Shown here: positions 1 through 64,000 of the stretch, piece after piece
Layout of the letters: each line of letters begins with the position of its first letter
Position numbering within the stretch: the first letter of the stretch is position 1
NCBI GenBank assembly: GCA_035577965.1
Contig: DATJYX010000078.1
Coordinates: 20,590 to 84,589 of the forward strand
Source of the DNA: Vicinamibacteria bacterium
GTDB lineage: Bacteria > Acidobacteriota > Vicinamibacteria > Fen-336
Reading direction: 5' to 3'
Length of the DNA stretch: 64,000 nt
The notes under the pieces: model-generated
Told to the model about the DNA's origin: nothing
Databases searched by the model: none
The model's input: only the letters and a program-made list of their open reading frames with translations
Made by a program: the position numbers and the translations under genes

Positions 1-2
1 CC

Positions 3-2378
3 CGGAGGCCGGCCTTCTCGGCGGTCGTCGTGCTCACCCTCGCGTTCGGCCTCGGCGCCAACGCGACGGTCTGGTGCTGGATCGACCATCTGGTCCGGAG
101 GCCGCTCCCGGGCGTCGCCCGACAGGAGGAGCTGGTCGTCTTCGTCTCGAGCGAGGGCGGAGGGAACGTCTCGGAGCTCGACCTCCACGACCTGACCGAC
201 CTTCCGGACGTCTTCGCCGGTTCCCTCCTGTCCCAGACGACGTTCGCGTCCCTGGAGGTCGACGAGCAGCCGGAGTGGGTGAACACCCAGATCGTCTCCG
301 CCGGCTACTTCGACGTCCTCGGTGTCAGGCCGCGGCTCGGGCGCGCGTTCCTGCCCGGCGAGGACAGGAAGCCGGGCGGCGACTCCGTCCTCGTGATCAG
401 CGAGCGGCTCTGGCGGCGCCGGTTCGCCGCCGACCCGGGCGTCGTGGGCCGCGTGGTCGAGCTGAACCGCCATCCCTTCACGATCGTGGGCGTGGCTCCG
501 AGCCCGTTCCGGGGGACGATGTCCGCCATCGCGTTCGACGTCTGGGCGCCCTCCTCGATGATCTGGGAGGTCCGGAACCAGCACCTCGACGGTCGCTCCT
601 CCCGCGGCTGGCACAACCTCGCCCGCCTCCGCCCGGGCGTGGACCTCGAGCGGGCTCGGGCCGCGGTCGCGGCCCGCAGCGCCCAGCTCACGCAGGCGTA
701 CCCGGACACGAACCGCGACATCCGCCATCGCCTGGTCCCCCTGGCCGAGTGCCCGTACGCCGCCCAGGCTGTCATGGGGCCCGTCCTGCGCCTGCTGCAG
801 GTGGTGAGCCTCGGCGTGCTTCTCATCGTGGCGGTGAACGTCGCGAACCTGTCGCTGGCGTCGGCGAGCAGCCGCCGCAAGGAGCTCGCGATCCAGCTCT
901 CCCTCGGGGCCAGCCGGTCCCGCCTCGTCCGCCAGCTCCTGGCCGAGAGCCTGCTCCTCGCCCTCGCCGGCGGCCTGCTGGGGACGCTTCTCGCGACGCG
1001 GGCGACGAGCGCGGTCACGCTCTTCCTGCCCGCGACGCCTCCCGGCGTCGTCCTCGACTTTCCGCTCGACGTTTCGACCCTCGCCTTCACGGCCCTGCTG
1101 ACCCTCGCGACCGGCCTCGGCTTCGGCCTCGTGACGGCGGTGCGGGCGACCCGGGTCCCGCTCCACGAGAGCCTCAAGGAGGGGGGGCGCTCGTCCGGGA
1201 GCGGCGCGCACCAGCGGTTGCGCAACGGCCTCGTCGTGGCCGAGGTCGCGCTGGCGCTCGCACTTCTCGTCGGGGCGGGGCTCTGCCTTCAAGGCCTGCG
1301 GAAGGCGAGGCAGATCCCCGTGGGCCTAGACCCCGACCACGTTCTCACGGCGAGCCTGCAGATCGGGATGAACGGCTACACGCCGGAGAGCGGGCTCGGC
1401 TTCTACCGCGAGCTGCGCCGGCGGCTGGCCGCTCTTCCCGGCGTCGAGGAAGCCGCCCTCGCGAGCTGGTTCCCGCTCGGCCTCTCCGGCTGCAAGGGGT
1501 CGGGAGTCGACGTCGAGGGCTACGTTCCTCCGGCGGGCGAGGACTCCACCTACGAGTTCGGCATCGTCTCACCGCGCTACTTCGCCGCGCTGCGCATCCC
1601 GCTCGTGGCGGGCCGCGAGTTCACGGACGCGGACGACATGGCCTCCGAGCGGGTGGCGATCGTCAACCGGGCCTTCGCGGAGCGGTTCTGGCCGGGCCGA
1701 GAGCCGCTCGGAAGACGCTTCCGCGCGCGCGGCCAGTGGCGCACGATCGTCGGACTGACCCCGACCGGCAAGTACAACCGGCTCGACGAGCCGCCGTGGC
1801 CGTTCTACTACCTGCCCGACCAGCAGGGAGTCTCCGACCTCGACCTGGGCCTCGCCGTCCGGACGAAGGGCGATCCCGACCCGCTCGCGGGCGCGGTCCG
1901 CGCAGCGGTGCGGGCGGTCGATCCCGCCGTGGATCCCCTGCGCACGCTGCCCCTGCGCAGCTACGTGGAGGCGGTGTACTTCCCGCAGCGCATGGCGTCC
2001 GGCCTCTTGCTGCTCCTGGGAGCCGTCTCGCTCGGCCTGGCCGCTCTCGGCGTTTACGGAGTGATGGCCTACGCGGTCTCCCTGCGCACCCAGGAGTTCG
2101 GGGTGCGCGTGGCGCTGGGCGCGACGGGGCGGGACGTCGTGTGGTTGGTGCTGAAGCAGAGCCTCGTCCTGACCGCGGTCGGGGTGTCGATCGGCCTCGC
2201 ACTCAGCCTGGCCCTGACCCGCCTCGTCGCGAGCTTCCTGAACGGCGTGAGCCCCTTCGACCCTCTGACCTACGCGGCCGTCCCCGCCTTCCTCGCCGTG
2301 GTGGCCCTGCTCGCGAGCAGCCTGCCCGCGCGCCGCGCGACACGGGTCGCCCCGAGCGTCGCCCTCCGCTCCGAGTGA
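3..2378 (+). CDS. ABC transporter permease, FtsX/MacB-like with periplasmic MacB-type core domain (N-terminus truncated at window edge)
   Basis: ORF 30..2378 is open to the window edge. It has a large periplasmic segment, a C-terminal FtsX-type four-helix region (GVYGVMAYAVSLRTQEFGVRVALGA) and a duplicated permease architecture typical of Acidobacterial orphan MacB-like permeases. Confidence 0.75.
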   Translation, partial: RRPAFSAVVVLTLAFGLGANATVWCWIDHLVRRPLPGVARQEELVVFVSSEGGGNVSELDLHDLTDLPDVFAGSLLSQTTFASLEVDEQPEWVNTQIVSAGYFDVLGVRPRLGRAFLPGEDRKPGGDSVLVISERLWRRRFAADPGVVGRVVELNRHPFTIVGVAPSPFRGTMSAIAFDVWAPSSMIWEVRNQHLDGRSSRGWHNLARLRPGVDLERARAAVAARSAQLTQAYPDTNRDIRHRLVPLAECPYAAQAVMGPVLRLLQVVSLGVLLIVAVNVANLSLASASSRRKELAIQLSLGASRSRLVRQLLAESLLLALAGGLLGTLLATRATSAVTLFLPATPPGVVLDFPLDVSTLAFTALLTLATGLGFGLVTAVRATRVPLHESLKEGGRSSGSGAHQRLRNGLVVAEVALALALLVGAGLCLQGLRKARQIPVGLDPDHVLTASLQIGMNGYTPESGLGFYRELRRRLAALPGVEEAALASWFPLGLSGCKGSGVDVEGYVPPAGEDSTYEFGIVSPRYFAALRIPLVAGREFTDADDMASERVAIVNRAFAERFWPGREPLGRRFRARGQWRTIVGLTPTGKYNRLDEPPWPFYYLPDQQGVSDLDLGLAVRTKGDPDPLAGAVRAAVRAVDPAVDPLRTLPLRSYVEAVYFPQRMASGLLLLLGAVSLGLAALGVYGVMAYAVSLRTQEFGVRVALGATGRDVVWLVLKQSLVLTAVGVSIGLALSLALTRLVASFLNGVSPFDPLTYAAVPAFLAVVALLASSLPARRATRVAPSVALRSE

Positions 2379-2435
2379 CCTGAGCCTCGGCCGGCCGCCG
2401 ACCGGCGCGGCCGGGGTCGGCGGGCGCCACGGCAG

Positions 2436-2464
2436 TTGAACGGGCTGGACGGCGCTCCTAGACT
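2436..2464 (+). promoter_or_regulatory. sigma70-like promoter TTGAAC-17 nt-TAGACT; the kgd ATG lies 7 nt downstream (probable leaderless or near-leaderless transcript)
   Basis: The -35 is at 2436-2441 (5/6 to TTGACA). An exact 17-nt spacer separates it from the -10 at 2459-2464. ATG 2472 begins the conserved Kgd N-terminus. Confidence 0.4.
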
Positions 2465-2471
2465 CTCAGGA

Positions 2472-5400
2472 ATGGGCGCCGCCGCCGAGCCCCTCCTGGA
2501 GACGCTGGTCCACGATTTCGGGGGCAACTACGTCTTCGCCCTCGACGTGCTGGAGCAGTATCGGCACGACCGGCGCAGCGTCGACGCCTCCTGGCGCAGC
2601 TACTTCGACAAGGCCCTCGGCCAGCCGCCCGAAGGCGACTCGGTGCCGGTGACCGTCATCGTCGAGGAGGCGCCCAAGGCGCAACCCGCGGCGCCGCCGC
2701 CGGGCCCGGGCTTGCAGACGCTCGCGCGGCAGGACGTGCCGGCCGTGGCGCCGGCCGAGCGCTCGCAGGCCGTGGCGCGGGTCTCGATCCTGCCCGGCGA
2801 CGTCCTGCAGCCGATCCGGGGCGGGGCGGTGCGGATCGTCGAGAACATGGAGGCGAGCCTCCAGATCCCGACCGCGACCTCGATGCGCACGGTCCCGGTG
2901 CGGACGCTCGAGGAGAACCGGCGGCTCCTGAACCGGCACCGGGAGGCGGCGGGGCAGGGCAAGGTGAGCTTCACCCACATCGTGGGCTGGGCCATCCTGC
3001 GCGCGCTCGACACCTTCCCGCGCCTGAACGACGCCTTCGCCGAGGTGGACGGCCAGCCCCACCGCATCCAGCGCGACCAGGTCCGGCTGGGCATCGCCGT
3101 CGACGTCCAGAAGAAGGACGGCTCGCGCACGCTCCTCGTCCCGAACATCAAGGACGCGCACAAGCTCGACTTCGCCGCCTTCCTGAAGGCCTTCGACGAC
3201 CTCGTGAGCCGCTCCCGCAAGGGACAGGTCTCGCCCGACGACTTCATGGGCACGACCGTCTCGCTGACCAATCCGGGCACGGTCGGCACGACGTCTTCCG
3301 CGCCGCGGCTCATGCCCGGCCAGGGCGTCATCGTCGCGACGGGGGCGCTCGACTACCCCGCCGAGTACAGGTCGATGGCCCCCCGGACGCTCGGCCTCCT
3401 CGGCATCAGCAAGGTGATGACGGTCACCTCGACCTACGACCACCGCATTGTGCAGGGCGCGGAGTCGGGCCTCTTCCTCGGCCGCATGGAGGAGCTGCTG
3501 AAAGGCGAGGACGGCTTCTACGACCGCATCTTCGCCGACCTCGGCCTGCCCCACCGGCCGGTGAAGTGGGAGATGGACGCGCACCCGGCGCTCTTCGGGA
3601 CGCCGGGCGGGCGCGAGGACGTCGAGAAGCAGACGAAGGTCCTGCAGCTCATCCACAACTTCCGGGTGCGCGGCCACCTCGTGGCCGACCTCGATCCGCT
3701 CGACCGCGCCCGCGCGCCCCACCGCGATCTCGACGCCGCGACCTACGGCCTCACCCTCTGGGACCTCGACCGCGAGTTCCTGACGGGGGGCCTCTCCGGC
3801 GAGGACAAGGCCACCCTGCGGGAGATCCTCGACACGCTCCGCGAGACCTACTGCGGCACGATCGGCGTCGAGTACATGTACATCGCCGACCCCGAGCGGA
3901 AGGAGTGGCTGCAGCACCGGATGGAGTCGAGCCGCAACTACCCGGCCCTCGACGGGGCGAGCAAGCGGCGCGTCCTCGAGAAGCTCGTCGCGGCGGAGAG
4001 CTTCGAGCGCTTCCTCCACACGAAGTACGTGGGCCACAAGCGCTTCTCCCTCGAGGGCGGGGAGACCCTCATCCCGCTCCTCGACCGGATCCTGAACGAC
4101 GCTGCTCTCACCGGCCTGCGCGAGGTGGTGATCGGGATGTCGCACCGCGGCCGGCTCAACGTGCTCGCGAACACGGTGGGGAAGCCGCTCGCCCAGATCT
4201 TCGCGGAGTTCGAGGGCACCGACCCGAGCTCCTACCAGGGCTCGGGGGACGTCAAGTACCACCTCGGGGCGACGGGCACGCACGTCGGGGAGACCGGGGA
4301 GACGATCACGGTCACGGTGGCTCCGAACCCGAGCCACCTCGAGTTCGTGAACCCCGTGGTCGAGGGCATGGTGCGGGCCAAGCAGGACGCGATCGGCGAC
4401 CGCGAGCACGCGCGGGTCCTGCCCGTCCTCCTCCACGGCGACGCCGCGTTCGCCGGCCAGGGTGTCGTGGCCGAGACCCTGCACCTCTCGGGCCTCCACG
4501 GCTACCGCACCGGCGGCACGATCCACGTCGTCGTGAACAACCAGATCGGCTTCACGACGCTGCCCGAAGACGCGCGCAGCTCGACCTACGCGACGGACGT
4601 GGCGAAGATGGTCCACGCCCCCGCCTTCCACGTGAACGGCGACGACCCGGAGGCGGTCGCGCACGTCGCCGGCCTCGCCCTCGAGTACCGGCAGCAGTTC
4701 CGCAAGGACGTGGTGGTCGACCTCGTCTGCTACCGCCGGTGGGGCCACAACGAGACCGACGAGCCGAGCTACACCCAGCCGCTCATGTACGCCAGGATCA
4801 AGGGCCATCCCTCCGCGGCCAGCCTGTACGGCGAGAAGCTCGTCCGCGAGGGGGTCGTGACGCGGGAGGATCTGGACAAGGTCTGGGCGGACAAGAAGGC
4901 GGCCGTGCAGTCGGAGAGGGGCGGCGACTCCACCCCCTTCGTCGCCGTCGCTCGGCGGGCGACGGTCGCGCCCACGATGCTCGACGCCTCGGCCATGTGG
5001 GGCCGCCTCAAGACCGCGCTCCGCGCCCTCGGCACGCTCCCCGACGGCTTCGAGATCCACCCCAAGCTCGTGCCGTTCGTCAGGAGGCGCAGCGAGCTGC
5101 TCGACGGGAAGGGCGAGGTGGACTGGGCGACCGCGGAGTCGCTCGCCTGGGGGACGCTGCTCCTGGAGGGGGTCCCGGTGCGCCTTTCGGGCCAGGACTC
5201 GGGCCGCGGCACCTTCTCCCAGCGCCACGCCGTCTTCTACGACGTGCGGACGCAGAAGGAGCACACGCCCCTCAACGCGATCGCCCCCGCCGGCGTCCGC
5301 TTCGAGGTCTACGACTCGCTCCTCTCGGAGGCCGCGGTCATGGGCTTCGAGTACGGCTACTCGGTGGCCGAGCACCGGGCGCTCGTGATGTGGGAGGCGC

Positions 5401-6149
5401 AGTTCGGCGACTTCATGAACGGGGCCCAGGTCATCATCGACCAGTTCCTCTGCGGCTCGGAGACGAAGTGGGGCCAGCCGAGCGGGCTCGTGCTGCTCCT
5501 GCCCCACGGCCACGAGGGCCAGGGCCCCGAGCACTCGAGCGCCCGCATCGAGCGCTTCCTCGTCCTCTGCGCCGAGGACAACCTGCGCGTCGCCTACCCC
5601 ACGACCCCGGCGTCCTACTTCCACCTCCTGCGCCTGCAGGGCCGGGAGCCCGTCGAGAAACCGCTCGTCGTCTTCACGCCGAAGAGCCTGCTGCGCAGCC
5701 CGCGCTGCGTGTCGTCGCTCGCCGAGCTCGCCGAGGGGCGGTTCGAGCCGGTCATCGACGACCGGACGGCTGACCCCGCCCGCGTCCGGCGCCTCGTGCT
5801 GTGCAGCGGCAAGGTCTACTTCGACCTGCTGAAGGCGCGGGAGGACGCGAAGCGGTGGGACGTCGCGCTCGTGCGCGTGGAGCGGCTCTACCCGTTCCCG
5901 GTGACCGCGCTCCGGGCGGCGCTCGGCCGCTACTCTCCGGAGGCCGTGATCGTCTGGTGCCAGGAGGAGCCGAGGAACATGGGCGCCTGGCCGTTCGTCC
6001 GCGAACGGTTCTTGGACGGCGACGCCGAGGCCCGGAGGAGGCCGCCACGCTACGCCGGCCGCGCCGCCTCCGCCGCGCCGGCCCCCGGCTCGCTGAAGGT
6101 GCACCTGGCGGAGCAGGAGGCTCTCCTCCGCGAGGCGCTCGGCGCCTAG
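2472..6149 (+). CDS. sucA: 2-oxoglutarate dehydrogenase E1 component with N-terminal E2-like succinyltransferase catalytic domain (Kgd/OdhA-type multifunctional enzyme)
   Basis: The 1237-aa ORF contains an E2 catalytic-domain signature (DHRIVQGAESGLFLGRMEELL) upstream of a full TPP-dependent E1 domain. Length and architecture match mycobacterial/corynebacterial Kgd/OdhA. The ATG at 2472 (Met13 of the track ORF) is preferred because a promoter-like element occupies 2436-2464. Confidence 0.85.
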   Translation: MGAAAEPLLETLVHDFGGNYVFALDVLEQYRHDRRSVDASWRSYFDKALGQPPEGDSVPVTVIVEEAPKAQPAAPPPGPGLQTLARQDVPAVAPAERSQAVARVSILPGDVLQPIRGGAVRIVENMEASLQIPTATSMRTVPVRTLEENRRLLNRHREAAGQGKVSFTHIVGWAILRALDTFPRLNDAFAEVDGQPHRIQRDQVRLGIAVDVQKKDGSRTLLVPNIKDAHKLDFAAFLKAFDDLVSRSRKGQVSPDDFMGTTVSLTNPGTVGTTSSAPRLMPGQGVIVATGALDYPAEYRSMAPRTLGLLGISKVMTVTSTYDHRIVQGAESGLFLGRMEELLKGEDGFYDRIFADLGLPHRPVKWEMDAHPALFGTPGGREDVEKQTKVLQLIHNFRVRGHLVADLDPLDRARAPHRDLDAATYGLTLWDLDREFLTGGLSGEDKATLREILDTLRETYCGTIGVEYMYIADPERKEWLQHRMESSRNYPALDGASKRRVLEKLVAAESFERFLHTKYVGHKRFSLEGGETLIPLLDRILNDAALTGLREVVIGMSHRGRLNVLANTVGKPLAQIFAEFEGTDPSSYQGSGDVKYHLGATGTHVGETGETITVTVAPNPSHLEFVNPVVEGMVRAKQDAIGDREHARVLPVLLHGDAAFAGQGVVAETLHLSGLHGYRTGGTIHVVVNNQIGFTTLPEDARSSTYATDVAKMVHAPAFHVNGDDPEAVAHVAGLALEYRQQFRKDVVVDLVCYRRWGHNETDEPSYTQPLMYARIKGHPSAASLYGEKLVREGVVTREDLDKVWADKKAAVQSERGGDSTPFVAVARRATVAPTMLDASAMWGRLKTALRALGTLPDGFEIHPKLVPFVRRRSELLDGKGEVDWATAESLAWGTLLLEGVPVRLSGQDSGRGTFSQRHAVFYDVRTQKEHTPLNAIAPAGVRFEVYDSLLSEAAVMGFEYGYSVAEHRALVMWEAQFGDFMNGAQVIIDQFLCGSETKWGQPSGLVLLLPHGHEGQGPEHSSARIERFLVLCAEDNLRVAYPTTPASYFHLLRLQGREPVEKPLVVFTPKSLLRSPRCVSSLAELAEGRFEPVIDDRTADPARVRRLVLCSGKVYFDLLKAREDAKRWDVALVRVERLYPFPVTALRAALGRYSPEAVIVWCQEEPRNMGAWPFVRERFLDGDAEARRRPPRYAGRAASAAPAPGSLKVHLAEQEALLREALGA

Positions 6150-6234
6150 TAGGCCCCCTCCGCACCCACCGCGGCGGTATACTGGACTCATCGGGGGCAG
6201 AAGGGCCGCCCCATCCCCTTCAGAGACGAGGAGC

Positions 6235-8130
6235 ATGGCCACCACCGCCGCACCGCCACGCCGTCGCGAGGTACTCGAGAGCGCCGTCATCCGCTTCGCC
6301 GGGGACTCCGGCGACGGGATGCAGATCACCGGAAGCCAGTTCACGAACACGGTCGCCCTCTTCGGGAACGACATCGCCACCTTCCCCGACTACCCGGCCG
6401 AGATCCGCGCCCCCGCCGGCACCCTGCCCGGGGTGAGCGGCTACCAGGTCCACTTCGGCGCTCGGGACATCGCCACCCCAGGCGACGCGGTGGACGCGCT
6501 CGTGGCCATGAACCCGGCCGCGCTGAAGGTCAACCTGCCCGACCTGAAGCGGGGCGGCCTCCTCATCGTCAACGCCGACGACTTCAAGGAGACCGACCTC
6601 AAGAAGGCGGGCATGACGACGAGCCCCCTCGAGGACCGCTCGCTCGAGGGCTACCGGTTCTTCCCGGTCGAGCTCACGAAGCTCACCCGGGCCGCGTTGC
6701 GCGAGACGGGCCTCGACGCGAAGAGCATGGACCGGTGCAAGAACTTCTTCGCGCTCGGCATGTGCTACTGGCTGTACAACCGCTCGATGGACGCCACCTA
6801 CCGGTGGCTCGACGAGAAGTTCAAGGCCAAGCCGGTCCTCGCCGAGGCGAACAAGCTCGCCCTCAAGGCGGGATACGCCTACTGCGACGCCACCGAGGCC
6901 TTCCTGACGACCTTCGAGGTGCCGCCGGCCCGGCTCGCCCCCGGCCTCTACCGAAACCTCTCCGGCAACAGCGCCCTCGCCCTCGGCTTCGTGGCCGCCT
7001 CGCAGAAGGCGGGGATCCGGCTCTTCCAGGGCAGCTACCCGATCACGCCCGCCTCCGACATCCTCCACGAGCTCTCGATGTACAAGGAGTTCGGGGTCGT
7101 GACCTTCCAGGCCGAGGACGAGATCGCGGCGATCACCGCCGCGATCGGCGCCGCCTACGCGGGCTCGCTCGCCATCACCACGACCTCCGGCCCCGGCATG
7201 TCGCTCAAGACGGAGGCGATCGGCCTCGCCGTCGCGGTCGAGCTGCCCCTCATCGTCGTGGACATCCAGCGCGGCGGGCCCTCGACGGGCCTCCCCACGA
7301 AGACCGAGCAGGCCGATCTCTTCCAGGCCCTCTTCGGGCGGAACTCGGAGGCCCCGGTCCCGGTGCTCGCCGCCTCGTCTCCCGGAGACTGCTTCTGGGT
7401 CGCGCTCGAAGCGAGCCGGATCGCGATCAAGTACATGGTGCCGGTCATCGTGCTCTCCGACGGGTACCTCGCGAACGGCGCCGAGCCGTGGCGCGTCCCT
7501 GGGATCGACGAGCTCCCGGAGATCCCCGTCCGGTTCCGCACCGACCCCGCCGGCTTCCGGCCCTACGATCGCGAGCCGCGCACGCTCGCCCGACCCTGGG
7601 TCGTTCCCGGAACGCCGGGTCTCGAGCACCGCGTGGGCGGGATCGAGAAGGAGGACGGCACCGGGAACATCAGCTACGACCCGCTCAACCACGAGGCGAT
7701 GGTCCGGCTGCGCGCGGCCAAGGTGGAGGCGGTGGCGCAGGACGTGCCCGACGCCGTGCCCGCCGGCGATCCCGAGGGAGAGCTCCTGATCGTCGGCTGG
7801 GGCTCGACGTACGGCGCCATCACTGCCGCGCTCCGGGCGCAGCGGAAGAAGGGCCGGCGGATCGGGCACGTGCACCTCCGCCACCTCAACCCGCTGCCGA
7901 GGAACCTCGGCCAGGTCCTGGAGCGCTACAAGCGGGTGCTCGTGCCCGAGCTCAACATGGGACAGCTGCTGTGGGTCCTCCGCGCGAAGTACCTCGTCGA
8001 CGCGGTCGGCTACGCCAAGGTCCAGGGCAAGCCGTTCAAGCAGTCCGAGCTCGAGTCGAAGATCGAGGAGGTCCTGGGCGCGCGGCCCTCGGAGGACGCG
8101 GCGTCCGCCTCTCGGAAGCGGAGGGAGTAG
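6235..8130 (+). CDS. korA: 2-oxoglutarate:ferredoxin oxidoreductase alpha subunit (2-oxoacid:acceptor oxidoreductase, KorA)
   Basis: The 631-aa ORF has a pyruvate/2-oxoglutarate ferredoxin oxidoreductase alpha architecture (GDSGDGMQ TPP/gamma-like N-terminus, QAEDEIAAITAAIGAAYAGSLA). A GAGGAG SD precedes the ATG. Confidence 0.85.
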   Translation: MATTAAPPRRREVLESAVIRFAGDSGDGMQITGSQFTNTVALFGNDIATFPDYPAEIRAPAGTLPGVSGYQVHFGARDIATPGDAVDALVAMNPAALKVNLPDLKRGGLLIVNADDFKETDLKKAGMTTSPLEDRSLEGYRFFPVELTKLTRAALRETGLDAKSMDRCKNFFALGMCYWLYNRSMDATYRWLDEKFKAKPVLAEANKLALKAGYAYCDATEAFLTTFEVPPARLAPGLYRNLSGNSALALGFVAASQKAGIRLFQGSYPITPASDILHELSMYKEFGVVTFQAEDEIAAITAAIGAAYAGSLAITTTSGPGMSLKTEAIGLAVAVELPLIVVDIQRGGPSTGLPTKTEQADLFQALFGRNSEAPVPVLAASSPGDCFWVALEASRIAIKYMVPVIVLSDGYLANGAEPWRVPGIDELPEIPVRFRTDPAGFRPYDREPRTLARPWVVPGTPGLEHRVGGIEKEDGTGNISYDPLNHEAMVRLRAAKVEAVAQDVPDAVPAGDPEGELLIVGWGSTYGAITAALRAQRKKGRRIGHVHLRHLNPLPRNLGQVLERYKRVLVPELNMGQLLWVLRAKYLVDAVGYAKVQGKPFKQSELESKIEEVLGARPSEDAASASRKRRE

Positions 8131-8132
8131 AG

Positions 8133-9152
8133 ATGGCCGCGACCGTCCCGACGTACACGAAGAAGGACTTCCAGAGCGACCAGGAGGTGCGCTGGTGCCC
8201 GGGCTGCGGGGACTACGCGATCCTCGCCGCGGTCCAGTCGGTCTTCCCGGAGCTCGGCGTCCCTCGGGAGAAGTTCGTGGTCGTGTCGGGCATCGGCTGC
8301 TCGAGCCGCTTCCCGTACTACATGGGGACGTTCGGCTTCCACGGGATCCACGGCCGGGCGCCGGCGATCGCGACGGGGCTCAAGATCGCGCGGCCCGACC
8401 TCGAGGTCTGGGTCGCGACGGGAGACGGGGACTCCCTCTCGATCGGCGGCAACCACACGATCCACATGCTGCGCCGCAATGTCGGGATCAAGGTGCTCCT
8501 CTTCAACAACCGGATCTACGGCCTCACCAAGGGCCAGTACTCGCCCACGTCCGAGCTCGGGAAGAAGGCGAAATCGACGCCCTACGGCTCCCTCGATCGT
8601 CCCTTCAACCCGCTGTCGCTCGCCCTCGGGGCGGAGGCGACGTTCGTGGCCCGCTCGGTGGACGTCTTCCAGCCCCACCTGAAGGCGGTGCTCCGCAAGG
8701 CCGCCGCCCACGAGGGCTCTGCCTTCGTCGAGGTGCTGCAGAACTGCAACATCTTCAACGACGGGGCGTGGGAGAACCTGACCGACAAGGACGTGCGCGA
8801 CGACCACACGATCGCGGTCGAGCACGGGAAGCCGCTCGTCTTCGGCAAGAACCGCGACCGGGGCCTCCGCACGAAGGGGCTCGCCCTCGAGGTGGTGAAG
8901 CTCGGCGGCGGCGTGAGCGAGGCGGACCTGATCGTGCACGACGAGCGCAATCCGAACCCCGCGTACGCGTTCCTCCTGTCGCGGATGGACTCGACACCGG
9001 GCTTTCCGACACCGATCGGCGTCCTGCGCGCGGTCGAGGCTCCGCGCTACGAGGTGCAGATCGACGAGCAGGTGCGCGCGGTGACCGATCGCAAGGGGAA
9101 GGGCGATCTCTCGCGCCTCCTGCGGGCGGGCGACACCTGGGAGGTGCGGTGA
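8133..9152 (+). CDS. korB: 2-oxoglutarate:ferredoxin oxidoreductase beta subunit (TPP-binding, KorB)
   Basis: The 339-aa C-terminal part of track ORF 6735..9152 begins at ATG 8133, 2 nt after the korA stop. It has a CPGCGDY Fe-S/TPP motif and a GDGD TPP-binding motif typical of KorB. Confidence 0.85.
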   Translation: MAATVPTYTKKDFQSDQEVRWCPGCGDYAILAAVQSVFPELGVPREKFVVVSGIGCSSRFPYYMGTFGFHGIHGRAPAIATGLKIARPDLEVWVATGDGDSLSIGGNHTIHMLRRNVGIKVLLFNNRIYGLTKGQYSPTSELGKKAKSTPYGSLDRPFNPLSLALGAEATFVARSVDVFQPHLKAVLRKAAAHEGSAFVEVLQNCNIFNDGAWENLTDKDVRDDHTIAVEHGKPLVFGKNRDRGLRTKGLALEVVKLGGGVSEADLIVHDERNPNPAYAFLLSRMDSTPGFPTPIGVLRAVEAPRYEVQIDEQVRAVTDRKGKGDLSRLLRAGDTWEVR

Positions 9153-9207
9153 CACCTGGCCTCGAGATCACTCGCGTGCCCGCCGGACCGGGGCACGCTC
9201 GGGTGCG

Positions 9208-10905
9208 TCAGTCCGGCATCGCCGGCACGGGGATGCGCAGCGGCCCTTCCTCCGTGTCCAGGAGGACGTCGGTCGACTCGACGGCGCGGACGACGCCGTC
9301 CGCGAGCCGGTCGCCGGCCCGGTAGGCGTTGAGCTGGCCCGTGGGCGCGTAGGCGAAGGCGACGAAGGCGTCCCCGGCGGACGCCACGCCGGCCAGCTGG
9401 AACTCGCCCACCGTCGCCTCCTCCGGCCGCAGGACGAGGCGAGGCTCCGATCCTCCGCGGGCCACCGGAGCGGGAGCGTCGCTCGGGCCCGAGCGACGCT
9501 CCACGACCCGCCGGTCCTCCTCGATGCGCTCCGTGAGGCCGGCCGCGTCGAGCACGGCCGACCGCACCGCCAGGAGCGGCGCGTTCTTCGTCCACACGCT
9601 GACCCGCCCGAGGAAGCCCGGCGGTCCGAGAGCGGCGAGGCTCGAGTCCACGTCGGCCATCCCGGCCAGGAGGTCTCGAACGTCGATGCGCTTGAGCGCG
9701 AAGCTCGACGGCGGTCCACCGGCCGCGCCTCCCGCTTCCGTCGCCGCGCCCCGTCCGGAGGCTCTTCCGCTCGAGACGACCCGCACCGGACCGGTGCCGG
9801 CGCTCTCGACGTCCGAGGCCTTCCGGATCGCGGCCAGCGTCTCGTCGAGCGTCGCCCGTGTCACCTCCAGGCTCACTCGCCCCGAGACGCCCTCCTGCAC
9901 GACGAACCCGCCCGCGCCCAGGACGGCGAGCGCCTGGAAGACGTCGGCGAAGTCCACGTCGCGCAGCCGCAGGGTGAGCGGCCCACGGCCGGGGTCCTTC
10001 GCGGTGGGGGCCCGGCCCCGCACCACGAGGCCCCTCGAGCCGTCCCGGTCGACGCGGCAGGGAGTCGGGTCCTGCTCGAACGGGTCCTCCGTGGGAACCG
10101 GCAGCTCGGCGTCGGGACCGGCGACGGGGCTGCGGCCCCGCGCCTCGAACCGGTAGCAGGAGCCCTGCTTCGCCTGGAGGAACTCGGACACGCGGAGGAA
10201 GCCGCGCTCGAGGCGGCTCTCGAAGGCGCGCAGGGGGCCCTCGCCGACGGTCAGGCCGCGCAGCGTGAACTCCTCGGCCAGCGAGGCGTACCCGAGCACG
10301 ACCGGCCGCTCGCGCGCCGCCGCCGCCACCTCGGAGAGGAAGAGGCGGGGGCTGCGGCGCGCGCGTCGGCGCGTCGCGACGGCGTCCGACTTCGCGAAGG
10401 CGAGGGACTGGTCGCGGAGGAACGCGTCCGCGGTCGGGCGGGGCACGCCGGTGGGGCGGCCTCGGGGCGACTCCGGGGGCGGCGGGAGCGGGGCCCGAGT
10501 CGGCCAGTAGGGGATGCGGAGCACTGCCGCGAGCTGCACCGCTCCCTCGGCGGTCGCGGTGAGGGCGAGGCTCTCGACGTCCACGAGGCGAGGCGACGCC
10601 GCCGCCCGCTCGAAGAAGCGGAAGATCTCCTCGTACCCGCCCGCGGCGGTGAGGTCGAGGACGATCTCTCCTCGCGACCCGGCCTCGACGGGGGGCCGGG
10701 GCTGGACCTCGACGCGGGCGAGGCGGGCGGCCTCGGCCAGGTCCCGCATCAGCATCACGTCGGCGGAGGCGTTCGGGCCGTCGGGGAGGATGCGCCTCAG
10801 GGCCTCGAGGCGGCGGTCGAGGAGGAGCCGCTCTTCGGAGAAGGGCCGGGGGGGCTGGACGGCGAGGAGGGCCGGGAGCGGCGCGGCGAGAATGGCGAGG
10901 AGCAA
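9208..10905 (-). CDS. hypothetical secreted/membrane protein with PilO/GspM-like N-terminal region, secretin-N/STN-like middle domain and PilP/GspC-like C-terminal domain
   Basis: The 565-aa ORF has an N-terminal hydrophobic segment. Residues about 20-130 resemble PilO (GYEEIFRFFERAAASPRLVDVESLAL...RIPYWP). A segment LTLRLRDVDFADVFQALAVLGAGGFVV...VSLEVTRATLDETLAAI resembles the STN/secretin N0 fold. The C-terminus (FQLAGVASAGDAFVAFAY...DRLADGVVRAVESTDVLLD) resembles PilP. The start lies 1 nt after the stop of the upstream PPOX gene. Confidence 0.45.
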   Translation of the reverse strand: MLLAILAAPLPALLAVQPPRPFSEERLLLDRRLEALRRILPDGPNASADVMLMRDLAEAARLARVEVQPRPPVEAGSRGEIVLDLTAAGGYEEIFRFFERAAASPRLVDVESLALTATAEGAVQLAAVLRIPYWPTRAPLPPPPESPRGRPTGVPRPTADAFLRDQSLAFAKSDAVATRRRARRSPRLFLSEVAAAARERPVVLGYASLAEEFTLRGLTVGEGPLRAFESRLERGFLRVSEFLQAKQGSCYRFEARGRSPVAGPDAELPVPTEDPFEQDPTPCRVDRDGSRGLVVRGRAPTAKDPGRGPLTLRLRDVDFADVFQALAVLGAGGFVVQEGVSGRVSLEVTRATLDETLAAIRKASDVESAGTGPVRVVSSGRASGRGAATEAGGAAGGPPSSFALKRIDVRDLLAGMADVDSSLAALGPPGFLGRVSVWTKNAPLLAVRSAVLDAAGLTERIEEDRRVVERRSGPSDAPAPVARGGSEPRLVLRPEEATVGEFQLAGVASAGDAFVAFAYAPTGQLNAYRAGDRLADGVVRAVESTDVLLDTEEGPLRIPVPAMPD

Positions 10906-10906
10906 G

Positions 10907-11575
10907 CTAGCCGCGCCCCCGCCGCCAGCCGGTGACGTGCGGCGGCGGCGCGAGACCGGCGGCGAGGCGGGGATCGGCGAGCGGCTCGAGCGGCTGGAGG
11001 CGCAGGGGGAGCTCCCCCGCCCACACCGGGAGCGCGTAGTCGGCCTCGTCGTCTTTCGGCGGGCCCGTGCGGACCTTGGCCGACGCCTCGTCGAGCGCCA
11101 ACGCCACCACCCGCGTGGCCCGCATCTCGACCTCCGTCGGCGCCCGCACGCCGGCCACGCGTCCCGGCGCGACGTGCTCCACGATCGCGTCGAGCGCGCG
11201 GCGCTTCTCCTCCGGCTCGGTGATCTCGATCGCCCGGCCGAGCACGACCACGCTCCTGTAGTTCATCGAGTGGTGGAAGGTGGAGCGGGCGAGGACCAGG
11301 CCGTCGAGGAGGGTGACGGTGACGCACGCCGGCGCCCCTGCCGCGAGGGCCTTCAGCATGCGGCTCGCGGCCGACCCGTGGATGACGAGGCGGTCGCCCC
11401 ACCGCGCGTAGGTCGTGGGGACGACGAAGGGCTGCCCCTCGTCGACGAAGCCCACGTGGCAGACGAGGCCCTCGTCGAGGATCGACTCCATCGTCGCGCG
11501 ATCGTAGCGGGCCCGGTCCGGCAGGCGCCGGACCGTCGTGCGGGAGGTGGGCCCGGCCCGTCTCTCGTCGCTCAA
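10907..11575 (-). CDS. pyridoxamine 5'-phosphate oxidase family flavin-binding protein (PPOX class)
   Basis: The 222-aa ORF has a split-barrel FMN-binding-like sequence (CHVGFVDEGQPFVVPTTYARWGDRLVIHGS...NYRSVVVLGRA) typical of the Pyridox_ox_2 family. Confidence 0.7.
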   Translation of the reverse strand: MSDERRAGPTSRTTVRRLPDRARYDRATMESILDEGLVCHVGFVDEGQPFVVPTTYARWGDRLVIHGSAASRMLKALAAGAPACVTVTLLDGLVLARSTFHHSMNYRSVVVLGRAIEITEPEEKRRALDAIVEHVAPGRVAGVRAPTEVEMRATRVVALALDEASAKVRTGPPKDDEADYALPVWAGELPLRLQPLEPLADPRLAAGLAPPPHVTGWRRGRG

Positions 11576-11594
11576 CTCGGGCCCGGCCGCCGGG

Positions 11595-12140
11595 TCAGTA
11601 CTCGTCGTCGTCGTCGACGATGTCGTCGCGACGCCGCCGGGGGCTGACCTTGCGGGCCGGCTTCGACTCCGGCTTCTGCCGGAAGCGCCGACCCCGTCCC
11701 TCTTCCCCCGAGCCCGGAGGGGGGAACTCCCCGGCGGGCGGACCCGAGCGGTAACCGCCGCCGTAGCCTCCCCCGGGTCGCGAGAAGCCGCCTCCTCCGC
11801 CGGGGCGGGAGAAGCCGCCGGGGCGGCCGAAGCCGGCGCCGCTTCCCCCGGGTGAGGGCCTCGAGAAGCCGGAAGCGCCGGCCGGTCGCGGGGGCCGGTT
11901 CTCGGCCTCGTTGACCCGGAGGGGCCGGCCCTTCAGGTCTCGTCCGTTCAGCTGCCCGATGCAGCGCTGAGCGGCCTCCTCGTTCTCGAACTCGACGAAA
12001 GCGAAGCCGCGCGGGCGTCCCGTCTCGCGGTCCGTCGGGACCTTCGCGTCCACGACCCGCCCGGCGGCACTGAAGGCCTCGATGAGCTCCTCGCGCGTCA
12101 CGTCGAAGCTCAGGTTGCCCACGAAAACCTTGTTCGAAAT
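11595..12140 (-). CDS. RRM-domain RNA-binding protein with glycine/arginine-rich (RGG-like) tail and acidic C-terminus
   Basis: RNP1 (RGFAFVEF) and RNP2 (KVFVGNLSF) motifs are present. The track start (GTG 12122) would remove beta-strand 1. Six codons upstream, an in-frame ATT at 12140..12138 is preceded by a perfect AAGGAG SD (12153..12148) at 7 nt spacing, giving the canonical N-terminus (M)SNKVFVGNLSF. There is no in-frame ATG/GTG/TTG further upstream. Confidence 0.7.
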   Translation of the reverse strand: MSNKVFVGNLSFDVTREELIEAFSAAGRVVDAKVPTDRETGRPRGFAFVEFENEEAAQRCIGQLNGRDLKGRPLRVNEAENRPPRPAGASGFSRPSPGGSGAGFGRPGGFSRPGGGGGFSRPGGGYGGGYRSGPPAGEFPPPGSGEEGRGRRFRQKPESKPARKVSPRRRRDDIVDDDDEY

Positions 12141-12147
12141 GGCTCGT

Positions 12148-12153
12148 CTCCTT
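12148..12153 (-). promoter_or_regulatory. Shine-Dalgarno AAGGAG positioned 7 nt upstream of the ATT (AUU) start of the RRM protein gene
   Basis: A perfect anti-SD complement. The only start-like codon at proper spacing is ATT 12140..12138. Confidence 0.5.
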
Positions 12154-12310
12154 GATGCGACCTCTCCCGGGCCACGCGCGCGGCCCGTTGCGGGGCGCGT
12201 CGCTCGCGGGGACGGGATGTCGCAGGACTCTAGCAGAAAGCCGGGTCCTTTCCAACGACGCGGGCGGGGGCTTGCGCTCGCCGCGGTCCAGTGTATAAGG
12301 CCCCACAGAC

Positions 12311-13426
12311 ATGCACACTCCCGATGTCTCGGAGGTGCTCGGCGCCTCGGACCTCGAGGCCTTCGTCGGGCTCCCCTACGAGCTGCACCGTCGCGACCCC
12401 GGTTGGACGCCGATGCTGCGGCGAGACGTCCGGGTCCTCCTCGACCCCGCCCGCAACCCGTTCTTCGAGCACGCGGACCGCCGGCTCTTCCTGGCCCGCC
12501 TCGCCGGGCGCGTCGTCGGCCGCATCGCCGCGATCCACGACCGACTCCACGAGGAGACCCACGCCGACGGCGCGGGCTTCTTCGGCTTCTTCGAGAGCGT
12601 CGACGACGCGGCGGTGTCCTCCGCCCTCTTCGCCGCCGCCGCAGACTGGCTCCGCGGACGCGGCCGCGGGACGATGCGCGGCCCCGTCAATCCCTCGATC
12701 AACGACGAGGCCGGGCTCCTGGTGGACGGGTTCTCCTCCCCGGCCGTCCTCATGATGCCCCACAACCCGCGCTACTACCCGGCCCTCGTCGAGGCGGCGG
12801 GCTTCGTCAAGGCGAAGGACCTCCTCGCCTTCCAGAGCACCGGCACCACTCTTCCCGAGCGGCTCTCCGCCGCTGCCGAGGTCGTGCGCCGCCGGTACCA
12901 CGTCTGCCTCCGGTCCCTCGACATGAAGCGCTTCCGCGAGGAAGTGGGCCTCATCAAGGACCTCTTCAACGCGGGCTGGGAGAGGAACTGGGGCTACGTC
13001 CCCCTCACCGACCGCGAGATCGAGCATCTGGCGGGCCAGCTGAAACCGCTGGTCGTGCCACAGCTCGTGGCGTTCGCCGAGGCGGAGGGCAAGACGATCG
13101 GCTTCGCCGCCGCGATCCCGGACTTCAACGTGGCCCTGCGGAGGAACCCCTCGGGGCGGCTGTTCCCCGGCGTCCTGAAGATCCTCTGGGCCTCGCGGCG
13201 CATCACGCGGCTGCGGGTGCTGCTGCTCGGCGTGCTGCCGGAGTGGCAGGGGAGGGGCGTGGACGCGCTTCTCTACCGTCACATCTGGGAAAACGGGCGG
13301 GCGAGGGGCTTCGACTGGGCTGAGGCCGGCTGGATCCTGGAGGACAACCACGCCATGGTCAACGGCCTCGCCCGCATGGGCTTCGAGGTCTACAAGACCT
13401 ACCGCATCTACGAGAGGCCGATCTGA
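12311..13426 (+). CDS. GNAT-fold N-acyltransferase-like protein (two-lobed, about 370 aa family)
   Basis: The 371-aa ORF is a repeated acyl-CoA N-acyltransferase-like fold (GFFGFFES..., WQGRGVDALLY). An extended -10 TGTATAAG sits 11 nt upstream of the ATG. Confidence 0.55.
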   Translation: MHTPDVSEVLGASDLEAFVGLPYELHRRDPGWTPMLRRDVRVLLDPARNPFFEHADRRLFLARLAGRVVGRIAAIHDRLHEETHADGAGFFGFFESVDDAAVSSALFAAAADWLRGRGRGTMRGPVNPSINDEAGLLVDGFSSPAVLMMPHNPRYYPALVEAAGFVKAKDLLAFQSTGTTLPERLSAAAEVVRRRYHVCLRSLDMKRFREEVGLIKDLFNAGWERNWGYVPLTDREIEHLAGQLKPLVVPQLVAFAEAEGKTIGFAAAIPDFNVALRRNPSGRLFPGVLKILWASRRITRLRVLLLGVLPEWQGRGVDALLYRHIWENGRARGFDWAEAGWILEDNHAMVNGLARMGFEVYKTYRIYERPI

Positions 13427-14382
13427 GGGCGGCCGTCACCGGGGCCACGGGCTTCGTCGGCTCGCACCTGGTCGAGGCGCTCCGCGCGCGGGGCGACGCC
13501 GTCACCGCTCTCGTGCGCCGTTCGCAGCGCAGCGGGCCGGCCGGCTGCCGGATCGTCGAGGGAAGCCTCGAGGACGAGGGCGCCCGCCGCGCCCTCGTCG
13601 AGGGCCAGGACGTCCTCTACCACCTGGCCGGCCTCGTCGCCGCGCGAAAGCCGGCCGACTTCCAGCGCGTGAACGCGGACGGCGCGGCCGCCCTCGCCGC
13701 CGCCGCGGCGAGGGCCGGCGTGGGGCGCTTCCTGCTCGTCTCGTCCCTGGCCGTGACCGGTCCCTCGCGTCCCGGCCACCCGGTCGACGAGGCCTCCGGG
13801 CCGGGGCCAGTCACGACCTACGGGCGGAGCAAGCGCGCGGGGGAGGAGGCGGTCCGGGCCTCCGGCGTGCCGTTCACGATCGTGCGCCCGCCCGCCGTCT
13901 ACGGGCCGCGCGACCGCGCGTTCCTCGCCCTCTTCCGGTCGGCGGCGCGGGGCTTCGCGCCGCTCCTCGGCGACGGCACGCAGGAGCTGACCCTCGTCCA
14001 CGCCGCCGATCTCGCCCGGGCCCTCGTCGCCGCCGCCACGAGCGCGGCGACCGCAGGGGGCGTCTACCACGCCGGGCACGCCGAGCCGGTGACGCAGAGG
14101 GCCCTCGCCGAGGAGGTGGGACGGGCGGTCGGCCGCGCTGTCCACGCCATCTCCCTCCCCGGTCCGCTCGTGCGGGCCGCGCTGGGAGCGGCCGGCGTCG
14201 CGGCGCGGGCCCTCGGGAGGTCCCCCCTCCTGGATGGCGACAAGGCCAACGAGCTGCTCGCTCTCGGGTGGAGCTGCTCGAGCGCGGCCCTCCGGCGCGA
14301 CGCCTCGTGGTCGGCGGAGATCGCCTTGAGCGAGGGCCTGGCCGACACCGCCCGGGCCTACCGGCGGGCCGGATGGCTGTAG
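13423..14382 (+). CDS. NAD-dependent epimerase/dehydratase family protein (SDR, Rossmann fold)
   Basis: The Rossmann motif VTGATGFVGSHLV begins at 13432, upstream of the track's GTG at 13513. The only in-frame start candidate is CTG 13423, which overlaps the TGA stop of the preceding gene (CTGA). A YxxxK-like catalytic region (TTYGRSK) is present. Confidence 0.7.
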   Translation: MRAAVTGATGFVGSHLVEALRARGDAVTALVRRSQRSGPAGCRIVEGSLEDEGARRALVEGQDVLYHLAGLVAARKPADFQRVNADGAAALAAAAARAGVGRFLLVSSLAVTGPSRPGHPVDEASGPGPVTTYGRSKRAGEEAVRASGVPFTIVRPPAVYGPRDRAFLALFRSAARGFAPLLGDGTQELTLVHAADLARALVAAATSAATAGGVYHAGHAEPVTQRALAEEVGRAVGRAVHAISLPGPLVRAALGAAGVAARALGRSPLLDGDKANELLALGWSCSSAALRRDASWSAEIALSEGLADTARAYRRAGWL

Positions 14383-15230
14383 GCCCGCTCTCGCCCGTCG
14401 ACCGGGCGACCCTGGCCTATGTCGCCGTGGCCACCGGCTTCGACCTCGCCCGCGGTCCGCGCGGCGGTCTCGCGGGCGCGCTCCCCCCCCTCGGTTTGCT
14501 GCTGGTCGGCCTCGTCGCGTCGGTGCTCGCCCCTCGGGCCCGCCGCGCGGGCGCGCTCGGCCGGTTCCTCGCCGAGTTCTATCCGCTCGTGCTCGTGGTG
14601 GCGCTCTACACCCACGTCGGCCTGGTGAACGCCGCGGGCGGCGTCTCCCACGACGCTCTCGTCCAGGGGTGGGAGCAGGCGCTCTTCGGCGGGCAGCCCT
14701 CCCTCGGCTGGATCCGTGCGTTCCCGTCGCCGGCCTGGAGCACGCTGATGCACGCCGCGTATCTCTCGTACTACCTCGTCCTGGCCGGGGCGCCTCTCGG
14801 CCTCTGGTTGGGCGGCCGCCGTGACGCCGCGCGAGGCACCCTCTTCCTGGTGACGTCGACCTTCTACGCGTGCTACACGATCTCCTTCCTCTTCCCGGTC
14901 GCCGGGCCGCGCTACCTCTTCCCTCCCGCCGCGAACGCCGCCACCTCCGTGCCGCTCGCCGCCTTCGTGCGCCGCCTCCTCGAGAGAGGCTCCGCGTGGG
15001 GCACGGCCTTCCCCTCGTCCCACGTCGCCGCCGCCCTCGTCGCCGCCGCGTGCGCCTGGCGCGGACATCGGCCCCTCGGCCGCGCGCTCCTTCCCCTGGC
15101 GATCCTGCTGTCCCTCTCCACGGTCTACGGCCAGTTCCACTACGCCGTCGACGCCCTCGCCGGGGCCGCCCTCGCGACCGCCGCGCTCATCGCCGACCGC
15201 CGGGCGGGTTATGATTCCCCGCCACAATGA
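14373..15230 (+). CDS. PAP2-superfamily membrane protein (phosphatidic acid phosphatase type 2/haloperoxidase fold)
   Basis: Polytopic membrane protein with PAP2 motifs PSSH and HYAVDA (HxxxD). Met36 of track ORF 14268 (ATG 14373) overlaps the epimerase stop and gives a typical 286-aa protein. Confidence 0.7.
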   Translation: MAVGPLSPVDRATLAYVAVATGFDLARGPRGGLAGALPPLGLLLVGLVASVLAPRARRAGALGRFLAEFYPLVLVVALYTHVGLVNAAGGVSHDALVQGWEQALFGGQPSLGWIRAFPSPAWSTLMHAAYLSYYLVLAGAPLGLWLGGRRDAARGTLFLVTSTFYACYTISFLFPVAGPRYLFPPAANAATSVPLAAFVRRLLERGSAWGTAFPSSHVAAALVAAACAWRGHRPLGRALLPLAILLSLSTVYGQFHYAVDALAGAALATAALIADRRAGYDSPPQ

Positions 15231-15258
15231 ACACCGACACGTCCTCACTGGAGCATCG

Positions 15259-16965
15259 ATGACCCCACGCCTCGCCCTCGCCCTGGTCGCCTTCACCGCG
15301 CCTTCCGTCCTCGCCCAGGAGAAGCTCGACTGGGCGACCCTCGGCCGCATCCGCGACGAGGGCTTCCGCCGCTCGCAGGTCATGGAGACGGCGGCCCAGC
15401 TCACCGACGTCCACGGCCCGCGCCTCACCGGCTCGCCCCAGTACAAGGGCGCGGCCGACTGGGCGCGCCAGCAGCTCGAGACGTGGGGCCTCTCGAGCGC
15501 CCACCTCGAGAGCTGGCCGTTCGGACGGGGGTGGAGCTTCGAGCGCTGCTCCGCCCACGTCGTCTCGCCCACGACCTTCCCCCTCGTCGCTCTGCCGAAG
15601 GCGTGGACGGCGGGGACGAGCGGTCCCGTGCGGGGGAAGGTGATGCGGGTCAAGGCCGAGTCGGAGTCCGACGTCGAGGCGCTCAAGGGGAAGGTCGCGG
15701 GGATGGTCCTCTGGGTGGGCCAGCCTCGCGAGCTCAAGGGCCCCGAGGAGGGCGGAGTCTTCAAGCGCTACACCGAGAAGCAGCTCGACGAGATCGAGCA
15801 GTACCAGATCCCGGGGGCGCGGGGCGGGCGGGGGCCGATGGGCCCGGCGGACCGCGAGGCGTTCCTGAAGCGCCGCCGCCTGCAGCAGGCGCTCGAGAAG
15901 CTCTACGCGGCGGAGAAGCCGCTGGCCGTGTTCGAGCCCTCGGAGCGGGACGCGGACGTGCTGCGCCTCGGCGGGGGCGGCTCGCGCAAGGTCGGCGACC
16001 CCCAGGCGGTGACCCAGCTCGTGGTCGCGGCCGACGAGTGGAACCGCGTCGCCCGGCTCCTGGATCGGAAGCTGGACGTCGAGGTCGAGGTCGACGTCAA
16101 GGCCACCTTCCACGAGGAGGACACGAACGGCTACAACGTGGTGGCCGACGTTCCGGGCGCCGACCGGAAGGGCGAGCTGGTGATGGTCGGCGCCCACCTC
16201 GACTCCTGGCACCCCGGCACCGGCGCCACCGACAACGCGGCGGGGTCGGCGGTGATGCTGGAGGTCGTCCGCATCCTGAAGGCGATCGACGCGCGGCCGA
16301 GGCGAACGATCCGGATCGGCCTCTGGGGCGGCGAGGAGCAGGGCCTCCTGGGCTCGCGGGCCTACGTCGACGAGCACTTCGCCTCTCGGCCGGAGGCGAA
16401 GGAGCCGGGCCCGGACGAGCTGCCCGCCTACATGCGCAACGAGCCGCCGGCGCCGATGACGCTCAAGGCCGACCACGCGAAGGTCTCTGCCTACTTCAAC
16501 CTCGACAACGGCACCGGGAAGATCCGCGGGATCTACCTGCAGGAGAACGAGGCGGTGAAGCCGATCTTCGAGGCCTGGATGCAGTCCGTGAGGGACCTCG
16601 GCGCGACCCGGATCACGATGCGGAACACCGGCGGCACCGACCACCAGTCCTTCGACAGCGTGGGGCTGCCCGCCTTCCAGTTCATCCAGGACCCGATCGA
16701 GTACATGGACGGCACGTTCTTCGGCACCCACCACTCGAACATGGACGTGTACGACCGTCTGCAGAGAGAGGACCTGATGCAGGCCGCCGTCGTGATCGCG
16801 TCGTTCGCCTACGACGCGGCGATGCGCGACGAGCTGCTGCCCCGAAAGCCCCTGCCGCCGGTCGCCGCGCCTCCCGCGCCTCCCACGCCGGCGCGCAAGT
16901 CGGGCGCGAAGGGCGGCGCGCCGCGGGCCCCGAAGATCGTCGAGGCGCCGCCGGGCACGCGCTGA
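15259..16965 (+). CDS. M28-family zinc aminopeptidase, secreted
   Basis: Signal peptide MTPRLALALVAFTAPSVLAQ starts at Met17 of the track ORF. M28 motifs are present (HLDSW, DNAAGSAVMLE, GGEEQGLLGS). A GGAG SD lies 5 nt before ATG 15259. Confidence 0.8.
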   Translation: MTPRLALALVAFTAPSVLAQEKLDWATLGRIRDEGFRRSQVMETAAQLTDVHGPRLTGSPQYKGAADWARQQLETWGLSSAHLESWPFGRGWSFERCSAHVVSPTTFPLVALPKAWTAGTSGPVRGKVMRVKAESESDVEALKGKVAGMVLWVGQPRELKGPEEGGVFKRYTEKQLDEIEQYQIPGARGGRGPMGPADREAFLKRRRLQQALEKLYAAEKPLAVFEPSERDADVLRLGGGGSRKVGDPQAVTQLVVAADEWNRVARLLDRKLDVEVEVDVKATFHEEDTNGYNVVADVPGADRKGELVMVGAHLDSWHPGTGATDNAAGSAVMLEVVRILKAIDARPRRTIRIGLWGGEEQGLLGSRAYVDEHFASRPEAKEPGPDELPAYMRNEPPAPMTLKADHAKVSAYFNLDNGTGKIRGIYLQENEAVKPIFEAWMQSVRDLGATRITMRNTGGTDHQSFDSVGLPAFQFIQDPIEYMDGTFFGTHHSNMDVYDRLQREDLMQAAVVIASFAYDAAMRDELLPRKPLPPVAAPPAPPTPARKSGAKGGAPRAPKIVEAPPGTR

Positions 16966-16978
16966 TCGCCGAGAAGCG

Positions 16979-17452
16979 GTGACCTCGAACCTGTTCGCGT
17001 ACGGGACGCTGATGGCGGTGGAGGGCCTGCGCGAGGTCCTCGGCGCCCGCGCGGACGCCCTCGCCTTCCGTCCGGCCCGGCTGCCGGGCTGGCGACGCAT
17101 CTGGAACGTCTTCGCGACCGAGTGGCAGGGCGGCGTCCTCAACATCGAGCCCTGGCCGGCCGGGGTGGTGGTCGGCATCCTCATCGAGGGCCTCGCGGAC
17201 GAGGATGTCCAGGTCCTCGACGCGCAGGAGGCGACGCACCTCCCGCGCGAGACCGTGTACGTGGAGCCTTTCGGCGGCGACGTGGTGACGGCCCAGGTCT
17301 ACAGGCGGAAGAAGGGCAACCACGCCGGCAAGCCCTCGGGGCGGTACAAGACGGTCGTGCTGGATCGGGCCTACCGTGCGGGCTGGGAGGTCTACGAGAG
17401 CGTCTGCCGGGGGACCGTGGACTCGGCCGGGAACCCCCTGACGTTCGGATGA
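16979..17452 (+). CDS. gamma-glutamyl cyclotransferase-like (AIG2/GGCT family) protein
   Basis: N-terminal LFAYGTLM motif and a size of 157 aa. GTG start 13 nt after the M28 stop. Confidence 0.65.
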   Translation: MTSNLFAYGTLMAVEGLREVLGARADALAFRPARLPGWRRIWNVFATEWQGGVLNIEPWPAGVVVGILIEGLADEDVQVLDAQEATHLPRETVYVEPFGGDVVTAQVYRRKKGNHAGKPSGRYKTVVLDRAYRAGWEVYESVCRGTVDSAGNPLTFG

Positions 17453-17563
17453 CCCGTCGGCATCGGATCGACCACGTCCGGCCGCAGATTGCGGACCCTC
17501 GTCCGGCTACGCCGCGCAATGAACGGGCCGCCCTTCGCCGAACGCTTCGCGGTATCCTGAAGC

Positions 17564-17953
17564 ATGGAGCGCGTCCCCGCGATCAAGGTCCTCCTGCTGC
17601 CCAAGGACACGAACGCCCTGGGCACGATCTTCGGCGGGGTCATCCTCTCCCACATCGACCTCGCCTCCGCCGTCGAGGCCCGGAAGACCGCCGCCCGCCG
17701 CTGGGTGACGAAGGCCATGCACGAGGTCGAGTTCCACGAGCCCGTCTTCCTCGGCGACATCGTGAACTTCTTCACGGAGACGGTCCGGATCGGACGCACG
17801 TCGGTCACGGTCCGGGTGTCGGTGGAGGCCGAGCGCTGGGGGGGCGGCCACGGCGAGCGCGTGAAGGTGACCGAGGCCGAGGTCGTGCTGGTCGCCGTCG
17901 ACGAGGCCGGCCGGCCCACGCCGATCGCGCCCGAGACGGCGACCGTCGCCTGA
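17564..17953 (+). CDS. acyl-CoA thioesterase (hotdog fold, YciA/YbgC-like)
   Basis: The 129-aa ORF has the DTNALGTIFGG hotdog thioesterase signature. Confidence 0.75.
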   Translation: MERVPAIKVLLLPKDTNALGTIFGGVILSHIDLASAVEARKTAARRWVTKAMHEVEFHEPVFLGDIVNFFTETVRIGRTSVTVRVSVEAERWGGGHGERVKVTEAEVVLVAVDEAGRPTPIAPETATVA

Positions 17954-17966
17954 GGGCCGGGAAACG

Positions 17967-20051
17967 ATGAGCGCGTCTGTCCCCCCTTCGCCCCGCCGGC
18001 TCAAGGTCGTCTGCCCCCACGACTGCCCCGACACCTGCGTCATGACGGTGGACGTCGAGGACGGCCGCGCGGTCGCGATCGGCGGGGACCCCGACCACCG
18101 CTTCACTCAGGGCTTCCTCTGCGCCAAGGTCAACCAGTACCTCGACCGCGTCTACAGCCCGGAGCGCGTGCTCCACCCGATGAGGCGCGTGGGCCGGAAG
18201 GGAGAAGGCCGCTTCGAGCGGATCACGTGGGACGAGGCCCTCGACACGGTGGCGGGCCGCCTGCGGGAGATCGCTTCGACGCACGGGCCCCAGGCCGTGA
18301 TGCCCTACTCCTACGCCGGCAACATGGGGCTCCTCGGCTACGGCAGCATGGACCGGCGGTTCTTCAACGCCCTCGGCGCGAGCCTCCTCGACCGGACGAT
18401 CTGCTCGACGGCGGGCGCCTACGGCTACAAGGCCACCGCCGGCAAGGCGATGGGCTTCGACCCCGAGGCGGTCGTGCACGCCCGCCTCATCGTCGCCTGG
18501 GGAGCGAACCTCGTCAGCTCGAACGTGCACCTCTGGCCGTTCGTCGAGGAGGCGCGCCGGCGCGGGGCGCGCCTCGTGTGCGTCGACCCCTTCCGCTCCC
18601 GCACCGCCGAGATGGCCGACCTCCACGTCGCGCTCCTCCCCGGCACCGATGCCGCGCTCGCCCTGGGGATGATGCACGTCGCCTTCCGCGACGGGCTGGA
18701 GGACCGGGACTTCCTCGAGCGCCACACGGTCGGCCACACGGAGCTGCGCGAGCGGGCGCGGGAGTGGCCGCCCTCGCGGGTGGCGGAGACGACGGGCCTG
18801 CGGCCGGCGGAGATCGAGGCCTTCGCGCGCGAGTACGCCACGACGCGGCCCTCGGCGATCCGCCTCAACTACGGCCTCAACCGGCACGCCGGGGGCGGCA
18901 TGGCGGTACGGACGATCGCCTGCCTGCCCGCGGTGGTGGGGGCCTGGCGCGACGTCGGCGGCGGGGCGCTCCTCTCGACCTCGGGTACCTTCCCGGTGGA
19001 CGACGACGCCCTCCAGCGGCCCGACCTCGTTCCCCCCGGCACGCGCACCCTGAACATGAGCCAGCTCGGCCGGATCCTGAACGACCCGTCGCTCGAGCCT
19101 CCGGTCCAGGCGCTCTTCGTCTACAACTCGAACCCGGCCGCGGTGGCCCCGGAGCAGGACGCGGTGCGGCGGGGCCTCGCGCGGGAGGACCTCTTCCTCG
19201 TCGTGCACGAGCAGTTCCAGACCGACACGGCCGACTTCGCCGACGTCCTGCTCCCGGCCACGACGACGCTCGAGCACTACGACATCCACAAGGCCTACGG
19301 GCACCTCTACGTCAGCCTCAGCCGCCCGGCCATCGCGCCTCTCGGCGAGGCGGTCTCGAACACCGATCTCTTCCGTCGCCTCGCCGCCCGGATGGGGCTC
19401 GACCACCCGTGCCTGCGCGAGTCGGACGAGCAGATGGCGCGGCAGGCGTTCAGGTGGGACCACCCGTTCATGGCCGGGATCACCTTCGAGCGGCTCGAGC
19501 GCGAGGGCTCGGTGCGCCTCGCGGTGCCCGATCCCTTCGTGCCGTTCGCCCAGGGGGCGTTCCCGACGCCGTCGGGGAAGTGCGAGCTGCGGTCCGAGAA
19601 GCTCCTCGCCGAGGGGCACGACCCGGTGGCGGGGTACGTGCCGCCGCGCGAGGGACCCACGAGCGCGCCCGCGCTCGCCGAGCGGTATCCGCTGGCCTTC
19701 ATCTCGCCCCCCGCCCACCACTTCCTGAACTCGACCTTCTCCGCCCAGCCGGTCTTCGTGCGGCGCGAGGGCGAGGCGAGCGTCACCATCCATCCCGACG
19801 ACGCCGGCCCGAGGGGGATCGCGGACGGCGCGATGGCGCGGGTCTTCAACGACCGCGGCTCGTTCCTCGCCCGAGCCCGAGTCTCCGACGCGGCGCGGCC
19901 GGGGGTCGTCGTCGGCCTGTCGATCTGGTGGGCCAAGCTCTGCCCCGGAGGCCGCAACGCCAACGCGGTCACCGGCCAGGAGCTGACCGACATGGGAGGA
20001 GGCGCGACCTTCTACGACGCGCTCGTCGACGTGGAAGGGGTCCGGTCTTGA
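17967..20051 (+). CDS. molybdopterin-dependent oxidoreductase (DMSO-reductase superfamily, cytoplasmic, N-terminal 4Fe-4S)
   Basis: The 694-aa ORF has an N-terminal CPHDCPDTC...C cluster motif and molybdopterin dinucleotide-binding regions. There is no Tat signal and no in-frame TGA. Confidence 0.8.
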   Translation: MSASVPPSPRRLKVVCPHDCPDTCVMTVDVEDGRAVAIGGDPDHRFTQGFLCAKVNQYLDRVYSPERVLHPMRRVGRKGEGRFERITWDEALDTVAGRLREIASTHGPQAVMPYSYAGNMGLLGYGSMDRRFFNALGASLLDRTICSTAGAYGYKATAGKAMGFDPEAVVHARLIVAWGANLVSSNVHLWPFVEEARRRGARLVCVDPFRSRTAEMADLHVALLPGTDAALALGMMHVAFRDGLEDRDFLERHTVGHTELRERAREWPPSRVAETTGLRPAEIEAFAREYATTRPSAIRLNYGLNRHAGGGMAVRTIACLPAVVGAWRDVGGGALLSTSGTFPVDDDALQRPDLVPPGTRTLNMSQLGRILNDPSLEPPVQALFVYNSNPAAVAPEQDAVRRGLAREDLFLVVHEQFQTDTADFADVLLPATTTLEHYDIHKAYGHLYVSLSRPAIAPLGEAVSNTDLFRRLAARMGLDHPCLRESDEQMARQAFRWDHPFMAGITFERLEREGSVRLAVPDPFVPFAQGAFPTPSGKCELRSEKLLAEGHDPVAGYVPPREGPTSAPALAERYPLAFISPPAHHFLNSTFSAQPVFVRREGEASVTIHPDDAGPRGIADGAMARVFNDRGSFLARARVSDAARPGVVVGLSIWWAKLCPGGRNANAVTGQELTDMGGGATFYDALVDVEGVRS

Positions 20052-20097
20052 GCCGGCTTGATCCGCCGCCGAGACGGTCGCGGCCTGATCCGAGGTA

Positions 20098-20433
20098 ATG
20101 GTCGGCGCGTTCGTCGCCGCCACCGTCGTCACGCTCGTCCAGTTCCTGCGCCTCCGTGACCGGCGCCTCCTCCCGCTGGCCGCGATGTTCGCCTTCCAGG
20201 CGCAGGCCCTGGCCCGCGAGTGGTACGACGTCTGGCGCGACGCCTTTCAGGCCGGGGTGTGCGTGGCCGGCCTCGCCCTTCTGCTCTCCCTCTCGCTCTG
20301 GCCGTCACCGGTGCCGCCGGCTCGGCCGGCGCCGCCGGCCGCTGCCGACGTGCCCGAGCCGCCGCCCCCGGCCGACCCGGCGGAGTCGCCGCCCCCGGCC
20401 GGCCTGCCGGGGCCGTCACCCCCGTCCGCCTGA
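20098..20433 (+). CDS. hypothetical small membrane/proline-rich protein (doubtful)
   Basis: A 111-aa ORF with one hydrophobic stretch and a Pro-rich tail. No recognisable domain; it may not be a real gene. Confidence 0.2.
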   Translation: MVGAFVAATVVTLVQFLRLRDRRLLPLAAMFAFQAQALAREWYDVWRDAFQAGVCVAGLALLLSLSLWPSPVPPARPAPPAAADVPEPPPPADPAESPPPAGLPGPSPPSA

Positions 20434-20494
20434 ACCGGGTGCTCGGTCCGACTCGCCGGCCCGCTACGACCCGTCGCGCCGGGCCCGTTGGAGC

Positions 20495-20500
20495 TAGACT
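20495..20500 (+). promoter_or_regulatory. -10-like TAGACT 7 nt upstream of the M24 peptidase ATG (leaderless-type architecture)
   Basis: The hexamer and spacing to the start codon are identical to those at the kgd start. No SD is present. Confidence 0.35.
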
Positions 20501-20507
20501 TGCGCCC

Positions 20508-21650
20508 ATGGTGCGAACGAAGAAGCGCCGCGCGCCCGCCGGCCGTCTCCTCTATGCCGCCTCCGAGACCGACGCCGACATCCTCTACCCGACCGGCTTC
20601 TTCGCTCCGGACCCGTTCCTCTTCGTCCAGAAGGGAAGGACACGGATCCTCGTCATGAGCGACCTCGAGATGGACCGCGCGAGGAAGCAGGCCCGCGTGG
20701 ACCGGGTACTCTCGTGGTCGAGGGTGGCGGCGCCCCTCGAGAAGGACGGCCGGAAGGCCCTGCCCCCCGACGTGATCGCCCTCTTCCTGAAGCAGCTCGG
20801 AATGCGGCGAGTGGAGGTCCCGCCGAGCTTCCCCCTCGGCCTCGCGAAGGACCTCGCCGCGCGCGGGATCCGCCTCCGCGTCGGCCCCGACCCTTTCTGG
20901 CCCGAGCGCGAGATCAAGCATCCCCACGAGGTGCGGGCGATCGAGGCGTCGCTGCGCGCCGCCGAAGCGGGCCTCCTGGCCGGCATCGAGGCCCTCAAGG
21001 CTTGCCGCATCCGGAACGGATGGCTCTTTCGCGACGGCCGGAAGTTCACCGCCGAAGACCTGCGCTCGACGATCAACACGCGGATGATGGCCGACGGCTT
21101 CCTGCCCTCCCACACGATCTGCGCCCCCGGCGACCAGGCGGTGGACCCGCACGAGGAGGGCCACGGCCCGATCCGCGCGAACGCTCCGGTCGTCCTCGAC
21201 ATCTTCCCGCGGTCCGAGAAGACGGGCTACTTCGGTGACCTGACGCGCACCGTCGTGCGCGGGCGGGCGAGCTACAGGCTCCACGAGGTCTACGCGATCG
21301 TCCACGAGGGCGTGCGCCTCGGCCACCGGATGGTCAAGGACGGCGTCGAGGGGATGGACGTCCACAAGGCGATCCAGGCCCTCTTCGAGCGCCAGGGCTA
21401 CGAGACGGGCGTGAGGGACGGCCGGATGCAGGGCTTCTTCCACGGGACCGGCCACGGGCTGGGCCTGCAGATCCACGAGGCCCCGTCGATCGGCAAGCGG
21501 CCGTACAGGCTGCGGGCCGGCCACGTCGTGACCGTCGAGCCCGGCCTGTATTACCTCGGCCTCGGCGGGGTCCGGATCGAGGATGTCGCGCTCGTGACGA
21601 AGACCGGCTCGCGCTGCCTGACCGTCGTGCCCAAGCAGCTCGAGATCTGA
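20508..21650 (+). CDS. M24-family metallopeptidase (Xaa-Pro aminopeptidase/creatinase fold)
   Basis: The pita-bread fold metal ligands are present (DLTRT, HGTGHGLGL, VEPG). Met97 of the track ORF (ATG 20508) gives a 380-aa protein with the creatinase N-domain. TAGACT lies 7 nt upstream. Confidence 0.8.
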   Translation: MVRTKKRRAPAGRLLYAASETDADILYPTGFFAPDPFLFVQKGRTRILVMSDLEMDRARKQARVDRVLSWSRVAAPLEKDGRKALPPDVIALFLKQLGMRRVEVPPSFPLGLAKDLAARGIRLRVGPDPFWPEREIKHPHEVRAIEASLRAAEAGLLAGIEALKACRIRNGWLFRDGRKFTAEDLRSTINTRMMADGFLPSHTICAPGDQAVDPHEEGHGPIRANAPVVLDIFPRSEKTGYFGDLTRTVVRGRASYRLHEVYAIVHEGVRLGHRMVKDGVEGMDVHKAIQALFERQGYETGVRDGRMQGFFHGTGHGLGLQIHEAPSIGKRPYRLRAGHVVTVEPGLYYLGLGGVRIEDVALVTKTGSRCLTVVPKQLEI

Positions 21651-21719
21651 CGGGGGACGAGACTGGCCGACGGCAGCGACCCGCTCCTCGCCTCGCTCCG
21701 CTTCGCGGCGTTCGCCGCC

Positions 21720-23579
21720 TTGGCCGTCGTGGGCCCGGGCGTCGGCCTGCAGCGCCTCCTCCGCCTCCGCTGGGACCCGGCCCTCGTCGTCCCCCTCGGC
21801 CTGCTCTTCGCCGCCTTCGCCTACTGGCTGAACCTCGTCACCGGAGCGCCGTGGCTCTTCCCGCTCGCCGTCCTCGCCGCGGGCCTGCCCGTCCTGCGGC
21901 GCGGTCTCGCGAGGGACCGGGCCGAGGGCCCCTCTCTCCGCGGTGCTTTGCCCGCCGTGGGCGTGATCGTGGCCCTCCTGGCCGCGACGCAATACCGCGC
22001 CAACCGCCTCGGCCCGGACGGGAGCTTCCTCCTCGACGTCGGCGAGCACACCGACACCGCCGTGCACGTCGGCGTGTCGTGGGAGCTCGTGGCCGGCTAC
22101 CCGCCCCAGGTCCCCGGCCTCGCCGGGGTCCCGATGCGGTACCACGTCGGGAGCCACCTCGTGCGGGCCGCCGCTGCGCGCTGGGCCGGTGTCCACCCCT
22201 ACGACTCGATGAGCCGCTTCGACGTCACGCTTTGGGGCATCGCGCTCGTGCTCGCCCTGCGCGCCGCCGCGCAGGCCCTCGGCCTGGGGGCGACGGTCGT
22301 GCGTCTCGCCGGCTTCCTGCCCCTCGCCACCGACCTCTCCTTCCTGCCCGGGGCGCTCCTCGGCGCCGGGCACTGGGCGATGAAGCTGGGCGACAACCTC
22401 CTCGAGGGCGTCTTCTACGCGAACTCGATCTCGCCCGCCCTCGCGGTGGCGCTCGCCGCCCTCGTCGCGATCGCGCGGGCCTCCCGCGGCGAGGGCCGCC
22501 GCTGGCTGGTCCTCGCCTCCTTCCTCGGCGCCGGCGCCACGTTCCTGAAGGCGTTCACCGGCGCGCAGCTCCTCCTCGCCCTCGGCCTCGCGTGGCTCGT
22601 CCGGCGATCGTGGCCGCTCGCCGCGGTCGCCGTAGCGGTGGCCGCGGCGGTCGTACTCCTGGCCATGGGCTCGCTCGGCCCGGGGGCAGGGGAGACCGTC
22701 GAGGTCGCTTTCCGCCCCTTCGCGCCCACGAACCCGGCGCGCGTGGCGTTCGGCCTGCCCGCGGCGAGCGGTTTCGCCCTCGCGTGGTCGGGCGTCGCCT
22801 GGATCATCCTCTCTCTCGGCGTCCGGGCGGTCGGGATCCCGGGCGCCGTCCGGGGCCTCCGGGGAGGAGATCCGGCGACGGCAACGCTCGGCGCGCTCGC
22901 CCTCGTCGGCTGGCCGATCGCGCTCCTCGCCAGCGTCACCGCCGACCCCGGCTACGACGAGGGCTTCTACTTCCTGCAGGCGAGCGGCCTCGCGCTGTGG
23001 CTCTTCGCGGCCCGCGCCCTGGTCGACCTCGCCCGGAGGTCGCGGGCCGCCGTCGCCGTGCTCGTGCTCCTCGCCCTGCCTTCGACGGTCGAGCTCCTCG
23101 TCCGCCGAGCCCTCCAGGAGCCCGAACGCATCCCGGCTCCGATCGCCCGAGCCATGACGGCGCTGCGTGCGGCGAGCTGCCCCGGCGACGTGGTCCTGAT
23201 GCGGCCGAGCGTCGCCTTCGTCCCCCCGGTCGTCGTCCTCGCCGGCCGTCGGGTGCCCCTCGCCACCTTCTTCCCGTACTGGCGCCAGTTCACGACGCCC
23301 GCGTTCATGGCCGATCGGGAGAGGGCGGTGGCTTCGTTCTTCCGGGCCGGAGACGCGGAGTCCGCGCTCCGGGCGGCGCGCCGCCTGGGGGCGCGCTTCG
23401 CGGTGTTCGAGAGGCCTCCGAAAGAGCGCTCGCCGTCGGAGACGGGTCCCCGGCCGGCGCGCGACGCGCTCCTCGAAGCCGGCGCGCTCGCGCCCGTCCA
23501 CGTGGAGCCGGGCGCCGCCGTCTTCCGGCTCGTACCGCTCGCGCCGGAGGAGCGCTGCTCCTCGGCTCGCGGTCTATAA
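21720..23579 (+). CDS. hypothetical polytopic membrane protein (possibly GT-C-like glycosyltransferase fold)
   Basis: The 619-aa ORF has more than 10 predicted TM helices and a C-terminal soluble domain. It has a TTG start, and the true start is uncertain. The stop lies 10 nt before the kinase gene. Confidence 0.5.
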   Translation: MAVVGPGVGLQRLLRLRWDPALVVPLGLLFAAFAYWLNLVTGAPWLFPLAVLAAGLPVLRRGLARDRAEGPSLRGALPAVGVIVALLAATQYRANRLGPDGSFLLDVGEHTDTAVHVGVSWELVAGYPPQVPGLAGVPMRYHVGSHLVRAAAARWAGVHPYDSMSRFDVTLWGIALVLALRAAAQALGLGATVVRLAGFLPLATDLSFLPGALLGAGHWAMKLGDNLLEGVFYANSISPALAVALAALVAIARASRGEGRRWLVLASFLGAGATFLKAFTGAQLLLALGLAWLVRRSWPLAAVAVAVAAAVVLLAMGSLGPGAGETVEVAFRPFAPTNPARVAFGLPAASGFALAWSGVAWIILSLGVRAVGIPGAVRGLRGGDPATATLGALALVGWPIALLASVTADPGYDEGFYFLQASGLALWLFAARALVDLARRSRAAVAVLVLLALPSTVELLVRRALQEPERIPAPIARAMTALRAASCPGDVVLMRPSVAFVPPVVVLAGRRVPLATFFPYWRQFTTPAFMADRERAVASFFRAGDAESALRAARRLGARFAVFERPPKERSPSETGPRPARDALLEAGALAPVHVEPGAAVFRLVPLAPEERCSSARGL

Positions 23580-23580
23580 T
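23575..23580 (+). promoter_or_regulatory. consensus TATAAT -10 overlapping the stop codon of the upstream membrane-protein gene, 8 nt upstream of the kinase ATG
   Basis: The sequence is ggtcTATAATccccgcccATG with no SD. Confidence 0.35.
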
Positions 23581-23588
23581 CCCCGCCC

Positions 23589-26282
<2,694 letters not shown>

Positions 26283-26642
26283 CCGCACGCGACCGGGTGA
26301 TGGCCGGCCCGCCACCAGAGAGAAGAACGTCACCAGGCGCGGCGCCGGTTTGCCGAAGGAAGCGCCGCGGTGACCGCGAAGCGATCCCCGGCGGCGACAA
26401 CGCGGTCGTCCTCGCCCATCTCCACGTGAGTTGCGCCATCAGGCTCATTGACCCGAGGCAGGGGCAAGGCTGAATCGCTCTGGTGGCAACCCGCACCTTG
26501 ACGCCGAGACCATGGCGCTCATCGGTGAGGCGGCTCAAGATCGCGCAGTCTGCGCCCTTCGGAGATGGACGCGGCCCGGCGCATTGGGACCACTCCAAGT
26601 GCGGTCACGCATCTCAATGGGCACACGTGCATTGAAGATCGC

Positions 26643-27518
26643 TCAGAGCCCGTTCGCCGCCAGGAAGCGGAGGACGGCTTCCCAGTAACCTGGGGCGTTC
26701 GCGGCGCCGCAGTGGGGGGCGCCGGGGGCGATCCAGAGCTGCTTCGGGCCGGGGTGGGCGTCGTAGACGCGGCGGACCACGGCCTCGGGCATCCGGGGGT
26801 CGGCGCCGTCCACGATCGCGAGCAGGGCCCCCCGGGCTTGCCGCGCGGCCTCGACCGCGCTCACCTCGTCCGCGTCGAAGCCGGCGCGCCATTCCGCGAC
26901 CGCGATCCCGGCCGGAACGAGAGGGAACCACGACGGTAGTCCGTAGTAGAGACGCGCGTGGTGGGCTATCGTGCTGCGGTAGTCGTCGTAGGGGGCCTCG
27001 GCCACCACGGCCCGAACGTCGCTCTCCCCGGCGGCGGCGCGGAGGACGGCGACCGCACCCATCGACGCCCCCAACAGCACGACTCCCGAGTGGGCGAGGC
27101 CGCGCCCGCGCAGTGAGGCGATGGCGGCGCGCACGTCCTCCCGCTCGCGGCCGCCCATCGTCGTGTAGCGCCCTCCGCTCCCGCCGTGGCCGCGCAGGTC
27201 GAGGAGGAGCACTGTGTGTCCCCGCCCGTAGAGGCGATAGCCCGAGTCGGTGTAGCTCTCCAGGCTGTCGCCGAGGCCGTGGACGAGGACGGCCGCGGCC
27301 CGCGTGTCGTCGCCTCGGGCGAGCCAGGCCCGGAGGCGGAGCCCCTCGGAGGGAAGGCCGATCTCGGTCCACGGCGGATGGGGCGCGTGAGCGGGCTGCC
27401 GGATCGTCCCCAGGAGGACCTGCGAGACGGCGAGGGGAAGACCGACGAAGACGGTCCCCCCGTAGAGGGCGACCCGGGCCAGGATCCGGCCGCGGCGCGT
27501 GGCGAAAAGAGGGCGCAC
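26643..27518 (-). CDS. alpha/beta-fold hydrolase
   Basis: The 291-aa ORF has a nucleophile elbow GASMG and an HGLGDS oxyanion-region motif. GTG start, divergent from the GntR gene. Confidence 0.75.
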   Translation of the reverse strand: MRPLFATRRGRILARVALYGGTVFVGLPLAVSQVLLGTIRQPAHAPHPPWTEIGLPSEGLRLRAWLARGDDTRAAAVLVHGLGDSLESYTDSGYRLYGRGHTVLLLDLRGHGGSGGRYTTMGGREREDVRAAIASLRGRGLAHSGVVLLGASMGAVAVLRAAAGESDVRAVVAEAPYDDYRSTIAHHARLYYGLPSWFPLVPAGIAVAEWRAGFDADEVSAVEAARQARGALLAIVDGADPRMPEAVVRRVYDAHPGPKQLWIAPGAPHCGAANAPGYWEAVLRFLAANGL

Positions 27519-27553
27519 GGATCCATAATGACGCGGCTTCGGACGGAGTGACC
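27519..27553. promoter_or_regulatory. 35-bp divergent intergenic region containing a CATAAT/ATTATG element usable as a -10 in both directions (GntR regulator and alpha/beta hydrolase)
   Basis: atccATAATgacg lies 24 nt before the GntR ATG (with a GGAG SD). Its complement cgtcATTATgg lies 6 nt before the hydrolase GTG. Confidence 0.3.
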
Positions 27554-28474
27554 ATGGACTTCGTGCTCAGCCGCAAGGGGGGCGTGCCCGTTCACGACCA
27601 GCTGCTCGCCCAGCTGGAGCTCAAGATCCTCGGTGGCCTGATCGTCCCCGGGCAGCGCCTGCCGTCCGTCCGCGTCCTCGCCCGGCGGCTCGGCCTCCAC
27701 GCGAACACGGTTTCGTCGGCGTACCGGGAGCTCGAGAAGGCCGGACACGTGGAGCTGCGCCGGGGGGCCGGCGTCTACGTCCGGGCCGGCGCCCCGGCGG
27801 GGCTCGACGAGGCGCGCGGGCTCGACGAGCTCGTCCGTCTGGCCCTGAGCGCCGCCTTCCGCAAGGGCTTCTCGGGGGGCGAGATCCGGACGGCCGTCGA
27901 GCGCTGGCTCCGGGCTGCGCCGCCGGAGCGCGTCGTCATCGTGGACCCCCAGCCGGAGACGATCGAGATCATCGCCCACGAGATCCGCACCGCCCTCGGC
28001 GTCCCCGCCTCGGGCTGCACCCTCGAGGCGCTGGCCCGCGAGCCCGGTCTGGCCTCGGGCGCCCTGCTCGTCGCCCTGCCCTACCACTTCGCGAAGGTCG
28101 CCCGCATGGCCCCGGGGGCGCCCCTCGAGCCGATCCACGTCGACGTCTCACCGCAGGAGCAGAAGACCGTTCTCGCGCTGCCCGCGGGCGCCACGGTCGT
28201 CATGGTCTCCACCTCGCCGAGCGTCCTCAAGTTCGCGGGGGCGCTCGTGGGCGGCCTGCGCGGCGACGAGCTCCTCGTCGAGACGCGGCTCCTCGCGCGG
28301 CGTGCGGAGTGGCGGCGGCTCCTCCCCGCCGCCGACCTCGTGCTCGCCGACGTCCTGTCCTCGCCCGCGCTCCGCGAGGCCGGCCCGCGCCGCCTCCGCG
28401 AGCTGCGCCTGCTCGCCGAGTCGGACCTCGCCCACATCCGCAAGGCTCTGGTGACGCTCATTCCTGCCGCCTAG
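27554..28474 (+). CDS. GntR-family transcriptional regulator with uncharacterised C-terminal domain
   Basis: Met148 of the track ORF (ATG 27554) gives an N-terminal GntR winged HTH (LPSVRVLARRLGLHANTVSSAYRELE). The C-terminal domain of about 230 aa has no recognised effector fold. GGAG SD is present. Confidence 0.7.
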   Translation: MDFVLSRKGGVPVHDQLLAQLELKILGGLIVPGQRLPSVRVLARRLGLHANTVSSAYRELEKAGHVELRRGAGVYVRAGAPAGLDEARGLDELVRLALSAAFRKGFSGGEIRTAVERWLRAAPPERVVIVDPQPETIEIIAHEIRTALGVPASGCTLEALAREPGLASGALLVALPYHFAKVARMAPGAPLEPIHVDVSPQEQKTVLALPAGATVVMVSTSPSVLKFAGALVGGLRGDELLVETRLLARRAEWRRLLPAADLVLADVLSSPALREAGPRRLRELRLLAESDLAHIRKALVTLIPAA

Positions 28475-28520
28475 GGGACCGGCGGTCATCGACGGAGGGA
28501 GCCCGCAGCGGCGAGGGAGG

Positions 28521-29132
28521 GTGATGGCGCTCTGGACCGACCCGCGCATCCCGCTGCTGGGACCGAACGTGCAGCGCGCCCACGGTCGTCTCGCGGCCGC
28601 GGTCGGGCGCTTCATGATGGGCGTCCGGGGCTGGCGCGTCGAGGGGGAGTTCCCGGACATCCCGCGGATGGTGCTCATCGTCGCCCCCCACACCTCGAAC
28701 TGGGACTTCCTGACCGGCCTGTGGGTGAAGCTGGCCATGCGCATCGGAGGGAGCTTCGTGGGCAAGCACACGCTCTTCCGGTGGCCGCTCGGCATCTTCA
28801 TGCGGTGGCTCGGCGGCGTGCCGGTGGACCGGTCGGCCGCGGCCGGCTTCGTGGAGGAGGCGGCCCGCGTGCTCCGGGACTCGGAGCGAATGACCCTGGT
28901 CATCGCGCCCGAGGGCACGCGGAAGCGCGCCGGCCGATGGAAGTCGGGCTTCTACCGCATCGCCGTGGTGGCCGGCGTCCCCATTCTCCTCGCCGGGTTC
29001 GACTACTCCCGGAAGGTCGTCCGCTTCGGGCCGCTCTTCCACCCCACCGGAGACTACGAGAAGGACTTGCCCGCGATCCAGGCGCACTACCGCGCCGGGA
29101 TGGCCCTCAAGCCGGAGAACTACGGCTCGTAG
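28521..29132 (+). CDS. lysophospholipid acyltransferase (PlsC-like 1-acyl-sn-glycerol-3-phosphate acyltransferase family)
   Basis: HX4D motif (HTSNWD) and APEGTR motif; 203 aa. Confidence 0.75.
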   Translation: MMALWTDPRIPLLGPNVQRAHGRLAAAVGRFMMGVRGWRVEGEFPDIPRMVLIVAPHTSNWDFLTGLWVKLAMRIGGSFVGKHTLFRWPLGIFMRWLGGVPVDRSAAAGFVEEAARVLRDSERMTLVIAPEGTRKRAGRWKSGFYRIAVVAGVPILLAGFDYSRKVVRFGPLFHPTGDYEKDLPAIQAHYRAGMALKPENYGS

Positions 29133-29174
29133 CCGCCGGAGTCCTCGGTCGGAGCCCTCGCTCGCCGGGCCTCT

Positions 29175-29960
29175 TCAGTCGCCGTCACCGTCTCCGATGA
29201 CGTCCTCGAGGTGGCGGAGAAGCCGGGCGCCCGCCTCCTTGCTGTAGGGCTTCGCGTAGAAGTCCTCGAGCTCGAGCGGGGGGTGGATCTTGAGCGAGCA
29301 CCGCTTGAAGAGCTTGCCCGGCACCTGCTTGTGCAGGAGGAGGTCGCGGAACCCGTCGACGCGCACCGGCAGCGCCACCGCCCTCGTGTTGTGGAGGAGC
29401 CGCGACACCCCGGAGCGCAGGGGCGCGCCCTTCTTCGTGGTGCCGGCGGGGAAGTGGAGCAGCCAGCCGTCGTGGATCGCCTCCTCGACGCGCGCGACCC
29501 CGTCCATGTCCACCGGTCGGCGGACGTCCACCCCGCCCTCCCGGAAGCTGCGCCTGAACGTCACTCCTCCGGCGAGGGTCATGAGCTTGGTGAGGAGGTT
29601 CTGCTTCATCGTCTCCTCCGCGGCAGAGAAGCGGAGGACCGGGTCCTCGAGCGGGAGCTGGTGGCGGACGTAGACGAGGTCGAAGAAGGCGAGGGCCTCG
29701 AGGAAGTACGTCTGGTGGTTGGCCAGGAAGGCGACGTTCATCCGGGGCAGGTCCTTCAGGACCTCGTCGCCTTCGACCTGGACGTCGTTGAGGATGGCGA
29801 GATAGGGGACGGTGAAGCCGACCCCGAAGCCGGCGAGCAGGCCCCGCCGCAGCCACCGGTTCAGGAACGTCCGGGCCGCTTTCTCGGGGAGCACGCCCCC
29901 CAGGAGCTTCACTCCCGGGATCGCGCCGACGAGCCCGTTGGCCAGACCTCGTGCACCCAT
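29175..29960 (-). CDS. lysophospholipid acyltransferase family protein (divergent LPLAT)
   Basis: The 261-aa ORF has an NHQTYFLE (HX4E-type) motif and an FPAGTTKKG motif of glycerolipid acyltransferases. Confidence 0.6.
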   Translation of the reverse strand: MGARGLANGLVGAIPGVKLLGGVLPEKAARTFLNRWLRRGLLAGFGVGFTVPYLAILNDVQVEGDEVLKDLPRMNVAFLANHQTYFLEALAFFDLVYVRHQLPLEDPVLRFSAAEETMKQNLLTKLMTLAGGVTFRRSFREGGVDVRRPVDMDGVARVEEAIHDGWLLHFPAGTTKKGAPLRSGVSRLLHNTRAVALPVRVDGFRDLLLHKQVPGKLFKRCSLKIHPPLELEDFYAKPYSKEAGARLLRHLEDVIGDGDGD

Positions 29961-30023
29961 GCCGCGACCGCCTCGACGGCCGACCGATCTTATCCCGCTC
30001 CCGATCGCCGGTCACGCCCGAGG

Positions 30024-30827
30024 CTACTTCTCGAGCCTCTCGGCGGTCAGCTCGTACTTCCAGTACTGTGTCACCCGGGCCTGGGTCTCGTAGCGGATCG
30101 TCCACGAGGCGGGCAGGGTCAGGCCCTTCGCCGGCTTGAAGTCGGAGAAGGTCTCCTGGATCTGGAGGTAGACGTCGGACTCGCTCGACGACGACTCGAT
30201 GGTCGTGCCCAGGGACTGAGCGTGGCTCGCCTTGTAGACCGAGGCGACGTGGCGGAAGGTGTCGGGATCGAAGTAGAGGACGATGTCGAGGTCGCCCTGG
30301 CCCTTCTTGGCCCGGTAGCTCAGGCGGTGCAGCTCTCGCCCCTCCAGCTTCTTGATCCCGTCGTAGCTCACCTTCGCCCCGCGCTCGCCGAGGGCGGCGA
30401 GCGCCCACGCCCCGTTCAGGACGCCGCCCAGGAGCCCCTCGCGAAGGATCACCTCGTTCATGCTCACGAAGTGCCCGAGCGCGGAGCGCTTCCCGGGCAG
30501 CACGTAGCCCACCTCGGGCTTGCCGCCCTCGAAGCCGAAGCTCTCCTCCGGGTAGCCCTGCGAGGGGAACTTCATGCGCAGGGCGAAGCGGGAGGCCTCC
30601 GAGTCGAAGCGGAAGCGCCCCATGAGCGCTCCCGCCACCCCGCCGCTCGCGGGGGCGGTCATCGCGCACGCGCCCTCGACGTCGCGGGCGGCCGCCCGAG
30701 CCTCCGCCGTCCCCACCGCCTCGAGGTGGTGGGCGACCACGTCCTCGGGCTTCATCTTGTCGCCCGCGCCCGCGGCGGCGGGAAGAGTCGCGACGACGAC
30801 GGCGATCACCAGGTGTCGGCGCTTCAT
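30024..30827 (-). CDS. hypothetical secreted protein
   Basis: The C-terminal 267 aa of track ORF 30024..31745 begin at ATG 30827 with signal peptide MKRRHLVIAVVVATLPAAAGAG. No recognised domain. Confidence 0.5.
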   Translation of the reverse strand: MKRRHLVIAVVVATLPAAAGAGDKMKPEDVVAHHLEAVGTAEARAAARDVEGACAMTAPASGGVAGALMGRFRFDSEASRFALRMKFPSQGYPEESFGFEGGKPEVGYVLPGKRSALGHFVSMNEVILREGLLGGVLNGAWALAALGERGAKVSYDGIKKLEGRELHRLSYRAKKGQGDLDIVLYFDPDTFRHVASVYKASHAQSLGTTIESSSSESDVYLQIQETFSDFKPAKGLTLPASWTIRYETQARVTQYWKYELTAERLEK

Positions 30828-30928
30828 GGCGGCCTCCTGACTCGGCGACGCGCCATCATATACTCGCGCCCGCCGCGTTGCGGGACGTCGAGGCGAGCAC
30901 GAGCCGGCGCCTCGAGAGAGGCCCCCGC

Positions 30929-32197
30929 TCAGTAGAGGACGCGCGTGCGGATGCTCGTCGGGAGGGCGGACATCTGCGTGCGGACCTCGTTCGACACCTC
31001 GCGGTTGAGGTCCATCACGAGGTAGCCGACGGCCGGGGTCGTGGCCAGGATCTGGCTCTCGATGTTGGCGTGCGCCTCCGACACGATGCGGTTGATGTCG
31101 CTCAGCACCCCGGGGACGTTGCGGTGCACGTTCAGCAGGCGGTGGCGGCCCCGGAGGGGCGGGGGCTCCACGTGCGGGAAGTTCACGGCACCGGTCGTGG
31201 CTCCCGTGTTCACGAACTTCACGAGCGCGGTCGCCACCTCGCGGCCGATGGCCGCCTGCGCCTCCTCGGTCGAGCCCCCGACGTGCGGGGTCAGGATCAC
31301 GTTCGGGAGGCCGCGGAGCTCGGTCGCGAACTCGTCGGTGTTGCCGTCGGGCTCGGCGGGGAAGACGTCGGCCGCCGCGCCGGCCAGGTGGCCGGAGGCG
31401 AGGGCCTTCGCGAGCGCTCCGACGTCCACGACGCTGCCGCGGCTGAGGTTCAGGAGGTAGGCCCCGGGCTTCATCCGCGCGAGCTCGCGGGGGCCGAAGA
31501 GCCCCCGCGTGAGCGGCGTCTCGGGGACGTGGAGGGTGACGAAGTCGGCCTGGGCGAGGAGGGCGGCGAGCGACGCCGCCGGACGGTTGTTCCCGATCGG
31601 CAGCTTGGGGGCGACGTCGTGGAAGAGCACCTGCATGCCGAACGCCTCGGCGAGGACGCCGACCTGGGTGCCGATGTGGCCGTACCCGACGATGCCGAGC
31701 GTCTTGCCCCGGATCTCGTAACAGGAGGGCGCGCTCTTCCTCCACCGGCCGTCGTGCATGTCGCGCGAGCGGTCGGCCAGGCGGCGGGCGAGGGCGATCA
31801 CCTCGGCGATCACGAGCTCGGCGACGCTGCGGGTGTTGCTGAACGGCGCGTTGAAGACCGGCACGCCGCGCCCGGCCGCGGCGTCGACGGCGACCTGATT
31901 CGTGCCGATGCAGAAGGTCCCGAGGGCCAGCAGCCGACGGGCTTCGCCGAGCGCCCGCTCGGTGACCCGGGTCTTGCTCCGGATGCCGAGGACGTGGACC
32001 TCGCGCATCCGCTCCACGAGCTCGTCCTCCCCGAGCGCGCCGGGGACCGTCTCGAGGCGGAAGCCTTCCTCGCGGACGATCTCGAGGGCGGTCGCGTGAA
32101 CGTTCTCGAGGAGGAGGACCCGGATCTGGCCCTTGGGGAACGAGGTCGGGGCCGGCGCGGCCTCGGTCGCAGGCGAGGTCGGCATGGTGCCGCGCAT
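30929..32197 (-). CDS. serA: D-3-phosphoglycerate dehydrogenase with C-terminal ACT domain
   Basis: 2-hydroxyacid dehydrogenase NAD-binding motif GIVGYGHIG, catalytic R/E/H residues, and a C-terminal ACT-like region (RLLNVHRNVPGVLSDINRIV). Confidence 0.85.
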   Translation of the reverse strand: MRGTMPTSPATEAAPAPTSFPKGQIRVLLLENVHATALEIVREEGFRLETVPGALGEDELVERMREVHVLGIRSKTRVTERALGEARRLLALGTFCIGTNQVAVDAAAGRGVPVFNAPFSNTRSVAELVIAEVIALARRLADRSRDMHDGRWRKSAPSCYEIRGKTLGIVGYGHIGTQVGVLAEAFGMQVLFHDVAPKLPIGNNRPAASLAALLAQADFVTLHVPETPLTRGLFGPRELARMKPGAYLLNLSRGSVVDVGALAKALASGHLAGAAADVFPAEPDGNTDEFATELRGLPNVILTPHVGGSTEEAQAAIGREVATALVKFVNTGATTGAVNFPHVEPPPLRGRHRLLNVHRNVPGVLSDINRIVSEAHANIESQILATTPAVGYLVMDLNREVSNEVRTQMSALPTSIRTRVLY

Positions 32198-32198
32198 T

Positions 32199-32906
32199 CT
32201 ATCCGCTCGCTCCTCGGGGCCGCCGCCGCGGCTCGCCGAGGAGGTTCGCCCTCATCGAGCGCCGGTCGGGGCGGATCGAGAAGGGACCGTAGCAGAGCCG
32301 CCTCAGGATCGTGTCCGGCCGCTGGTACCAGCTCGCCCAGCCGAGCGGCGTGTCCCCGTTCATGTCGCGGGCGTCGATCGTCGCGCCGGCCTCGAGCAGA
32401 TGGTCGATCGTGTCTTCGGTGCCGAAGGCCGCCGCCCGATGAAGGGGCGTCTCCCCCTTCGTCCGGCAGTCGCGCATGAAGGCCGCCGTCTCGACGCCCG
32501 GCTTCGTCGCGCGGTTGGGGTTCGCGCCGTGGGCCAGGAGGACCCGGAGGACGAGGTCGTGGGCGACGCGGTCGGTCGTGCAGAGAGCCGAGTGCAGTGG
32601 CGTCTCCCCGGTGTCCGGAGAAGCCGCGTCGGCGGATGCGCCGCTCTCGAGGAGGAACTCGCAGAGCCGCCAGTGGCCGTGGAAGGCGGCCGTGTTCAGC
32701 CCCAGGTCGTCGCCGAGCGAGCGCAGCTCTTCACCCCGCTCGAGGAGGACGCGCACGGCGCTCACGTCGCCGTAGTAGGCGCACCACTCGACGAGGCGCA
32801 CACCCTTCTCGTCCTCGGCGTCCGCGGGATGGCCTTCGGCCAGGTGGTCGAGCACCAGGTCGGTGCGTCCGTCCCGGATCCGCGCCAGCCTCTCGCCCTC
32901 CATCAT
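32199..32906 (-). CDS. ankyrin-repeat protein
   Basis: The C-terminal 235 aa of the 1695-aa track ORF begin at ATG-ATG 32906. There are at least 4 ANK repeats (GETPLHSAL.., GETPLHRAAAFG.., NGDTPLGWAS). The rest of that long ORF is a wrong-frame artefact over polB/pgm. Confidence 0.75.
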   Translation of the reverse strand: MMEGERLARIRDGRTDLVLDHLAEGHPADAEDEKGVRLVEWCAYYGDVSAVRVLLERGEELRSLGDDLGLNTAAFHGHWRLCEFLLESGASADAASPDTGETPLHSALCTTDRVAHDLVLRVLLAHGANPNRATKPGVETAAFMRDCRTKGETPLHRAAAFGTEDTIDHLLEAGATIDARDMNGDTPLGWASWYQRPDTILRRLCYGPFSIRPDRRSMRANLLGEPRRRPRGASG

Positions 32907-32962
32907 GAAGACCTCCTGACCCCTCCGGGAGTCTATCGCGGCCCCGGAGGCGGCAGGGCCGG

Positions 32963-35290
32963 TCAGAAGAGCGAGAGCTGCCGCTTCGAGCCGGACGCGT
33001 CGTCGAAGTCCTGGCCGAGGAGGGCCAGGACCGGCTCCGCGACCGGCCGCAGCTGCCGCTCGACGTAGTGCTCGTGGTCGATCGGGTGCCGCCTCTCGTC
33101 GGCTGGCTCGGGCCCGTCGGTGGTGATCACGTAGGCCACGCGGCCGCGCCTCTTCCCCGGCATCTTCCGGGCCGCCGCCACGTGGGGCGGGGTCGTCGCG
33201 GTGTAGGCCTCGGGCACCTTGCGGAGGGCCTTGCGGTAGACGAGCCGGTCGTCGAAGCGGCCCTGGCGCAGGCCCAAGACGACCTCCCGCAGGTAGTCGA
33301 GGACGGGCCGGTCGGTGAAGAGCCGGGCGTAGAGCTCGCGCTGGACGTGCCGGGCGAGGTCGGTCCAGTCGCCGCGCACGGCCTCCATGCCGGTGAAGGC
33401 GACCTCCTCGCCGCCGGGCCCGTCGACGAGGCCGGCGTACCGCTTGCGCGCGCCCGACGTGCCGTGGCGCACGGCGGGGAGGAAGAGCCGGAGATAGAGC
33501 CGGTCGAAGGCCAGCTCGAGACGGCTCGCCACGTGCCAGCGGTCCGCGACGTGCCGGGCGACTTCGCGGTTGACGCGCGCCACGAGCGCCTCGCCGACGG
33601 CGCGAGCGGCGACACGATCGCCCGCCCCGGTCTCCACGAAGAGGCTGTCGGTGTCGCCGTACAGGACCCGCCGCCCGTCCTCCTCGATCCGGGCCCGGCA
33701 CCAGAGGAGGATCTCGCGGCCGAAGGACGTGATGGCGTTGGCGAGGCGCGGGTCGTAGAAGCGGCAGGCCGGCGTCCCGAGGACCCCGTAGAAGGAGTTC
33801 ATCAGGATCTTGATCGCGTGACTCGTCACGCTGTCGCCCGCCCGGCGGGCCTGCTCGCGGCGGGGCGTGAGCTCGTCGAGGAGCTCGCTCAGGATGCCCT
33901 TCCGCCGCGCGAAGGCGGCGCCGCTCGGGGCCCGGATGGGATCGGCGTCCGTCTGGCCGGCCTCGGGTCGGACGAGGTTCAGGGGGTCGATCTCGAAGGT
34001 GCGGATGAGGGTCGGGTAGAGGCTCTTGAAGTCGAGCACGACCACGTTCGCGTGGAGCCCGGGAACGGGCTCGAGGACGTGTCCCCCGGCCTGCGGCTCG
34101 ACGAGCTCGACCTCCCCCCGGACGCTCGGGGCCACGACCCCGCGCCGCCCGAGGGCGGAGAGGTAGAGGAAGTCGAAGGCGGCGATCGAGGACGCGACGC
34201 GGTCGAGGGGAAGGCCGGTCAGCCGGCTGCGCTCGACGGCGAGCTCGACGAGGCGGAGCCGCTCGAGCACGTCGAGGGCGAGGCGGGCGTCCGTCCGGTT
34301 GTACTCCACGAGGCGGGCGCGGTCCTCCTCGAAGAGGCGCAGGATCTCCTCGGCGCGTCCTCGCCCGGCGATGGTCTTGCCCTCGCCGAGGACCGAGCGG
34401 GCCACCGCGTCGAGGCCGTAGTCCTCCATGCGGACGAAGGCCCCTCGCAGCAGGTGGATCCCGTCGAGGACCACCCGGCCGGGGACGGTCGCCCGGCGCG
34501 TCCCCCGCAGCGCGCCCTCGGCCCGGAGGCGGAGGGCTCCGGGCCCTCGTCCCAGCTCGAGCGGCGCCCCGTGCCGGGCCGCGATCCGGTCGAGAACCGC
34601 CAGGTCGAAGTCGACGACGTTCCAGCCGGTGAGCACGTCGGGGTCGAGCTCGCGCACGCGCCGGCAGAAGCCGGTCAGCAGCTCCTTCTCCGTCGCGAAC
34701 GGCCGCGCGCCGTCCGGGCAGCTCTTCCCGGGGGGCGTGAGGAGCAGCACCTCCGAGGCACCGCAGCCGTGGAGGGAGACGGCGAGGAGGCGGCGGGCCG
34801 CGGGGTCGGTCTCGATGTCGAAGGAAAGGACGGTGAGCCGTGGGGTCCAGTCGGCGGGCCCGATCTCGGGATCCTCGAAGACGAGGCCGAGGCCGGGCGC
34901 GTCCCGTCCTTCGCCACGGATCTCGAGGGCGCCCCGGATCCCCCGGTCGATCAGGGGCCGCAGCGCGAAGCGGACGTCGGCCTCGTGGGTCGGGATGCCG
35001 GCTCTCGCCAGGCGCTCGCGGAGCGGTGGAACGTCGGCCGGCTCCTGGACCTCGACGCGCACGACGGGCCGGCCGAGCGGCGTGACGTGGCTCGTCGGGG
35101 CCTGCCTCCGCGCTCCCGCGTCCCTCGCCCGCTCGGCGTCGTCCGCCTCGACGTAGAAGCGGGGGACCTGCCGCCGGTCGCGCACGAGGAAGGGGCGGCC
35201 GTCCTCGAGGCGTCCGAAGAGGTGGAGAACGGGAACGCCCGACTCCACGCGGTACGTGGGCTGCAGGATGAACCCGCGGGACGAAGGCAT
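32963..35290 (-). CDS. polB: DNA polymerase II (family B DNA polymerase)
   Basis: The 775-aa ORF has exonuclease motifs (FDIETD), polymerase motif A region DFKSLYPTLIRTFEIDP, motif C YGDTDS and a KKRYAG-like motif. A GGAG SD is present and TAGACT lies 44 nt upstream. Confidence 0.85.
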   Translation of the reverse strand: MPSSRGFILQPTYRVESGVPVLHLFGRLEDGRPFLVRDRRQVPRFYVEADDAERARDAGARRQAPTSHVTPLGRPVVRVEVQEPADVPPLRERLARAGIPTHEADVRFALRPLIDRGIRGALEIRGEGRDAPGLGLVFEDPEIGPADWTPRLTVLSFDIETDPAARRLLAVSLHGCGASEVLLLTPPGKSCPDGARPFATEKELLTGFCRRVRELDPDVLTGWNVVDFDLAVLDRIAARHGAPLELGRGPGALRLRAEGALRGTRRATVPGRVVLDGIHLLRGAFVRMEDYGLDAVARSVLGEGKTIAGRGRAEEILRLFEEDRARLVEYNRTDARLALDVLERLRLVELAVERSRLTGLPLDRVASSIAAFDFLYLSALGRRGVVAPSVRGEVELVEPQAGGHVLEPVPGLHANVVVLDFKSLYPTLIRTFEIDPLNLVRPEAGQTDADPIRAPSGAAFARRKGILSELLDELTPRREQARRAGDSVTSHAIKILMNSFYGVLGTPACRFYDPRLANAITSFGREILLWCRARIEEDGRRVLYGDTDSLFVETGAGDRVAARAVGEALVARVNREVARHVADRWHVASRLELAFDRLYLRLFLPAVRHGTSGARKRYAGLVDGPGGEEVAFTGMEAVRGDWTDLARHVQRELYARLFTDRPVLDYLREVVLGLRQGRFDDRLVYRKALRKVPEAYTATTPPHVAAARKMPGKRRGRVAYVITTDGPEPADERRHPIDHEHYVERQLRPVAEPVLALLGQDFDDASGSKRQLSLF

Positions 35291-35353
35291 GTCGGCTCCG
35301 GTGGGGAGGCCTCGAGCGGCGATTCCAGTCTAGCGCCACCCACCCTGCTCGGA

Positions 35354-37132
35354 TCAGGCGAGGTGCAGCTCCCTCGTGAGCGCGCTCCGGAGCGCCTGGC
35401 CTTCGGCCTCCAGCCGCGCTCGCACCGGGGCCACGTCCCGACGCTCCTTCGCCTCGCCGACCAGCTCCAGGTAGAACTTGATCTTCGGCTCGGTTCCGCT
35501 CGGGCGCACGGTGAGGCGCGCGCCGTCTTCGGACTGGAAGGCCAGCACGTCCGACCGAGGGAGGCCCGAGGACCGCCGCTCGCCGCCGATGCGCTCCTCG
35601 CCCTTCTCCGCGTCGAGGACGCGCACGACCGGGCTCCCGCCGATCCGTTGGGGCGGACTCGCCCGCAGACCAGCCATCGCGGCGTCGATGCGGACCCGGC
35701 CCTCCGCGCCGGGCAGGACGACCGACCACTGGACCTGGTGCGAGAGGCCGTGGGCCACGAGCAGGTCGTCGAGCCGGCCGAGGAGCGTCCGCCCGCTCCT
35801 CTTCAGGAAACGGGCCAGCTCGGCGAGACGGAGCGCGGCGCCGATGCCGTCCTTGTCGCGGACGAGGGGACCCACCGTGTAGCCGAGCGCCTCCTCGTAG
35901 CCGAAGACGAAGGCGAGCCCGTCCCGCTCCGCCCCGAGCGCCGCGTCGGCGATCCACTTGAAGCCGGTGAGCGTCTCCCGGCAGGCCACACCGCGGTCGC
36001 GAGCCATGCGCGAGAGGAGGCTCGAGGAGACGACGGTGGTGACGACGAGCTTCGGCCTGCCGCCCGTCGCGGCGTGCTCCATGGCGTCGTCCCCGAGGAG
36101 CGCGCCGAGCTCGTTGCCCGACAGCATGCGGTAGCCGCGGCCCGAGGGGTCGGGCACGGCGGCGGCCAGGCGGTCGGCGTCGGGGTCGTTGGCGAGGACG
36201 AGCTCGGCCTCTGTCTCCGTCGCCAGGCCGAGCACTCGGTCCATGGCCCCCGGCTCCTCGGGGTTGGGGAAGGAGACGGTGCGAAAGGCACCGTCCGGGT
36301 CGGCTTGAGCGGGTTCCGTCGCCACGCCGAGGAACCCGGCCCGAGCCAGGGCCCGGACGGCGAGCCTGTGCCCCACGCCGTGCATCGCGGTGTAGGCGAC
36401 CCGCAGGGGCGTCGCGTCGGGCTCGTGGAGGGCGGCGCCGGCCAAGCCGTCGAGGTAGGCCTCCTCGACCGCCGCGTCGCGCACGTCCACCAGGCGGCGC
36501 AGTCCTCCGCGCGCGGCGTCGGCGGGCGTGGGCCGGGCGATCGCGCCCGCGCGCGGCGCGGCGGCGATGCGGGCGGCGATCGCGACGTCGATCGGGGGGA
36601 CGATCTGCGCCCCGCTCGCCAGGTAGACCTTGTAGCCGTTGTCGGCGGGCGGGTTGTGCGACGCCGTCACCGTCAGGCCGGCCGCGGCGCGCAGGTGGGG
36701 GACGGAGAACGACAGGAGCGGCGTGGGGATCGGGTCGGGGAAGAGGTGCACGACGATGCCCAGGCCGCCCAGCACCGCCGCCGCGTCTTCGGCGAAACCC
36801 CGGCTCGAGTGGCGGCCGTCGAAGCCGACCACGACCCCGCGGGACCGCGGGTCCGGTCCGCCTCTCGCCGCCTCGTCGAGGAGATGCGAGCCGAGGCCCC
36901 AGGTGGCCTTCACGACCGCGAGCCGGTTCATCCGCGCGAGGCCGGCCTCGACCCGGCCGCGGAGGCCGGCCGTCCCGAACTGGAGCGGGCCCGACATGCG
37001 GTCGGCCAGGTCCCGCCTCGCGGCCTCGTCTCCTCCCTCGGCCCGGCGCAGGAGCGCCTCGAGCTCGCCGCGGGTCTCGGGGTCCGGATCTTCGGCCAGG
37101 AGGTCGCGGGCGGCGGCCAGGGGGTCGAGCAT
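35354..37132 (-). CDS. phosphoglucomutase/phosphomannomutase (alpha-D-phosphohexomutase family)
   Basis: Active-site phosphoserine loop TASHNP, a metal-binding loop region and the sugar-binding loop GEES-like (GYEEALG). 592 aa. Confidence 0.8.
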   Translation of the reverse strand: MLDPLAAARDLLAEDPDPETRGELEALLRRAEGGDEAARRDLADRMSGPLQFGTAGLRGRVEAGLARMNRLAVVKATWGLGSHLLDEAARGGPDPRSRGVVVGFDGRHSSRGFAEDAAAVLGGLGIVVHLFPDPIPTPLLSFSVPHLRAAAGLTVTASHNPPADNGYKVYLASGAQIVPPIDVAIAARIAAAPRAGAIARPTPADAARGGLRRLVDVRDAAVEEAYLDGLAGAALHEPDATPLRVAYTAMHGVGHRLAVRALARAGFLGVATEPAQADPDGAFRTVSFPNPEEPGAMDRVLGLATETEAELVLANDPDADRLAAAVPDPSGRGYRMLSGNELGALLGDDAMEHAATGGRPKLVVTTVVSSSLLSRMARDRGVACRETLTGFKWIADAALGAERDGLAFVFGYEEALGYTVGPLVRDKDGIGAALRLAELARFLKRSGRTLLGRLDDLLVAHGLSHQVQWSVVLPGAEGRVRIDAAMAGLRASPPQRIGGSPVVRVLDAEKGEERIGGERRSSGLPRSDVLAFQSEDGARLTVRPSGTEPKIKFYLELVGEAKERRDVAPVRARLEAEGQALRSALTRELHLA

Positions 37133-37164
37133 CGGGCCATTCTACGGCGGGGTTACGATCGGCC

Positions 37165-38259
37165 ATGCTCGCCACGCTGGTCGTCCCCGCCGTTCTCGCC
37201 TCCACTCCCGCTCCGGTCGATCCCGCCCTCGCCGAGCGCTTCGTGCGGCTGGCCCTGGCCTGCGTCCACCAGGAGTACCCGAACAAGATCGCCCACGTGA
37301 TGAACGGCGACGGCGACGCCCGCCCCCCCCGCGAGCTGACCCCGGCTTTCTGCGGCTGCTACGACTGGCACTCCTCCGTCCACGGCCACTGGCTGCTCGC
37401 GCGGATCGCACGGCTCGCGCCCGACGCGCCGGTCGCGGCCGAGGCCCGCCGGGCCCTGGCGCAGAGCCTCACGGCGGAGAACCTCGCCGCGGAGGTGAGC
37501 TACCTCGGCGGGAAGGGGCGGGTCAGCTTCGAGCGTCCGTACGGCCTGGCGTGGCTCCTTCAGCTCGGCGCCGAGCTGCGGGAGTGGAGCTCTCCCGAAG
37601 CGCGCGCGTGGGCGGGGGCCCTCGCGCCCTTGGAGACAGCCTCGGCCGCGCGCCTGCGCGATTGGCTGCCCAAGCTCACGCGACCGATCCGGATCGGAGA
37701 GCACTCGCAGACGGCCTTCTCGCTGGGGCTGACGCTCGACTGGGCCCGGGTCGCCGGGGAGCGGGCGACGGAGGCGCTCGTCGTCGGCCGCAGTCGCGAC
37801 TTCTATCTCGCCGATCGGGACTGCCCGCTGTCCTACGAGCCGTCCGGCGAGGACTTCCTCTCGCCCTGCCTCGGCGAGGCCGACCTCATGCGCCGCGTCC
37901 TGGCTCCGGCCGACTTCGCACGCTGGCTCGACACCTTCCTGCCCGCCCTTCCGACGGACGGCTCGCCGGGATGGCTCGAGCCCGGCGTCGTGACCGACCC
38001 CGCCGACCCGAAGCTCGCCCACATCGACGGGCTGAACCTCAGCCGGGCGTGGATGCTCGAGGGCATCGCCGCGGGCCTGCCCGAAGGAGACCGGCGCATC
38101 GCCGGCCTTCGCGCCGCCGCCCTCGTCCACCGCGCCAAGGGCCTCGCCGCGGTCACCGGCGAGCACTACGAGGGGGGCCACTGGCTCGGGACGTTCGCCG
38201 TCTACCTCGTGACGGGCCGGGGGCTCGCGAAGGGGGCCGCCCCCGTGCCCGCGCCGTGA
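37165..38259 (+). CDS. DUF2891-family protein
   Basis: The 364-aa ORF has the conserved CYDWHSSVHGHW block characteristic of the DUF2891 family. TACGAT lies 5 nt upstream of the ATG. Confidence 0.6.
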   Translation: MLATLVVPAVLASTPAPVDPALAERFVRLALACVHQEYPNKIAHVMNGDGDARPPRELTPAFCGCYDWHSSVHGHWLLARIARLAPDAPVAAEARRALAQSLTAENLAAEVSYLGGKGRVSFERPYGLAWLLQLGAELREWSSPEARAWAGALAPLETASAARLRDWLPKLTRPIRIGEHSQTAFSLGLTLDWARVAGERATEALVVGRSRDFYLADRDCPLSYEPSGEDFLSPCLGEADLMRRVLAPADFARWLDTFLPALPTDGSPGWLEPGVVTDPADPKLAHIDGLNLSRAWMLEGIAAGLPEGDRRIAGLRAAALVHRAKGLAAVTGEHYEGGHWLGTFAVYLVTGRGLAKGAAPVPAP

Positions 38260-38350
38260 CCGTCCCTTCCACGGCCGCGCGCCCCTCCGGCCGGACCCAG
38301 GTGCTAGCATCCGCGGTGCGGCACGATCCCGCCGCTCTCCGGAGGCCTTC

Positions 38351-39499
38351 ATGAAAGCTGCCCTCCTCCTGCTCGGCGCGGCCTCGGCCTGCGTCGTCGG
38401 GCTCCCCGCCCCGGCCGCCGCCGAGGGCCCTTCCCATCCCACCCTCGCCATCGGCTCGAAGGCTCCCGACTTCGACCTCCCAGGGGTGGACGGCAAGCGC
38501 TACTCGCTCTCCAGCTTCGCGGGCGCGAAGGTGCTCGTGCTCGTCTTCACCGCGGACCACTGCCCGACCGCGCAAGCCTACGAGGGGCGGATCGAGAAGC
38601 TCGACGCGGACTTCGCGGGCCGCGGCGTGCGGGTCGTCCTCGTCTCCCCGAACGACCCCCTCGCCCTGCGCCTCGACGAGCAGGGCTACACCGACCTCGG
38701 AGACACCCTCGAGGACATGAAGATCCGGGCGAAGGACCGGGGCTGGACCTTCCCCTACCTCTACGACGGCGAGACGGAGGCGATGTCGCGGAAGTACGGC
38801 CCCGTCGCGACCCCGCACGTCTTCGTCTTCGACGCCGAGCGCACCCTGCGCTTCGTCGGCCGGGTGGACGACAACGAGAACCCCGCCAAGGCCACGACCC
38901 ACGACGCGCGGGACGCGATCGAGGCGGTGCTCGCTGGCAAGCCGGTGCCGGTCGAGACGACCAAGGTCTTCGGCTGCTCGGTCAAGTGGTCGGAGAAGCG
39001 GGCCTCGGTCAAGGAAGGCTACGAGAAGTGGGCGCAGGAGCCGGTGGCGCTCGACCCGATCGACGAGGCCGGCGTCCGGGCGCAGGCGAGGAACGAGATG
39101 GGGAAGAAGCTGCGCCTCATCAACGTCTGGGCCACCTGGTGCGGGCCGTGCGTCATCGAGTTCCCCGACCTCGTCTCCCTCCACCGGATCTACAGGGGCC
39201 GCGACTTCGAGGTGGTGACCGTGAACGCCGACGACCCCGACAAGCGCGACAAGGCGCTCGAGTTCCTGAAGACGCAGCAGGCCTCCACCCGCAACTACAC
39301 CTTCGCCAAGGCCGACCCCTACGCCCTCGTCGAGGCGGTCGACCCGAGGTGGCAGGGCGACCTGCCGCACACCATCCTCGTCGCCCCGGGCGGGGAGGTC
39401 CTCTACCGCTCCGAAGCGGCCTTCGACACCCTGAAGCTCCGCAAGGCGATCGTGGGGTGGCTCGGCCGCTACTACCACTCGACGCCGGGAGGGAAGTGA
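38351..39499 (+). CDS. thioredoxin-fold redoxin protein with two TlpA/AhpC-like domains, secreted
   Basis: Signal peptide; the first domain has HCPT and the second has a canonical WCGPC active site. GGAGG SD is present. Confidence 0.7.
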   Translation: MKAALLLLGAASACVVGLPAPAAAEGPSHPTLAIGSKAPDFDLPGVDGKRYSLSSFAGAKVLVLVFTADHCPTAQAYEGRIEKLDADFAGRGVRVVLVSPNDPLALRLDEQGYTDLGDTLEDMKIRAKDRGWTFPYLYDGETEAMSRKYGPVATPHVFVFDAERTLRFVGRVDDNENPAKATTHDARDAIEAVLAGKPVPVETTKVFGCSVKWSEKRASVKEGYEKWAQEPVALDPIDEAGVRAQARNEMGKKLRLINVWATWCGPCVIEFPDLVSLHRIYRGRDFEVVTVNADDPDKRDKALEFLKTQQASTRNYTFAKADPYALVEAVDPRWQGDLPHTILVAPGGEVLYRSEAAFDTLKLRKAIVGWLGRYYHSTPGGK

Positions 39500-39518
39500 G
39501 AGTGCCGAGGAGGTCCCG

Positions 39519-40388
39519 CTAGCGCCCGGTCGTGAGGGCGTCCCCGGGAGCGATTCCCCTCTCGGCCTTGCCGTAGTCGAGCTCGCTCCCGCGCAGGCTG
39601 TGGGGGACGACGTACACGGCGAGCATGACGAGCGCCGCGAGGACGGCCGTCCCCCGCGCGACGCGGTCGGCCGGGTCCGGCCGCCGCCCGAGGACGACCG
39701 CGGCCGCCACCCAGGCCAGCCACATGGCGAGCGTCTTGTCGTCGGTCAGGTCCCCGCCGAACGGCCACCCCGTCCAGAGCGCGCCGAAGGCGAGCTTCTG
39801 GACGATCGGCCCCAGGACCAGCCCCCCGATACCGATTCCGACCACGGCGACCCACGCGTAGCGCCGGGCCTCGGGCCGGCCGAAGGCGGCGGCGAGGGCG
39901 GCCCGGACGCCGATCATCATCGACAGGAACATGGTCACCACGTGCGGGACGAGCACGAGCGCCGGCACGTCGCCCTTGAAGCGCATGACGACGGGCGCCC
40001 CCTCGGGGACCCGGACCGGGCCCGCGGGCGTCGCGAGCGTCACGTCGTACTCCAGCTTCCCCGCCGGCGGCTGGGTCGGGAGGAGGCCCACGAGCGTCTC
40101 GCCCTCGCGGCTCATCGCGACCTCCCGGAAGAGATCGGCGGTCGGGTAGCGGCGGTAGCGCACGACGCCCGTCACCCCTGGCGGCGCCTGCACCACCACC
40201 ATGAGCGGCTCGCCCGACGTTGCGCTGCGCAGGAGCCGCCACCTCACCGGCCGTCCGGCGACGACGGTCGTGCCGAGGCGCGGGTGCGTGGGGCCGGTCA
40301 GGCGCTGCCAGACCGCGGCGCCCACCATGAGGAGGAGCGCGGCGATCCAGAGCAGGACGGCCGATCGATGGCTTCGCGGATCAGGCAC
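39519..40388 (-). CDS. hypothetical membrane protein (1 TM + periplasmic domain + 4 TM), downstream of znuB-like gene
   Basis: The 289-aa ORF has hydrophobic helices flanking a soluble domain of about 100 aa. No recognised family. Confidence 0.45.
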   Translation of the reverse strand: MPDPRSHRSAVLLWIAALLLMVGAAVWQRLTGPTHPRLGTTVVAGRPVRWRLLRSATSGEPLMVVVQAPPGVTGVVRYRRYPTADLFREVAMSREGETLVGLLPTQPPAGKLEYDVTLATPAGPVRVPEGAPVVMRFKGDVPALVLVPHVVTMFLSMMIGVRAALAAAFGRPEARRYAWVAVVGIGIGGLVLGPIVQKLAFGALWTGWPFGGDLTDDKTLAMWLAWVAAAVVLGRRPDPADRVARGTAVLAALVMLAVYVVPHSLRGSELDYGKAERGIAPGDALTTGR

Positions 40389-40425
40389 CGCCGGAAGGTC
40401 GCACGCGGTCGACGAACAGCGGGCC

Positions 40426-41277
40426 TCAGCCCGGCTGGCCGGACGTCCGCCGGAGAAGCGGTCTCACCGCGGCCATCAGGACGAGGACGAGACCGAAGGT
40501 GCACACCATGGCCGCCCCGGTGGGAAGGTCGAGCTTCACCGAGAGGTAGATGCCGAGGAAGGAGACGACGAAGCCCATCGTCCAGCCGATGGCGAGGCGG
40601 GGGCCGACCCGATCTGCGTAGAGCATCGCCGCCACGGAGGGGACGATCAGGTAGCAGAACACGAGGAGCACTCCCGCGATGAGAACCGACGAGGTCACCA
40701 CGAAGCCGAAGGACGCGTAGAAGAGGAAGTCCCAGAACCTCACGTTGAGCCCGTCGCGCTCGGCCCTCTCGCGGTCCATGGAGATGGCCAGGAACTGGCG
40801 GCGGAACAGGTAGTGGAAGGCGCCGATCACGGCGTACAGGGCCGCGGTCTTGCCCACCTCCCACCACGAGACGGCCAGGATGTTGCCGACCAGCATCTCC
40901 TTGAGGTGCTCGCTCTCCGACGTGGCGTGGCTCATGGCGAGGATGGTGGCCGCCGAGGCCACGGCGTAGGCGATGCCGATGATCGCCTCCTGGGGGATGC
41001 GGGCGCGGCGGATCCTGATCGTCGAGAAGATCGCGGCGCCGATGAAGGTGAAGACGAGACCCATCGGGTAGACCCACGGCCCGTGGGGATCCTGCCCGGT
41101 GAAGGGAAGCAGGATCGCGATGGTGGAGCCGAGGGCGGCGATCTGGGCGAGCGAGAGGTCGACGAAGATGACGCCGCGCTCGACGACGTGGACGCCGAGG
41201 TAGGCGTGGATGCCGGTGAGGATCAGGCTGGCCACGAGCGGGGCGGCCAGGAACCGGAGGTAGTCGACGAAGTCCAT
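40426..41277 (-). CDS. znuB: metal ABC transporter permease (ABC-3, ZnuB/MntB family)
   Basis: The 283-aa polytopic ORF has the ABC-3 family conserved region (GNILAVSWWEV, IVPSVAAML). The start is 1 nt after the znuA-like stop. Confidence 0.8.
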   Translation of the reverse strand: MDFVDYLRFLAAPLVASLILTGIHAYLGVHVVERGVIFVDLSLAQIAALGSTIAILLPFTGQDPHGPWVYPMGLVFTFIGAAIFSTIRIRRARIPQEAIIGIAYAVASAATILAMSHATSESEHLKEMLVGNILAVSWWEVGKTAALYAVIGAFHYLFRRQFLAISMDRERAERDGLNVRFWDFLFYASFGFVVTSSVLIAGVLLVFCYLIVPSVAAMLYADRVGPRLAIGWTMGFVVSFLGIYLSVKLDLPTGAAMVCTFGLVLVLMAAVRPLLRRTSGQPG

Positions 41278-41278
41278 G

Positions 41279-42196
41279 CTATCTGGCTCCCGTTTCCTTG
41301 GCCGCGGCCACCAGCAGGCCGAGATCGTGGTCGAACAACGTGATGTAGTCGGTGACGTCCTTCTCGCCCCCGACCGAGGGCGGCATCACCAGCACCTTGG
41401 CTCCGGTCTCCCGGCCGATCGAGTTCGGTGTCTTGAGGTCGAAGTACGGCTCGACGAGGAGGATCTTCACGTTCTGCCGCTTCATCTCGGCGATGAGGTC
41501 GAGGGTGTGGCTCGGGGAGGGCGGGATGCCGGGGCGGGGCTCGACGTAGCCGACGACGTCGAGTCCGAAGCGGTCGGCGAGGTTGGGCCAGGAACGGTGG
41601 TAGGTCACGATCTTCAGGCCCTTGTAGGGGGCCATCATGGCATCCCAGCGCTTCTCGGCCTCGGCGATCCGCTTGTCGAAGTCGGCGCAACGGGAGGCGA
41701 AGTACGAGGCGTCGCCGGGGGCCATCCGGGAGAGCTTCTCCAGGATGGCCCTTGCGACGCGGCGGCCGTTGTCCGGGTCGAGCCAGTAGTGCGGGTTCCC
41801 GAGCGGGTGCACGTCGCCCATGGCACGGGTGATCTGGCCGGTCGGGATCTCGAGGATCTTCACGGTCAGGGAGGCGTCGAGGTAGCCGTCGGCACCGGGC
41901 TGGATCTTCGCGTTGCGGCTCTGCTGGATGAGCGGGGGAAGCCAGCCGATCTCGAGCTCGCGGCCGACCACGACGAGGAGGTCGGCCTTCGAGAGCTTGA
42001 GGATGAAGCTGGGCTTCGCCTCGACGAAGTGCGGGTCCTGGTAGCCGCGGGCGATCGACTCCACCTTGACCCGATCGCCGCCCACCTGGCGGGTGAGGTC
42101 GGCGAGGTCCTCGGTGGCGGCCATGACGTTGACGGCGGCCCGGGCCGGCGGGGAGGCGGCGACGACGGCGAGCGCGGTGATCGTCAGGAGTCTCAT
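41279..42196 (-). CDS. znuA: metal ABC transporter substrate-binding protein (TroA/ZnuA cluster A-I family)
   Basis: The 305-aa ORF has a signal peptide and ZnuA/TroA-like motifs (YQDPHF, GNPHYWLDP, TYHRSW). It lacks a His-rich loop. Confidence 0.8.
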   Translation of the reverse strand: MRLLTITALAVVAASPPARAAVNVMAATEDLADLTRQVGGDRVKVESIARGYQDPHFVEAKPSFILKLSKADLLVVVGRELEIGWLPPLIQQSRNAKIQPGADGYLDASLTVKILEIPTGQITRAMGDVHPLGNPHYWLDPDNGRRVARAILEKLSRMAPGDASYFASRCADFDKRIAEAEKRWDAMMAPYKGLKIVTYHRSWPNLADRFGLDVVGYVEPRPGIPPSPSHTLDLIAEMKRQNVKILLVEPYFDLKTPNSIGRETGAKVLVMPPSVGGEKDVTDYITLFDHDLGLLVAAAKETGAR

Positions 42197-42208
42197 GGGC
42201 GGCCTCGA

Positions 42209-43597
42209 TCAGAAGGGATGGGCGCCGTGGGCGCCGATCGCGTAGATGAACTGGAAGAGGAACTCGTCCGCCTTGTTCCCTTCCCCGAAGTAGGTGTGGC
42301 GGTACTGGCCGCGGATCTGGCTGAACTCGCTCGGCCAGTAGGTGAGGATGAACGAGCCGCCGGTGTCGCGGAGGCCCGGCGTGAAGGCTCGCTGCGAGTT
42401 GTCGTATCGCACGCCGGCGAACCAGCGCCGGCCGAACTGGTACTCCAGGTAGCCGTAGCCCCCGACGGCGTCCTGCGGTCCGGCCAGGTTCTCGGCCCGG
42501 CTCCACGTCACCTCGCCGCGGGCGATCAGGTGGGTGTAGATGGAGCGTCGCAGCGGCCGCCACCGTAGCGTCGCGTCGACGCCGAGGAGGCGTGTCGTGG
42601 TGTCGGCGGTGACGCCGTTGTGGCCGTAGGCGATCGAGCCACCGAGGTCGAGGTTGGTCGACTCGGAGAGGTCCTGGTAGCCGCGCAGGTGGCCCACGTA
42701 GGCGAGGTCGCCTCGCGTCGGCGCCTTGAAGACCTCCGACTCGCCGCGGTAGACCTGCCCGGTCGCCTCGAGGAAGATCCAGGGGTTCGGGACGAGGCGG
42801 GCGACCGAGATGCCGGCGTCGGAGAGGGCGTCCTCGCCGCCGAGGAGGTTCTTCGACACCAGGGGACGGTCGATGAACGGAAGCACGTGGTTGTGCTGGC
42901 TGTCGACCTTGCCGAAGGCGTCCCTCATCTTGCCGACCTTCAGCAGGAACCCCCCGGGCAGGGTGGGGAAGGTGATGAAGCCTTCCTCGACGCCCACCTC
43001 GTCGGGCCCGACGGTGAAGAAGAAGTCGGCCCGGGCGTAGGGGTCGACGACGGCCTGGAAGGAGATCTCCGACTCGTGCATCTCGAGCGACGGCTCTCCG
43101 CCTCCGGGCGACTTCCCGGCGGCGCCGATGAAGTCGCCGATCACCGCGATGTCGGGGTTGAAGACCTTGGATGCCGAGGCTCCGCCCCCGTAGACGGGGA
43201 GTGCGCTCGGGCCGCCCTCGGTGGCAGCGCCGGGCGGAACGGCCGCCGTCGTCGTCGGCGGCGCCTCGACCGGGGGCGCGGGCGAAGGCGCTGCGGCCGA
43301 GGCGGCCTGGGCGCCTGCCAGCGGCTGGCCCGCGGCCTCGGCGGTCGGCGTCGGAGCGGCCGCGCTGGGCGCGCCACCGCTCTCGAGGGCCGTGATGCGG
43401 GACTCGATGGCGGCGAGGCGTTGGCTGTACTCCTGGCGCAGCGCCTCGAGATCGTGTCTGAGCCGGGCCAGGTCCTCGCTGGCGGGCGTGGCCGTGGCCG
43501 GCGGGCTCTGGGCGGCGGAACTGGAGGGAGGCGGCGCGATCGCCAGAGCACTACCGGCCAGGACGAAAGATGTCACGGCACGGGACCACAGACGCAT
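42209..43597 (-). CDS. outer-membrane beta-barrel (porin-like) protein with N-terminal coiled-coil/Ala-Pro-rich linker
   Basis: The C-terminal 462 aa of track ORF 42209..45760 begin at ATG 43597 with signal peptide MRLWSRAVTSFVLAGSALA. Alternating amphipathic beta-strands and a C-terminal aromatic residue (..AHGAHPF) are typical of OM beta-barrels. Confidence 0.55.
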   Translation of the reverse strand: MRLWSRAVTSFVLAGSALAIAPPPSSSAAQSPPATATPASEDLARLRHDLEALRQEYSQRLAAIESRITALESGGAPSAAAPTPTAEAAGQPLAGAQAASAAAPSPAPPVEAPPTTTAAVPPGAATEGGPSALPVYGGGASASKVFNPDIAVIGDFIGAAGKSPGGGEPSLEMHESEISFQAVVDPYARADFFFTVGPDEVGVEEGFITFPTLPGGFLLKVGKMRDAFGKVDSQHNHVLPFIDRPLVSKNLLGGEDALSDAGISVARLVPNPWIFLEATGQVYRGESEVFKAPTRGDLAYVGHLRGYQDLSESTNLDLGGSIAYGHNGVTADTTTRLLGVDATLRWRPLRRSIYTHLIARGEVTWSRAENLAGPQDAVGGYGYLEYQFGRRWFAGVRYDNSQRAFTPGLRDTGGSFILTYWPSEFSQIRGQYRHTYFGEGNKADEFLFQFIYAIGAHGAHPF

Positions 43598-43823
43598 GTC
43601 TTCCTCGAGCACGGAACCGGAGCCACTCGTGCCCGATCCTGGCGGCGCGCGTTCGTCACGCGCGGCCCTGGACCCGGCGGGGAACCTACGAGAGTCGGCA
43701 CAGGCGGCGGGCGGCCCCCGCCACGAGGCGGCGCGCTGGGGCAGAGAGAAGGGCTCGGTCACCACGTCCGGAGTCCCGAGCTGGAGAAGGCAGGCGTTGC
43801 AGTGCGTCTCGAGGAGACAGACC

Positions 43824-43852
43824 ACTCTATCCAAGGGTCCCCAGCCGGTCAA
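43824..43852 (-). promoter_or_regulatory. sigma70-like promoter TTGACC-17 nt-TAGAGT on the minus strand, overlapping the selD stop codon, followed by a roughly 220-nt leader before the OMP-znuAB genes
   Basis: The -35 (43852..43847) contains the TGA of selD, and the -10 is at 43829..43824. The first downstream start codon is at 43597. Confidence 0.4.
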
Positions 43853-46083
43853 TCGACCTCTCCGCTTCGAGAGAAGACGCGGATCCGGCCCGGGCCGGGG
43901 GTGGTGAAGCGCCCCACGCGCCGGCATTCCTCCACCCCGCGCGCCCGGAGCGCGTGGAGGAGGGCTTCTGTCCGCTCCCGAGGCACGGCGATCAGGAGGC
44001 CGCCGGACGTCTGGGCGTCGGCGAGGAGGACGCGGTCGACGCGGGAGAGGTCGGGCGCCCACTCCACGAAGGGAGAGACGTGCTCGAGGTTGTCGAGCGT
44101 GCCCCCCGGCACGGCGTCGGCCGCGACCAGCTCCCTTGCCGGCTCCAGCACCGGCACCGCGCCCGCCTCCAGCTCGGCGTCGAGGGAGGAGGCCACGGCC
44201 ATCTCCCGCAGGTGCCCGAGGAGGCCGAAGCCGGTCACGTCGGTGCAGGCGTCGGCTCCGACCTCCAGCATCGCCTCGGCGGCGGCGCGGTTCAACCGCC
44301 GCATCGTGGCGACCGCGCGGCGCGCGACCGTCTCGTCGGCCAGGCCGCGCTTCACCGCCGTGGCGAGGATGCCCGTCCCGATCGGCTTGGTGAGGACCAG
44401 CGAGTCGCCCGCCCGCGCGCCTGCGTTCTTCACCACGCGGTCCGGCCGCACCACTCCCGTCACGGCGAGGCCGAACTTCGGCTCCGTGTCGTCCACGGTG
44501 TGCCCGCCGACGATGCAGACGCCCGCCTCCCGCGCCACCTCCGCCGCTCCCTCGAGGATGCGCTCGAGGACGCTCAGGGGCAGGCGGCGGGACGGGAACC
44601 CGACGACGCTCAGCGCGAAGAGGGGCTTCGCCCCCATCGCATAGACGTCGCTCAGGGAGTTCGCCGCGCTGACCGCGCCGAAGTCGAACGGGTCGTCGGC
44701 GATCGGGGTGAAGAAGTCGACGGTCGAGACGAGGGCGAGATCGGGACCGAGCCGGTAGACGGCGGCGTCGTCCGCGGTCGAGGCGTCGACCAGGACGGCC
44801 GGGTCGGTGACCTTCGGCAGCTTCTTCAGCACCTGCTCGAGGTCCTGGGGACGCAGCTTGCAGGCGCAGCCCAGGCCGTGGGTGAAGCGGGTGAGCCGGA
44901 TCGTCTCGTCCCGCCCCTCCACCGCGACCGACGGCCGGGTCTCCGGTCGGAGACGGCGAACGGCCTCGGCCACGATCCCGACCGCCTCGTCGATCTCCCG
45001 CTCCGTCGTGCCCCGCCCCACCGAGAAGCGCAGCGTGCCCATGGCGTAGCGCATGGGCACCCGCATCGCTTCGAGGACGGTCGAGAGGTCGACCCCCTGC
45101 GCGTGGCACGCCGCGCCCGCCGAAGCGGCGAGCCTCTCCCCGATCTCGGCGAGGAGCGTGCTCGCCTCGACCCCTCCGATGCCGACGCTGAGTGTGTTGG
45201 GCAGGGCCGCCTCGACGCTGCCGTTGCGGCGCAGGTCGCCGATCTCCCGCGAGAGCCCCTCCCAGAGTCGGTCGCGCAGGGTCGCGAAGTGGCGGCCGTT
45301 CGCCTCGAGGTTCCTCCGCGCGATCGCGCAGGCCTCGCCCAGCCCCACGATCTCGAGCACGTTCTCCGTCCCCGCCCGGCGTCCCGCCTCGTGGCCGGCG
45401 CCCAGGATGAGCCGCGGCGCTTCCACGCCCGAGCGGACGTAGAGCGCGCCGACGCCCTTCGGCGCATAGAGCTTGTGGCCGGCGAGGCTCAGGAAGTCGA
45501 CCCCCAGCTCGCCGACGTCCACCGGGATCTTGCCCGGCGACTGGGCGGCGTCGGTGTGGACGAGGATGCCCCGCTCGCGGGCGAGGCGGGAGATCTCCGC
45601 GATCGGCTGGATCGTCCCCACCTCGTTGTTCGCGTGCATGATCGTGACGAGGATCGTCTCCGGCGTGAGGGCTCTCGCCACGTCGGCGGGGTCCACGCGG
45701 CCCTCCTCGTCGACGGGGACGCGGGTGATCCTGTAGCCCTCGGCGCCGAGGGCGGCGCACGGCTCGAGGACCGCCGGGTGCTCGACGGCCGAGGTGACGA
45801 CGTGGCGTCCCCGGGCGCGCAGTCGGCGGACCACGCCGAGGATCACCGTGTTGCTGGCCTCCGAGCCCCCGCTCGTGAACACGATCTCCTCGGGCCGGGC
45901 GCCGAGGAGGCCCGCCACCTGGAGGCGGGCCTTCTCTACGGCGAGCCGAGCCGCCGCCCCGTACGGGTGGCTGCTCGAGGGGTTGCCGAAGTGCTCGTAG
46001 AGGAAGGGGAGCATCGCCTCGGCCACGGCGGGGTCGACGGGCGTCGTGGCGTTGTAGTCGAGGTAGATCGGGCGATCGGTCAC
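43849..46083 (-). CDS. selD: fusion protein: NifS-like cysteine desulfurase/selenocysteine lyase (N-terminal) + selenide, water dikinase SelD (C-terminal)
   Basis: A GTG at 46083 (residue 289 of the track ORF) starts a class-V aminotransferase domain (IYLDYNATTP, PLP-lysine SLAGHKLYAPKGVGALYVR, active-site Cys ASAGAACHA). This runs continuously into SelD (TRFTHGLGCACKL with Cys at the Sec/Cys position, DVTGFGLLGHL). No stop separates the two halves. The GTG overlaps the TGA stop of the upstream MBL gene. Confidence 0.8.
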   Translation of the reverse strand: MTDRPIYLDYNATTPVDPAVAEAMLPFLYEHFGNPSSSHPYGAAARLAVEKARLQVAGLLGARPEEIVFTSGGSEASNTVILGVVRRLRARGRHVVTSAVEHPAVLEPCAALGAEGYRITRVPVDEEGRVDPADVARALTPETILVTIMHANNEVGTIQPIAEISRLARERGILVHTDAAQSPGKIPVDVGELGVDFLSLAGHKLYAPKGVGALYVRSGVEAPRLILGAGHEAGRRAGTENVLEIVGLGEACAIARRNLEANGRHFATLRDRLWEGLSREIGDLRRNGSVEAALPNTLSVGIGGVEASTLLAEIGERLAASAGAACHAQGVDLSTVLEAMRVPMRYAMGTLRFSVGRGTTEREIDEAVGIVAEAVRRLRPETRPSVAVEGRDETIRLTRFTHGLGCACKLRPQDLEQVLKKLPKVTDPAVLVDASTADDAAVYRLGPDLALVSTVDFFTPIADDPFDFGAVSAANSLSDVYAMGAKPLFALSVVGFPSRRLPLSVLERILEGAAEVAREAGVCIVGGHTVDDTEPKFGLAVTGVVRPDRVVKNAGARAGDSLVLTKPIGTGILATAVKRGLADETVARRAVATMRRLNRAAAEAMLEVGADACTDVTGFGLLGHLREMAVASSLDAELEAGAVPVLEPARELVAADAVPGGTLDNLEHVSPFVEWAPDLSRVDRVLLADAQTSGGLLIAVPRERTEALLHALRARGVEECRRVGRFTTPGPGRIRVFSRSGEVD

Positions 46084-46928
46084 GCCGCCGCGCCCGCGAG
46101 GTCGAGCCGCAGCCCCTCCCGCGCCACGAGGTTCCCGTCCGACTCCGAGGCGAGCTCGCGCTCGATCGCCGACATCGCCTCGTCGTCGTGGTCCGGGTCG
46201 TGGTGGAAGACGGCCAGTCGCTTCGCTCCCGCCCGGCGCAGGAGGCGCAGGCCCTCCTGCCAGGTAGAGTGGCCCCAGCCCACGCGCGCCGGGAAGCCGG
46301 CGTCGGTGTAGGTCGAGTCGTAGACGACGAGGTCGGCCCCCGCGATCAGCTCCAGCACCCGCTCGTCGGGCCGTCCGGGCACGTGCTCGGTGTCGGTCAC
46401 GTAGCAGATCGAGCGACCGCGGTGCTCGATGCGGTAGGCCGTCGCCCCGTTCGGGTGGTTGAGCGGAGCGGTGCGCGCGCGCAGGCCGGGGCCGAGGTCG
46501 AGCGTCTCGCCGGCGGGGAAGTCGGTGAACTTGAGGCGGGCCCGCATGACGTCGAGGGGCACCGGGAACATCGGCTCGTGCATGTGGCCTGCGATCGCCT
46601 CGCGGATGCCGCCCTCCCCGGCGAGGTGACCGGCGAACACCCGGAACGTGCAGCCGGGCTCGAAGGCGGGAGCGAAGAACGGGAAGCCGTTGACGTGGTC
46701 CCAGTGGGTGTGGCTGAAGAGGATGTCGGCCTCCGTAGCACCCTCCCGCTTGAGGATCTGGCCGAGGGGACGGATGCCGGTCCCGGCGTCGAGGATGAGG
46801 ATCCTCTCGCCCGCCCGCACCTCGAGGCAGCTCGTGTTGCCTCCGAAGACCATGTGGGAGGGCGACGGGCAGGCGATGCTCCCGCGCACTCCCCAGAAGC
46901 GGACCGTCAGGGCCGGCCCTTCCACCAT
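46080..46928 (-). CDS. MBL-fold metallo-hydrolase (RNase Z/ElaC-like architecture)
   Basis: The 282-aa ORF has an HTHWDH metal-binding motif, an N-terminal VRFWGVRGS and downstream His/Asp ligands. It is translationally coupled (GTGA) to the NifS-SelD gene. Confidence 0.75.
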   Translation of the reverse strand: MVEGPALTVRFWGVRGSIACPSPSHMVFGGNTSCLEVRAGERILILDAGTGIRPLGQILKREGATEADILFSHTHWDHVNGFPFFAPAFEPGCTFRVFAGHLAGEGGIREAIAGHMHEPMFPVPLDVMRARLKFTDFPAGETLDLGPGLRARTAPLNHPNGATAYRIEHRGRSICYVTDTEHVPGRPDERVLELIAGADLVVYDSTYTDAGFPARVGWGHSTWQEGLRLLRRAGAKRLAVFHHDPDHDDEAMSAIERELASESDGNLVAREGLRLDLAGAAA

Positions 46929-46934
46929 GCGCCG

Positions 46935-48458
46935 ATGATACCCCCACGACCAGGCGCGATAATCCGGAGCCGAGCGAGGACCGCCCTGGCCAGGACCCAC
47001 GAGCCGACGGAGTCGGTCGCCGCCCTCCGGGACGCAGTGGCCGTCTTTCTCCTGGCCGCCGCCGCGGCGGTCTACGGCGGCGTCAATCACTACCGCCTCG
47101 CCCACTTCTATCCGCTCGAGTGGGACCTCGCCATCTTCGAGCAGGGACTCTCCCGGCTGACGCGCCTCGAGGCGCCGATCGTCACCGTGCGCGGGATGAG
47201 CCTGTTCGGGGACCACGCGAGCTTCGTCCACGTGATCCTCGCCCCGCTCGACGCGCTCCTCGGTCCGGCGCTCGGCCCGCACCTGCTCCTCCTCGTCCAG
47301 ACCGCCGCCCTCGCCCTGTCGGGCGCGCTCCTCTTCGGCGTCGCTCGTTCCCGTCTTCCCGCCCCTACGGCCCGTCTCGTCCTCGCCGCGTACCTCCTCT
47401 ACCCGCCCCTCCAGCACACGTGGCTCGAGTATTACGAGCCCGTGAACCTGGCCGTGCCCTGCCTGATCGGGGCCTGGGTGGCGATCCGGGAAGAGCAGGA
47501 CCGCGCGGCCCTCCTCTGGTCGGGCCTCGCCCTCCTCACGATGGAGAACGTGGCCCTCACCGTCGCCGCTCTCGGAGGCCTGGCACTCGTGCGGGGCCGG
47601 CGGCGGCTGGGCGGCGTCCTCGCCGGGGGAGCCCTCGGGTACGTCCTGCTGCTGATGGCCTTCGTCTTCCCGCGCCTCCACCCGGGCGGATACGTCTACG
47701 GGGAGCGGCTCTACGGGGACTTCGCCACCGACCTGCCCGGCGCCCTCGCCTATCTCGCGCGCCCCGACCGGCTGCTCGGGCGGCTCGCGGCGGAGGGGAA
47801 CGCGACCTACCTCGCCGGCCTCCTCCTGCCCGCGGGCTTCCTTCCCCTGCTCGCCCCGGGCGCGCTCGTCCTCGCCGTTCAGCTTCCGCTGAACATGATC
47901 TCGTCCTGGCCCTACGCCCGGGAGATCCGCTACCACTACGTCGCGCCGATCGTTCCGTTCGTCTTCCTGGCCGTGATCGAGGCTCTGGCCGCCCGCCCGG
48001 CGGGCGGCCGCGGTCGCCGGCTCGGCGTCACCCTGCTCGTCACGGGCACTCTCGCCGGCCAGTGTCTCTTCGCCTCGCCCTGGCTCACCTCGACGCGCTA
48101 CTGGCGCGGGCTCGCTCGGGACGCCTCGGAGAGGCAGGAGACGGCGACCCTCCTCGCCCTGGTGCCGAAGGAGGCCTCGGTCTCGGCCCAGTACCGGTTC
48201 CTGCCGCACCTGGCCCGGCGCCGGCAGCTCTACATGCTCCCCGATCTCGGCCCCGGCGCCGGTCCCGACGCCGTGGTCGTGGACATCGCCGAAGCGCAGA
48301 GGAGCGACCGCGATCGCGAGGCGCTCCGTCGCGTCCTCTCCCGCTGCCGCGAGGCCGGGCGCACGAGCGGGGGCACGGCGCTCCTGTGGTGCGAGGAGGC
48401 GCCCCCGGCACGCGGGCTCTCGCCCCCGACTGCAAGACCGTCGGCCCCTCCTCGCTGA
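46935..48458 (+). CDS. DUF2079-like polytopic membrane protein
   Basis: The C-terminal 507 aa of track ORF 46188..48458 start at ATG 46935 (Met250). There are more than 10 TM helices and a C-terminal soluble region. The start is uncertain because it lies only 6 bp from the divergent MBL start. Confidence 0.5.
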   Translation: MIPPRPGAIIRSRARTALARTHEPTESVAALRDAVAVFLLAAAAAVYGGVNHYRLAHFYPLEWDLAIFEQGLSRLTRLEAPIVTVRGMSLFGDHASFVHVILAPLDALLGPALGPHLLLLVQTAALALSGALLFGVARSRLPAPTARLVLAAYLLYPPLQHTWLEYYEPVNLAVPCLIGAWVAIREEQDRAALLWSGLALLTMENVALTVAALGGLALVRGRRRLGGVLAGGALGYVLLLMAFVFPRLHPGGYVYGERLYGDFATDLPGALAYLARPDRLLGRLAAEGNATYLAGLLLPAGFLPLLAPGALVLAVQLPLNMISSWPYAREIRYHYVAPIVPFVFLAVIEALAARPAGGRGRRLGVTLLVTGTLAGQCLFASPWLTSTRYWRGLARDASERQETATLLALVPKEASVSAQYRFLPHLARRRQLYMLPDLGPGAGPDAVVVDIAEAQRSDRDREALRRVLSRCREAGRTSGGTALLWCEEAPPARGLSPPTARPSAPPR

Positions 48459-48482
48459 TGACTCGTCGGATCGTCCCCGATC

Positions 48483-48518
48483 CCGCAGATCGCTCGTTCT
48501 GGCGAGCGCGATCTGCGG
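48483..48518 (+). other. GC-rich imperfect hairpin (14/16-nt arms, 6-nt loop) between the DUF2079 stop and cbiM
   Basis: ccgcagatcgctcg-ttctgg-cgagcgcgatctgcgg. There is no U-tract. It may act as a terminator, an operator or an RNA stability element. Confidence 0.35.
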
Positions 48519-48558
48519 CCGCGGGACGGCCGAGGCGTCCTGGGAGACAATCGCGGGG

Positions 48559-49506
48559 ATGCACATACCGGACGGCTTCCTGAGCGCGGGCGTGTGCGCG
48601 GGCACGTGGGCGGCCTCGGCCGCGACCCTCGGCTGGGCGCTCCGCGGGGAGAGACGGGACGCCGAGCGCGTCCCCGCGGGGACGCTCGGCGCCCTCTCCG
48701 CCTTCGTGTTCGCGGTCCAGATGGTCAACGTTCCTCTCTTGCCCGGCACGAGCGGGCACCTCGTGGGCGGGATGCTGGCCGCGGCCCTCGTCGGTCCCGG
48801 GCGGGGGCTCGTCGTCATGGCCGTGGTGCTGGCCGTGCAGGCCCTGCTCTTCCAGGACGGCGGCGTCACGACGTTCGGCGCGAACCTCCTCACGATGGGT
48901 GGAGCGGGATCCCTCGGAGGGCACGCGGTGGCCTCGCTGGTGATCCGCGTCGTTCCCGGGGTGCGGGGGCTCGTGGCGGGGCCGGTGGTCGGCGCGTTCG
49001 TGGGCACGCTCGTCGGGGCGGCCTTCGTCGCCCTGGCCCTCGCCCTCTCGGGCCTCTACCCGGTCTGGGCCGTGCTCCCCGTGCTCCTCTCGCTCCACCT
49101 GCCGATCGCGCTCCTCGAGGCCGCTCTCACCGGCGCGATCCTGGCCACGGTCCTGCGCTGGCGTCCCGACCTCGTCCGAGGCCTGCAGGCGGCGGGCCGG
49201 CCCTCCTCCCGCTCCGCTCCCGTTCTCGGCGGCTTCGTCGTCGCGCTCGCGGTGGCGGCGTTCCTCGCCCCGTTCGCCTCGAGGCTGCCGGACGGGCTCG
49301 AGGCGGCGGCCGAGCGGCTCGGCTTCGCGGGGGCGGCGCGCGCGCTCTGGCCGGCTCCGGCACCCGACTACGCGCTGCCGTGGTCGGCGCTCGGGCGCGC
49401 CGGGACGGCCGTGGCCGGCGTCCTCGGGACCGTGGCCACGGCCGTGCTCGCCTGGGGCCTCTCGCGCGGGACGAGCGCGCCGCGGGAGAAGGGACCCCGC
49501 CGGTGA
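48559..49506 (+). CDS. cbiM: ECF-type cobalt/nickel transporter substrate-capture component CbiM with C-terminal CbiN-like two-helix extension
   Basis: Hallmark N-terminus MHIPDGFL, and 315 aa compared with about 230 aa for CbiM alone. The extra C-terminal region has two TM helices like CbiN. Confidence 0.8.
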   Translation: MHIPDGFLSAGVCAGTWAASAATLGWALRGERRDAERVPAGTLGALSAFVFAVQMVNVPLLPGTSGHLVGGMLAAALVGPGRGLVVMAVVLAVQALLFQDGGVTTFGANLLTMGGAGSLGGHAVASLVIRVVPGVRGLVAGPVVGAFVGTLVGAAFVALALALSGLYPVWAVLPVLLSLHLPIALLEAALTGAILATVLRWRPDLVRGLQAAGRPSSRSAPVLGGFVVALAVAAFLAPFASRLPDGLEAAAERLGFAGAARALWPAPAPDYALPWSALGRAGTAVAGVLGTVATAVLAWGLSRGTSAPREKGPRR

Positions 49507-50135
49507 AGGGCTCGCGGCCGGGCCTCGTCCTCGCCGCCGGCCTCGCGCTGGCGGCTGCGGCCGCCCTCGCTCCGGCCGGCCTCGCCGGCTCGCCCGCTCC
49601 CGGCTGGTCGTGGGGCGTGTGGGGGCTCGCCTTCGCGGGCGGGGCCCTGGCCTTCCTCCTCGCGGGCAGCACGCTGCCGCAGGTCGTGCGGCGGCTCTCG
49701 TGGCTCCTGCCCTTCGTCCTCGTCCTCGCCGTGCCCGCCGCCCTCCTCGCCCCTCCCGGCCGTCGCCTGGGCACCGCGGCCGCCCTCGCGGCGCGGGCCC
49801 TCGCCGCGACTGCCGCCGCCGCGGGGACCGCCTTCCGGCTGGGCCCACTCGGCCTGGTGCGCGGGGCGCGGGCGCTCGGCGCTCCCGCGCGCCTCGTGGA
49901 CGTCCTGGAGACCGCGCTGGCGAGCCTCTTCGCCATGCTCGACCAGGCGACGGCCATGCTCCGCGCGCGCGAGGCCCGGCGGACGGTGCACGGGCCTTGG
50001 GCGTCGGTCGTCCGCGAGCCCACCTCGACCGTGCGGGCCTTCGGGCGCTTCGCAGGCGCGTTGCTCCTTCGGACCCTGGAGCGCGCGGAGGCCCTCGAGC
50101 GGGCCCGGCTCGCGCGCGGCGCAGACCTCCGATGA
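49503..50135 (+). CDS. cbiQ: ECF transporter transmembrane (T) component CbiQ
   Basis: The 210-aa hydrophobic ORF starts at a GTG overlapping the cbiM stop (GTGA). It sits between cbiM and cbiO. Confidence 0.65.
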   Translation: MKGSRPGLVLAAGLALAAAAALAPAGLAGSPAPGWSWGVWGLAFAGGALAFLLAGSTLPQVVRRLSWLLPFVLVLAVPAALLAPPGRRLGTAAALAARALAATAAAAGTAFRLGPLGLVRGARALGAPARLVDVLETALASLFAMLDQATAMLRAREARRTVHGPWASVVREPTSTVRAFGRFAGALLLRTLERAEALERARLARGADLR

Positions 50136-50902
50136 GCGTCGCCCCGGCGGCGGTCGAGGTCGAGGGCCTCGCGTACCACTACCCGGACGGGTCTCCCGCC
50201 CTCCGCTCGGTGTCGTTCCGGGTCGCGCCCGGCGAGCGCGTGGCCCTCCTCGGCCCCAACGGGGCCGGCAAGTCCACGCTCCTCCTGCACCTCGCCGGCC
50301 TCCTGCCCGAGAGGCAGCGCTACCTCCACCGTCACGACCCCGGCGACGCGCCCCACCGCCACGACGTCCAGGGCCGGGTGACGATCGACGGCGTCCTTCT
50401 CGATCCGGCGACGGCGCGCGCGCTGCGGGCGCGGGTGGGCATCGTCTTCGAGGACCCGGACGACCAGATCGTGGGGCTCACGGTCGAGGAGGACGTCGCG
50501 TTCGGTCCTCGCGCGCGGCGCTGGGCGCGGGGCGAGGCGGAGGCCGCGGTGCGCGAGGCGCTCGGCGCCGTCGGCCTCGAGGGACGCGAGTCCCGCTTTC
50601 CCCATCACCTCAGCAGCGGGGAGAAGCGCCGTCTCTGCCTCGCCGGCGCGCTCGCGTGCCGGCCCGGCCTGCTCCTGCTGGACGAGCCGTCGTCGGGCCT
50701 CGATCCGCGCGGGCGCCGCGAGCTGGCGGCGCTCCTGGCCGGCCTCCCGGCGACGCTGGTCGTGGCGAGCCACGACCTCTCGCTCGTGGAGCGGCTCTGC
50801 GCGCGGGCGATCGTCCTCGACGGCGGGAGCCTCGTCGCGGACGCCCCGGTCGGCGAGGTGCTCTCCGACCACGGCCTGCTCGCGCTCCACGGGCTCGCAT
50901 GA
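50132..50902 (+). CDS. cbiO: ECF transporter ATPase CbiO
   Basis: Walker A GPNGAGKST, signature LSSGEKRR, Walker B LLLDEP, and an H-loop. The ATG overlaps the cbiQ stop (ATGA). Confidence 0.85.
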   Translation: MSVAPAAVEVEGLAYHYPDGSPALRSVSFRVAPGERVALLGPNGAGKSTLLLHLAGLLPERQRYLHRHDPGDAPHRHDVQGRVTIDGVLLDPATARALRARVGIVFEDPDDQIVGLTVEEDVAFGPRARRWARGEAEAAVREALGAVGLEGRESRFPHHLSSGEKRRLCLAGALACRPGLLLLDEPSSGLDPRGRRELAALLAGLPATLVVASHDLSLVERLCARAIVLDGGSLVADAPVGEVLSDHGLLALHGLA

Positions 50903-50949
50903 AGAGTCGGGGAAGGGAACGGGAGGAGTCACGGACCGGACCGGTACAC

Positions 50950-50993
50950 GGGCTCGGGTCCCGCGGCAGGACCGACTTTCACGACCCGAGCCC
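50950..50993 (+). terminator. stem-loop (11-bp perfect stem gggctcgggtc/gacccgagccc, 22-nt loop) 48 nt after the cbiO stop
   Basis: The inverted repeat is read directly from the sequence. It lacks a U-tract, as is common in high-GC genomes. Confidence 0.3.
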
Positions 50994-51013
50994 GAGTCGC
51001 ATGTAGCATACTG

Positions 51014-53928
<2,915 letters not shown>

Positions 53929-53932
<4 letters not shown>

Positions 53933-54699
53933 TCGGCGACGAGCCCCGGTTCGACTTCGGCGCCCCGAGCGGCGGCGTCGGCTGGAGCCTGCGCGGCTCG
54001 AAGCCCGACCGCAGGGTCGAGGCTCTCTACCGCGGCCCCGCTCCCTGGCCCCGCCTCTTCGAGGCCGCCCCCGCCCTCGGCCTCGCCCTCCTCGTGTTCT
54101 GGAAGACCCGGTCCTTCGCCGCGGTGTGGCCCGCCTACGCCTACGTCGGCTTCCTCCTCCTCGACCTGCTGATCCTGCCCCAGCGCCGCCTGACGAAGTG
54201 GATCCGCAACGGCTCGGCGGCCGTCTTCGTGGTCGTGTACGGCGGCTTCGTGCTGCCTCGGCTGGGCCGGCCCGCGCCCATCGGAGGTCCGGCCCTCCTC
54301 GTCGTCCTCGCCGTCGCCGGCTTGCCCTACCTCGCCGCGAGGGGCCGTCTCGCCCTGGCCTTCGTCCGCGGCCTCGTGGGGGCCGGTCTCCTGGAGCTCG
54401 GCGCGCTCTACCTCGCGCCGACGCCCCTCGGCCCGCACGTGGCGCTGCCCCTCTTCTGCGCGGCCTTCGCGTGGGAAGAGCGCTCCGTGCTCTGGCGCTT
54501 CGTCACGCCCGCCCTCGCCGCCTACGTCGTCTTCGTCCCCCGATGGCTCGGCGGGGGCATCGAGCTCTTGCCCCACGCGATCGCGGGTCTCCTCGCCTGG
54601 GGGCTCGTGCGCTTCCTGGCCCGGGGAGGCGGCGAGCCTTCGCCCGTTCGCGAGGAGCCCGTCGACACGAGGTCCTCCACCCTCGGCCTCCGCGACTGA
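53929..54699 (+). CDS. hypothetical integral membrane protein, translationally coupled to hybrid kinase
   Basis: The 256-aa hydrophobic ORF is in-frame in track ORF 51100..54699. Its GTG start overlaps the kinase TGA (GTGA). Confidence 0.45.
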
Positions 54700-54720
54700 C
54701 CCGCGAGTCGCGGCGGGCCC

Positions 54721-55380
54721 TCAGGAGGCTGGACGGGGCTCCCACGGCCGCCCTCGCGCCCAGCCGGCGACGGCCTCTTGCAGCGCGTCGAGATGTCCTT
54801 CGAAGAAGTGATCGGCACCCGGGATCACGACGAGCTCGCGGGGCGGCGGGAGGGTCTCGACCAGCGCGCGGAGCGCCTCGCCGGAGCCGAACGCGTCACG
54901 CTCGCCCTGGACGAAGAGGCTGGGCAGGCGGGCGGCCCCGAGGCGGGCCAGCTCGCCCGCCCGATCCGCCGTCCCGATGGGGAGGCCGAGGGCGAAGGCG
55001 GAAAGGACGCGCCGGTCGCGGGCGGCCACGCGCACCGCCACGAGCGAGCCGAACGAGAACCCGCCGAGGACGAGGGGAAGGCCGGGGAGGCGTTCCTGCA
55101 GCTCGAAGAGGGCGGCCCGCGCGTCCTCCTCCTCGCCGACGCCGTAGTCGTGCACGCCCTCGCTGCGGCCGACCCCACGGAAGTTGAAGCGGAGGACGGC
55201 GAGGCCGGCCGACTGCAGCGCCTTCGCGGCGCGGAACACGACCTTGAAGTGCATCATCCCGCCGTGGAGGGGGTGCGCGTGGCAGACGACCGCTGCCGCG
55301 ACGGGGGGCGTCGGCGGGCGCATGAGGATGGCCTCGAGGCGGCCTGCAGGCCCGCGGAAGTCGAACGCCTCGTTCGGCAC
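54721..55380 (-). CDS. alpha/beta hydrolase (dienelactone-hydrolase-like)
   Basis: The C-terminal about 220 aa of the track ORF contain a nucleophile elbow GFSFGS. I chose GTG 55380 (VPNEAFDF...) or, alternatively, ATG 55323 as the start. The upstream R/G-rich part of the track ORF is a wrong-frame read-through. Confidence 0.55.
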   Translation of the reverse strand: MPNEAFDFRGPAGRLEAILMRPPTPPVAAAVVCHAHPLHGGMMHFKVVFRAAKALQSAGLAVLRFNFRGVGRSEGVHDYGVGEEEDARAALFELQERLPGLPLVLGGFSFGSLVAVRVAARDRRVLSAFALGLPIGTADRAGELARLGAARLPSLFVQGERDAFGSGEALRALVETLPPPRELVVIPGADHFFEGHLDALQEAVAGWARGRPWEPRPAS

Positions 55381-55385
55381 GTCGC

Positions 55386-56318
55386 TCAGGCGATCGGACG
55401 CAGGTCGGGGAGCGGCGGAAAGGACGTCGCGGCGTGGGTGATGACCGGGGCCGGGCGCTCGCCCCGGGCGAGGAGCGCCGCCACCTCCTGGACCGCCGGC
55501 CCGGCGACCCGGGGCAGGACGACCGTCGCCACGAGCCGCCCCTCGCGCACCATCCGCTGTCCCACGTCCGGCGCCCCGTCGCACCCCGCGACCGGGATGC
55601 GCGCCACGTCCGGCTTCCCCGTCTCCGCGGCCGCCGCGGCGAGGGCCTCGAGGGCACCGCCCGCCATGTGATCGTTCTGGCAGGCGACGAGGTCGAAGGG
55701 AATCCGGCCCCCCACCGCGAAGCGCAGCCACTCGCGCACCGTCCGCCCCGCGAACGCGGGGCTCCAGTCCCCTCCCGCGAGCACGACCTCGAACGGCGCC
55801 CCCGCCGTCGCCTCCCGCATCCCGGAGGTGCGCTCGCGCGAGGCGAGGCTGCGCAGGCTGCCCTGGATGTAGAGGACGCGCCGCCCGGCCGGAACGAGGG
55901 CCAGGAGCTGCCGGCCCTGCACGCGACCCGTCTCCACCTCGTCCGGGCACACGGTGGAGACGACCGCGGCCGGGAACTCCCGCCGCACGGCGTCGAGGTC
56001 GTCCTCGACGGCGTTCAGGAGCACGAAGTGGACGCCCGCCCCGGCCGCCTCGCGCGCCACCCGGTCGAGGCCGTGGTCCCGCACCGCCATGACCAGGAGC
56101 GCCGCCGGCCGCCGGCCCGGGTCGACGATCAGCCGGCGCAGCGCCCCGAGGTGCTCGACCAGGCTCTCGCCGGTGAACACGGTCTCGACCTCGATGCCGG
56201 CCTCGCGGCCGGCCGCCTCCGCGTCGGACTTCAGCAGCTTCTGGAACTGGTTGCTTTCGTCGACGAGGGCCAGAACGACGCGCGCAGGCAATGGCTCCTT
56301 GGTTCTCCCGCCGGCCAA
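55386..56318 (-). CDS. periplasmic-binding-protein fold (LacI/sugar-binding type I) domain protein without signal peptide
   Basis: The 310-aa ORF has alternating beta-alpha PBP type-I like segments (VLALVDESNQFQ..., VHFVLLN..). It has no HTH and no signal peptide. Confidence 0.5.
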   Translation of the reverse strand: MAGGRTKEPLPARVVLALVDESNQFQKLLKSDAEAAGREAGIEVETVFTGESLVEHLGALRRLIVDPGRRPAALLVMAVRDHGLDRVAREAAGAGVHFVLLNAVEDDLDAVRREFPAAVVSTVCPDEVETGRVQGRQLLALVPAGRRVLYIQGSLRSLASRERTSGMREATAGAPFEVVLAGGDWSPAFAGRTVREWLRFAVGGRIPFDLVACQNDHMAGGALEALAAAAAETGKPDVARIPVAGCDGAPDVGQRMVREGRLVATVVLPRVAGPAVQEVAALLARGERPAPVITHAATSFPPLPDLRPIA

Positions 56319-56358
56319 TCTAGCACGCTCGGCGGTCGAGCGGGCCGTCGAGGGCGCG

Positions 56359-56790
56359 TCAGGCGGTGGGGGGAAGGGCGGCGGCCGGCGCGTCCGCGGA
56401 TCCTGCGCGCGCCCGCGACGCCCGGGGCGGCGGGGTGTGCTGGTTCGGCTCCTTCAGCACGCGGACCGCGCCGAGCCCGCGGGCCCGTCCGAGGGTCTCG
56501 CGGCGGAGGGCCCGCTCCGTGCCCTTCGGCGCCCCGGGAACGACGGCGAGCTCGTCGAGGCGGGCGAGGAGCCCGCCGAGCCCGAGCTGGTAGCGGAGGG
56601 AGAGCGTGGCCACGCCGACGACGTGGCCCTCCTCCGACTCCGCGACGCGGACCAGGAAGCTCGGGTCCGTGATCGTCCGCCGGAACGTGCGGGCGAACGA
56701 GACGGGCTCGGGGTAGTAGCCGACGTCCTCGAGGAGCGACAGCACGGCGACCCCGTCCTGGAGCGTTGCCGGCCTCACCTGAACGCTCAT
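56359..56790 (-). CDS. GNAT-family N-acetyltransferase (possibly C-terminally disrupted)
   Basis: Met17 of the track ORF starts a GNAT core (motif A region RYQLGLGGLLARLDELAVV...). The C-terminal 30 aa are low-complexity, so a frameshift is possible. Confidence 0.45.
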   Translation of the reverse strand: MSVQVRPATLQDGVAVLSLLEDVGYYPEPVSFARTFRRTITDPSFLVRVAESEEGHVVGVATLSLRYQLGLGGLLARLDELAVVPGAPKGTERALRRETLGRARGLGAVRVLKEPNQHTPPPRASRARAGSADAPAAALPPTA

Positions 56791-57002
56791 CGTCCCCTCC
56801 TGTGCCCCCCGGGCCACGGCCTGTGTCGGCCGGGCCACGGAACCGACGCCTTTCGGCGGCCTTGCTTCGATTCGGTGAGAGGAAGTGCAAAGGAGGGGCC
56901 ACCGGGCGCTCTTCGAGCTCCGCCGAGGAGCGCGGAGGCCGGCGGCCGGGAGGGCTCACCGCCGAGCGTCTGAAGAAGACCCCGTCGCGCGCCGGGGGTC
57001 GC

Positions 57003-57497
57003 TCAGGAGCAGGCGACGGCCAGCTCCGGCTCCGGGCCGCGGCGCCGATCGTCGATCCGGGCCCGAAGCAGGTTCTCGAGCCAGACGAAGGACACCGGCT
57101 TGTGCAGGAACGCGTCGACGCCGAGGCGCGCCGCCGCCTCGGCGCGCTCGGGCGAGCCGTAGGCGGTGAGGACGACCACCGGCGGATCGTGGCGGAGGTG
57201 GCGCAGGTACGCGGCGATGGCGAGGCCCTCGGACCCCACACCGGGCGTGAGGCACACGTCCGCGATCACGGCGTCGAACGTGTTCGCGGCGAGCCGCTCG
57301 GCCGCTTCTTGCAGCGAGGCGGCGGTGTGCACCTCGAATCCCGCCCCCGCGAAGTGGGTCTGATAGGCCCGCCTCACGCTGTCTTCGTCGTCGACCACGA
57401 GGAGCCGTTCACACACGCCAGGCGGGGTTGCAAGGGCGATGCCCGGCTCTCGCACGGGCCGATCCGATTCCAATTCAACGACTTGTCGCCATGCCAC
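57003..57497 (-). CDS. single-domain response regulator (CheY-like receiver)
   Basis: The receiver has RLLVVDDEDSVR, a phospho-acceptor region (FDAVIADVCLT) and VVLTAYG. The true start is probably internal to the track ORF. Confidence 0.65.
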   Translation of the reverse strand: MAWRQVVELESDRPVREPGIALATPPGVCERLLVVDDEDSVRRAYQTHFAGAGFEVHTAASLQEAAERLAANTFDAVIADVCLTPGVGSEGLAIAAYLRHLRHDPPVVVLTAYGSPERAEAAARLGVDAFLHKPVSFVWLENLLRARIDDRRRGPEPELAVACS

Positions 57498-57600
57498 CGG
57501 ACGTGTCCGATCGCCGTTGGCGGGGAAGCGGACACGTGACAGCAGCGGGCGCGACTCGTGTCAGACTGGCGGGGGGCCTCGAACCGGGGAGGGCAGGGTC

Positions 57601-58098
57601 ATGGCCATGAGCCGCGAGGAGCGGGAGGCGCTCGTCCTGAAGTACGCGCAGGGTCCGGCGCGGGTCCGGGAGGCGCTCGCCAACGTGCCTCGGGAGGCGA
57701 TGCAGTGGCGGCCGGCGCCGGGGAGGTGGAGCGCGCACGAGATCGTCGTCCACTGCGCCGACTCCGAGACGAACGCCGCGCTCCGCATCCGCTACCTGGT
57801 CGCCGAGAAGGAGCCCCTGATCGTCGGCTACGACCAGGACGCCTGGGCCCGCGTCTTCGACTATCACGCGCAGCCGCTCGAGGACTCTTTGGCCGTCGCC
57901 GCCGCCGCGCGGTCGCGGACGGTGCCGCTGCTGCGCCGCCTGACCGACGCCGACTGGGCGAAGGCGGGCCGGCACACCGAGTCCGGCGCCTACACCGCCG
58001 AGGATTGGCTCCGGAGCTACGCGGCCCACCTCGAGGGCCACGCCCGGCAGATCGAGGGGAACATCGAGGCGTGGAAGGCGAAGCCGTCGTCACGCTGA
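57601..58098 (+). CDS. DinB/YfiT-like four-helix-bundle metal-dependent protein
   Basis: Met55 of the track ORF (MAMSREE). The H..H..H helix pattern (HEIVVHCADSE, HLEGH) is typical of the DinB_2 superfamily. Confidence 0.6.
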   Translation: MAMSREEREALVLKYAQGPARVREALANVPREAMQWRPAPGRWSAHEIVVHCADSETNAALRIRYLVAEKEPLIVGYDQDAWARVFDYHAQPLEDSLAVAAAARSRTVPLLRRLTDADWAKAGRHTESGAYTAEDWLRSYAAHLEGHARQIEGNIEAWKAKPSSR

Positions 58099-58103
58099 CC
58101 GGC

Positions 58104-59519
58104 ATGGAGCGGTCGGGCGCCGCCGTGGCCGGCGCCGGCTCCGAGCGGCTGGTCGTGCCGGGCGGGATCCCGGGGGAGAGGGTGCGGGTCCGCGCCGTGC
58201 GCTCCCTCGGCCACGCGACCCTCGCCGAGATCCTGGCCGTCGAGGAAGCGTCGCCCAACCGGGTCACGCCCCGCTGTCGCCACGCCGGCCGCTGCGGAGG
58301 CTGCGCCTGGCAGCACGTCGCCTACCCGGAGCAGCTCCGCCGCAAGGCCGCCTCGCTCGACGTGCTGCTGCGGCGTGCGATGGGCGACCGGGCGCCGAAG
58401 GTCCTGCCGGCCATCGGGATGTCGCCGGGCGGCGACGGCATGCCGTGGCGCTTCCGGCAGAAGGCCGCCTTCGTCTTCGGAGGCTCCCCCGGCGGGCTGG
58501 TCATGGGCCACTTCGCCCGGGGGACGAACGACGTCGTCCCGGTCGAAGAGTGCCCGGTGCACGCGGAGCGGGCCAACCGCATCGCCTTCGCCCTGCGCGA
58601 CGCGCTCGTAGCGGCGGGCGTCTCCCCGGCCGGGGTCGGCACGGAGGGCCTCGCGCGCCACGTCGTCGTGCGCACGAGCGGCGACGGGAGGGAAGCGGTG
58701 GCGATGCTGGTCGCGACGCGGGACGATCCCGTCCTCGGCGAGCCCCTGCGTGCCGTGCTCGCCGGAGAGGACCGGCCGGACGGCCTCGTCCTGAACCTGC
58801 ACGACCGTCCGGGGCCGTACCTCGTCGGGCGCCAGTCGAGGCGCGTCGCCGGGCCCGGGCACGTCCTCGAGGCCGCTCTCGGCCCGTCGTTCCTCGTGTC
58901 GCCGACCTCCTTCTTCCAGACGAACGTCGAGGCCGCGCGGACGCTCGTCCGCCTGGTCGTCGAGGCGATGCCGGGGGAGAGCGGCCTCCGCGTCCTCGAC
59001 CTCTACAGCGGAGGCGGGCTCATCGCACTGCCGCTCGCCCTCCGCGGCCACGCGGTCACCGCGGTCGAGGAGAGCCGGAAGGCCGCGCGCGACGCCGAGC
59101 TCAACCGGCGGCAGAACGGCGTCCCCGAGGCGCGCCTGAAGCTCGTCTGCACGTCGGTCGAAGCGGCCCTCCCCCGGCTCGCCCCCGGCGCCTTCGACGC
59201 CGTCGTCCTCGACCCGCCGCGCGAGGGCTGCCCGCCCGAGGTCGTCCGCGGCGTCTTCGGACGGCTGAAGCCCCTCCGCGGCGTCCTCGTCTCCTGCAAT
59301 CCCGAGTCCCTCGCCCGCGAGCTCCCGCTCGCCGTCGCCGAAGGCTACCGGGTCCTGCGCGTGCAGCCGCTGGACATGTTCCCCCACACGCCGCACGTGG
59401 AGGCGGTGGTCGTGCTCGAGCGCCGGGAGACGGGTGCCGGGGGGAAGGCCGTCCGGGGACAGGCAACCCAGGGACGGGCGGCCCGGCGGCCCGGACCGCC
59501 CCGCAGGAAACCGCGCTGA
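58104..59519 (+). CDS. rlmD: 23S rRNA (uracil-C5)-methyltransferase RlmD/RumA-like (TRAM domain, 4Fe-4S, SAM MTase)
   Basis: Met183 of the track ORF. It has a TRAM-like N-terminus, Fe-S cysteines (CRHAGRCGGC...C), the SAM motif DLYSGGG and the catalytic region DPPREG. Confidence 0.8.
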   Translation: MERSGAAVAGAGSERLVVPGGIPGERVRVRAVRSLGHATLAEILAVEEASPNRVTPRCRHAGRCGGCAWQHVAYPEQLRRKAASLDVLLRRAMGDRAPKVLPAIGMSPGGDGMPWRFRQKAAFVFGGSPGGLVMGHFARGTNDVVPVEECPVHAERANRIAFALRDALVAAGVSPAGVGTEGLARHVVVRTSGDGREAVAMLVATRDDPVLGEPLRAVLAGEDRPDGLVLNLHDRPGPYLVGRQSRRVAGPGHVLEAALGPSFLVSPTSFFQTNVEAARTLVRLVVEAMPGESGLRVLDLYSGGGLIALPLALRGHAVTAVEESRKAARDAELNRRQNGVPEARLKLVCTSVEAALPRLAPGAFDAVVLDPPREGCPPEVVRGVFGRLKPLRGVLVSCNPESLARELPLAVAEGYRVLRVQPLDMFPHTPHVEAVVVLERRETGAGGKAVRGQATQGRAARRPGPPRRKPR

Positions 59520-59528
59520 GCGCCCGCC

Positions 59529-62500
59529 TCAGCCGGGCGGCCGCTCCGCGACCAGGACGTCGAGGCTCGTGGTCTCGCCGGGGAGGACGCGCGCGGTCGC
59601 GCTGCCGTAGGTCTTGGCGTCCCGCCCGGTGGCGATCCCGATCGAGCCCGCGGGAACGGCCAGCTCGAAGACCCCCGGCTGCTCCGTCGGCCGCCCGTCG
59701 CCCACGGGCAGCGACCAGAAGGCGATGCCGTCCCACGAGGTCACGCGCGGGAAGAGCCCCTTCACCGGTGCGCCGTCCGGGCCGACGACGCGGGCGAGGA
59801 TCGTGCCGCCGGGATGGAGGGCGAGGGTGACCGGGTCGCCGCCCGGCGTGACGCCCGCCCGCATCGCGAAGCCGGCGCTGCCCGAACCGCTGACGAGCGT
59901 GTACGGCTTTGAGTCGAGGTCGGTCAGGTGGAAGGAGCCGTCGGGCAGGACCCGCGCGTCGCCGCCGATGTAGCTCGTCACCTCCCCGTTGGAGTCGACC
60001 GCGTACACCCGGACGTCCGGCGCGGGCCGGCCGGAGACGTCCAGGACCCGGCCACGGATGTCGAGCCCGGCCTCCATCTCGAGGCGCACGTCGGAGAGGC
60101 CGCTCGAGCCGACGGTCACCGCGAGCGACGAGGGCCGGTGCCCGATGGCGCGCGCCTCGAGGACGTAGTCGCCCGGCTCGGTGGCGATCGAGAAGCGGCC
60201 GTCGGGGCCGCTCGTCCCGCCGCCTTTCGACTTCCCTTCGGGCCCGGGCTCGCGGAGCAGGACCTGCGCGTCGGCCACGGGCGCCGCCGACTCCTTGTCC
60301 ACGACGCCGCCGCTCACGCTCGCCTCGCCCACCTCGAAGTCCAGCTCGTAGCGCTCGACGTCGGGAATCTCGACGTCGCGGCCCGGGTAGCTCTGGTCCG
60401 GCGACTGCATCTGCACGTGGCTCGGGCCGGGTCCGAACGCCAGGAGCTCGTAGCCGCCGTCGTCCCGGGTCGTGGCGGTCAGCGGCGGCGGACCTTGAGG
60501 TGGCGGCAGGGCGGAGGAGGTCATGCCCATGAAGGAGGACACGGCGCCGAAGTCGTGGCTCACGACGCTCACGGCCACGCCGCCGAGGCCCTGTCCCCCG
60601 CGGGTGACTCGCCCTCCGACGACCACTTCCCTGGTGACCATGTCGATCGACGTCGTCTCGCCCTCGCGCACCTCGACCTCGCGGTTCGCGGCACCGGCGA
60701 GGATCGTCATCCCGGTCGAGCCGCCGACCTGCGGGTGCGAGGGCACGCGGGTCATCAGCACGACGGTCACCCGGCCCGCCGGGACGTGGTCGACCGTGAA
60801 CGAGCCGTCGGGCAACGTCGGCGTGGGCTCGCCCGTGAAGGCGCCCGCGCCACCGATCGGATAGAGCCATACGAGGCCGTCCTCGAACGGCCGGCCGTCA
60901 CGGTGCCGCGTGTGGCCCTCGATCCGCCCGCCGCGCGTGAGGACGATCCGCACCGGGGCGGGCTCCTTCTCGACGTCGACCTCGACCCCGCTCGCCCGGC
61001 CGCCCACGTAGGCGGGATGGCTCACGGTCACGTCGACACGCCCCGGCCTCACGCCCTGCACCTCGAACGTCCCCGAGGAGTCGGTCTCGGCCTTCGGGTC
61101 GTCGGAGTAGCGCACGCTCGCGTCGCGCACGACGAGGACAGTCGCGCCCGGGATGCCCTGCCCATCGCCGTCCACGACCGTGCCCGTGACCCTGCCGCTG
61201 CTGGTCAGCGTGACCGTCCCGATATCGGTCGTCCGTCCGGCCAGCACCTTCACGCTGGGGAGCGACACCTCTCCCGAGCCGCTCGCGCGCACGCGGAGGA
61301 CGTAAGTGGAGGGCGCCGCGTCGCGAATCGTGAAGCGGCCGTCACCCTCCTCGCCAGTGCTGCCCCAGACGAAGTGGTCGCCCATCGAGCCGGCCTCGGC
61401 GGACTCGCCGTGGACCCTCGCCCCCTCGACCGGCCGTCCGTCCGCGTCGACGACGCGCCCCACGATCGTGCCGCCGGCGTCCATGACGATCTCGACCGGC
61501 GCGGCCCCCGCCCTCGCGCTCGCCCGGGCGCGGGCGTAGCCGGCCGCCTCGGCCACGACGGCGTAGGCCCCGGCGGGAAGGCCCGAGAGCAGGAAAGCCC
61601 CGTCGGCTTCGCTCTCGGCGTCGGACGTGGCTCCTTGGCCCCCCCGCGGAGGCTCCGCGCGGACGAGCACCCCGGGAAGGCCCGTGCCCTCGCGGTCGCG
61701 CACGCGCCCGCGGATCGCGAAGCCCGCCTCGAGCACCACGTCGCGCAGGTCGGTCGACAGGCGCGAGCGGACCGTCGCCGGGACGCGCTCCGGCGCGTGG
61801 CCCCGGTGCGACGCGGCGAGGCCGATCGCACCTGCGGGCAGCGGGCCGAGGGCGAACGAGCCGTCCGCGCCCGACGTGCCGGCCATCGAGTCGCCGACGA
61901 GGGCCGGCAGGCCGCGTCCCTCGAACGTCTCCGGCCGCAGGCTCGCCCCGGAGATCGGATGCCCGGCTTCGTCCACGACGCGGCCGGTCACAAAGCCGCC
62001 GTCGCCGAGGGTCAGCTCGACGGCCGCGTCCTCGCGCGCCGTGACGGCGACCGTCGCGAGGCCCGGCGCCCGCGCGCCGGCGTGCGCCACCACGCAGTAC
62101 TCGCCGGGCGCGATGCCGGCGACGGTGAACCGGCCCGCGGCGTCGGTGGGCTCGGCCGGGGGCGGCGTCGACCAGCTCTCGCCGAAGACGCGGACCGAGG
62201 CCCCGGCCAACGGCTTGCCGGCCTCGTCCTTCGCCGTGCCGAAGAGCGTGGGGCCCGGGAAGAGGAAGAGCTCGACGCGCGAGCCGGCCTTTGCCGCGTC
62301 GCGGCGGGCCGGCCCGTAGCCGGGCGCGCGGGCGACGACGGCGACCGGCCGTCGGCCGAGGCCCTCCAGCCGGAAGGCCCCGCGGGCATCGGCCACGGCT
62401 TCGAGCCGCGTCAGCCGGTCCTCCCACTCGCGGGGCAAGGGAAGCCCCTCGTCGACGCCCACCCGCGCGCCCGCGATCGGCTTCTTGGTCGTCCCGTCGA

Positions 62501-62945
62501 GCACGACACCGGTGAGCGCGCCGCCCTTCTCGAGCCGCAGCGTCACCGCGGCCCCGCTCACACGGGGCTCCTCCCGCTCGGTGAAGCCGCGGGCATGGGC
62601 GGAGACCCTCCAGGGGCCTCGCGGCATGCGCTCGAGGCGAGCCCGGCCGTCCTTGCCCGTCACGGCCGACCGGACCTTCCCCGCCTGCAGGTTCATGCCG
62701 ACGTAGGCGCCGACGACCGGCTGGGCCGTCACGAAGGCCCCCTCGACCGGCTTCTCGGCCGGGTCGAGGACGGTCACGTCGAGGGTCGAGGACGGGGCGG
62801 GCGGAGCCGGTCGCGGGGCCGGCGTGTCCTTCGCGGCGGCCGACGCGTCGGGAGGCGGCTTCGGCGGCTCGCTGCCTCTCGCGGCGCCGGCCGCGACGAG
62901 CGCGATCATCGCGAGCCAGAAACGCCCGAGGAGGAAGAGCCGCAT
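59529..62945 (-). CDS. large secreted protein composed of about 12 tandem carboxypeptidase-regulatory-like (CarbopepD_reg/prealbumin-like) domains
   Basis: Repeated units of about 85 aa of the form G.V.D..G.P..GA.V......(T/A)DA.G.F.L..L..G.Y. A GGAGG SD lies 6 nt before ATG 62945 (MRLFLLG signal peptide). The track's upstream TTG (62996) lacks an SD. Confidence 0.75.
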   Translation of the reverse strand: MRLFLLGRFWLAMIALVAAGAARGSEPPKPPPDASAAAKDTPAPRPAPPAPSSTLDVTVLDPAEKPVEGAFVTAQPVVGAYVGMNLQAGKVRSAVTGKDGRARLERMPRGPWRVSAHARGFTEREEPRVSGAAVTLRLEKGGALTGVVLDGTTKKPIAGARVGVDEGLPLPREWEDRLTRLEAVADARGAFRLEGLGRRPVAVVARAPGYGPARRDAAKAGSRVELFLFPGPTLFGTAKDEAGKPLAGASVRVFGESWSTPPPAEPTDAAGRFTVAGIAPGEYCVVAHAGARAPGLATVAVTAREDAAVELTLGDGGFVTGRVVDEAGHPISGASLRPETFEGRGLPALVGDSMAGTSGADGSFALGPLPAGAIGLAASHRGHAPERVPATVRSRLSTDLRDVVLEAGFAIRGRVRDREGTGLPGVLVRAEPPRGGQGATSDAESEADGAFLLSGLPAGAYAVVAEAAGYARARASARAGAAPVEIVMDAGGTIVGRVVDADGRPVEGARVHGESAEAGSMGDHFVWGSTGEEGDGRFTIRDAAPSTYVLRVRASGSGEVSLPSVKVLAGRTTDIGTVTLTSSGRVTGTVVDGDGQGIPGATVLVVRDASVRYSDDPKAETDSSGTFEVQGVRPGRVDVTVSHPAYVGGRASGVEVDVEKEPAPVRIVLTRGGRIEGHTRHRDGRPFEDGLVWLYPIGGAGAFTGEPTPTLPDGSFTVDHVPAGRVTVVLMTRVPSHPQVGGSTGMTILAGAANREVEVREGETTSIDMVTREVVVGGRVTRGGQGLGGVAVSVVSHDFGAVSSFMGMTSSALPPPQGPPPLTATTRDDGGYELLAFGPGPSHVQMQSPDQSYPGRDVEIPDVERYELDFEVGEASVSGGVVDKESAAPVADAQVLLREPGPEGKSKGGGTSGPDGRFSIATEPGDYVLEARAIGHRPSSLAVTVGSSGLSDVRLEMEAGLDIRGRVLDVSGRPAPDVRVYAVDSNGEVTSYIGGDARVLPDGSFHLTDLDSKPYTLVSGSGSAGFAMRAGVTPGGDPVTLALHPGGTILARVVGPDGAPVKGLFPRVTSWDGIAFWSLPVGDGRPTEQPGVFELAVPAGSIGIATGRDAKTYGSATARVLPGETTSLDVLVAERPPG

Positions 62946-63009
62946 GCCGGCCTCCGGTTTGGAGGCGAGGATGGTCGCAGCCGAGCGGCGGGTCAATAGG
63001 CCGCGCGTC

Positions 63010-64000
63010 TCACGCCACGTACACCGTCTTGACGTTCACGAACTCCCGGATGCCGAACGGGCCGAGCTCGCGGCCGTAGCCGGACTCCTTGATCCCGCCG
63101 AAGGGCAGGCGGGGATCGGAGCGCACGAAGTCGTTCACGAAGCAGGAGCCGGCGGCGAGCTCGTGGCGGGCGATCCGCTCCCCGCGCTCGAGGTCCCGAG
63201 TGAAGACGGCGGCGCCGAGGCCGAAGACGGTGTGGTTGGCGAGGCGGATCGCGTCCTTTTCGTCCCGGGCCGCCACGACCGCGGCCACGGGGCCGAAGAG
63301 CTCCTCGTCGAAGGCGGGCATCCCGGGCTCGACGTCCGTGAGCACGCTCGGCGGGTAGAAGGCGCCGGGCCCGTCGGGGACGCGGCAGCCAAGGAGCAGC
63401 CGCGCGCCCTGGGCGACGCTCGTCTCGACCTGGCGGTGGAGCTCGTCGCGGAGGTCGCGCCGCGCCTGCGGGCCCACGGCCACGCCCTCCTCCACCGGGT
63501 CGCCCACGCGGCGGGCCCGCATCCGCTCGATCAGAAGCCCGGTGAAGCGCTCGAGGACCGTCTCGACGACGACGAACCGCTTGGCCGCGATGCAGCTCTG
63601 GCCGCCGTTGACGAGCCGGGCTGCGGCGCAGGTCTCGGCCGCCCGCTCGAGGTCGGCGTCCTCGAGGATCACGTAGGGATCGCTCCCGCCCAGCTCGAGG
63701 ACCGTCTTCTTGAGGCAGGCCCCGGCCTTCGCGGCCACTGCGCGCCCGGCGGGCGTGCTGCCGGTGAGGGTGACGGCCACGACCTCGGGCGCCTCGATCA
63801 GCGCGCCGACCCGCGCCGAGCCGACGAGCAGTGAGCGGAAGGCGTCGCGTGCGACGCCCGCGTCGTGCAGCAGCTCCTCGATCGCGAGGGCGCAGCCGGA
63901 GACGTTCGAGGCGTGCTTGAGGAGGCCCACGTTCCCGGCCATGAGCGCGGGGGCGGCGAAGCGGAAGACCTGCCAGAGGGGGAAGTTCCAGGGCATGACG
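63010..64000 (-). CDS. NAD(P)-dependent aldehyde dehydrogenase (succinate-semialdehyde dehydrogenase-like), C-terminal part; continues past window end
   Basis: Catalytic Cys region GQSCIAAKR, glutamate motif ELGG, and the C-terminal PFGGIKESGYGRE motif. The ORF is open at position 64000. Confidence 0.8.
   Translation of the reverse strand, partial: VMPWNFPLWQVFRFAAPALMAGNVGLLKHASNVSGCALAIEELLHDAGVARDAFRSLLVGSARVGALIEAPEVVAVTLTGSTPAGRAVAAKAGACLKKTVLELGGSDPYVILEDADLERAAETCAAARLVNGGQSCIAAKRFVVVETVLERFTGLLIERMRARRVGDPVEEGVAVGPQARRDLRDELHRQVETSVAQGARLLLGCRVPDGPGAFYPPSVLTDVEPGMPAFDEELFGPVAAVVAARDEKDAIRLANHTVFGLGAAVFTRDLERGERIARHELAAGSCFVNDFVRSDPRLPFGGIKESGYGRELGPFGIREFVNVKTVYVA

Follow-up and report, generated by a model that had tools for sequence, protein, structure and literature searches.

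A probable three-gene sphingolipid operon in a Vicinamibacteria-like soil acidobacterium

Results

Gene content of the locus

Five co-directional genes (G1 to G5; Table 1) lie in close succession in the window, that is, the whole 64-kb stretch of DNA that was analysed. All five open reading frames are on the plus strand where an earlier note on this DNA had placed them, and the gaps that it gave (-4, -10, +28 and +13 nucleotides) were reproduced. The overlap between G1 and G2, however, stands only if G2 starts at the CTG at 13423, the first ATG, GTG or TTG in frame being at 13513, and an alternative in-frame ATG for G4 at 15211 would change the G3-G4 spacing to -20. Pfam agreed with the domain classes proposed for the five genes: a weak Acetyltransf_1 match in G1 (residues 253-358 only), Epimerase in G2 (1.5e-39), PAP2_3 in G3 (PF14378; 1.4e-17, scoring 64.6 bits where the cut-off is 27), Peptidase_M28 in G4 (1e-32), where the start at 15259 gives a signal-peptide-like N-terminus, and GGACT in G5 (1.4e-7). 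Tight co-directional packing is by itself ordinary in bacteria; what goes beyond chance here is not the packing but the conservation of G1 to G3 across phyla, which is described below.

Table 1. Genes and sequence features of the locus, numbered from the first nucleotide of the window.
Feature	Position	Strand	Description
G1	12311-13426	+	371 aa; tandem-GNAT N-acyltransferase of the ceramide-synthase family (bCerS / YghO / CC_1154)
G2	13423-14382	+	319 aa; extended SDR of the ceramide-reductase family (CerR / CC_1164-like), CTG start
G1 stop / G2 start overlap, CTGA	13423-13426	+	Non-canonical CTG start
G3	14373-15230	+	285 aa; PAP2_3 polytopic membrane phosphotransferase (Aur1/IPC-synthase-like), predicted ceramide head-group transferase
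G4	15259-16965	+	Secreted M28 metallopeptidase, outside the conserved unit
G5	16979-17452	+	GGACT/AIG2-like protein, outside the conserved unit

Further downstream there is a gene for a YciA-like thioesterase, and the two lysophospholipid acyltransferases that had been noticed 11 kb away were recovered as PF01553 genes at 28521-29132 (plus strand) and 29175-29960 (minus strand). The earlier remark that the window holds no serine palmitoyltransferase (Spt) was also borne out, a tblastn search with the PDB-verified 2JG2 sequence having returned noise alone.

G1, the tandem-GNAT protein

G1 and G2 were compared with the E. coli orthologues of Caulobacter proteins, the orthology being as assigned in the literature, where YghO (ECD_02850) is given as the orthologue of CC_1154 and ECD_02852 is equated with CC_1164 (PMC9386255). 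G1 aligns with YghO from end to end (residues 6-371, 37% identity, E 1e-81), and YghO is the single G1 match on each whole E. coli chromosome in PLSDB. The description of G1 as a two-lobed GNAT agrees with its AF2 model (pLDDT 94), whose top matches in the PDB are tandem GNATs, among them MshD mycothiol synthase, MAB_4324, clavulanate CBG and GlmA (Foldseek E 1e-11 to 1e-14, TM 0.56-0.62). These enzymes have the same duplicated GNAT fold but are only 11-14% identical to G1 and have unrelated substrates and genomic context, so that the fold is common to them and the family is not. Instead of grouping with unrelated N-acetyltransferases, G1 groups with cerS/YghO and, judged by its sequence, is a member of the bacterial ceramide synthase family.

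G2, the reductase, and its CTG start

G2 matches the epimerase of the E. coli spt operon over its full length (310 residues, 30% identity, E 2e-39), and both its Rossmann motif, GATGFVG, and its YxxxK motif, YGRSK, are intact. An identity of 30% is moderate for an SDR, and therefore much of the weight in assigning G2 to the ceramide-reductase family of extended SDRs, as homology predicts, falls on gene linkage. The best NCBIfam match of G2 was to the hopanoid-associated sugar epimerase HpnA (TIGR03466, 1.8e-28); this identity was rejected, the score of 99.4 bits lying far below the curated cut-off of 367.65.

A start at 13513 would deprive G2 of the Rossmann motif. Among orthologues, Gemmatimonadota have ATGA or GTGA at the junction of the first two genes and three related loci (L001, L083 and L084) have CTGA, like the window, while other relatives have a separate start for the reductase, GTG in L002 and ATG in L104 and L112, placed at the same N-terminal residue. 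The overlap of the G1 stop codon with the G2 start codon suggests translational coupling. There is no visible signal-peptide-like segment in G2, which begins five residues before the Rossmann motif and lacks an evident export signal; Caulobacter CerR is reported to be periplasmic (PMC11087976).

G3, the PAP2_3 membrane enzyme

Across 23 G3 sequences, the motifs PSSH (H217) and HYxxD (H256, D260) are invariant, whereas no Lys or Arg of the kind that marks the phosphatase C1 motif (KxxxxxxRP) is; in its place there is a loop of the form FPVAGP(R/N/Y/H)Y. The absence of a conserved C1 motif speaks against G3 being a PAP2 lipid phosphatase such as LpxE or PgpB. The G3 segments AFPSSH and HYAVD align with AFPSLH and HYFVD of Aur1. 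In searches with the AF2 model (pLDDT 84), the top PDB fold was the IPC synthase 9vj4_A, solved with ceramide (TM 0.59/0.60 over 291 columns), followed by Aur1 in the Aur1-Kei1 complex (9ivc_A) and human SMSr (8ijq_A); PgpB and LpxE ranked below these sphingolipid synthases, with shorter alignments, although the E-values of the structural matches are modest (2e-3). In sequence-profile searches the match to Aur1 is weak (E 0.016), and the best PDB match is to the phosphatase LpxE (E 0.001). Taken together with the structural model, these data make G3 a probable member, within the PAP2 superfamily, of the Aur1/IPC-synthase branch. Two related contigs, L092 and L094, carry a deletion of G3.

Conservation of the trio and linkage to Spt

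Gene linkage was surveyed in 80 genomes of other phyla, from at least eight phylum-level groups, each with a G1 homologue. At 66 of the 72 informative loci, the gene immediately upstream of the G1 homologue codes for Spt, and among 61 loci with a G1 homologue the SDR homologous to G2 is found at 54 and a PAP2_3 gene at 40. The PAP2_3 gene follows the SDR at 36/39 Gemmatimonadota and 3/4 Eisenbacteria loci. The alpha-oxoamine synthase next to the G1 homologue reaches 417 bits against the Spt structure 3A2B, compared with 278 for KBL and about 230 for BioF. Two proteins (P0135 and P0225) are fusions of Spt with the G1 homologue, and genes for an SDR and a PAP2_3 protein flank the gene for P0135. 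The first three genes of the cluster are thus kept together as a unit across phyla, and their dN/dS values (0.22-0.44 for all three, 0.22-0.33 for G1 against relatives) indicate purifying selection on each. The trio also occurs on a Streptomyces plasmid.

Within 10 kb of the Vicinamibacteria-type copies (L001, L002, L083, L084 and metagenome loci with G1 at least 70% identical), no Spt gene was found, and the best 120 matches of an Spt profile search were mostly from Gemmatimonadales. Linkage of Spt to bCerS and CerR is not obligatory, and in Bacteroidota and other groups Spt is unlinked (PMC11334938).

Discussion

We consider positions 12311 to 15230 of this Vicinamibacteria-like soil acidobacterium to be, with a probability of roughly 80%, a sphingolipid operon of three genes, encoding a ceramide synthase, a ceramide reductase and an IPC-synthase-like transferase. 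This reading is supported by the full-length homology of G1 and G2 to E. coli proteins orthologous to those of Caulobacter cerS and cerR, by the adjacency of Spt in many phyla together with the Spt::GNAT fusion flanked by SDR and PAP2_3 genes, and by the predicted G3 structure, which is best matched by an IPC synthase. Points that count against it are the lack of Spt in the window and within 10 kb of the Vicinamibacteria-type copies, the reported periplasmic location of Caulobacter CerR, the weak sequence similarity of G3 to Aur1 and the loss of G3 in L092 and L094. The earlier note had suggested, as a hypothesis, a ceramide-like lipid module for the five-gene cluster, its first three genes mirroring the ceramide synthase, ceramide reductase and IPC-synthase-like enzyme classes; the same evidence upholds that proposal for G1, G2 and G3, while the M28 peptidase and the GGCT-like gene have to be removed from it. 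On this reading the pathway is a known one in a new lineage.

In the proposed mechanism, Spt, whose gene would lie elsewhere in the genome, makes the long-chain base, to which the soluble G1 protein would attach an amide-linked fatty acid. G2, read from the CTG within the overlap and presumably coupled in translation to G1, would then reduce the 3-keto group in an NAD(P)H-dependent reaction to give dihydroceramide. Finally, G3, with its His-His-Asp active site predicted to face the periplasm, could take a phospho-head group from a glycerophospholipid (PE, PG or PI) and place it on the C1 hydroxyl of ceramide, with a phosphosphingolipid and diacylglycerol as products. Since there are no inositol-synthesis genes near G1 to G3, the head group is more likely to be phosphoethanolamine or phosphoglycerol than phosphoinositol.

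The likeness to the Caulobacter crescentus pathway (Spt CC_1162, CerS/bCerS CC_1154 = CCNA_01212 and CerR CC_1164), as set out in PMC11324152 and PMC11087976, lies in GNAT-type N-acylation, in an epimerase/dehydratase-type SDR for 3-keto reduction and in the position of cerS outside the spt operon. CC_1154 and CC_1164 are needed for dihydroceramide synthesis in that organism (PMC11324152). Unlike Caulobacter, the window joins cerS, cerR and a PAP2_3 gene in one operon with no spt nearby, and neither acpR/aasR nor lptF/G paralogues occur in its 64 kb. Ceramide phosphoglycerate is made in Caulobacter by way of CC_1158-1161, CC_1152 and CC_1153, none of which is called a PAP2 enzyme in PMC11324152, where the term is absent. 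The yghO cluster of E. coli B/BL21 and PN43 (ECD_02850-02854; PMC9386255) likewise holds homologues of G1 and G2, but there yghO is divergent from the aasR-epi-acpR-spt operon and a PAP2_3 gene is lacking; in PN43, yghO stands divergent from an operon of fatty acyl-AMP ligase, epimerase, ACP and aminotransferase genes, with lptF/lptG paralogues.

Outside Vicinamibacteria, Gemmatimonadota and Eisenbacteria have the closest orthologues, in uncharacterised Spt-bCerS-CerR(-PAP2_3) clusters (L003-L062), with identities of 56-61% for G1, about 50% for G2 and about 50-58% for G3. These clusters have the same gene order and an NTGA overlap between the first two genes, but differ in having Spt directly upstream, an ATG or GTG start for the reductase and no M28 or GGACT neighbours. 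As to G3, yeast Aur1/IPC synthase (9vj4, 9ivc), SMSr (8ijq) and BT_1522 have in common with it the PAP2_3 domain, the PSxH and HYxxD motifs and the absence of the phosphatase C1 motif, and the group provides its best full-length structural matches, even though similarity in sequence is marginal. BT_1522, an Aur1 homologue, is a proven bacterial PI-dihydroceramide synthase of Bacteroides thetaiotaomicron (PMC9246714).

The separation of the trio from Spt bears on the alternative that survives best, although we regard it as unlikely, namely that the three enzymes work without Spt, either by salvage of exogenous sphingoid bases or ceramides or on another amino-lipid backbone, for instance a capnine-type sulfonolipid, a 1-deoxy base or one made by a different alpha-oxoamine synthase. 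No Spt stands in the window or beside any Vicinamibacteria-type copy, a CerS-based salvage route has been raised as possible (PMC11324152), and there are related alpha-oxoamine synthases whose substrate is cysteate (PDB 28eh, among the matches listed). A 3-keto reductase would be superfluous for salvage, however, yet G2 is under purifying selection, and the closest orthologues, about 60% identical and from Gemmatimonadales, adjoin an enzyme whose best score is to Spt. An IPC-synthase-like transferase requires a free C1 hydroxyl, and the presence of G3 would therefore point to a serine-derived base and away from capnine or a 1-deoxy base. Moreover, the unlinked Spt of Bacteroidota and other groups makes distance from the trio unexceptional. 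It is improbable, then, that Vicinamibacteria without Spt maintain a selected operon that acts on long-chain bases taken up from fungi or plants in the soil, or on bases made by an unrecognised non-Spt enzyme; if they did, bacteria would have a route to sphingolipids that does not depend on serine palmitoyltransferase.

Still less likely is a single functional module of all five genes, making and trimming, for example, an amino-acid- or peptide-decorated lipid. The co-directional arrangement, in which no overlap or gap exceeds 28 nucleotides, would suit such a module, as would the identical five-gene order in four related loci (L001, L002, L084 and L088) and the M28 gene that still adjoins G2 where G3 is deleted. 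Against it, homologues of M28 and GGACT are missing from all 80 of the loci of other phyla, which keep Spt, GNAT and SDR with or without PAP2_3, and within Vicinamibacteria the two genes come and go independently, L083 having neither, L104 only GGACT and L119 only M28. The M28 protein has a secretion-type N-terminus, and neither it nor the GGACT protein is tied to lipids. The M28, GGCT-like and YciA-like genes are lineage-specific neighbours with no link to the pathway, and may be co-transcribed with the trio.

Remodelling of lipid A or of glycerophospholipid head groups, or hopanoid metabolism, with the PAP2 protein as an LpxE/PgpB-type phosphatase, the SDR as an HpnA-/ArnA-like epimerase and the GNAT as an acetyltransferase, is very improbable, for the HpnA and LpxE matches and the two PF01553 acyltransferases that speak for it are outweighed by the HpnA score, by the missing C1 Lys/Arg of G3 and its partial structural alignment with LpxE and PgpB as against its full-length one with IPC synthase, by the co-occurrence of G1 to G3 across phyla with Spt rather than with lpx, arn or hpn genes, and by the unrelated genes that stand between the acyltransferases and the trio.

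Both Vicinamibacteria and Gemmatimonadota are common and widely distributed in soil, and their lipids are, to our knowledge, known almost solely from a few cultures. If the ceramide reading of the trio is correct, both groups carry the Spt/bCerS/CerR ceramide pathway together with an uncharacterised Aur1-like head-group transferase and would be candidate sources of soil ceramides and phosphosphingolipids. Outside Bacteroides, G3 would then be a specific candidate for the gene of a bacterial phosphoceramide synthase.

The locus also has consequences for annotation, in which the ceramide synthase family is mislabelled or labelled generically and the Vicinamibacteria reductase gene is called too short. 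The YghO/CC_1154 family hit no NCBIfam model, and in Pfam nothing beyond the marginal generic GNAT match; its ceramide synthases are consequently labelled just 'N-acetyltransferase' or even 'dATP pyrophosphohydrolase'. In relatives of the window, gene callers shorten G2 to 209-276 aa, a truncation that is systematic in Vicinamibacteria because the start is a CTG within the CTGA overlap.

Gene layout

The five co-directional genes claimed in the earlier note are all present as open reading frames at the positions proposed, on the + strand of a window with 73% G+C, and their Pfam matches agree with the enzyme classes assigned to them. The two acyltransferases placed downstream were likewise found. 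Among named organisms, the nearest relatives of the window's proteins are Vicinamibacteria (phylum Acidobacteriota). No NCBIfam model exists for G1, G3 or G5, and a scan for promoters and terminators did no better on the real sequence than on shuffled sequence. Neither an acyl carrier protein (ACP) nor an acyl-AMP ligase was found among 29 other window ORFs scanned with Pfam, which are part of the window's ORFs.

Features of the window, with Pfam matches for G1 to G5
Feature	Position	Strand	Length	Match
G1	12311-13426	+		weak C-terminal GNAT
G2	13423-14382	+		Epimerase
G3	14373-15230	+		PAP2_3
G4	15259-16965 (alternative start 15211)	+		Peptidase_M28
G5	16979-17452	+		GGACT
ORF	21720-23579	+	619 aa	no Pfam match; high GC3
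Kinase fusion	23589-26282	+	897 aa	Ser/Thr protein kinase joined to PD40/DPPIV-type beta-propeller repeats
Acyltransferase pair	28.5-30.0 kb			PF01553
DNA polymerase	32963-35290	-	775 aa	family B, with exonuclease domain
ORF	39519-40388	-	289 aa	no Pfam match; high GC3
Aminotransferase fusion	43849-46083	-	744 aa	class V aminotransferase (NifS/selenocysteine-lyase-like) with AIR-synthase-related N and C domains (SelD-like)

The overlap of −4 reported between G1 and G2 holds if G2 starts at CTG 13423 and fails otherwise, the first canonical start in frame being 13513, which would remove the Rossmann motif. The start of G2 appears to be this CTG, within a CTGA stop/start overlap (13423-13426). 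GAGAGG lies 5 nt 5' of it; the junction is also CTGA at three loci carrying G1 homologues (L001, L083 and L084) and ATGA or GTGA in Gemmatimonadota. Where G2 has a separate start (GTG in L002, ATG in L104 and L112), it falls on the same N-terminal residue. In relatives, G2 as called in public annotations reaches 209-276 aa only, and the calls for the Vicinamibacteria SDR are short by 40-110 residues, with the Rossmann motif gone.

Assignment of the three enzymes

Sequence searches of the PDB returned nothing usable for G1 or G3. The AlphaFold model of G1 (pLDDT 94) is a duplicated GNAT, and the PDB entries that match it best are tandem GNATs (TM ~0.6, identity 11-14%), which have the fold in common with G1 but not the family. 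The tie of G1 and G2 to characterised proteins was made via E. coli YghO and its neighbouring epimerase. G1 and YghO align along their whole length at 37% identity (E 1e-81, tblastn of PLSDB), and published pairs equate YghO with Caulobacter CC_1154 ('aca: CC_1154, yghO ECD_02850') and the epimerase with CC_1164 ('epi: CC_1164, ECD_02852'; PMC9386255). Dihydroceramide synthesis in Caulobacter needs both CC_1154 (cerS) and CC_1164 (cerR) (PMC11324152). The yghO gene of E. coli PN43 is transcribed divergently from an operon for fatty acyl-AMP ligase, epimerase, ACP and aminotransferase, with lptF/lptG paralogues adjoining.

In two proteins a G1 domain makes up the C-terminal part of a chain that begins with an alpha-oxoamine synthase. 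That synthase portion reaches 363 bits against the serine palmitoyltransferase (Spt) structure 3A2B and 260 against KBL, and SDR and PAP2_3 genes lie on either side of the gene for one fusion (P0135, 780 aa; L087:8001-10343). The other, P0225, is N-truncated; a further protein of the family, P0122 (784 aa), is a tandem pair of G1-family domains. Because of these fusions, the homology to YghO and the literature equating YghO with CC_1154, G1 is a member of the bacterial ceramide synthase (bCerS) family, as the earlier note had supposed for its GNAT. The family comprises 8138 clusters at 50% identity (E ≤ 1e-3), nearly all of 365-390 aa, and is without a curated model: neither G1 nor YghO matches a dedicated Pfam family, and YghO itself (L086:8974-10113) matches no Pfam family at E<0.001. 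Members are labelled 'dATP pyrophosphohydrolase', 'hypothetical protein' or 'protein YghO' (PLSDB matches H2-H14, on Roseomonas plasmids, and E. coli yghO).

The epimerase of the yghO neighbourhood, the E. coli orthologue of CC_1164, aligns with the whole of G2 at 30% identity (E 2e-39), and G2 retains the GATGFVG and YxxxK motifs. This homology bears out the proposed reductase type and places G2 in the ceramide reductase (CerR) family. The hopanoid protein HpnA is its best NCBIfam match, but at 99 bits against a cut-off of 368, and this assignment was rejected.

For G3, profile matches in the PDB were marginal (LpxE 1e-3, Aur1 0.016). An alignment of 23 orthologues holds PSSH (H217) and HYxxD (H256, D260) invariant and contains no invariant Lys or Arg, so the phosphatase C1 motif is absent. 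Sphingomyelin and IPC synthases have the same pattern, with His/His/Asp kept and C1 missing. Across the whole PDB, the AlphaFold model (pLDDT 84) best matches an IPC synthase-ceramide complex (9vj4_A; TM 0.59/0.60 over 291 columns), with Aur1-Kei1 (9ivc) and human SMSr with ceramide (8ijq) also among the top matches. A phosphatase of the LpxE/PgpB type was rejected, since C1 is missing and PgpB and LpxE align only in part and rank below IPC synthase. Motifs and folds thus agree with the IPC-synthase-like enzyme first suggested, and PI-dihydroceramide synthase activity has been proven for BT_1522, a homologue of Aur1 from a bacterium (PMC9246714). From the model helices and the Arg-rich loops (residues ~54-65, 147-153 and 232-236), the active site would face the periplasm by the positive-inside rule.

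Genomic context in other phyla

Synteny with the window extends over 20 kb in the close relatives L001 and L002, which are hence uninformative on functional linkage, so distant relatives were used instead. A scan by G1 alignment, with one genome per species, gave at least 80 loci; those listed come from Gemmatimonadota, Eisenbacteria, Ignavibacteria, Bacteroidota, Binatia, Zixibacteria, Myxococcota and others, none being from Vicinamibacteria. An Spt-like gene stands immediately 5' of the G1 homologue, on the same strand, in 66 of the 72 listed loci with enough upstream sequence, and nearby in 3 more. At one of them (L007) the synthase scores 417 bits against Spt 3A2B, 321 against 2JG2, 278 against KBL and ~230 against BioF. 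A G2-like SDR lies near the G1 homologue in 54/61 listed loci and a G3-like PAP2_3 gene in 40/61 (Gemmatimonadota 36/39, Eisenbacteria 3/4). Gemmatimonadales dominate the best 120 matches listed from a G3 profile search. Co-localisation of Spt, bCerS and CerR has been described as a hallmark of bacterial sphingolipid producers, although linkage is not obligatory (PMC11334938).

Some loci carry other genes. A plasmid operon of Streptomyces sp. NBC_01001 (L085:6766-11292) encodes an Spt-like aminotransferase, a GNAT 41% identical to G1, an epimerase and a condensation-domain protein, which suggests a sphingolipid-like backbone that is then further acylated or aminoacylated. In L049, L063, L070 and L082 (Bacteroidota, Ignavibacteria, Chlorobiota), a class IV aminotransferase of the branched-chain amino acid type lies directly 3' of the G1 homologue (e.g. 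L070:11100-12020), in place of the SDR/PAP2_3 pair, and may link iso-branched acyl supply to sphingolipid synthesis. Nine Gemmatimonadota loci (L003:7987-8736, - strand, and 8 others) have a classical PAP2 gene (PF01569, SGH-type motif) just 5' of Spt on the opposite strand, besides the PAP2_3 gene downstream.

Extent of the unit and the location of Spt

Of the five-gene module first proposed, only G1-G2-G3 stands. Homologues of M28, GGACT, 4HBT, RRM or PNPOx genes occur near the G1 homologue in 0/80 listed loci of other phyla. Among Vicinamibacteria-type loci the order G1-G2-G3 is kept and the genes 3' of it vary: a thioesterase directly follows G3 in L083, L104 has GGACT and lacks M28, and L119 has M28 and lacks GGACT. 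Because they come and go in this way, M28 and GGACT are accessory neighbours of the trio, and a functional unit of five genes was rejected. Against four relatives, dN/dS of G1, G2 and G3 is 0.22-0.44. On two metagenome contigs with G1 ~77% identical, G3 is internally deleted to residues 1-30 and 241-282 (L092:2373-2663) or gone, leaving a 131-nt gap from G2 to M28 (L094:3447-3578); either the head-group step is dispensable there or these are assembly artefacts.

In agreement with the earlier note, tblastn with a Sphingomonas Spt sequence, first verified against PDB 2JG2, found no Spt in the window. In the metagenome scan, every locus with a G1 at least 70% identical to that of the window has a divergent RRM gene upstream and no Spt, and none lies beside any Vicinamibacteria-type copy; loci at 61% identity or below are of the Gemmatimonadota type, with Spt present. 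The trio could run by a route that dispenses with Spt, such as salvage, which would fit these loci, but the conserved 3-keto reductase speaks for de novo synthesis and makes such a route improbable. We therefore favour an Spt encoded elsewhere in the genome of this organism (probability about 0.8).

Proposed pathway

A pathway can be proposed from the families to which G1 and G2 belong, from the motifs and fold seen in G3, and from the trio's linkage with Spt in other phyla. The Spt product would be N-acylated by G1 and its 3-keto group reduced by G2, the order of acylation and reduction being described as debated for Caulobacter (PMC11087976). The ceramide would then be flipped, and G3 would move a phospho-head group from a glycerophospholipid onto its C1 hydroxyl. 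Since no inositol-synthesis genes occur among the window ORFs scanned, phosphoethanolamine or phosphoglycerol is favoured as head group.

The pathway and its broad phylogenetic spread were already known (9 phyla in 2022, ~40 in PMC11334938), and the trio, while useful for annotation and soil lipid biology, will not surprise a specialist. As far as the literature searched shows, what is new is the Vicinamibacteria lineage for this pathway, its bCerS-CerR-PAP2_3 operon not coupled to Spt, the Gemmatimonadota cluster in which the four genes Spt-bCerS-CerR-PAP2_3 stand together, and the Spt::bCerS fusion.

Other features of the window

The 744-aa aminotransferase fusion may serve to activate selenium or sulfur. 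The family B DNA polymerase lies on a bacterial chromosome, and the position of the 619-aa ORF is kept in L083 and L084.

Follow-up and report, generated by a model that had tools for sequence, protein, structure and literature searches.

A conserved NifS-SelD fusion in Vicinamibacteria predicted to pass selenium from a desulfurase to a tethered selenophosphate synthetase

We report that a soil-type Acidobacterium of the class Vicinamibacteria encodes a NifS-SelD fusion, a protein in which a NifS-like desulfurase domain precedes a complete SelD (selenide, water dikinase) domain in a single open reading frame. Proteins of this kind are already described and annotated, for instance under the database name "cysteine desulfurase NifS/selenium donor protein." We consider it probable (about 0.7) that the fusion is a bifunctional enzyme of this known type, which takes selenium from selenocysteine via Cys326 to SelD and supplies selenophosphate to ordinary users.

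Results

A single reading frame joins a desulfurase to a complete SelD

The fusion gene lies at 43849..46083 on the minus strand of the window, the whole 64-kb stretch of DNA analyzed here, and comprises 744 codons plus a TGA stop with no interruption, with Pfam and NCBIfam matches in both halves. Its GTG start is supported because third-position GC frame analysis, which places the coding start at this codon, agrees with the N termini of homologs, which begin at matching residues (M-S/T-D-R-P-I/L-Y-L-D-Y-N in alignment A1). A previous sequence-only reading had proposed one polypeptide combining a class-V desulfurase with a complete SelD, and this is borne out: the frame is single, both catalytic centers are intact, the motifs it had pointed out are all present (SLAGHK204LYAPKG, SAGAAC326HA, GC406AC408K409 and DVTGFGLLGH), and both halves pass family models (Pfam for the desulfurase, Pfam and NCBIfam for SelD).

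The N-terminal domain (residues 1-380; 44944..46083, minus strand) is of the NifS/IscS type, a PLP-dependent cysteine (selenocysteine) desulfurase. Aminotran_5 matches residues 6-365 with 261.4 bits (Pfam cut-off 21.5), and the domain carries both the PLP-binding lysine K204 (45472-45474, minus strand) and the catalytic cysteine C326 of the mobile loop (45106-45108, minus strand), as in group I cysteine desulfurases. H102, D178, Q181, K204 and C326 are invariant or nearly so in alignment A1. The domain can be aligned over its whole length with E. coli IscS (1P3W; residues 4-380, 333 bits), K204 and C326 corresponding to IscS K206 and C328, and shares with IscS and NifS of group I the PLP-lysine and the mobile-loop cysteine within S-x-G-x-A-C. 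The IscS C-terminal tail of ~20 residues, beyond residue 382, is absent, and the linker and SelD stand in its place. Eukaryotic selenocysteine lyase (SCLY; PDB 3GZC, 3A9X) is alike in fold and in the PLP-dependent chemistry of selenium removal and scores 240-248 bits, the desulfurase half being nearer to IscS/NifS than to SCLY. It falls below the NifS equivalog cut-off (TIGR03402, 449.7 versus 530.75 bits) and below four further IscS/DndA/SclA cut-offs (TIGR02006, 377.6 versus 643.2; NF010611, 381.5 versus 548; TIGR03235, 377.3 versus 480; NF040779, the bacterial SclA model, 118.3 versus 525). Judged by these scores, the desulfurase half is a separate NifS-like subfamily, whose preference for selenocysteine or cysteine is not assignable from equivalog models.

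The C-terminal SelD domain (residues 393-744; 43852..44907, minus strand) passes the SelD models TIGR00476 (382.7 bits, cut-off 125) and NF002098 (366.5 bits, cut-off 299), with Pfam matches to AIRS (102.7 bits) and AIRS_C (80.1 bits). Its N-terminal glycine-rich loop, G-C406-A-C408-K409 (44857-44868, minus strand), aligns with G-C17-G-C19-K20 of E. coli SelD and thus holds the equivalents of Cys17 and Lys20. This loop and the metal/ATP-site residues D439, D456, N475, D479 and D615 are invariant in alignment A1, and selenophosphate-forming activity is predicted for this half. Residues 4-341 of E. coli SelD (3U0O) align at 283 bits with Cys17 and Lys20 matched, and Aquifex aeolicus SelD (2ZOD/2YYE) aligns over its full length at 238 bits; the G-C-x-C-K loop, the Asp/Asn metal ligands and the PurM-like AIRS/AIRS_C fold are common to all three. 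Unlike the E. coli and Aquifex enzymes, the SelD domain of the fusion is tethered to a desulfurase by ~11 residues, and its loop sits within a fusion-specific conserved motif, THGxGCACKLRPQ. An N-terminal extension of a SelD-type domain is likewise found in Ndh-SelD fusions, the commonest SelD fusions in the literature, which carry CxxC at the active site (PMC2398784); there the partner domain is a different one, NADH-dehydrogenase-like, and the window protein does not match the corresponding model, TIGR04369 "fusion_not_SelD" (140 bits versus a cut-off of 700).

The linker (residues 381-392; 44908..44943, minus strand) is the segment left between the two domain alignments and varies in length and sequence in alignment A1. 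An AlphaFold monomer model is confident for both domains (mean pLDDT 86); pLDDT drops below 50 at residues 382-392 of the linker, and confidence is also low at the Cys326 loop (324-331) and at the N-terminal loop of SelD, a pattern compatible with mobile elements. The pTM of 0.55 leaves the geometry between the domains undefined, so that the model does not demonstrate direct channeling.

The fusion is conserved across many phyla

At 90% identity, the window protein falls in a cluster of seven members from NCBI (HXK10514.1, HUL78495.1), JGI and ENA, six of which are 744 aa long and one of which is a 727-aa partial sequence. More than 120 further 90%-identity clusters, 68-86% identical to the window protein, are full-length fusions of ~737 aa, and about a dozen full-length fusion clusters are found at 50% identity. 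Among the matches listed from scans of genome and metagenome contigs, we collected at least 83 fused loci, from Acidobacteriota, Chloroflexota, Planctomycetota, Calditrichota, Zixibacteria, Caldisericota, Bacteroidota and Deltaproteobacteria. The listed matches are mostly distant fusions or unfused NifS or SelD genes and do not include the closest acidobacterial relatives; gene neighborhoods were read from close relatives, and the close-clade statistics draw on ~12 loci. All 17 fused loci matched by a motif scan carry the cysteine form, GCACK, inside KLTxF/YTHGxGCACKLRPQ. Across the fetched loci, no fusion with a TGA-encoded selenocysteine was found, G-U-x-C-K occurring only in unfused SelDs.

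That an assembly or sequencing error joined separate nifS and selD genes is a general possibility in high-GC metagenome assembly. Here, the same frame and length recur in seven sequences from three archives, the fusion is present in those further clusters and loci from unrelated samples and phyla, and a short, in-frame linker connects the two halves throughout the fused relatives. These observations leave such an error a negligible probability and refute it short of contrary read-level evidence: as far as sequence comparison can tell, the fusion is real and conserved.

The upstream metallo-hydrolase gene is an incidental neighbor

Directly upstream lies a gene for a 282-aa MBL-fold hydrolase (46080..46928, minus strand), a member of the metallo-beta-lactamase superfamily by its Lactamase_B_2 match (78 bits versus 27) and its HxHxDH motif (HTHWDH, present as SHTHWDH). 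It had been labeled RNase-Z-like. Its scores against ribonuclease Z models fall far below the cut-offs (TIGR02651, 53.5 versus 292.95; NF000801, 51.3 versus 252; NF002558, 58 versus 315), the matches are confined to its C-terminal third, and its best solved relative, the RNase Z 2CBN, aligns partially at 37 bits; the label gives way to that of a generic Lactamase_B_2 protein.

The fusion GTG (46083-46081) overlaps the TGA of the hydrolase frame (46082-46080), and the GTGA overlap that had been noticed is indeed present at 46080..46083 on the minus strand. Because of this overlap, the two genes are probably co-transcribed in this genome. The sequence-only reading had gone further and proposed a three-activity operon, which as a conserved unit would have the hydrolase process a selenium or sulfur substrate or product of the fusion. 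An ortholog of the hydrolase does occur in the corresponding region of both closest relatives, although there the MBL-NifS-SelD order is not kept: in one (L002), four unrelated genes separate the fusion from the ortholog (83% identical), which lies 4.4 kb upstream, and in the other (L001), an 84% identical ortholog is 9.1 kb upstream, with a pyrimidine-catabolism-type gene set in the interval. By tblastn, the remaining fused loci checked yielded only a partial ortholog at a contig edge in L091, ~4.4 kb upstream as in L002, and the hydrolase is not among the recurrent neighbor families of fused loci. Conservation as a three-enzyme operon is thus very improbable; judged by gene order, the hydrolase gene is an incidental neighbor rather than a conserved partner, and its probable co-transcription with the fusion would not make a functional three-enzyme unit.

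Selenium genes accompany the fusion in relatives

Pfam scans of ~40 ORFs in the window found no selA, selB, selU, yqeB or yqeC, and tblastn of E. coli selenium proteins against the window gave no match. There was no tRNA or Rfam match in the window at the Rfam gathering score, nor an Rfam match at E<=1 in the 250-nt leader downstream of the fusion, and no in-frame TGA with coding signal on both sides beyond ordinary gene junctions. The earlier statement that selA, selB, ybbB and TGA-containing selenoprotein genes are absent from the window agrees with the Pfam, tblastn and in-frame TGA scans. Eight acidobacterial relatives with long flanks likewise showed no selenium-utilization gene within 10 kb of the fusion. 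We also considered senA/senB (selenoneine-type), YqeB/YqeC, SelA and SelB as neighbors and rejected them, as they are absent from the Pfam tables and tblastn results for the window and the acidobacterial loci. The consumer of selenophosphate is therefore unseen in this lineage, no selenium gene lying in the window or near the relatives' fusions.

Among the at least 83 fused loci, selU is the most recurrent neighbor: it lies directly upstream on the same strand in nine loci and one partial case, with a gap to the fusion of -18 to +31 bp. Three of these selU genes pass MnmH equivalog models (355-392 bits versus cut-offs of 220-241). In a single locus (L097), selB is found 1.6 kb upstream of the fusion (TIGR00475, 347 bits, cut-off 242). 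This linkage in relatives supports a role of the fusion in ordinary selenophosphate supply.

Discussion

Proposed function and alternatives

In our proposal, free L-selenocysteine is the substrate from which the NifS/IscS-type PLP domain abstracts selenium; cysteine may serve as a sulfur source as well, as it does for other NifS-like enzymes. Carried as a perselenide on Cys326 of the mobile loop, the selenium would reach the tethered SelD domain at its flexible N-terminal loop with Cys406 and Lys409, and this domain would then make selenophosphate with ATP. The product would go to ordinary users of selenium whose genes would lie elsewhere in the genome, namely SelU (tRNA 2-selenouridine synthase) and/or the SelA/SelB selenocysteine pathway. 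Supply of selenium to SelD by NifS-like proteins is possible according to in-vitro work (Lacourciere 2000, as cited in PMC4561486), and NifS-SPS fusions have been predicted to keep selenophosphate synthesis (PMC4561486 and its Supplement S2; PMC2398784). Our search of the literature found no biochemical characterization of a bacterial NifS-SelD fusion.

The two domains could instead act independently, the NifS half serving as a general sulfur donor for Fe-S clusters and thio-cofactors and the fusion achieving only co-regulation, with no selenium hand-over. The pTM of 0.55, with no fixed interface, and the proximity of the NifS half to general NifS/IscS models are in line with this. We think it unlikely, as the fusion is maintained with a short linker across many phyla, the linker sets the SelD catalytic loop ~25 residues past the last NifS helix, SelD replaces the IscS tail, and delivery of selenium from NifS to SelD has the in-vitro precedent cited in PMC4561486. 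A sulfur enzyme is rather unlikely too, whether the desulfurase were to pass sulfide or persulfide to a SelD-like thiophosphate kinase, an idea also raised by the sequence-only reading, or the protein were to serve an "orphan SelD" pathway outside Sec, SeU and the Se cofactor. The SelD half passes the SelD equivalogs, retains Cys17/Lys20 and all metal ligands and leaves "fusion_not_SelD" unmatched; fused relatives lie in selU operons and near selB; and the published fusion cases all come with selenoproteins and Sec machinery (PMC4561486). These points weigh more with us than the lack of known selenium-trait genes near the fusion in the window and the eight acidobacterial relatives, the reported orphan SelD genes adjoining cysteine-desulfurase-like genes (PMC5029168) or the SelD-derived family of Crenarchaeota for which a thiophosphate product has been proposed (PMC9312934). 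Still less probable, in our estimate, is that the fusion is the sole SelD in Vicinamibacteria genomes devoid of selA/selB/tRNA-Sec, selU and yqeB/yqeC, and feeds, as an orphan source, an undescribed selenium pathway, possibly tied to the 289-aa membrane protein family described below.

Relation to known fusions

NifS-SPS fusions have been published from Geobacter daltonii FRC-32, Caldithrix abyssi, Naegleria gruberi and Acanthamoeba castellanii (Zhang 2008, PMC2398784; Mariotti 2015, PMC4561486 Supplement S2), so that the sequence-only reading was correct in stating that such fusions had been noted in selenium surveys. They share with the window protein the order of domains, NifS N-terminal and SelD C-terminal in one polypeptide, and the Sec/Cys17 position is a cysteine in the window fusion and in every published case except Geobacter. 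Each published host had a second, unfused SelD (PMC2398784; PMC4561486). The host of the window fusion belongs to a phylum not listed in either paper, and the family, for which we count at least 83 loci and more than 120 clusters, goes far beyond the "two bacterial instances" of 2015.

The main basis for regarding NifS-like proteins as selenium donors is a body of in-vitro experiments on unfused E. coli proteins. The fusion provides natural "Rosetta-stone" evidence for a NifS-like lyase as the physiological selenium donor to selenophosphate synthetase and a convenient single-polypeptide system for studies of selenium hand-over. Our addition is modest: the fusion occurs in at least 83 loci and at least eight phyla, is common in Acidobacteriota and stands repeatedly in an operon with selU. 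The content of the window leaves the current picture of selenium metabolism unchanged.

Immediately downstream of the fusion in the window is an OMP-ZnuA-ABC-3 uptake operon, which ends with the gene of a 289-aa membrane protein (39519-40388). This protein has only relatives annotated as "hypothetical protein" and no Pfam domains, and members of its family are found next to the fusion in three or more lineages.

A single-polypeptide NifS-SelD fusion

An uninterrupted minus-strand reading frame (43849-46083; 744 codons and a TGA stop) encodes a NifS-like domain fused to SelD. The sequence-only reading had described this fusion and assigned it a likely role, both of which stand, and its coordinates, unbroken frame and GTGA overlap with the upstream gene agree with the ORF and its start and stop positions. 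The window is ~73% G+C, evenly along its whole length, and although the frame remains open further upstream, as far as 46947, third-position GC analysis assigns the start of coding to the GTG at 46083, where the N-terminus shared by aligned homologs (M-S/T-D-R-P-I/L-Y-L-D-Y-N) also begins. This GTG (46083-46081) shares bases with the TGA (46082-46080) of the ORF at 46080-46928.

Profile searches bear out the identity of both halves. Pfam recognizes Aminotran_5 at residues 6-365 (261.4 bits), AIRS at 438-545 (102.7 bits) and AIRS_C at 557-730 (80.1 bits). Among NCBIfam models, the SelD half exceeds the curated cut-offs (TIGR00476, 382.7 bits versus 125; NF002098, 366.5 versus 299), while the N-terminal half comes nearest to NifS (TIGR03402, 449.7 bits) and falls below the equivalog cut-offs of NifS, IscS, DndA and the bacterial selenocysteine lyase SclA. 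E. coli IscS (1P3W) aligns end to end with residues 4-380 (333 bits), matching K204 to its PLP lysine K206 and C326 to its catalytic C328; residues 4-341 of E. coli SelD (3U0O) align with residues ~392-732 (283 bits), with G-C406-A-C408-K409 sitting on G-C17-G-C19-K20 and the Asp/Asn ligands retained. An AlphaFold model derived from 14 fused sequences is confident for both domains (mean pLDDT 86.4), with low confidence exactly at the Cys326 loop (324-331), the linker (382-392) and the SelD N-terminal loop; the pTM of 0.55 leaves the relative placement of the two domains undefined.

The fusion is real and widespread

The fusion is not an assembly artefact. Its 90% identity cluster holds seven members from NCBI, JGI and ENA, six of 744 aa and one a 727-aa partial, with both NCBI members (HXK10514.1 and HUL78495.1) assigned to "Vicinamibacteria bacterium." Full-length fusions of ~737 aa make up at least 120 further clusters at 68-86% identity, drawn from Vicinamibacteria, Holophagales, Thermoanaerobaculia and other Acidobacteria and labeled "cysteine desulfurase NifS/selenium donor protein" by JGI and "selenide, water dikinase SelD" by NCBI. 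Among the representative clusters at 50% clustering, about a dozen comprise the full-length fusion, and some of these contain low-complexity inserts of eukaryotic look. Scans of genome and metagenome contigs, which brought the fused loci collected to at least 83, extend the fusion to Anaerolineae/Chloroflexota, Phycisphaeraceae, Calditrichaceae, Zixibacteria, Caldisericaceae, Lentimicrobiaceae/Bacteroidota and Deltaproteobacteria. A motif scan found the Cys form in all 17 fused loci matched, within a strongly conserved KLTxF/YTHGxGCACKLRPQ, and Sec (TGA) forms in unfused SelD genes only.

The protein belongs to an already described fusion type and is named correctly in public databases. NifS-SelD fusions had indeed been noted before, as the sequence-only reading stated: a Sec form in Geobacter sp. 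FRC-32 (PMC2398784) and, later, Cys forms in Caldithrix abyssi, Naegleria gruberi and Acanthamoeba castellanii, each of the published hosts also carrying an unfused SelD, the basis of the authors' inference (PMC4561486, Supplement S2). SelD fusions receive only passing mention in later reviews, and the literature searched yielded no biochemical characterization of a NifS-SelD fusion from bacteria. The present fusion differs from that of Geobacter in being a Cys form, and its host phylum, Acidobacteriota, is absent from the fusions listed in PMC2398784 and PMC4561486. Our analysis adds the breadth of the fusion, its linkage to selU and a negative result on the adjacent MBL gene.

Linkage to selenium genes and a proposed relay

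Within the window, Pfam scans of ~40 ORFs found no selA, selB, selU, yqeB or yqeC, tblastn with the E. coli proteins recovered none of them either, and no TGA has coding signal on both flanks except at ordinary gene junctions, in keeping with the sequence-only reading, which had seen no selA, selB, ybbB or in-frame-TGA selenoprotein. The 64 kb also yield no tRNA and no Rfam match. A molybdopterin oxidoreductase (17967-20051, plus strand; Fe4S4, Molybdopterin and Molydop_binding domains) was rejected as a selenoprotein form, having no in-frame TGA. Eight acidobacterial relatives likewise show no selenium genes in 10-kb flanks, and their neighborhoods are otherwise unalike.

Across the at least 83 fused loci, the most recurrent neighbor is selU (mnmH/ybbB), the tRNA 2-selenouridine synthase gene, which immediately precedes the fusion in the same orientation, with -18 to +31 bp between them, in nine loci and one partial (abutting or overlapping the fusion in contig loci L012, L118, L127, L128, L129, L131, L134, L144, L146 and L147). 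All three selU neighbors tested pass MnmH/SelU equivalog models (355-392 bits versus 220-241), and in another locus, L097, selB lies 1.6 kb upstream (TIGR00475, 347 bits versus 242). We found no mention of a selU-nifS-selD operon in the literature searched on these fusions. This linkage is separate, genome-based evidence for selenophosphate supply by the fused enzyme to standard selenium pathways. The suggestion that it might instead yield thiophosphate is not upheld, given that the SelD half passes SelD models and relatives are linked to selU and selB; a lineage devoid of every known selenium trait, with the fusion supplying some new process, appears very improbable.

The best-supported reading is a four-step selenium relay. 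The PLP domain would take selenium off selenocysteine, carry it as perselenide at Cys326, on a mobile loop, and then hand it to a second mobile loop (Cys406/Lys409) in the tethered SelD domain, which would form selenophosphate with ATP. Whereas domain content, key residues, conservation and linkage to selU and selB are direct observations, we infer the hand-over from the fused architecture and from earlier in-vitro experiments on E. coli NifS-like proteins as separate polypeptides (Lacourciere 2000, as cited in PMC4561486).

The MBL gene is not a conserved partner

The gene at 46080-46928 (minus) encodes an MBL-fold hydrolase (Lactamase_B_2, 78 bits; HTHWDH motif). Its earlier "RNase-Z-like" label does not hold: RNase Z models score just 51-58 bits against cut-offs of 252-315, and RNase Z 2CBN, the top match among solved structures, aligns only in part (37 bits). 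Nor does the proposed three-activity operon survive comparison with the two closest relatives. In L002 (fusion 86% and MBL ortholog 83% identical) 4.4 kb and four unrelated genes intervene; in L001 (both 84%) the gap is 9.1 kb and contains pyrimidine-catabolism-type genes. A partial ortholog lies at a contig edge ~4.4 kb upstream in L091 (an 85% relative), as in L002, and the remaining fused loci searched have none. The GTGA overlap is therefore local to this genome, where the two genes are probably co-transcribed, and the pair is no conserved functional unit.

Metal-transport and other neighbors

In this clade only, the fusion lies in a metal-transport neighborhood. Divergent from the MBL gene are a DUF2079 membrane protein, CbiM-PDGLE, a CbiQ-like ORF and an ABC ATPase (46905-50902, plus), the last three forming an ECF-type Co/Ni uptake system; the CbiQ-like ORF has no Pfam match, and its L002 counterpart is CbiQ. 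On the other side, a sigma-70-like promoter-like site (TTGACC-17-TAGAGT, 43852-43824) overlaps the fusion stop codon and precedes a minus-strand operon of an outer-membrane-protein (OMP)-like gene without Pfam match (42209-43597), ZnuA (41279-42196), an ABC-3 permease (40426-41277) and, closing it in this clade, an uncharacterized 289-aa membrane protein (39519-40388). No ATPase gene lies at 40426-43852 (minus).

No Rfam family matches the 250-nt leader after the promoter-like site, even at E<=1. At 43600-43830 (minus) the leader contains what is left of a small Cys-motif ORF (ETHCNACLLQLG), intact as a 95-aa gene in L002 (12281-12568) and present in L091; here the ORF lacks its N-terminal part and, with the stop codon lost, reads into the OMP frame. 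In L001 (15800-19850 of a 1.06-Mb contig), the genes for the OMP, ZnuA and the membrane protein are each broken across several frames, reflecting either assembly indels or pseudogenes.

The 289-aa protein, with one N-terminal TM segment, a C-terminal TM bundle and a probable periplasmic domain, has no Pfam or NCBIfam match, and its ~1267 homologs are all "hypothetical." In at least three lineages it neighbors NifS-SelD, at 427 bp downstream in L003 (12663-13481) and L092 (3872-4690) and 7 bp upstream in L115 (9191-9967); further homologs occur in L002 (15733-16602) and L156 (3982-4848). Two single cases possibly hint at methylation of seleno-amino acids: a gene resembling homocysteine S-methyltransferase (PF02574, with weak matches to NCBIfam) 45 bp downstream of the fusion in a 70% identical relative (L090, 12271-13230), and a divergent SAM methyltransferase upstream of the fusion in L003.

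Far from the fusion, a 1256-aa protein (2379-6149, plus) joins an E2-type 2-oxoacid acyltransferase catalytic domain to 2-oxoglutarate dehydrogenase E1 domains, a layout that we take to be of the OdhA/Kgd type familiar from Actinobacteria, here in an Acidobacterium. A 2-oxoacid:ferredoxin oxidoreductase pair (6235-9152) adjoins it.
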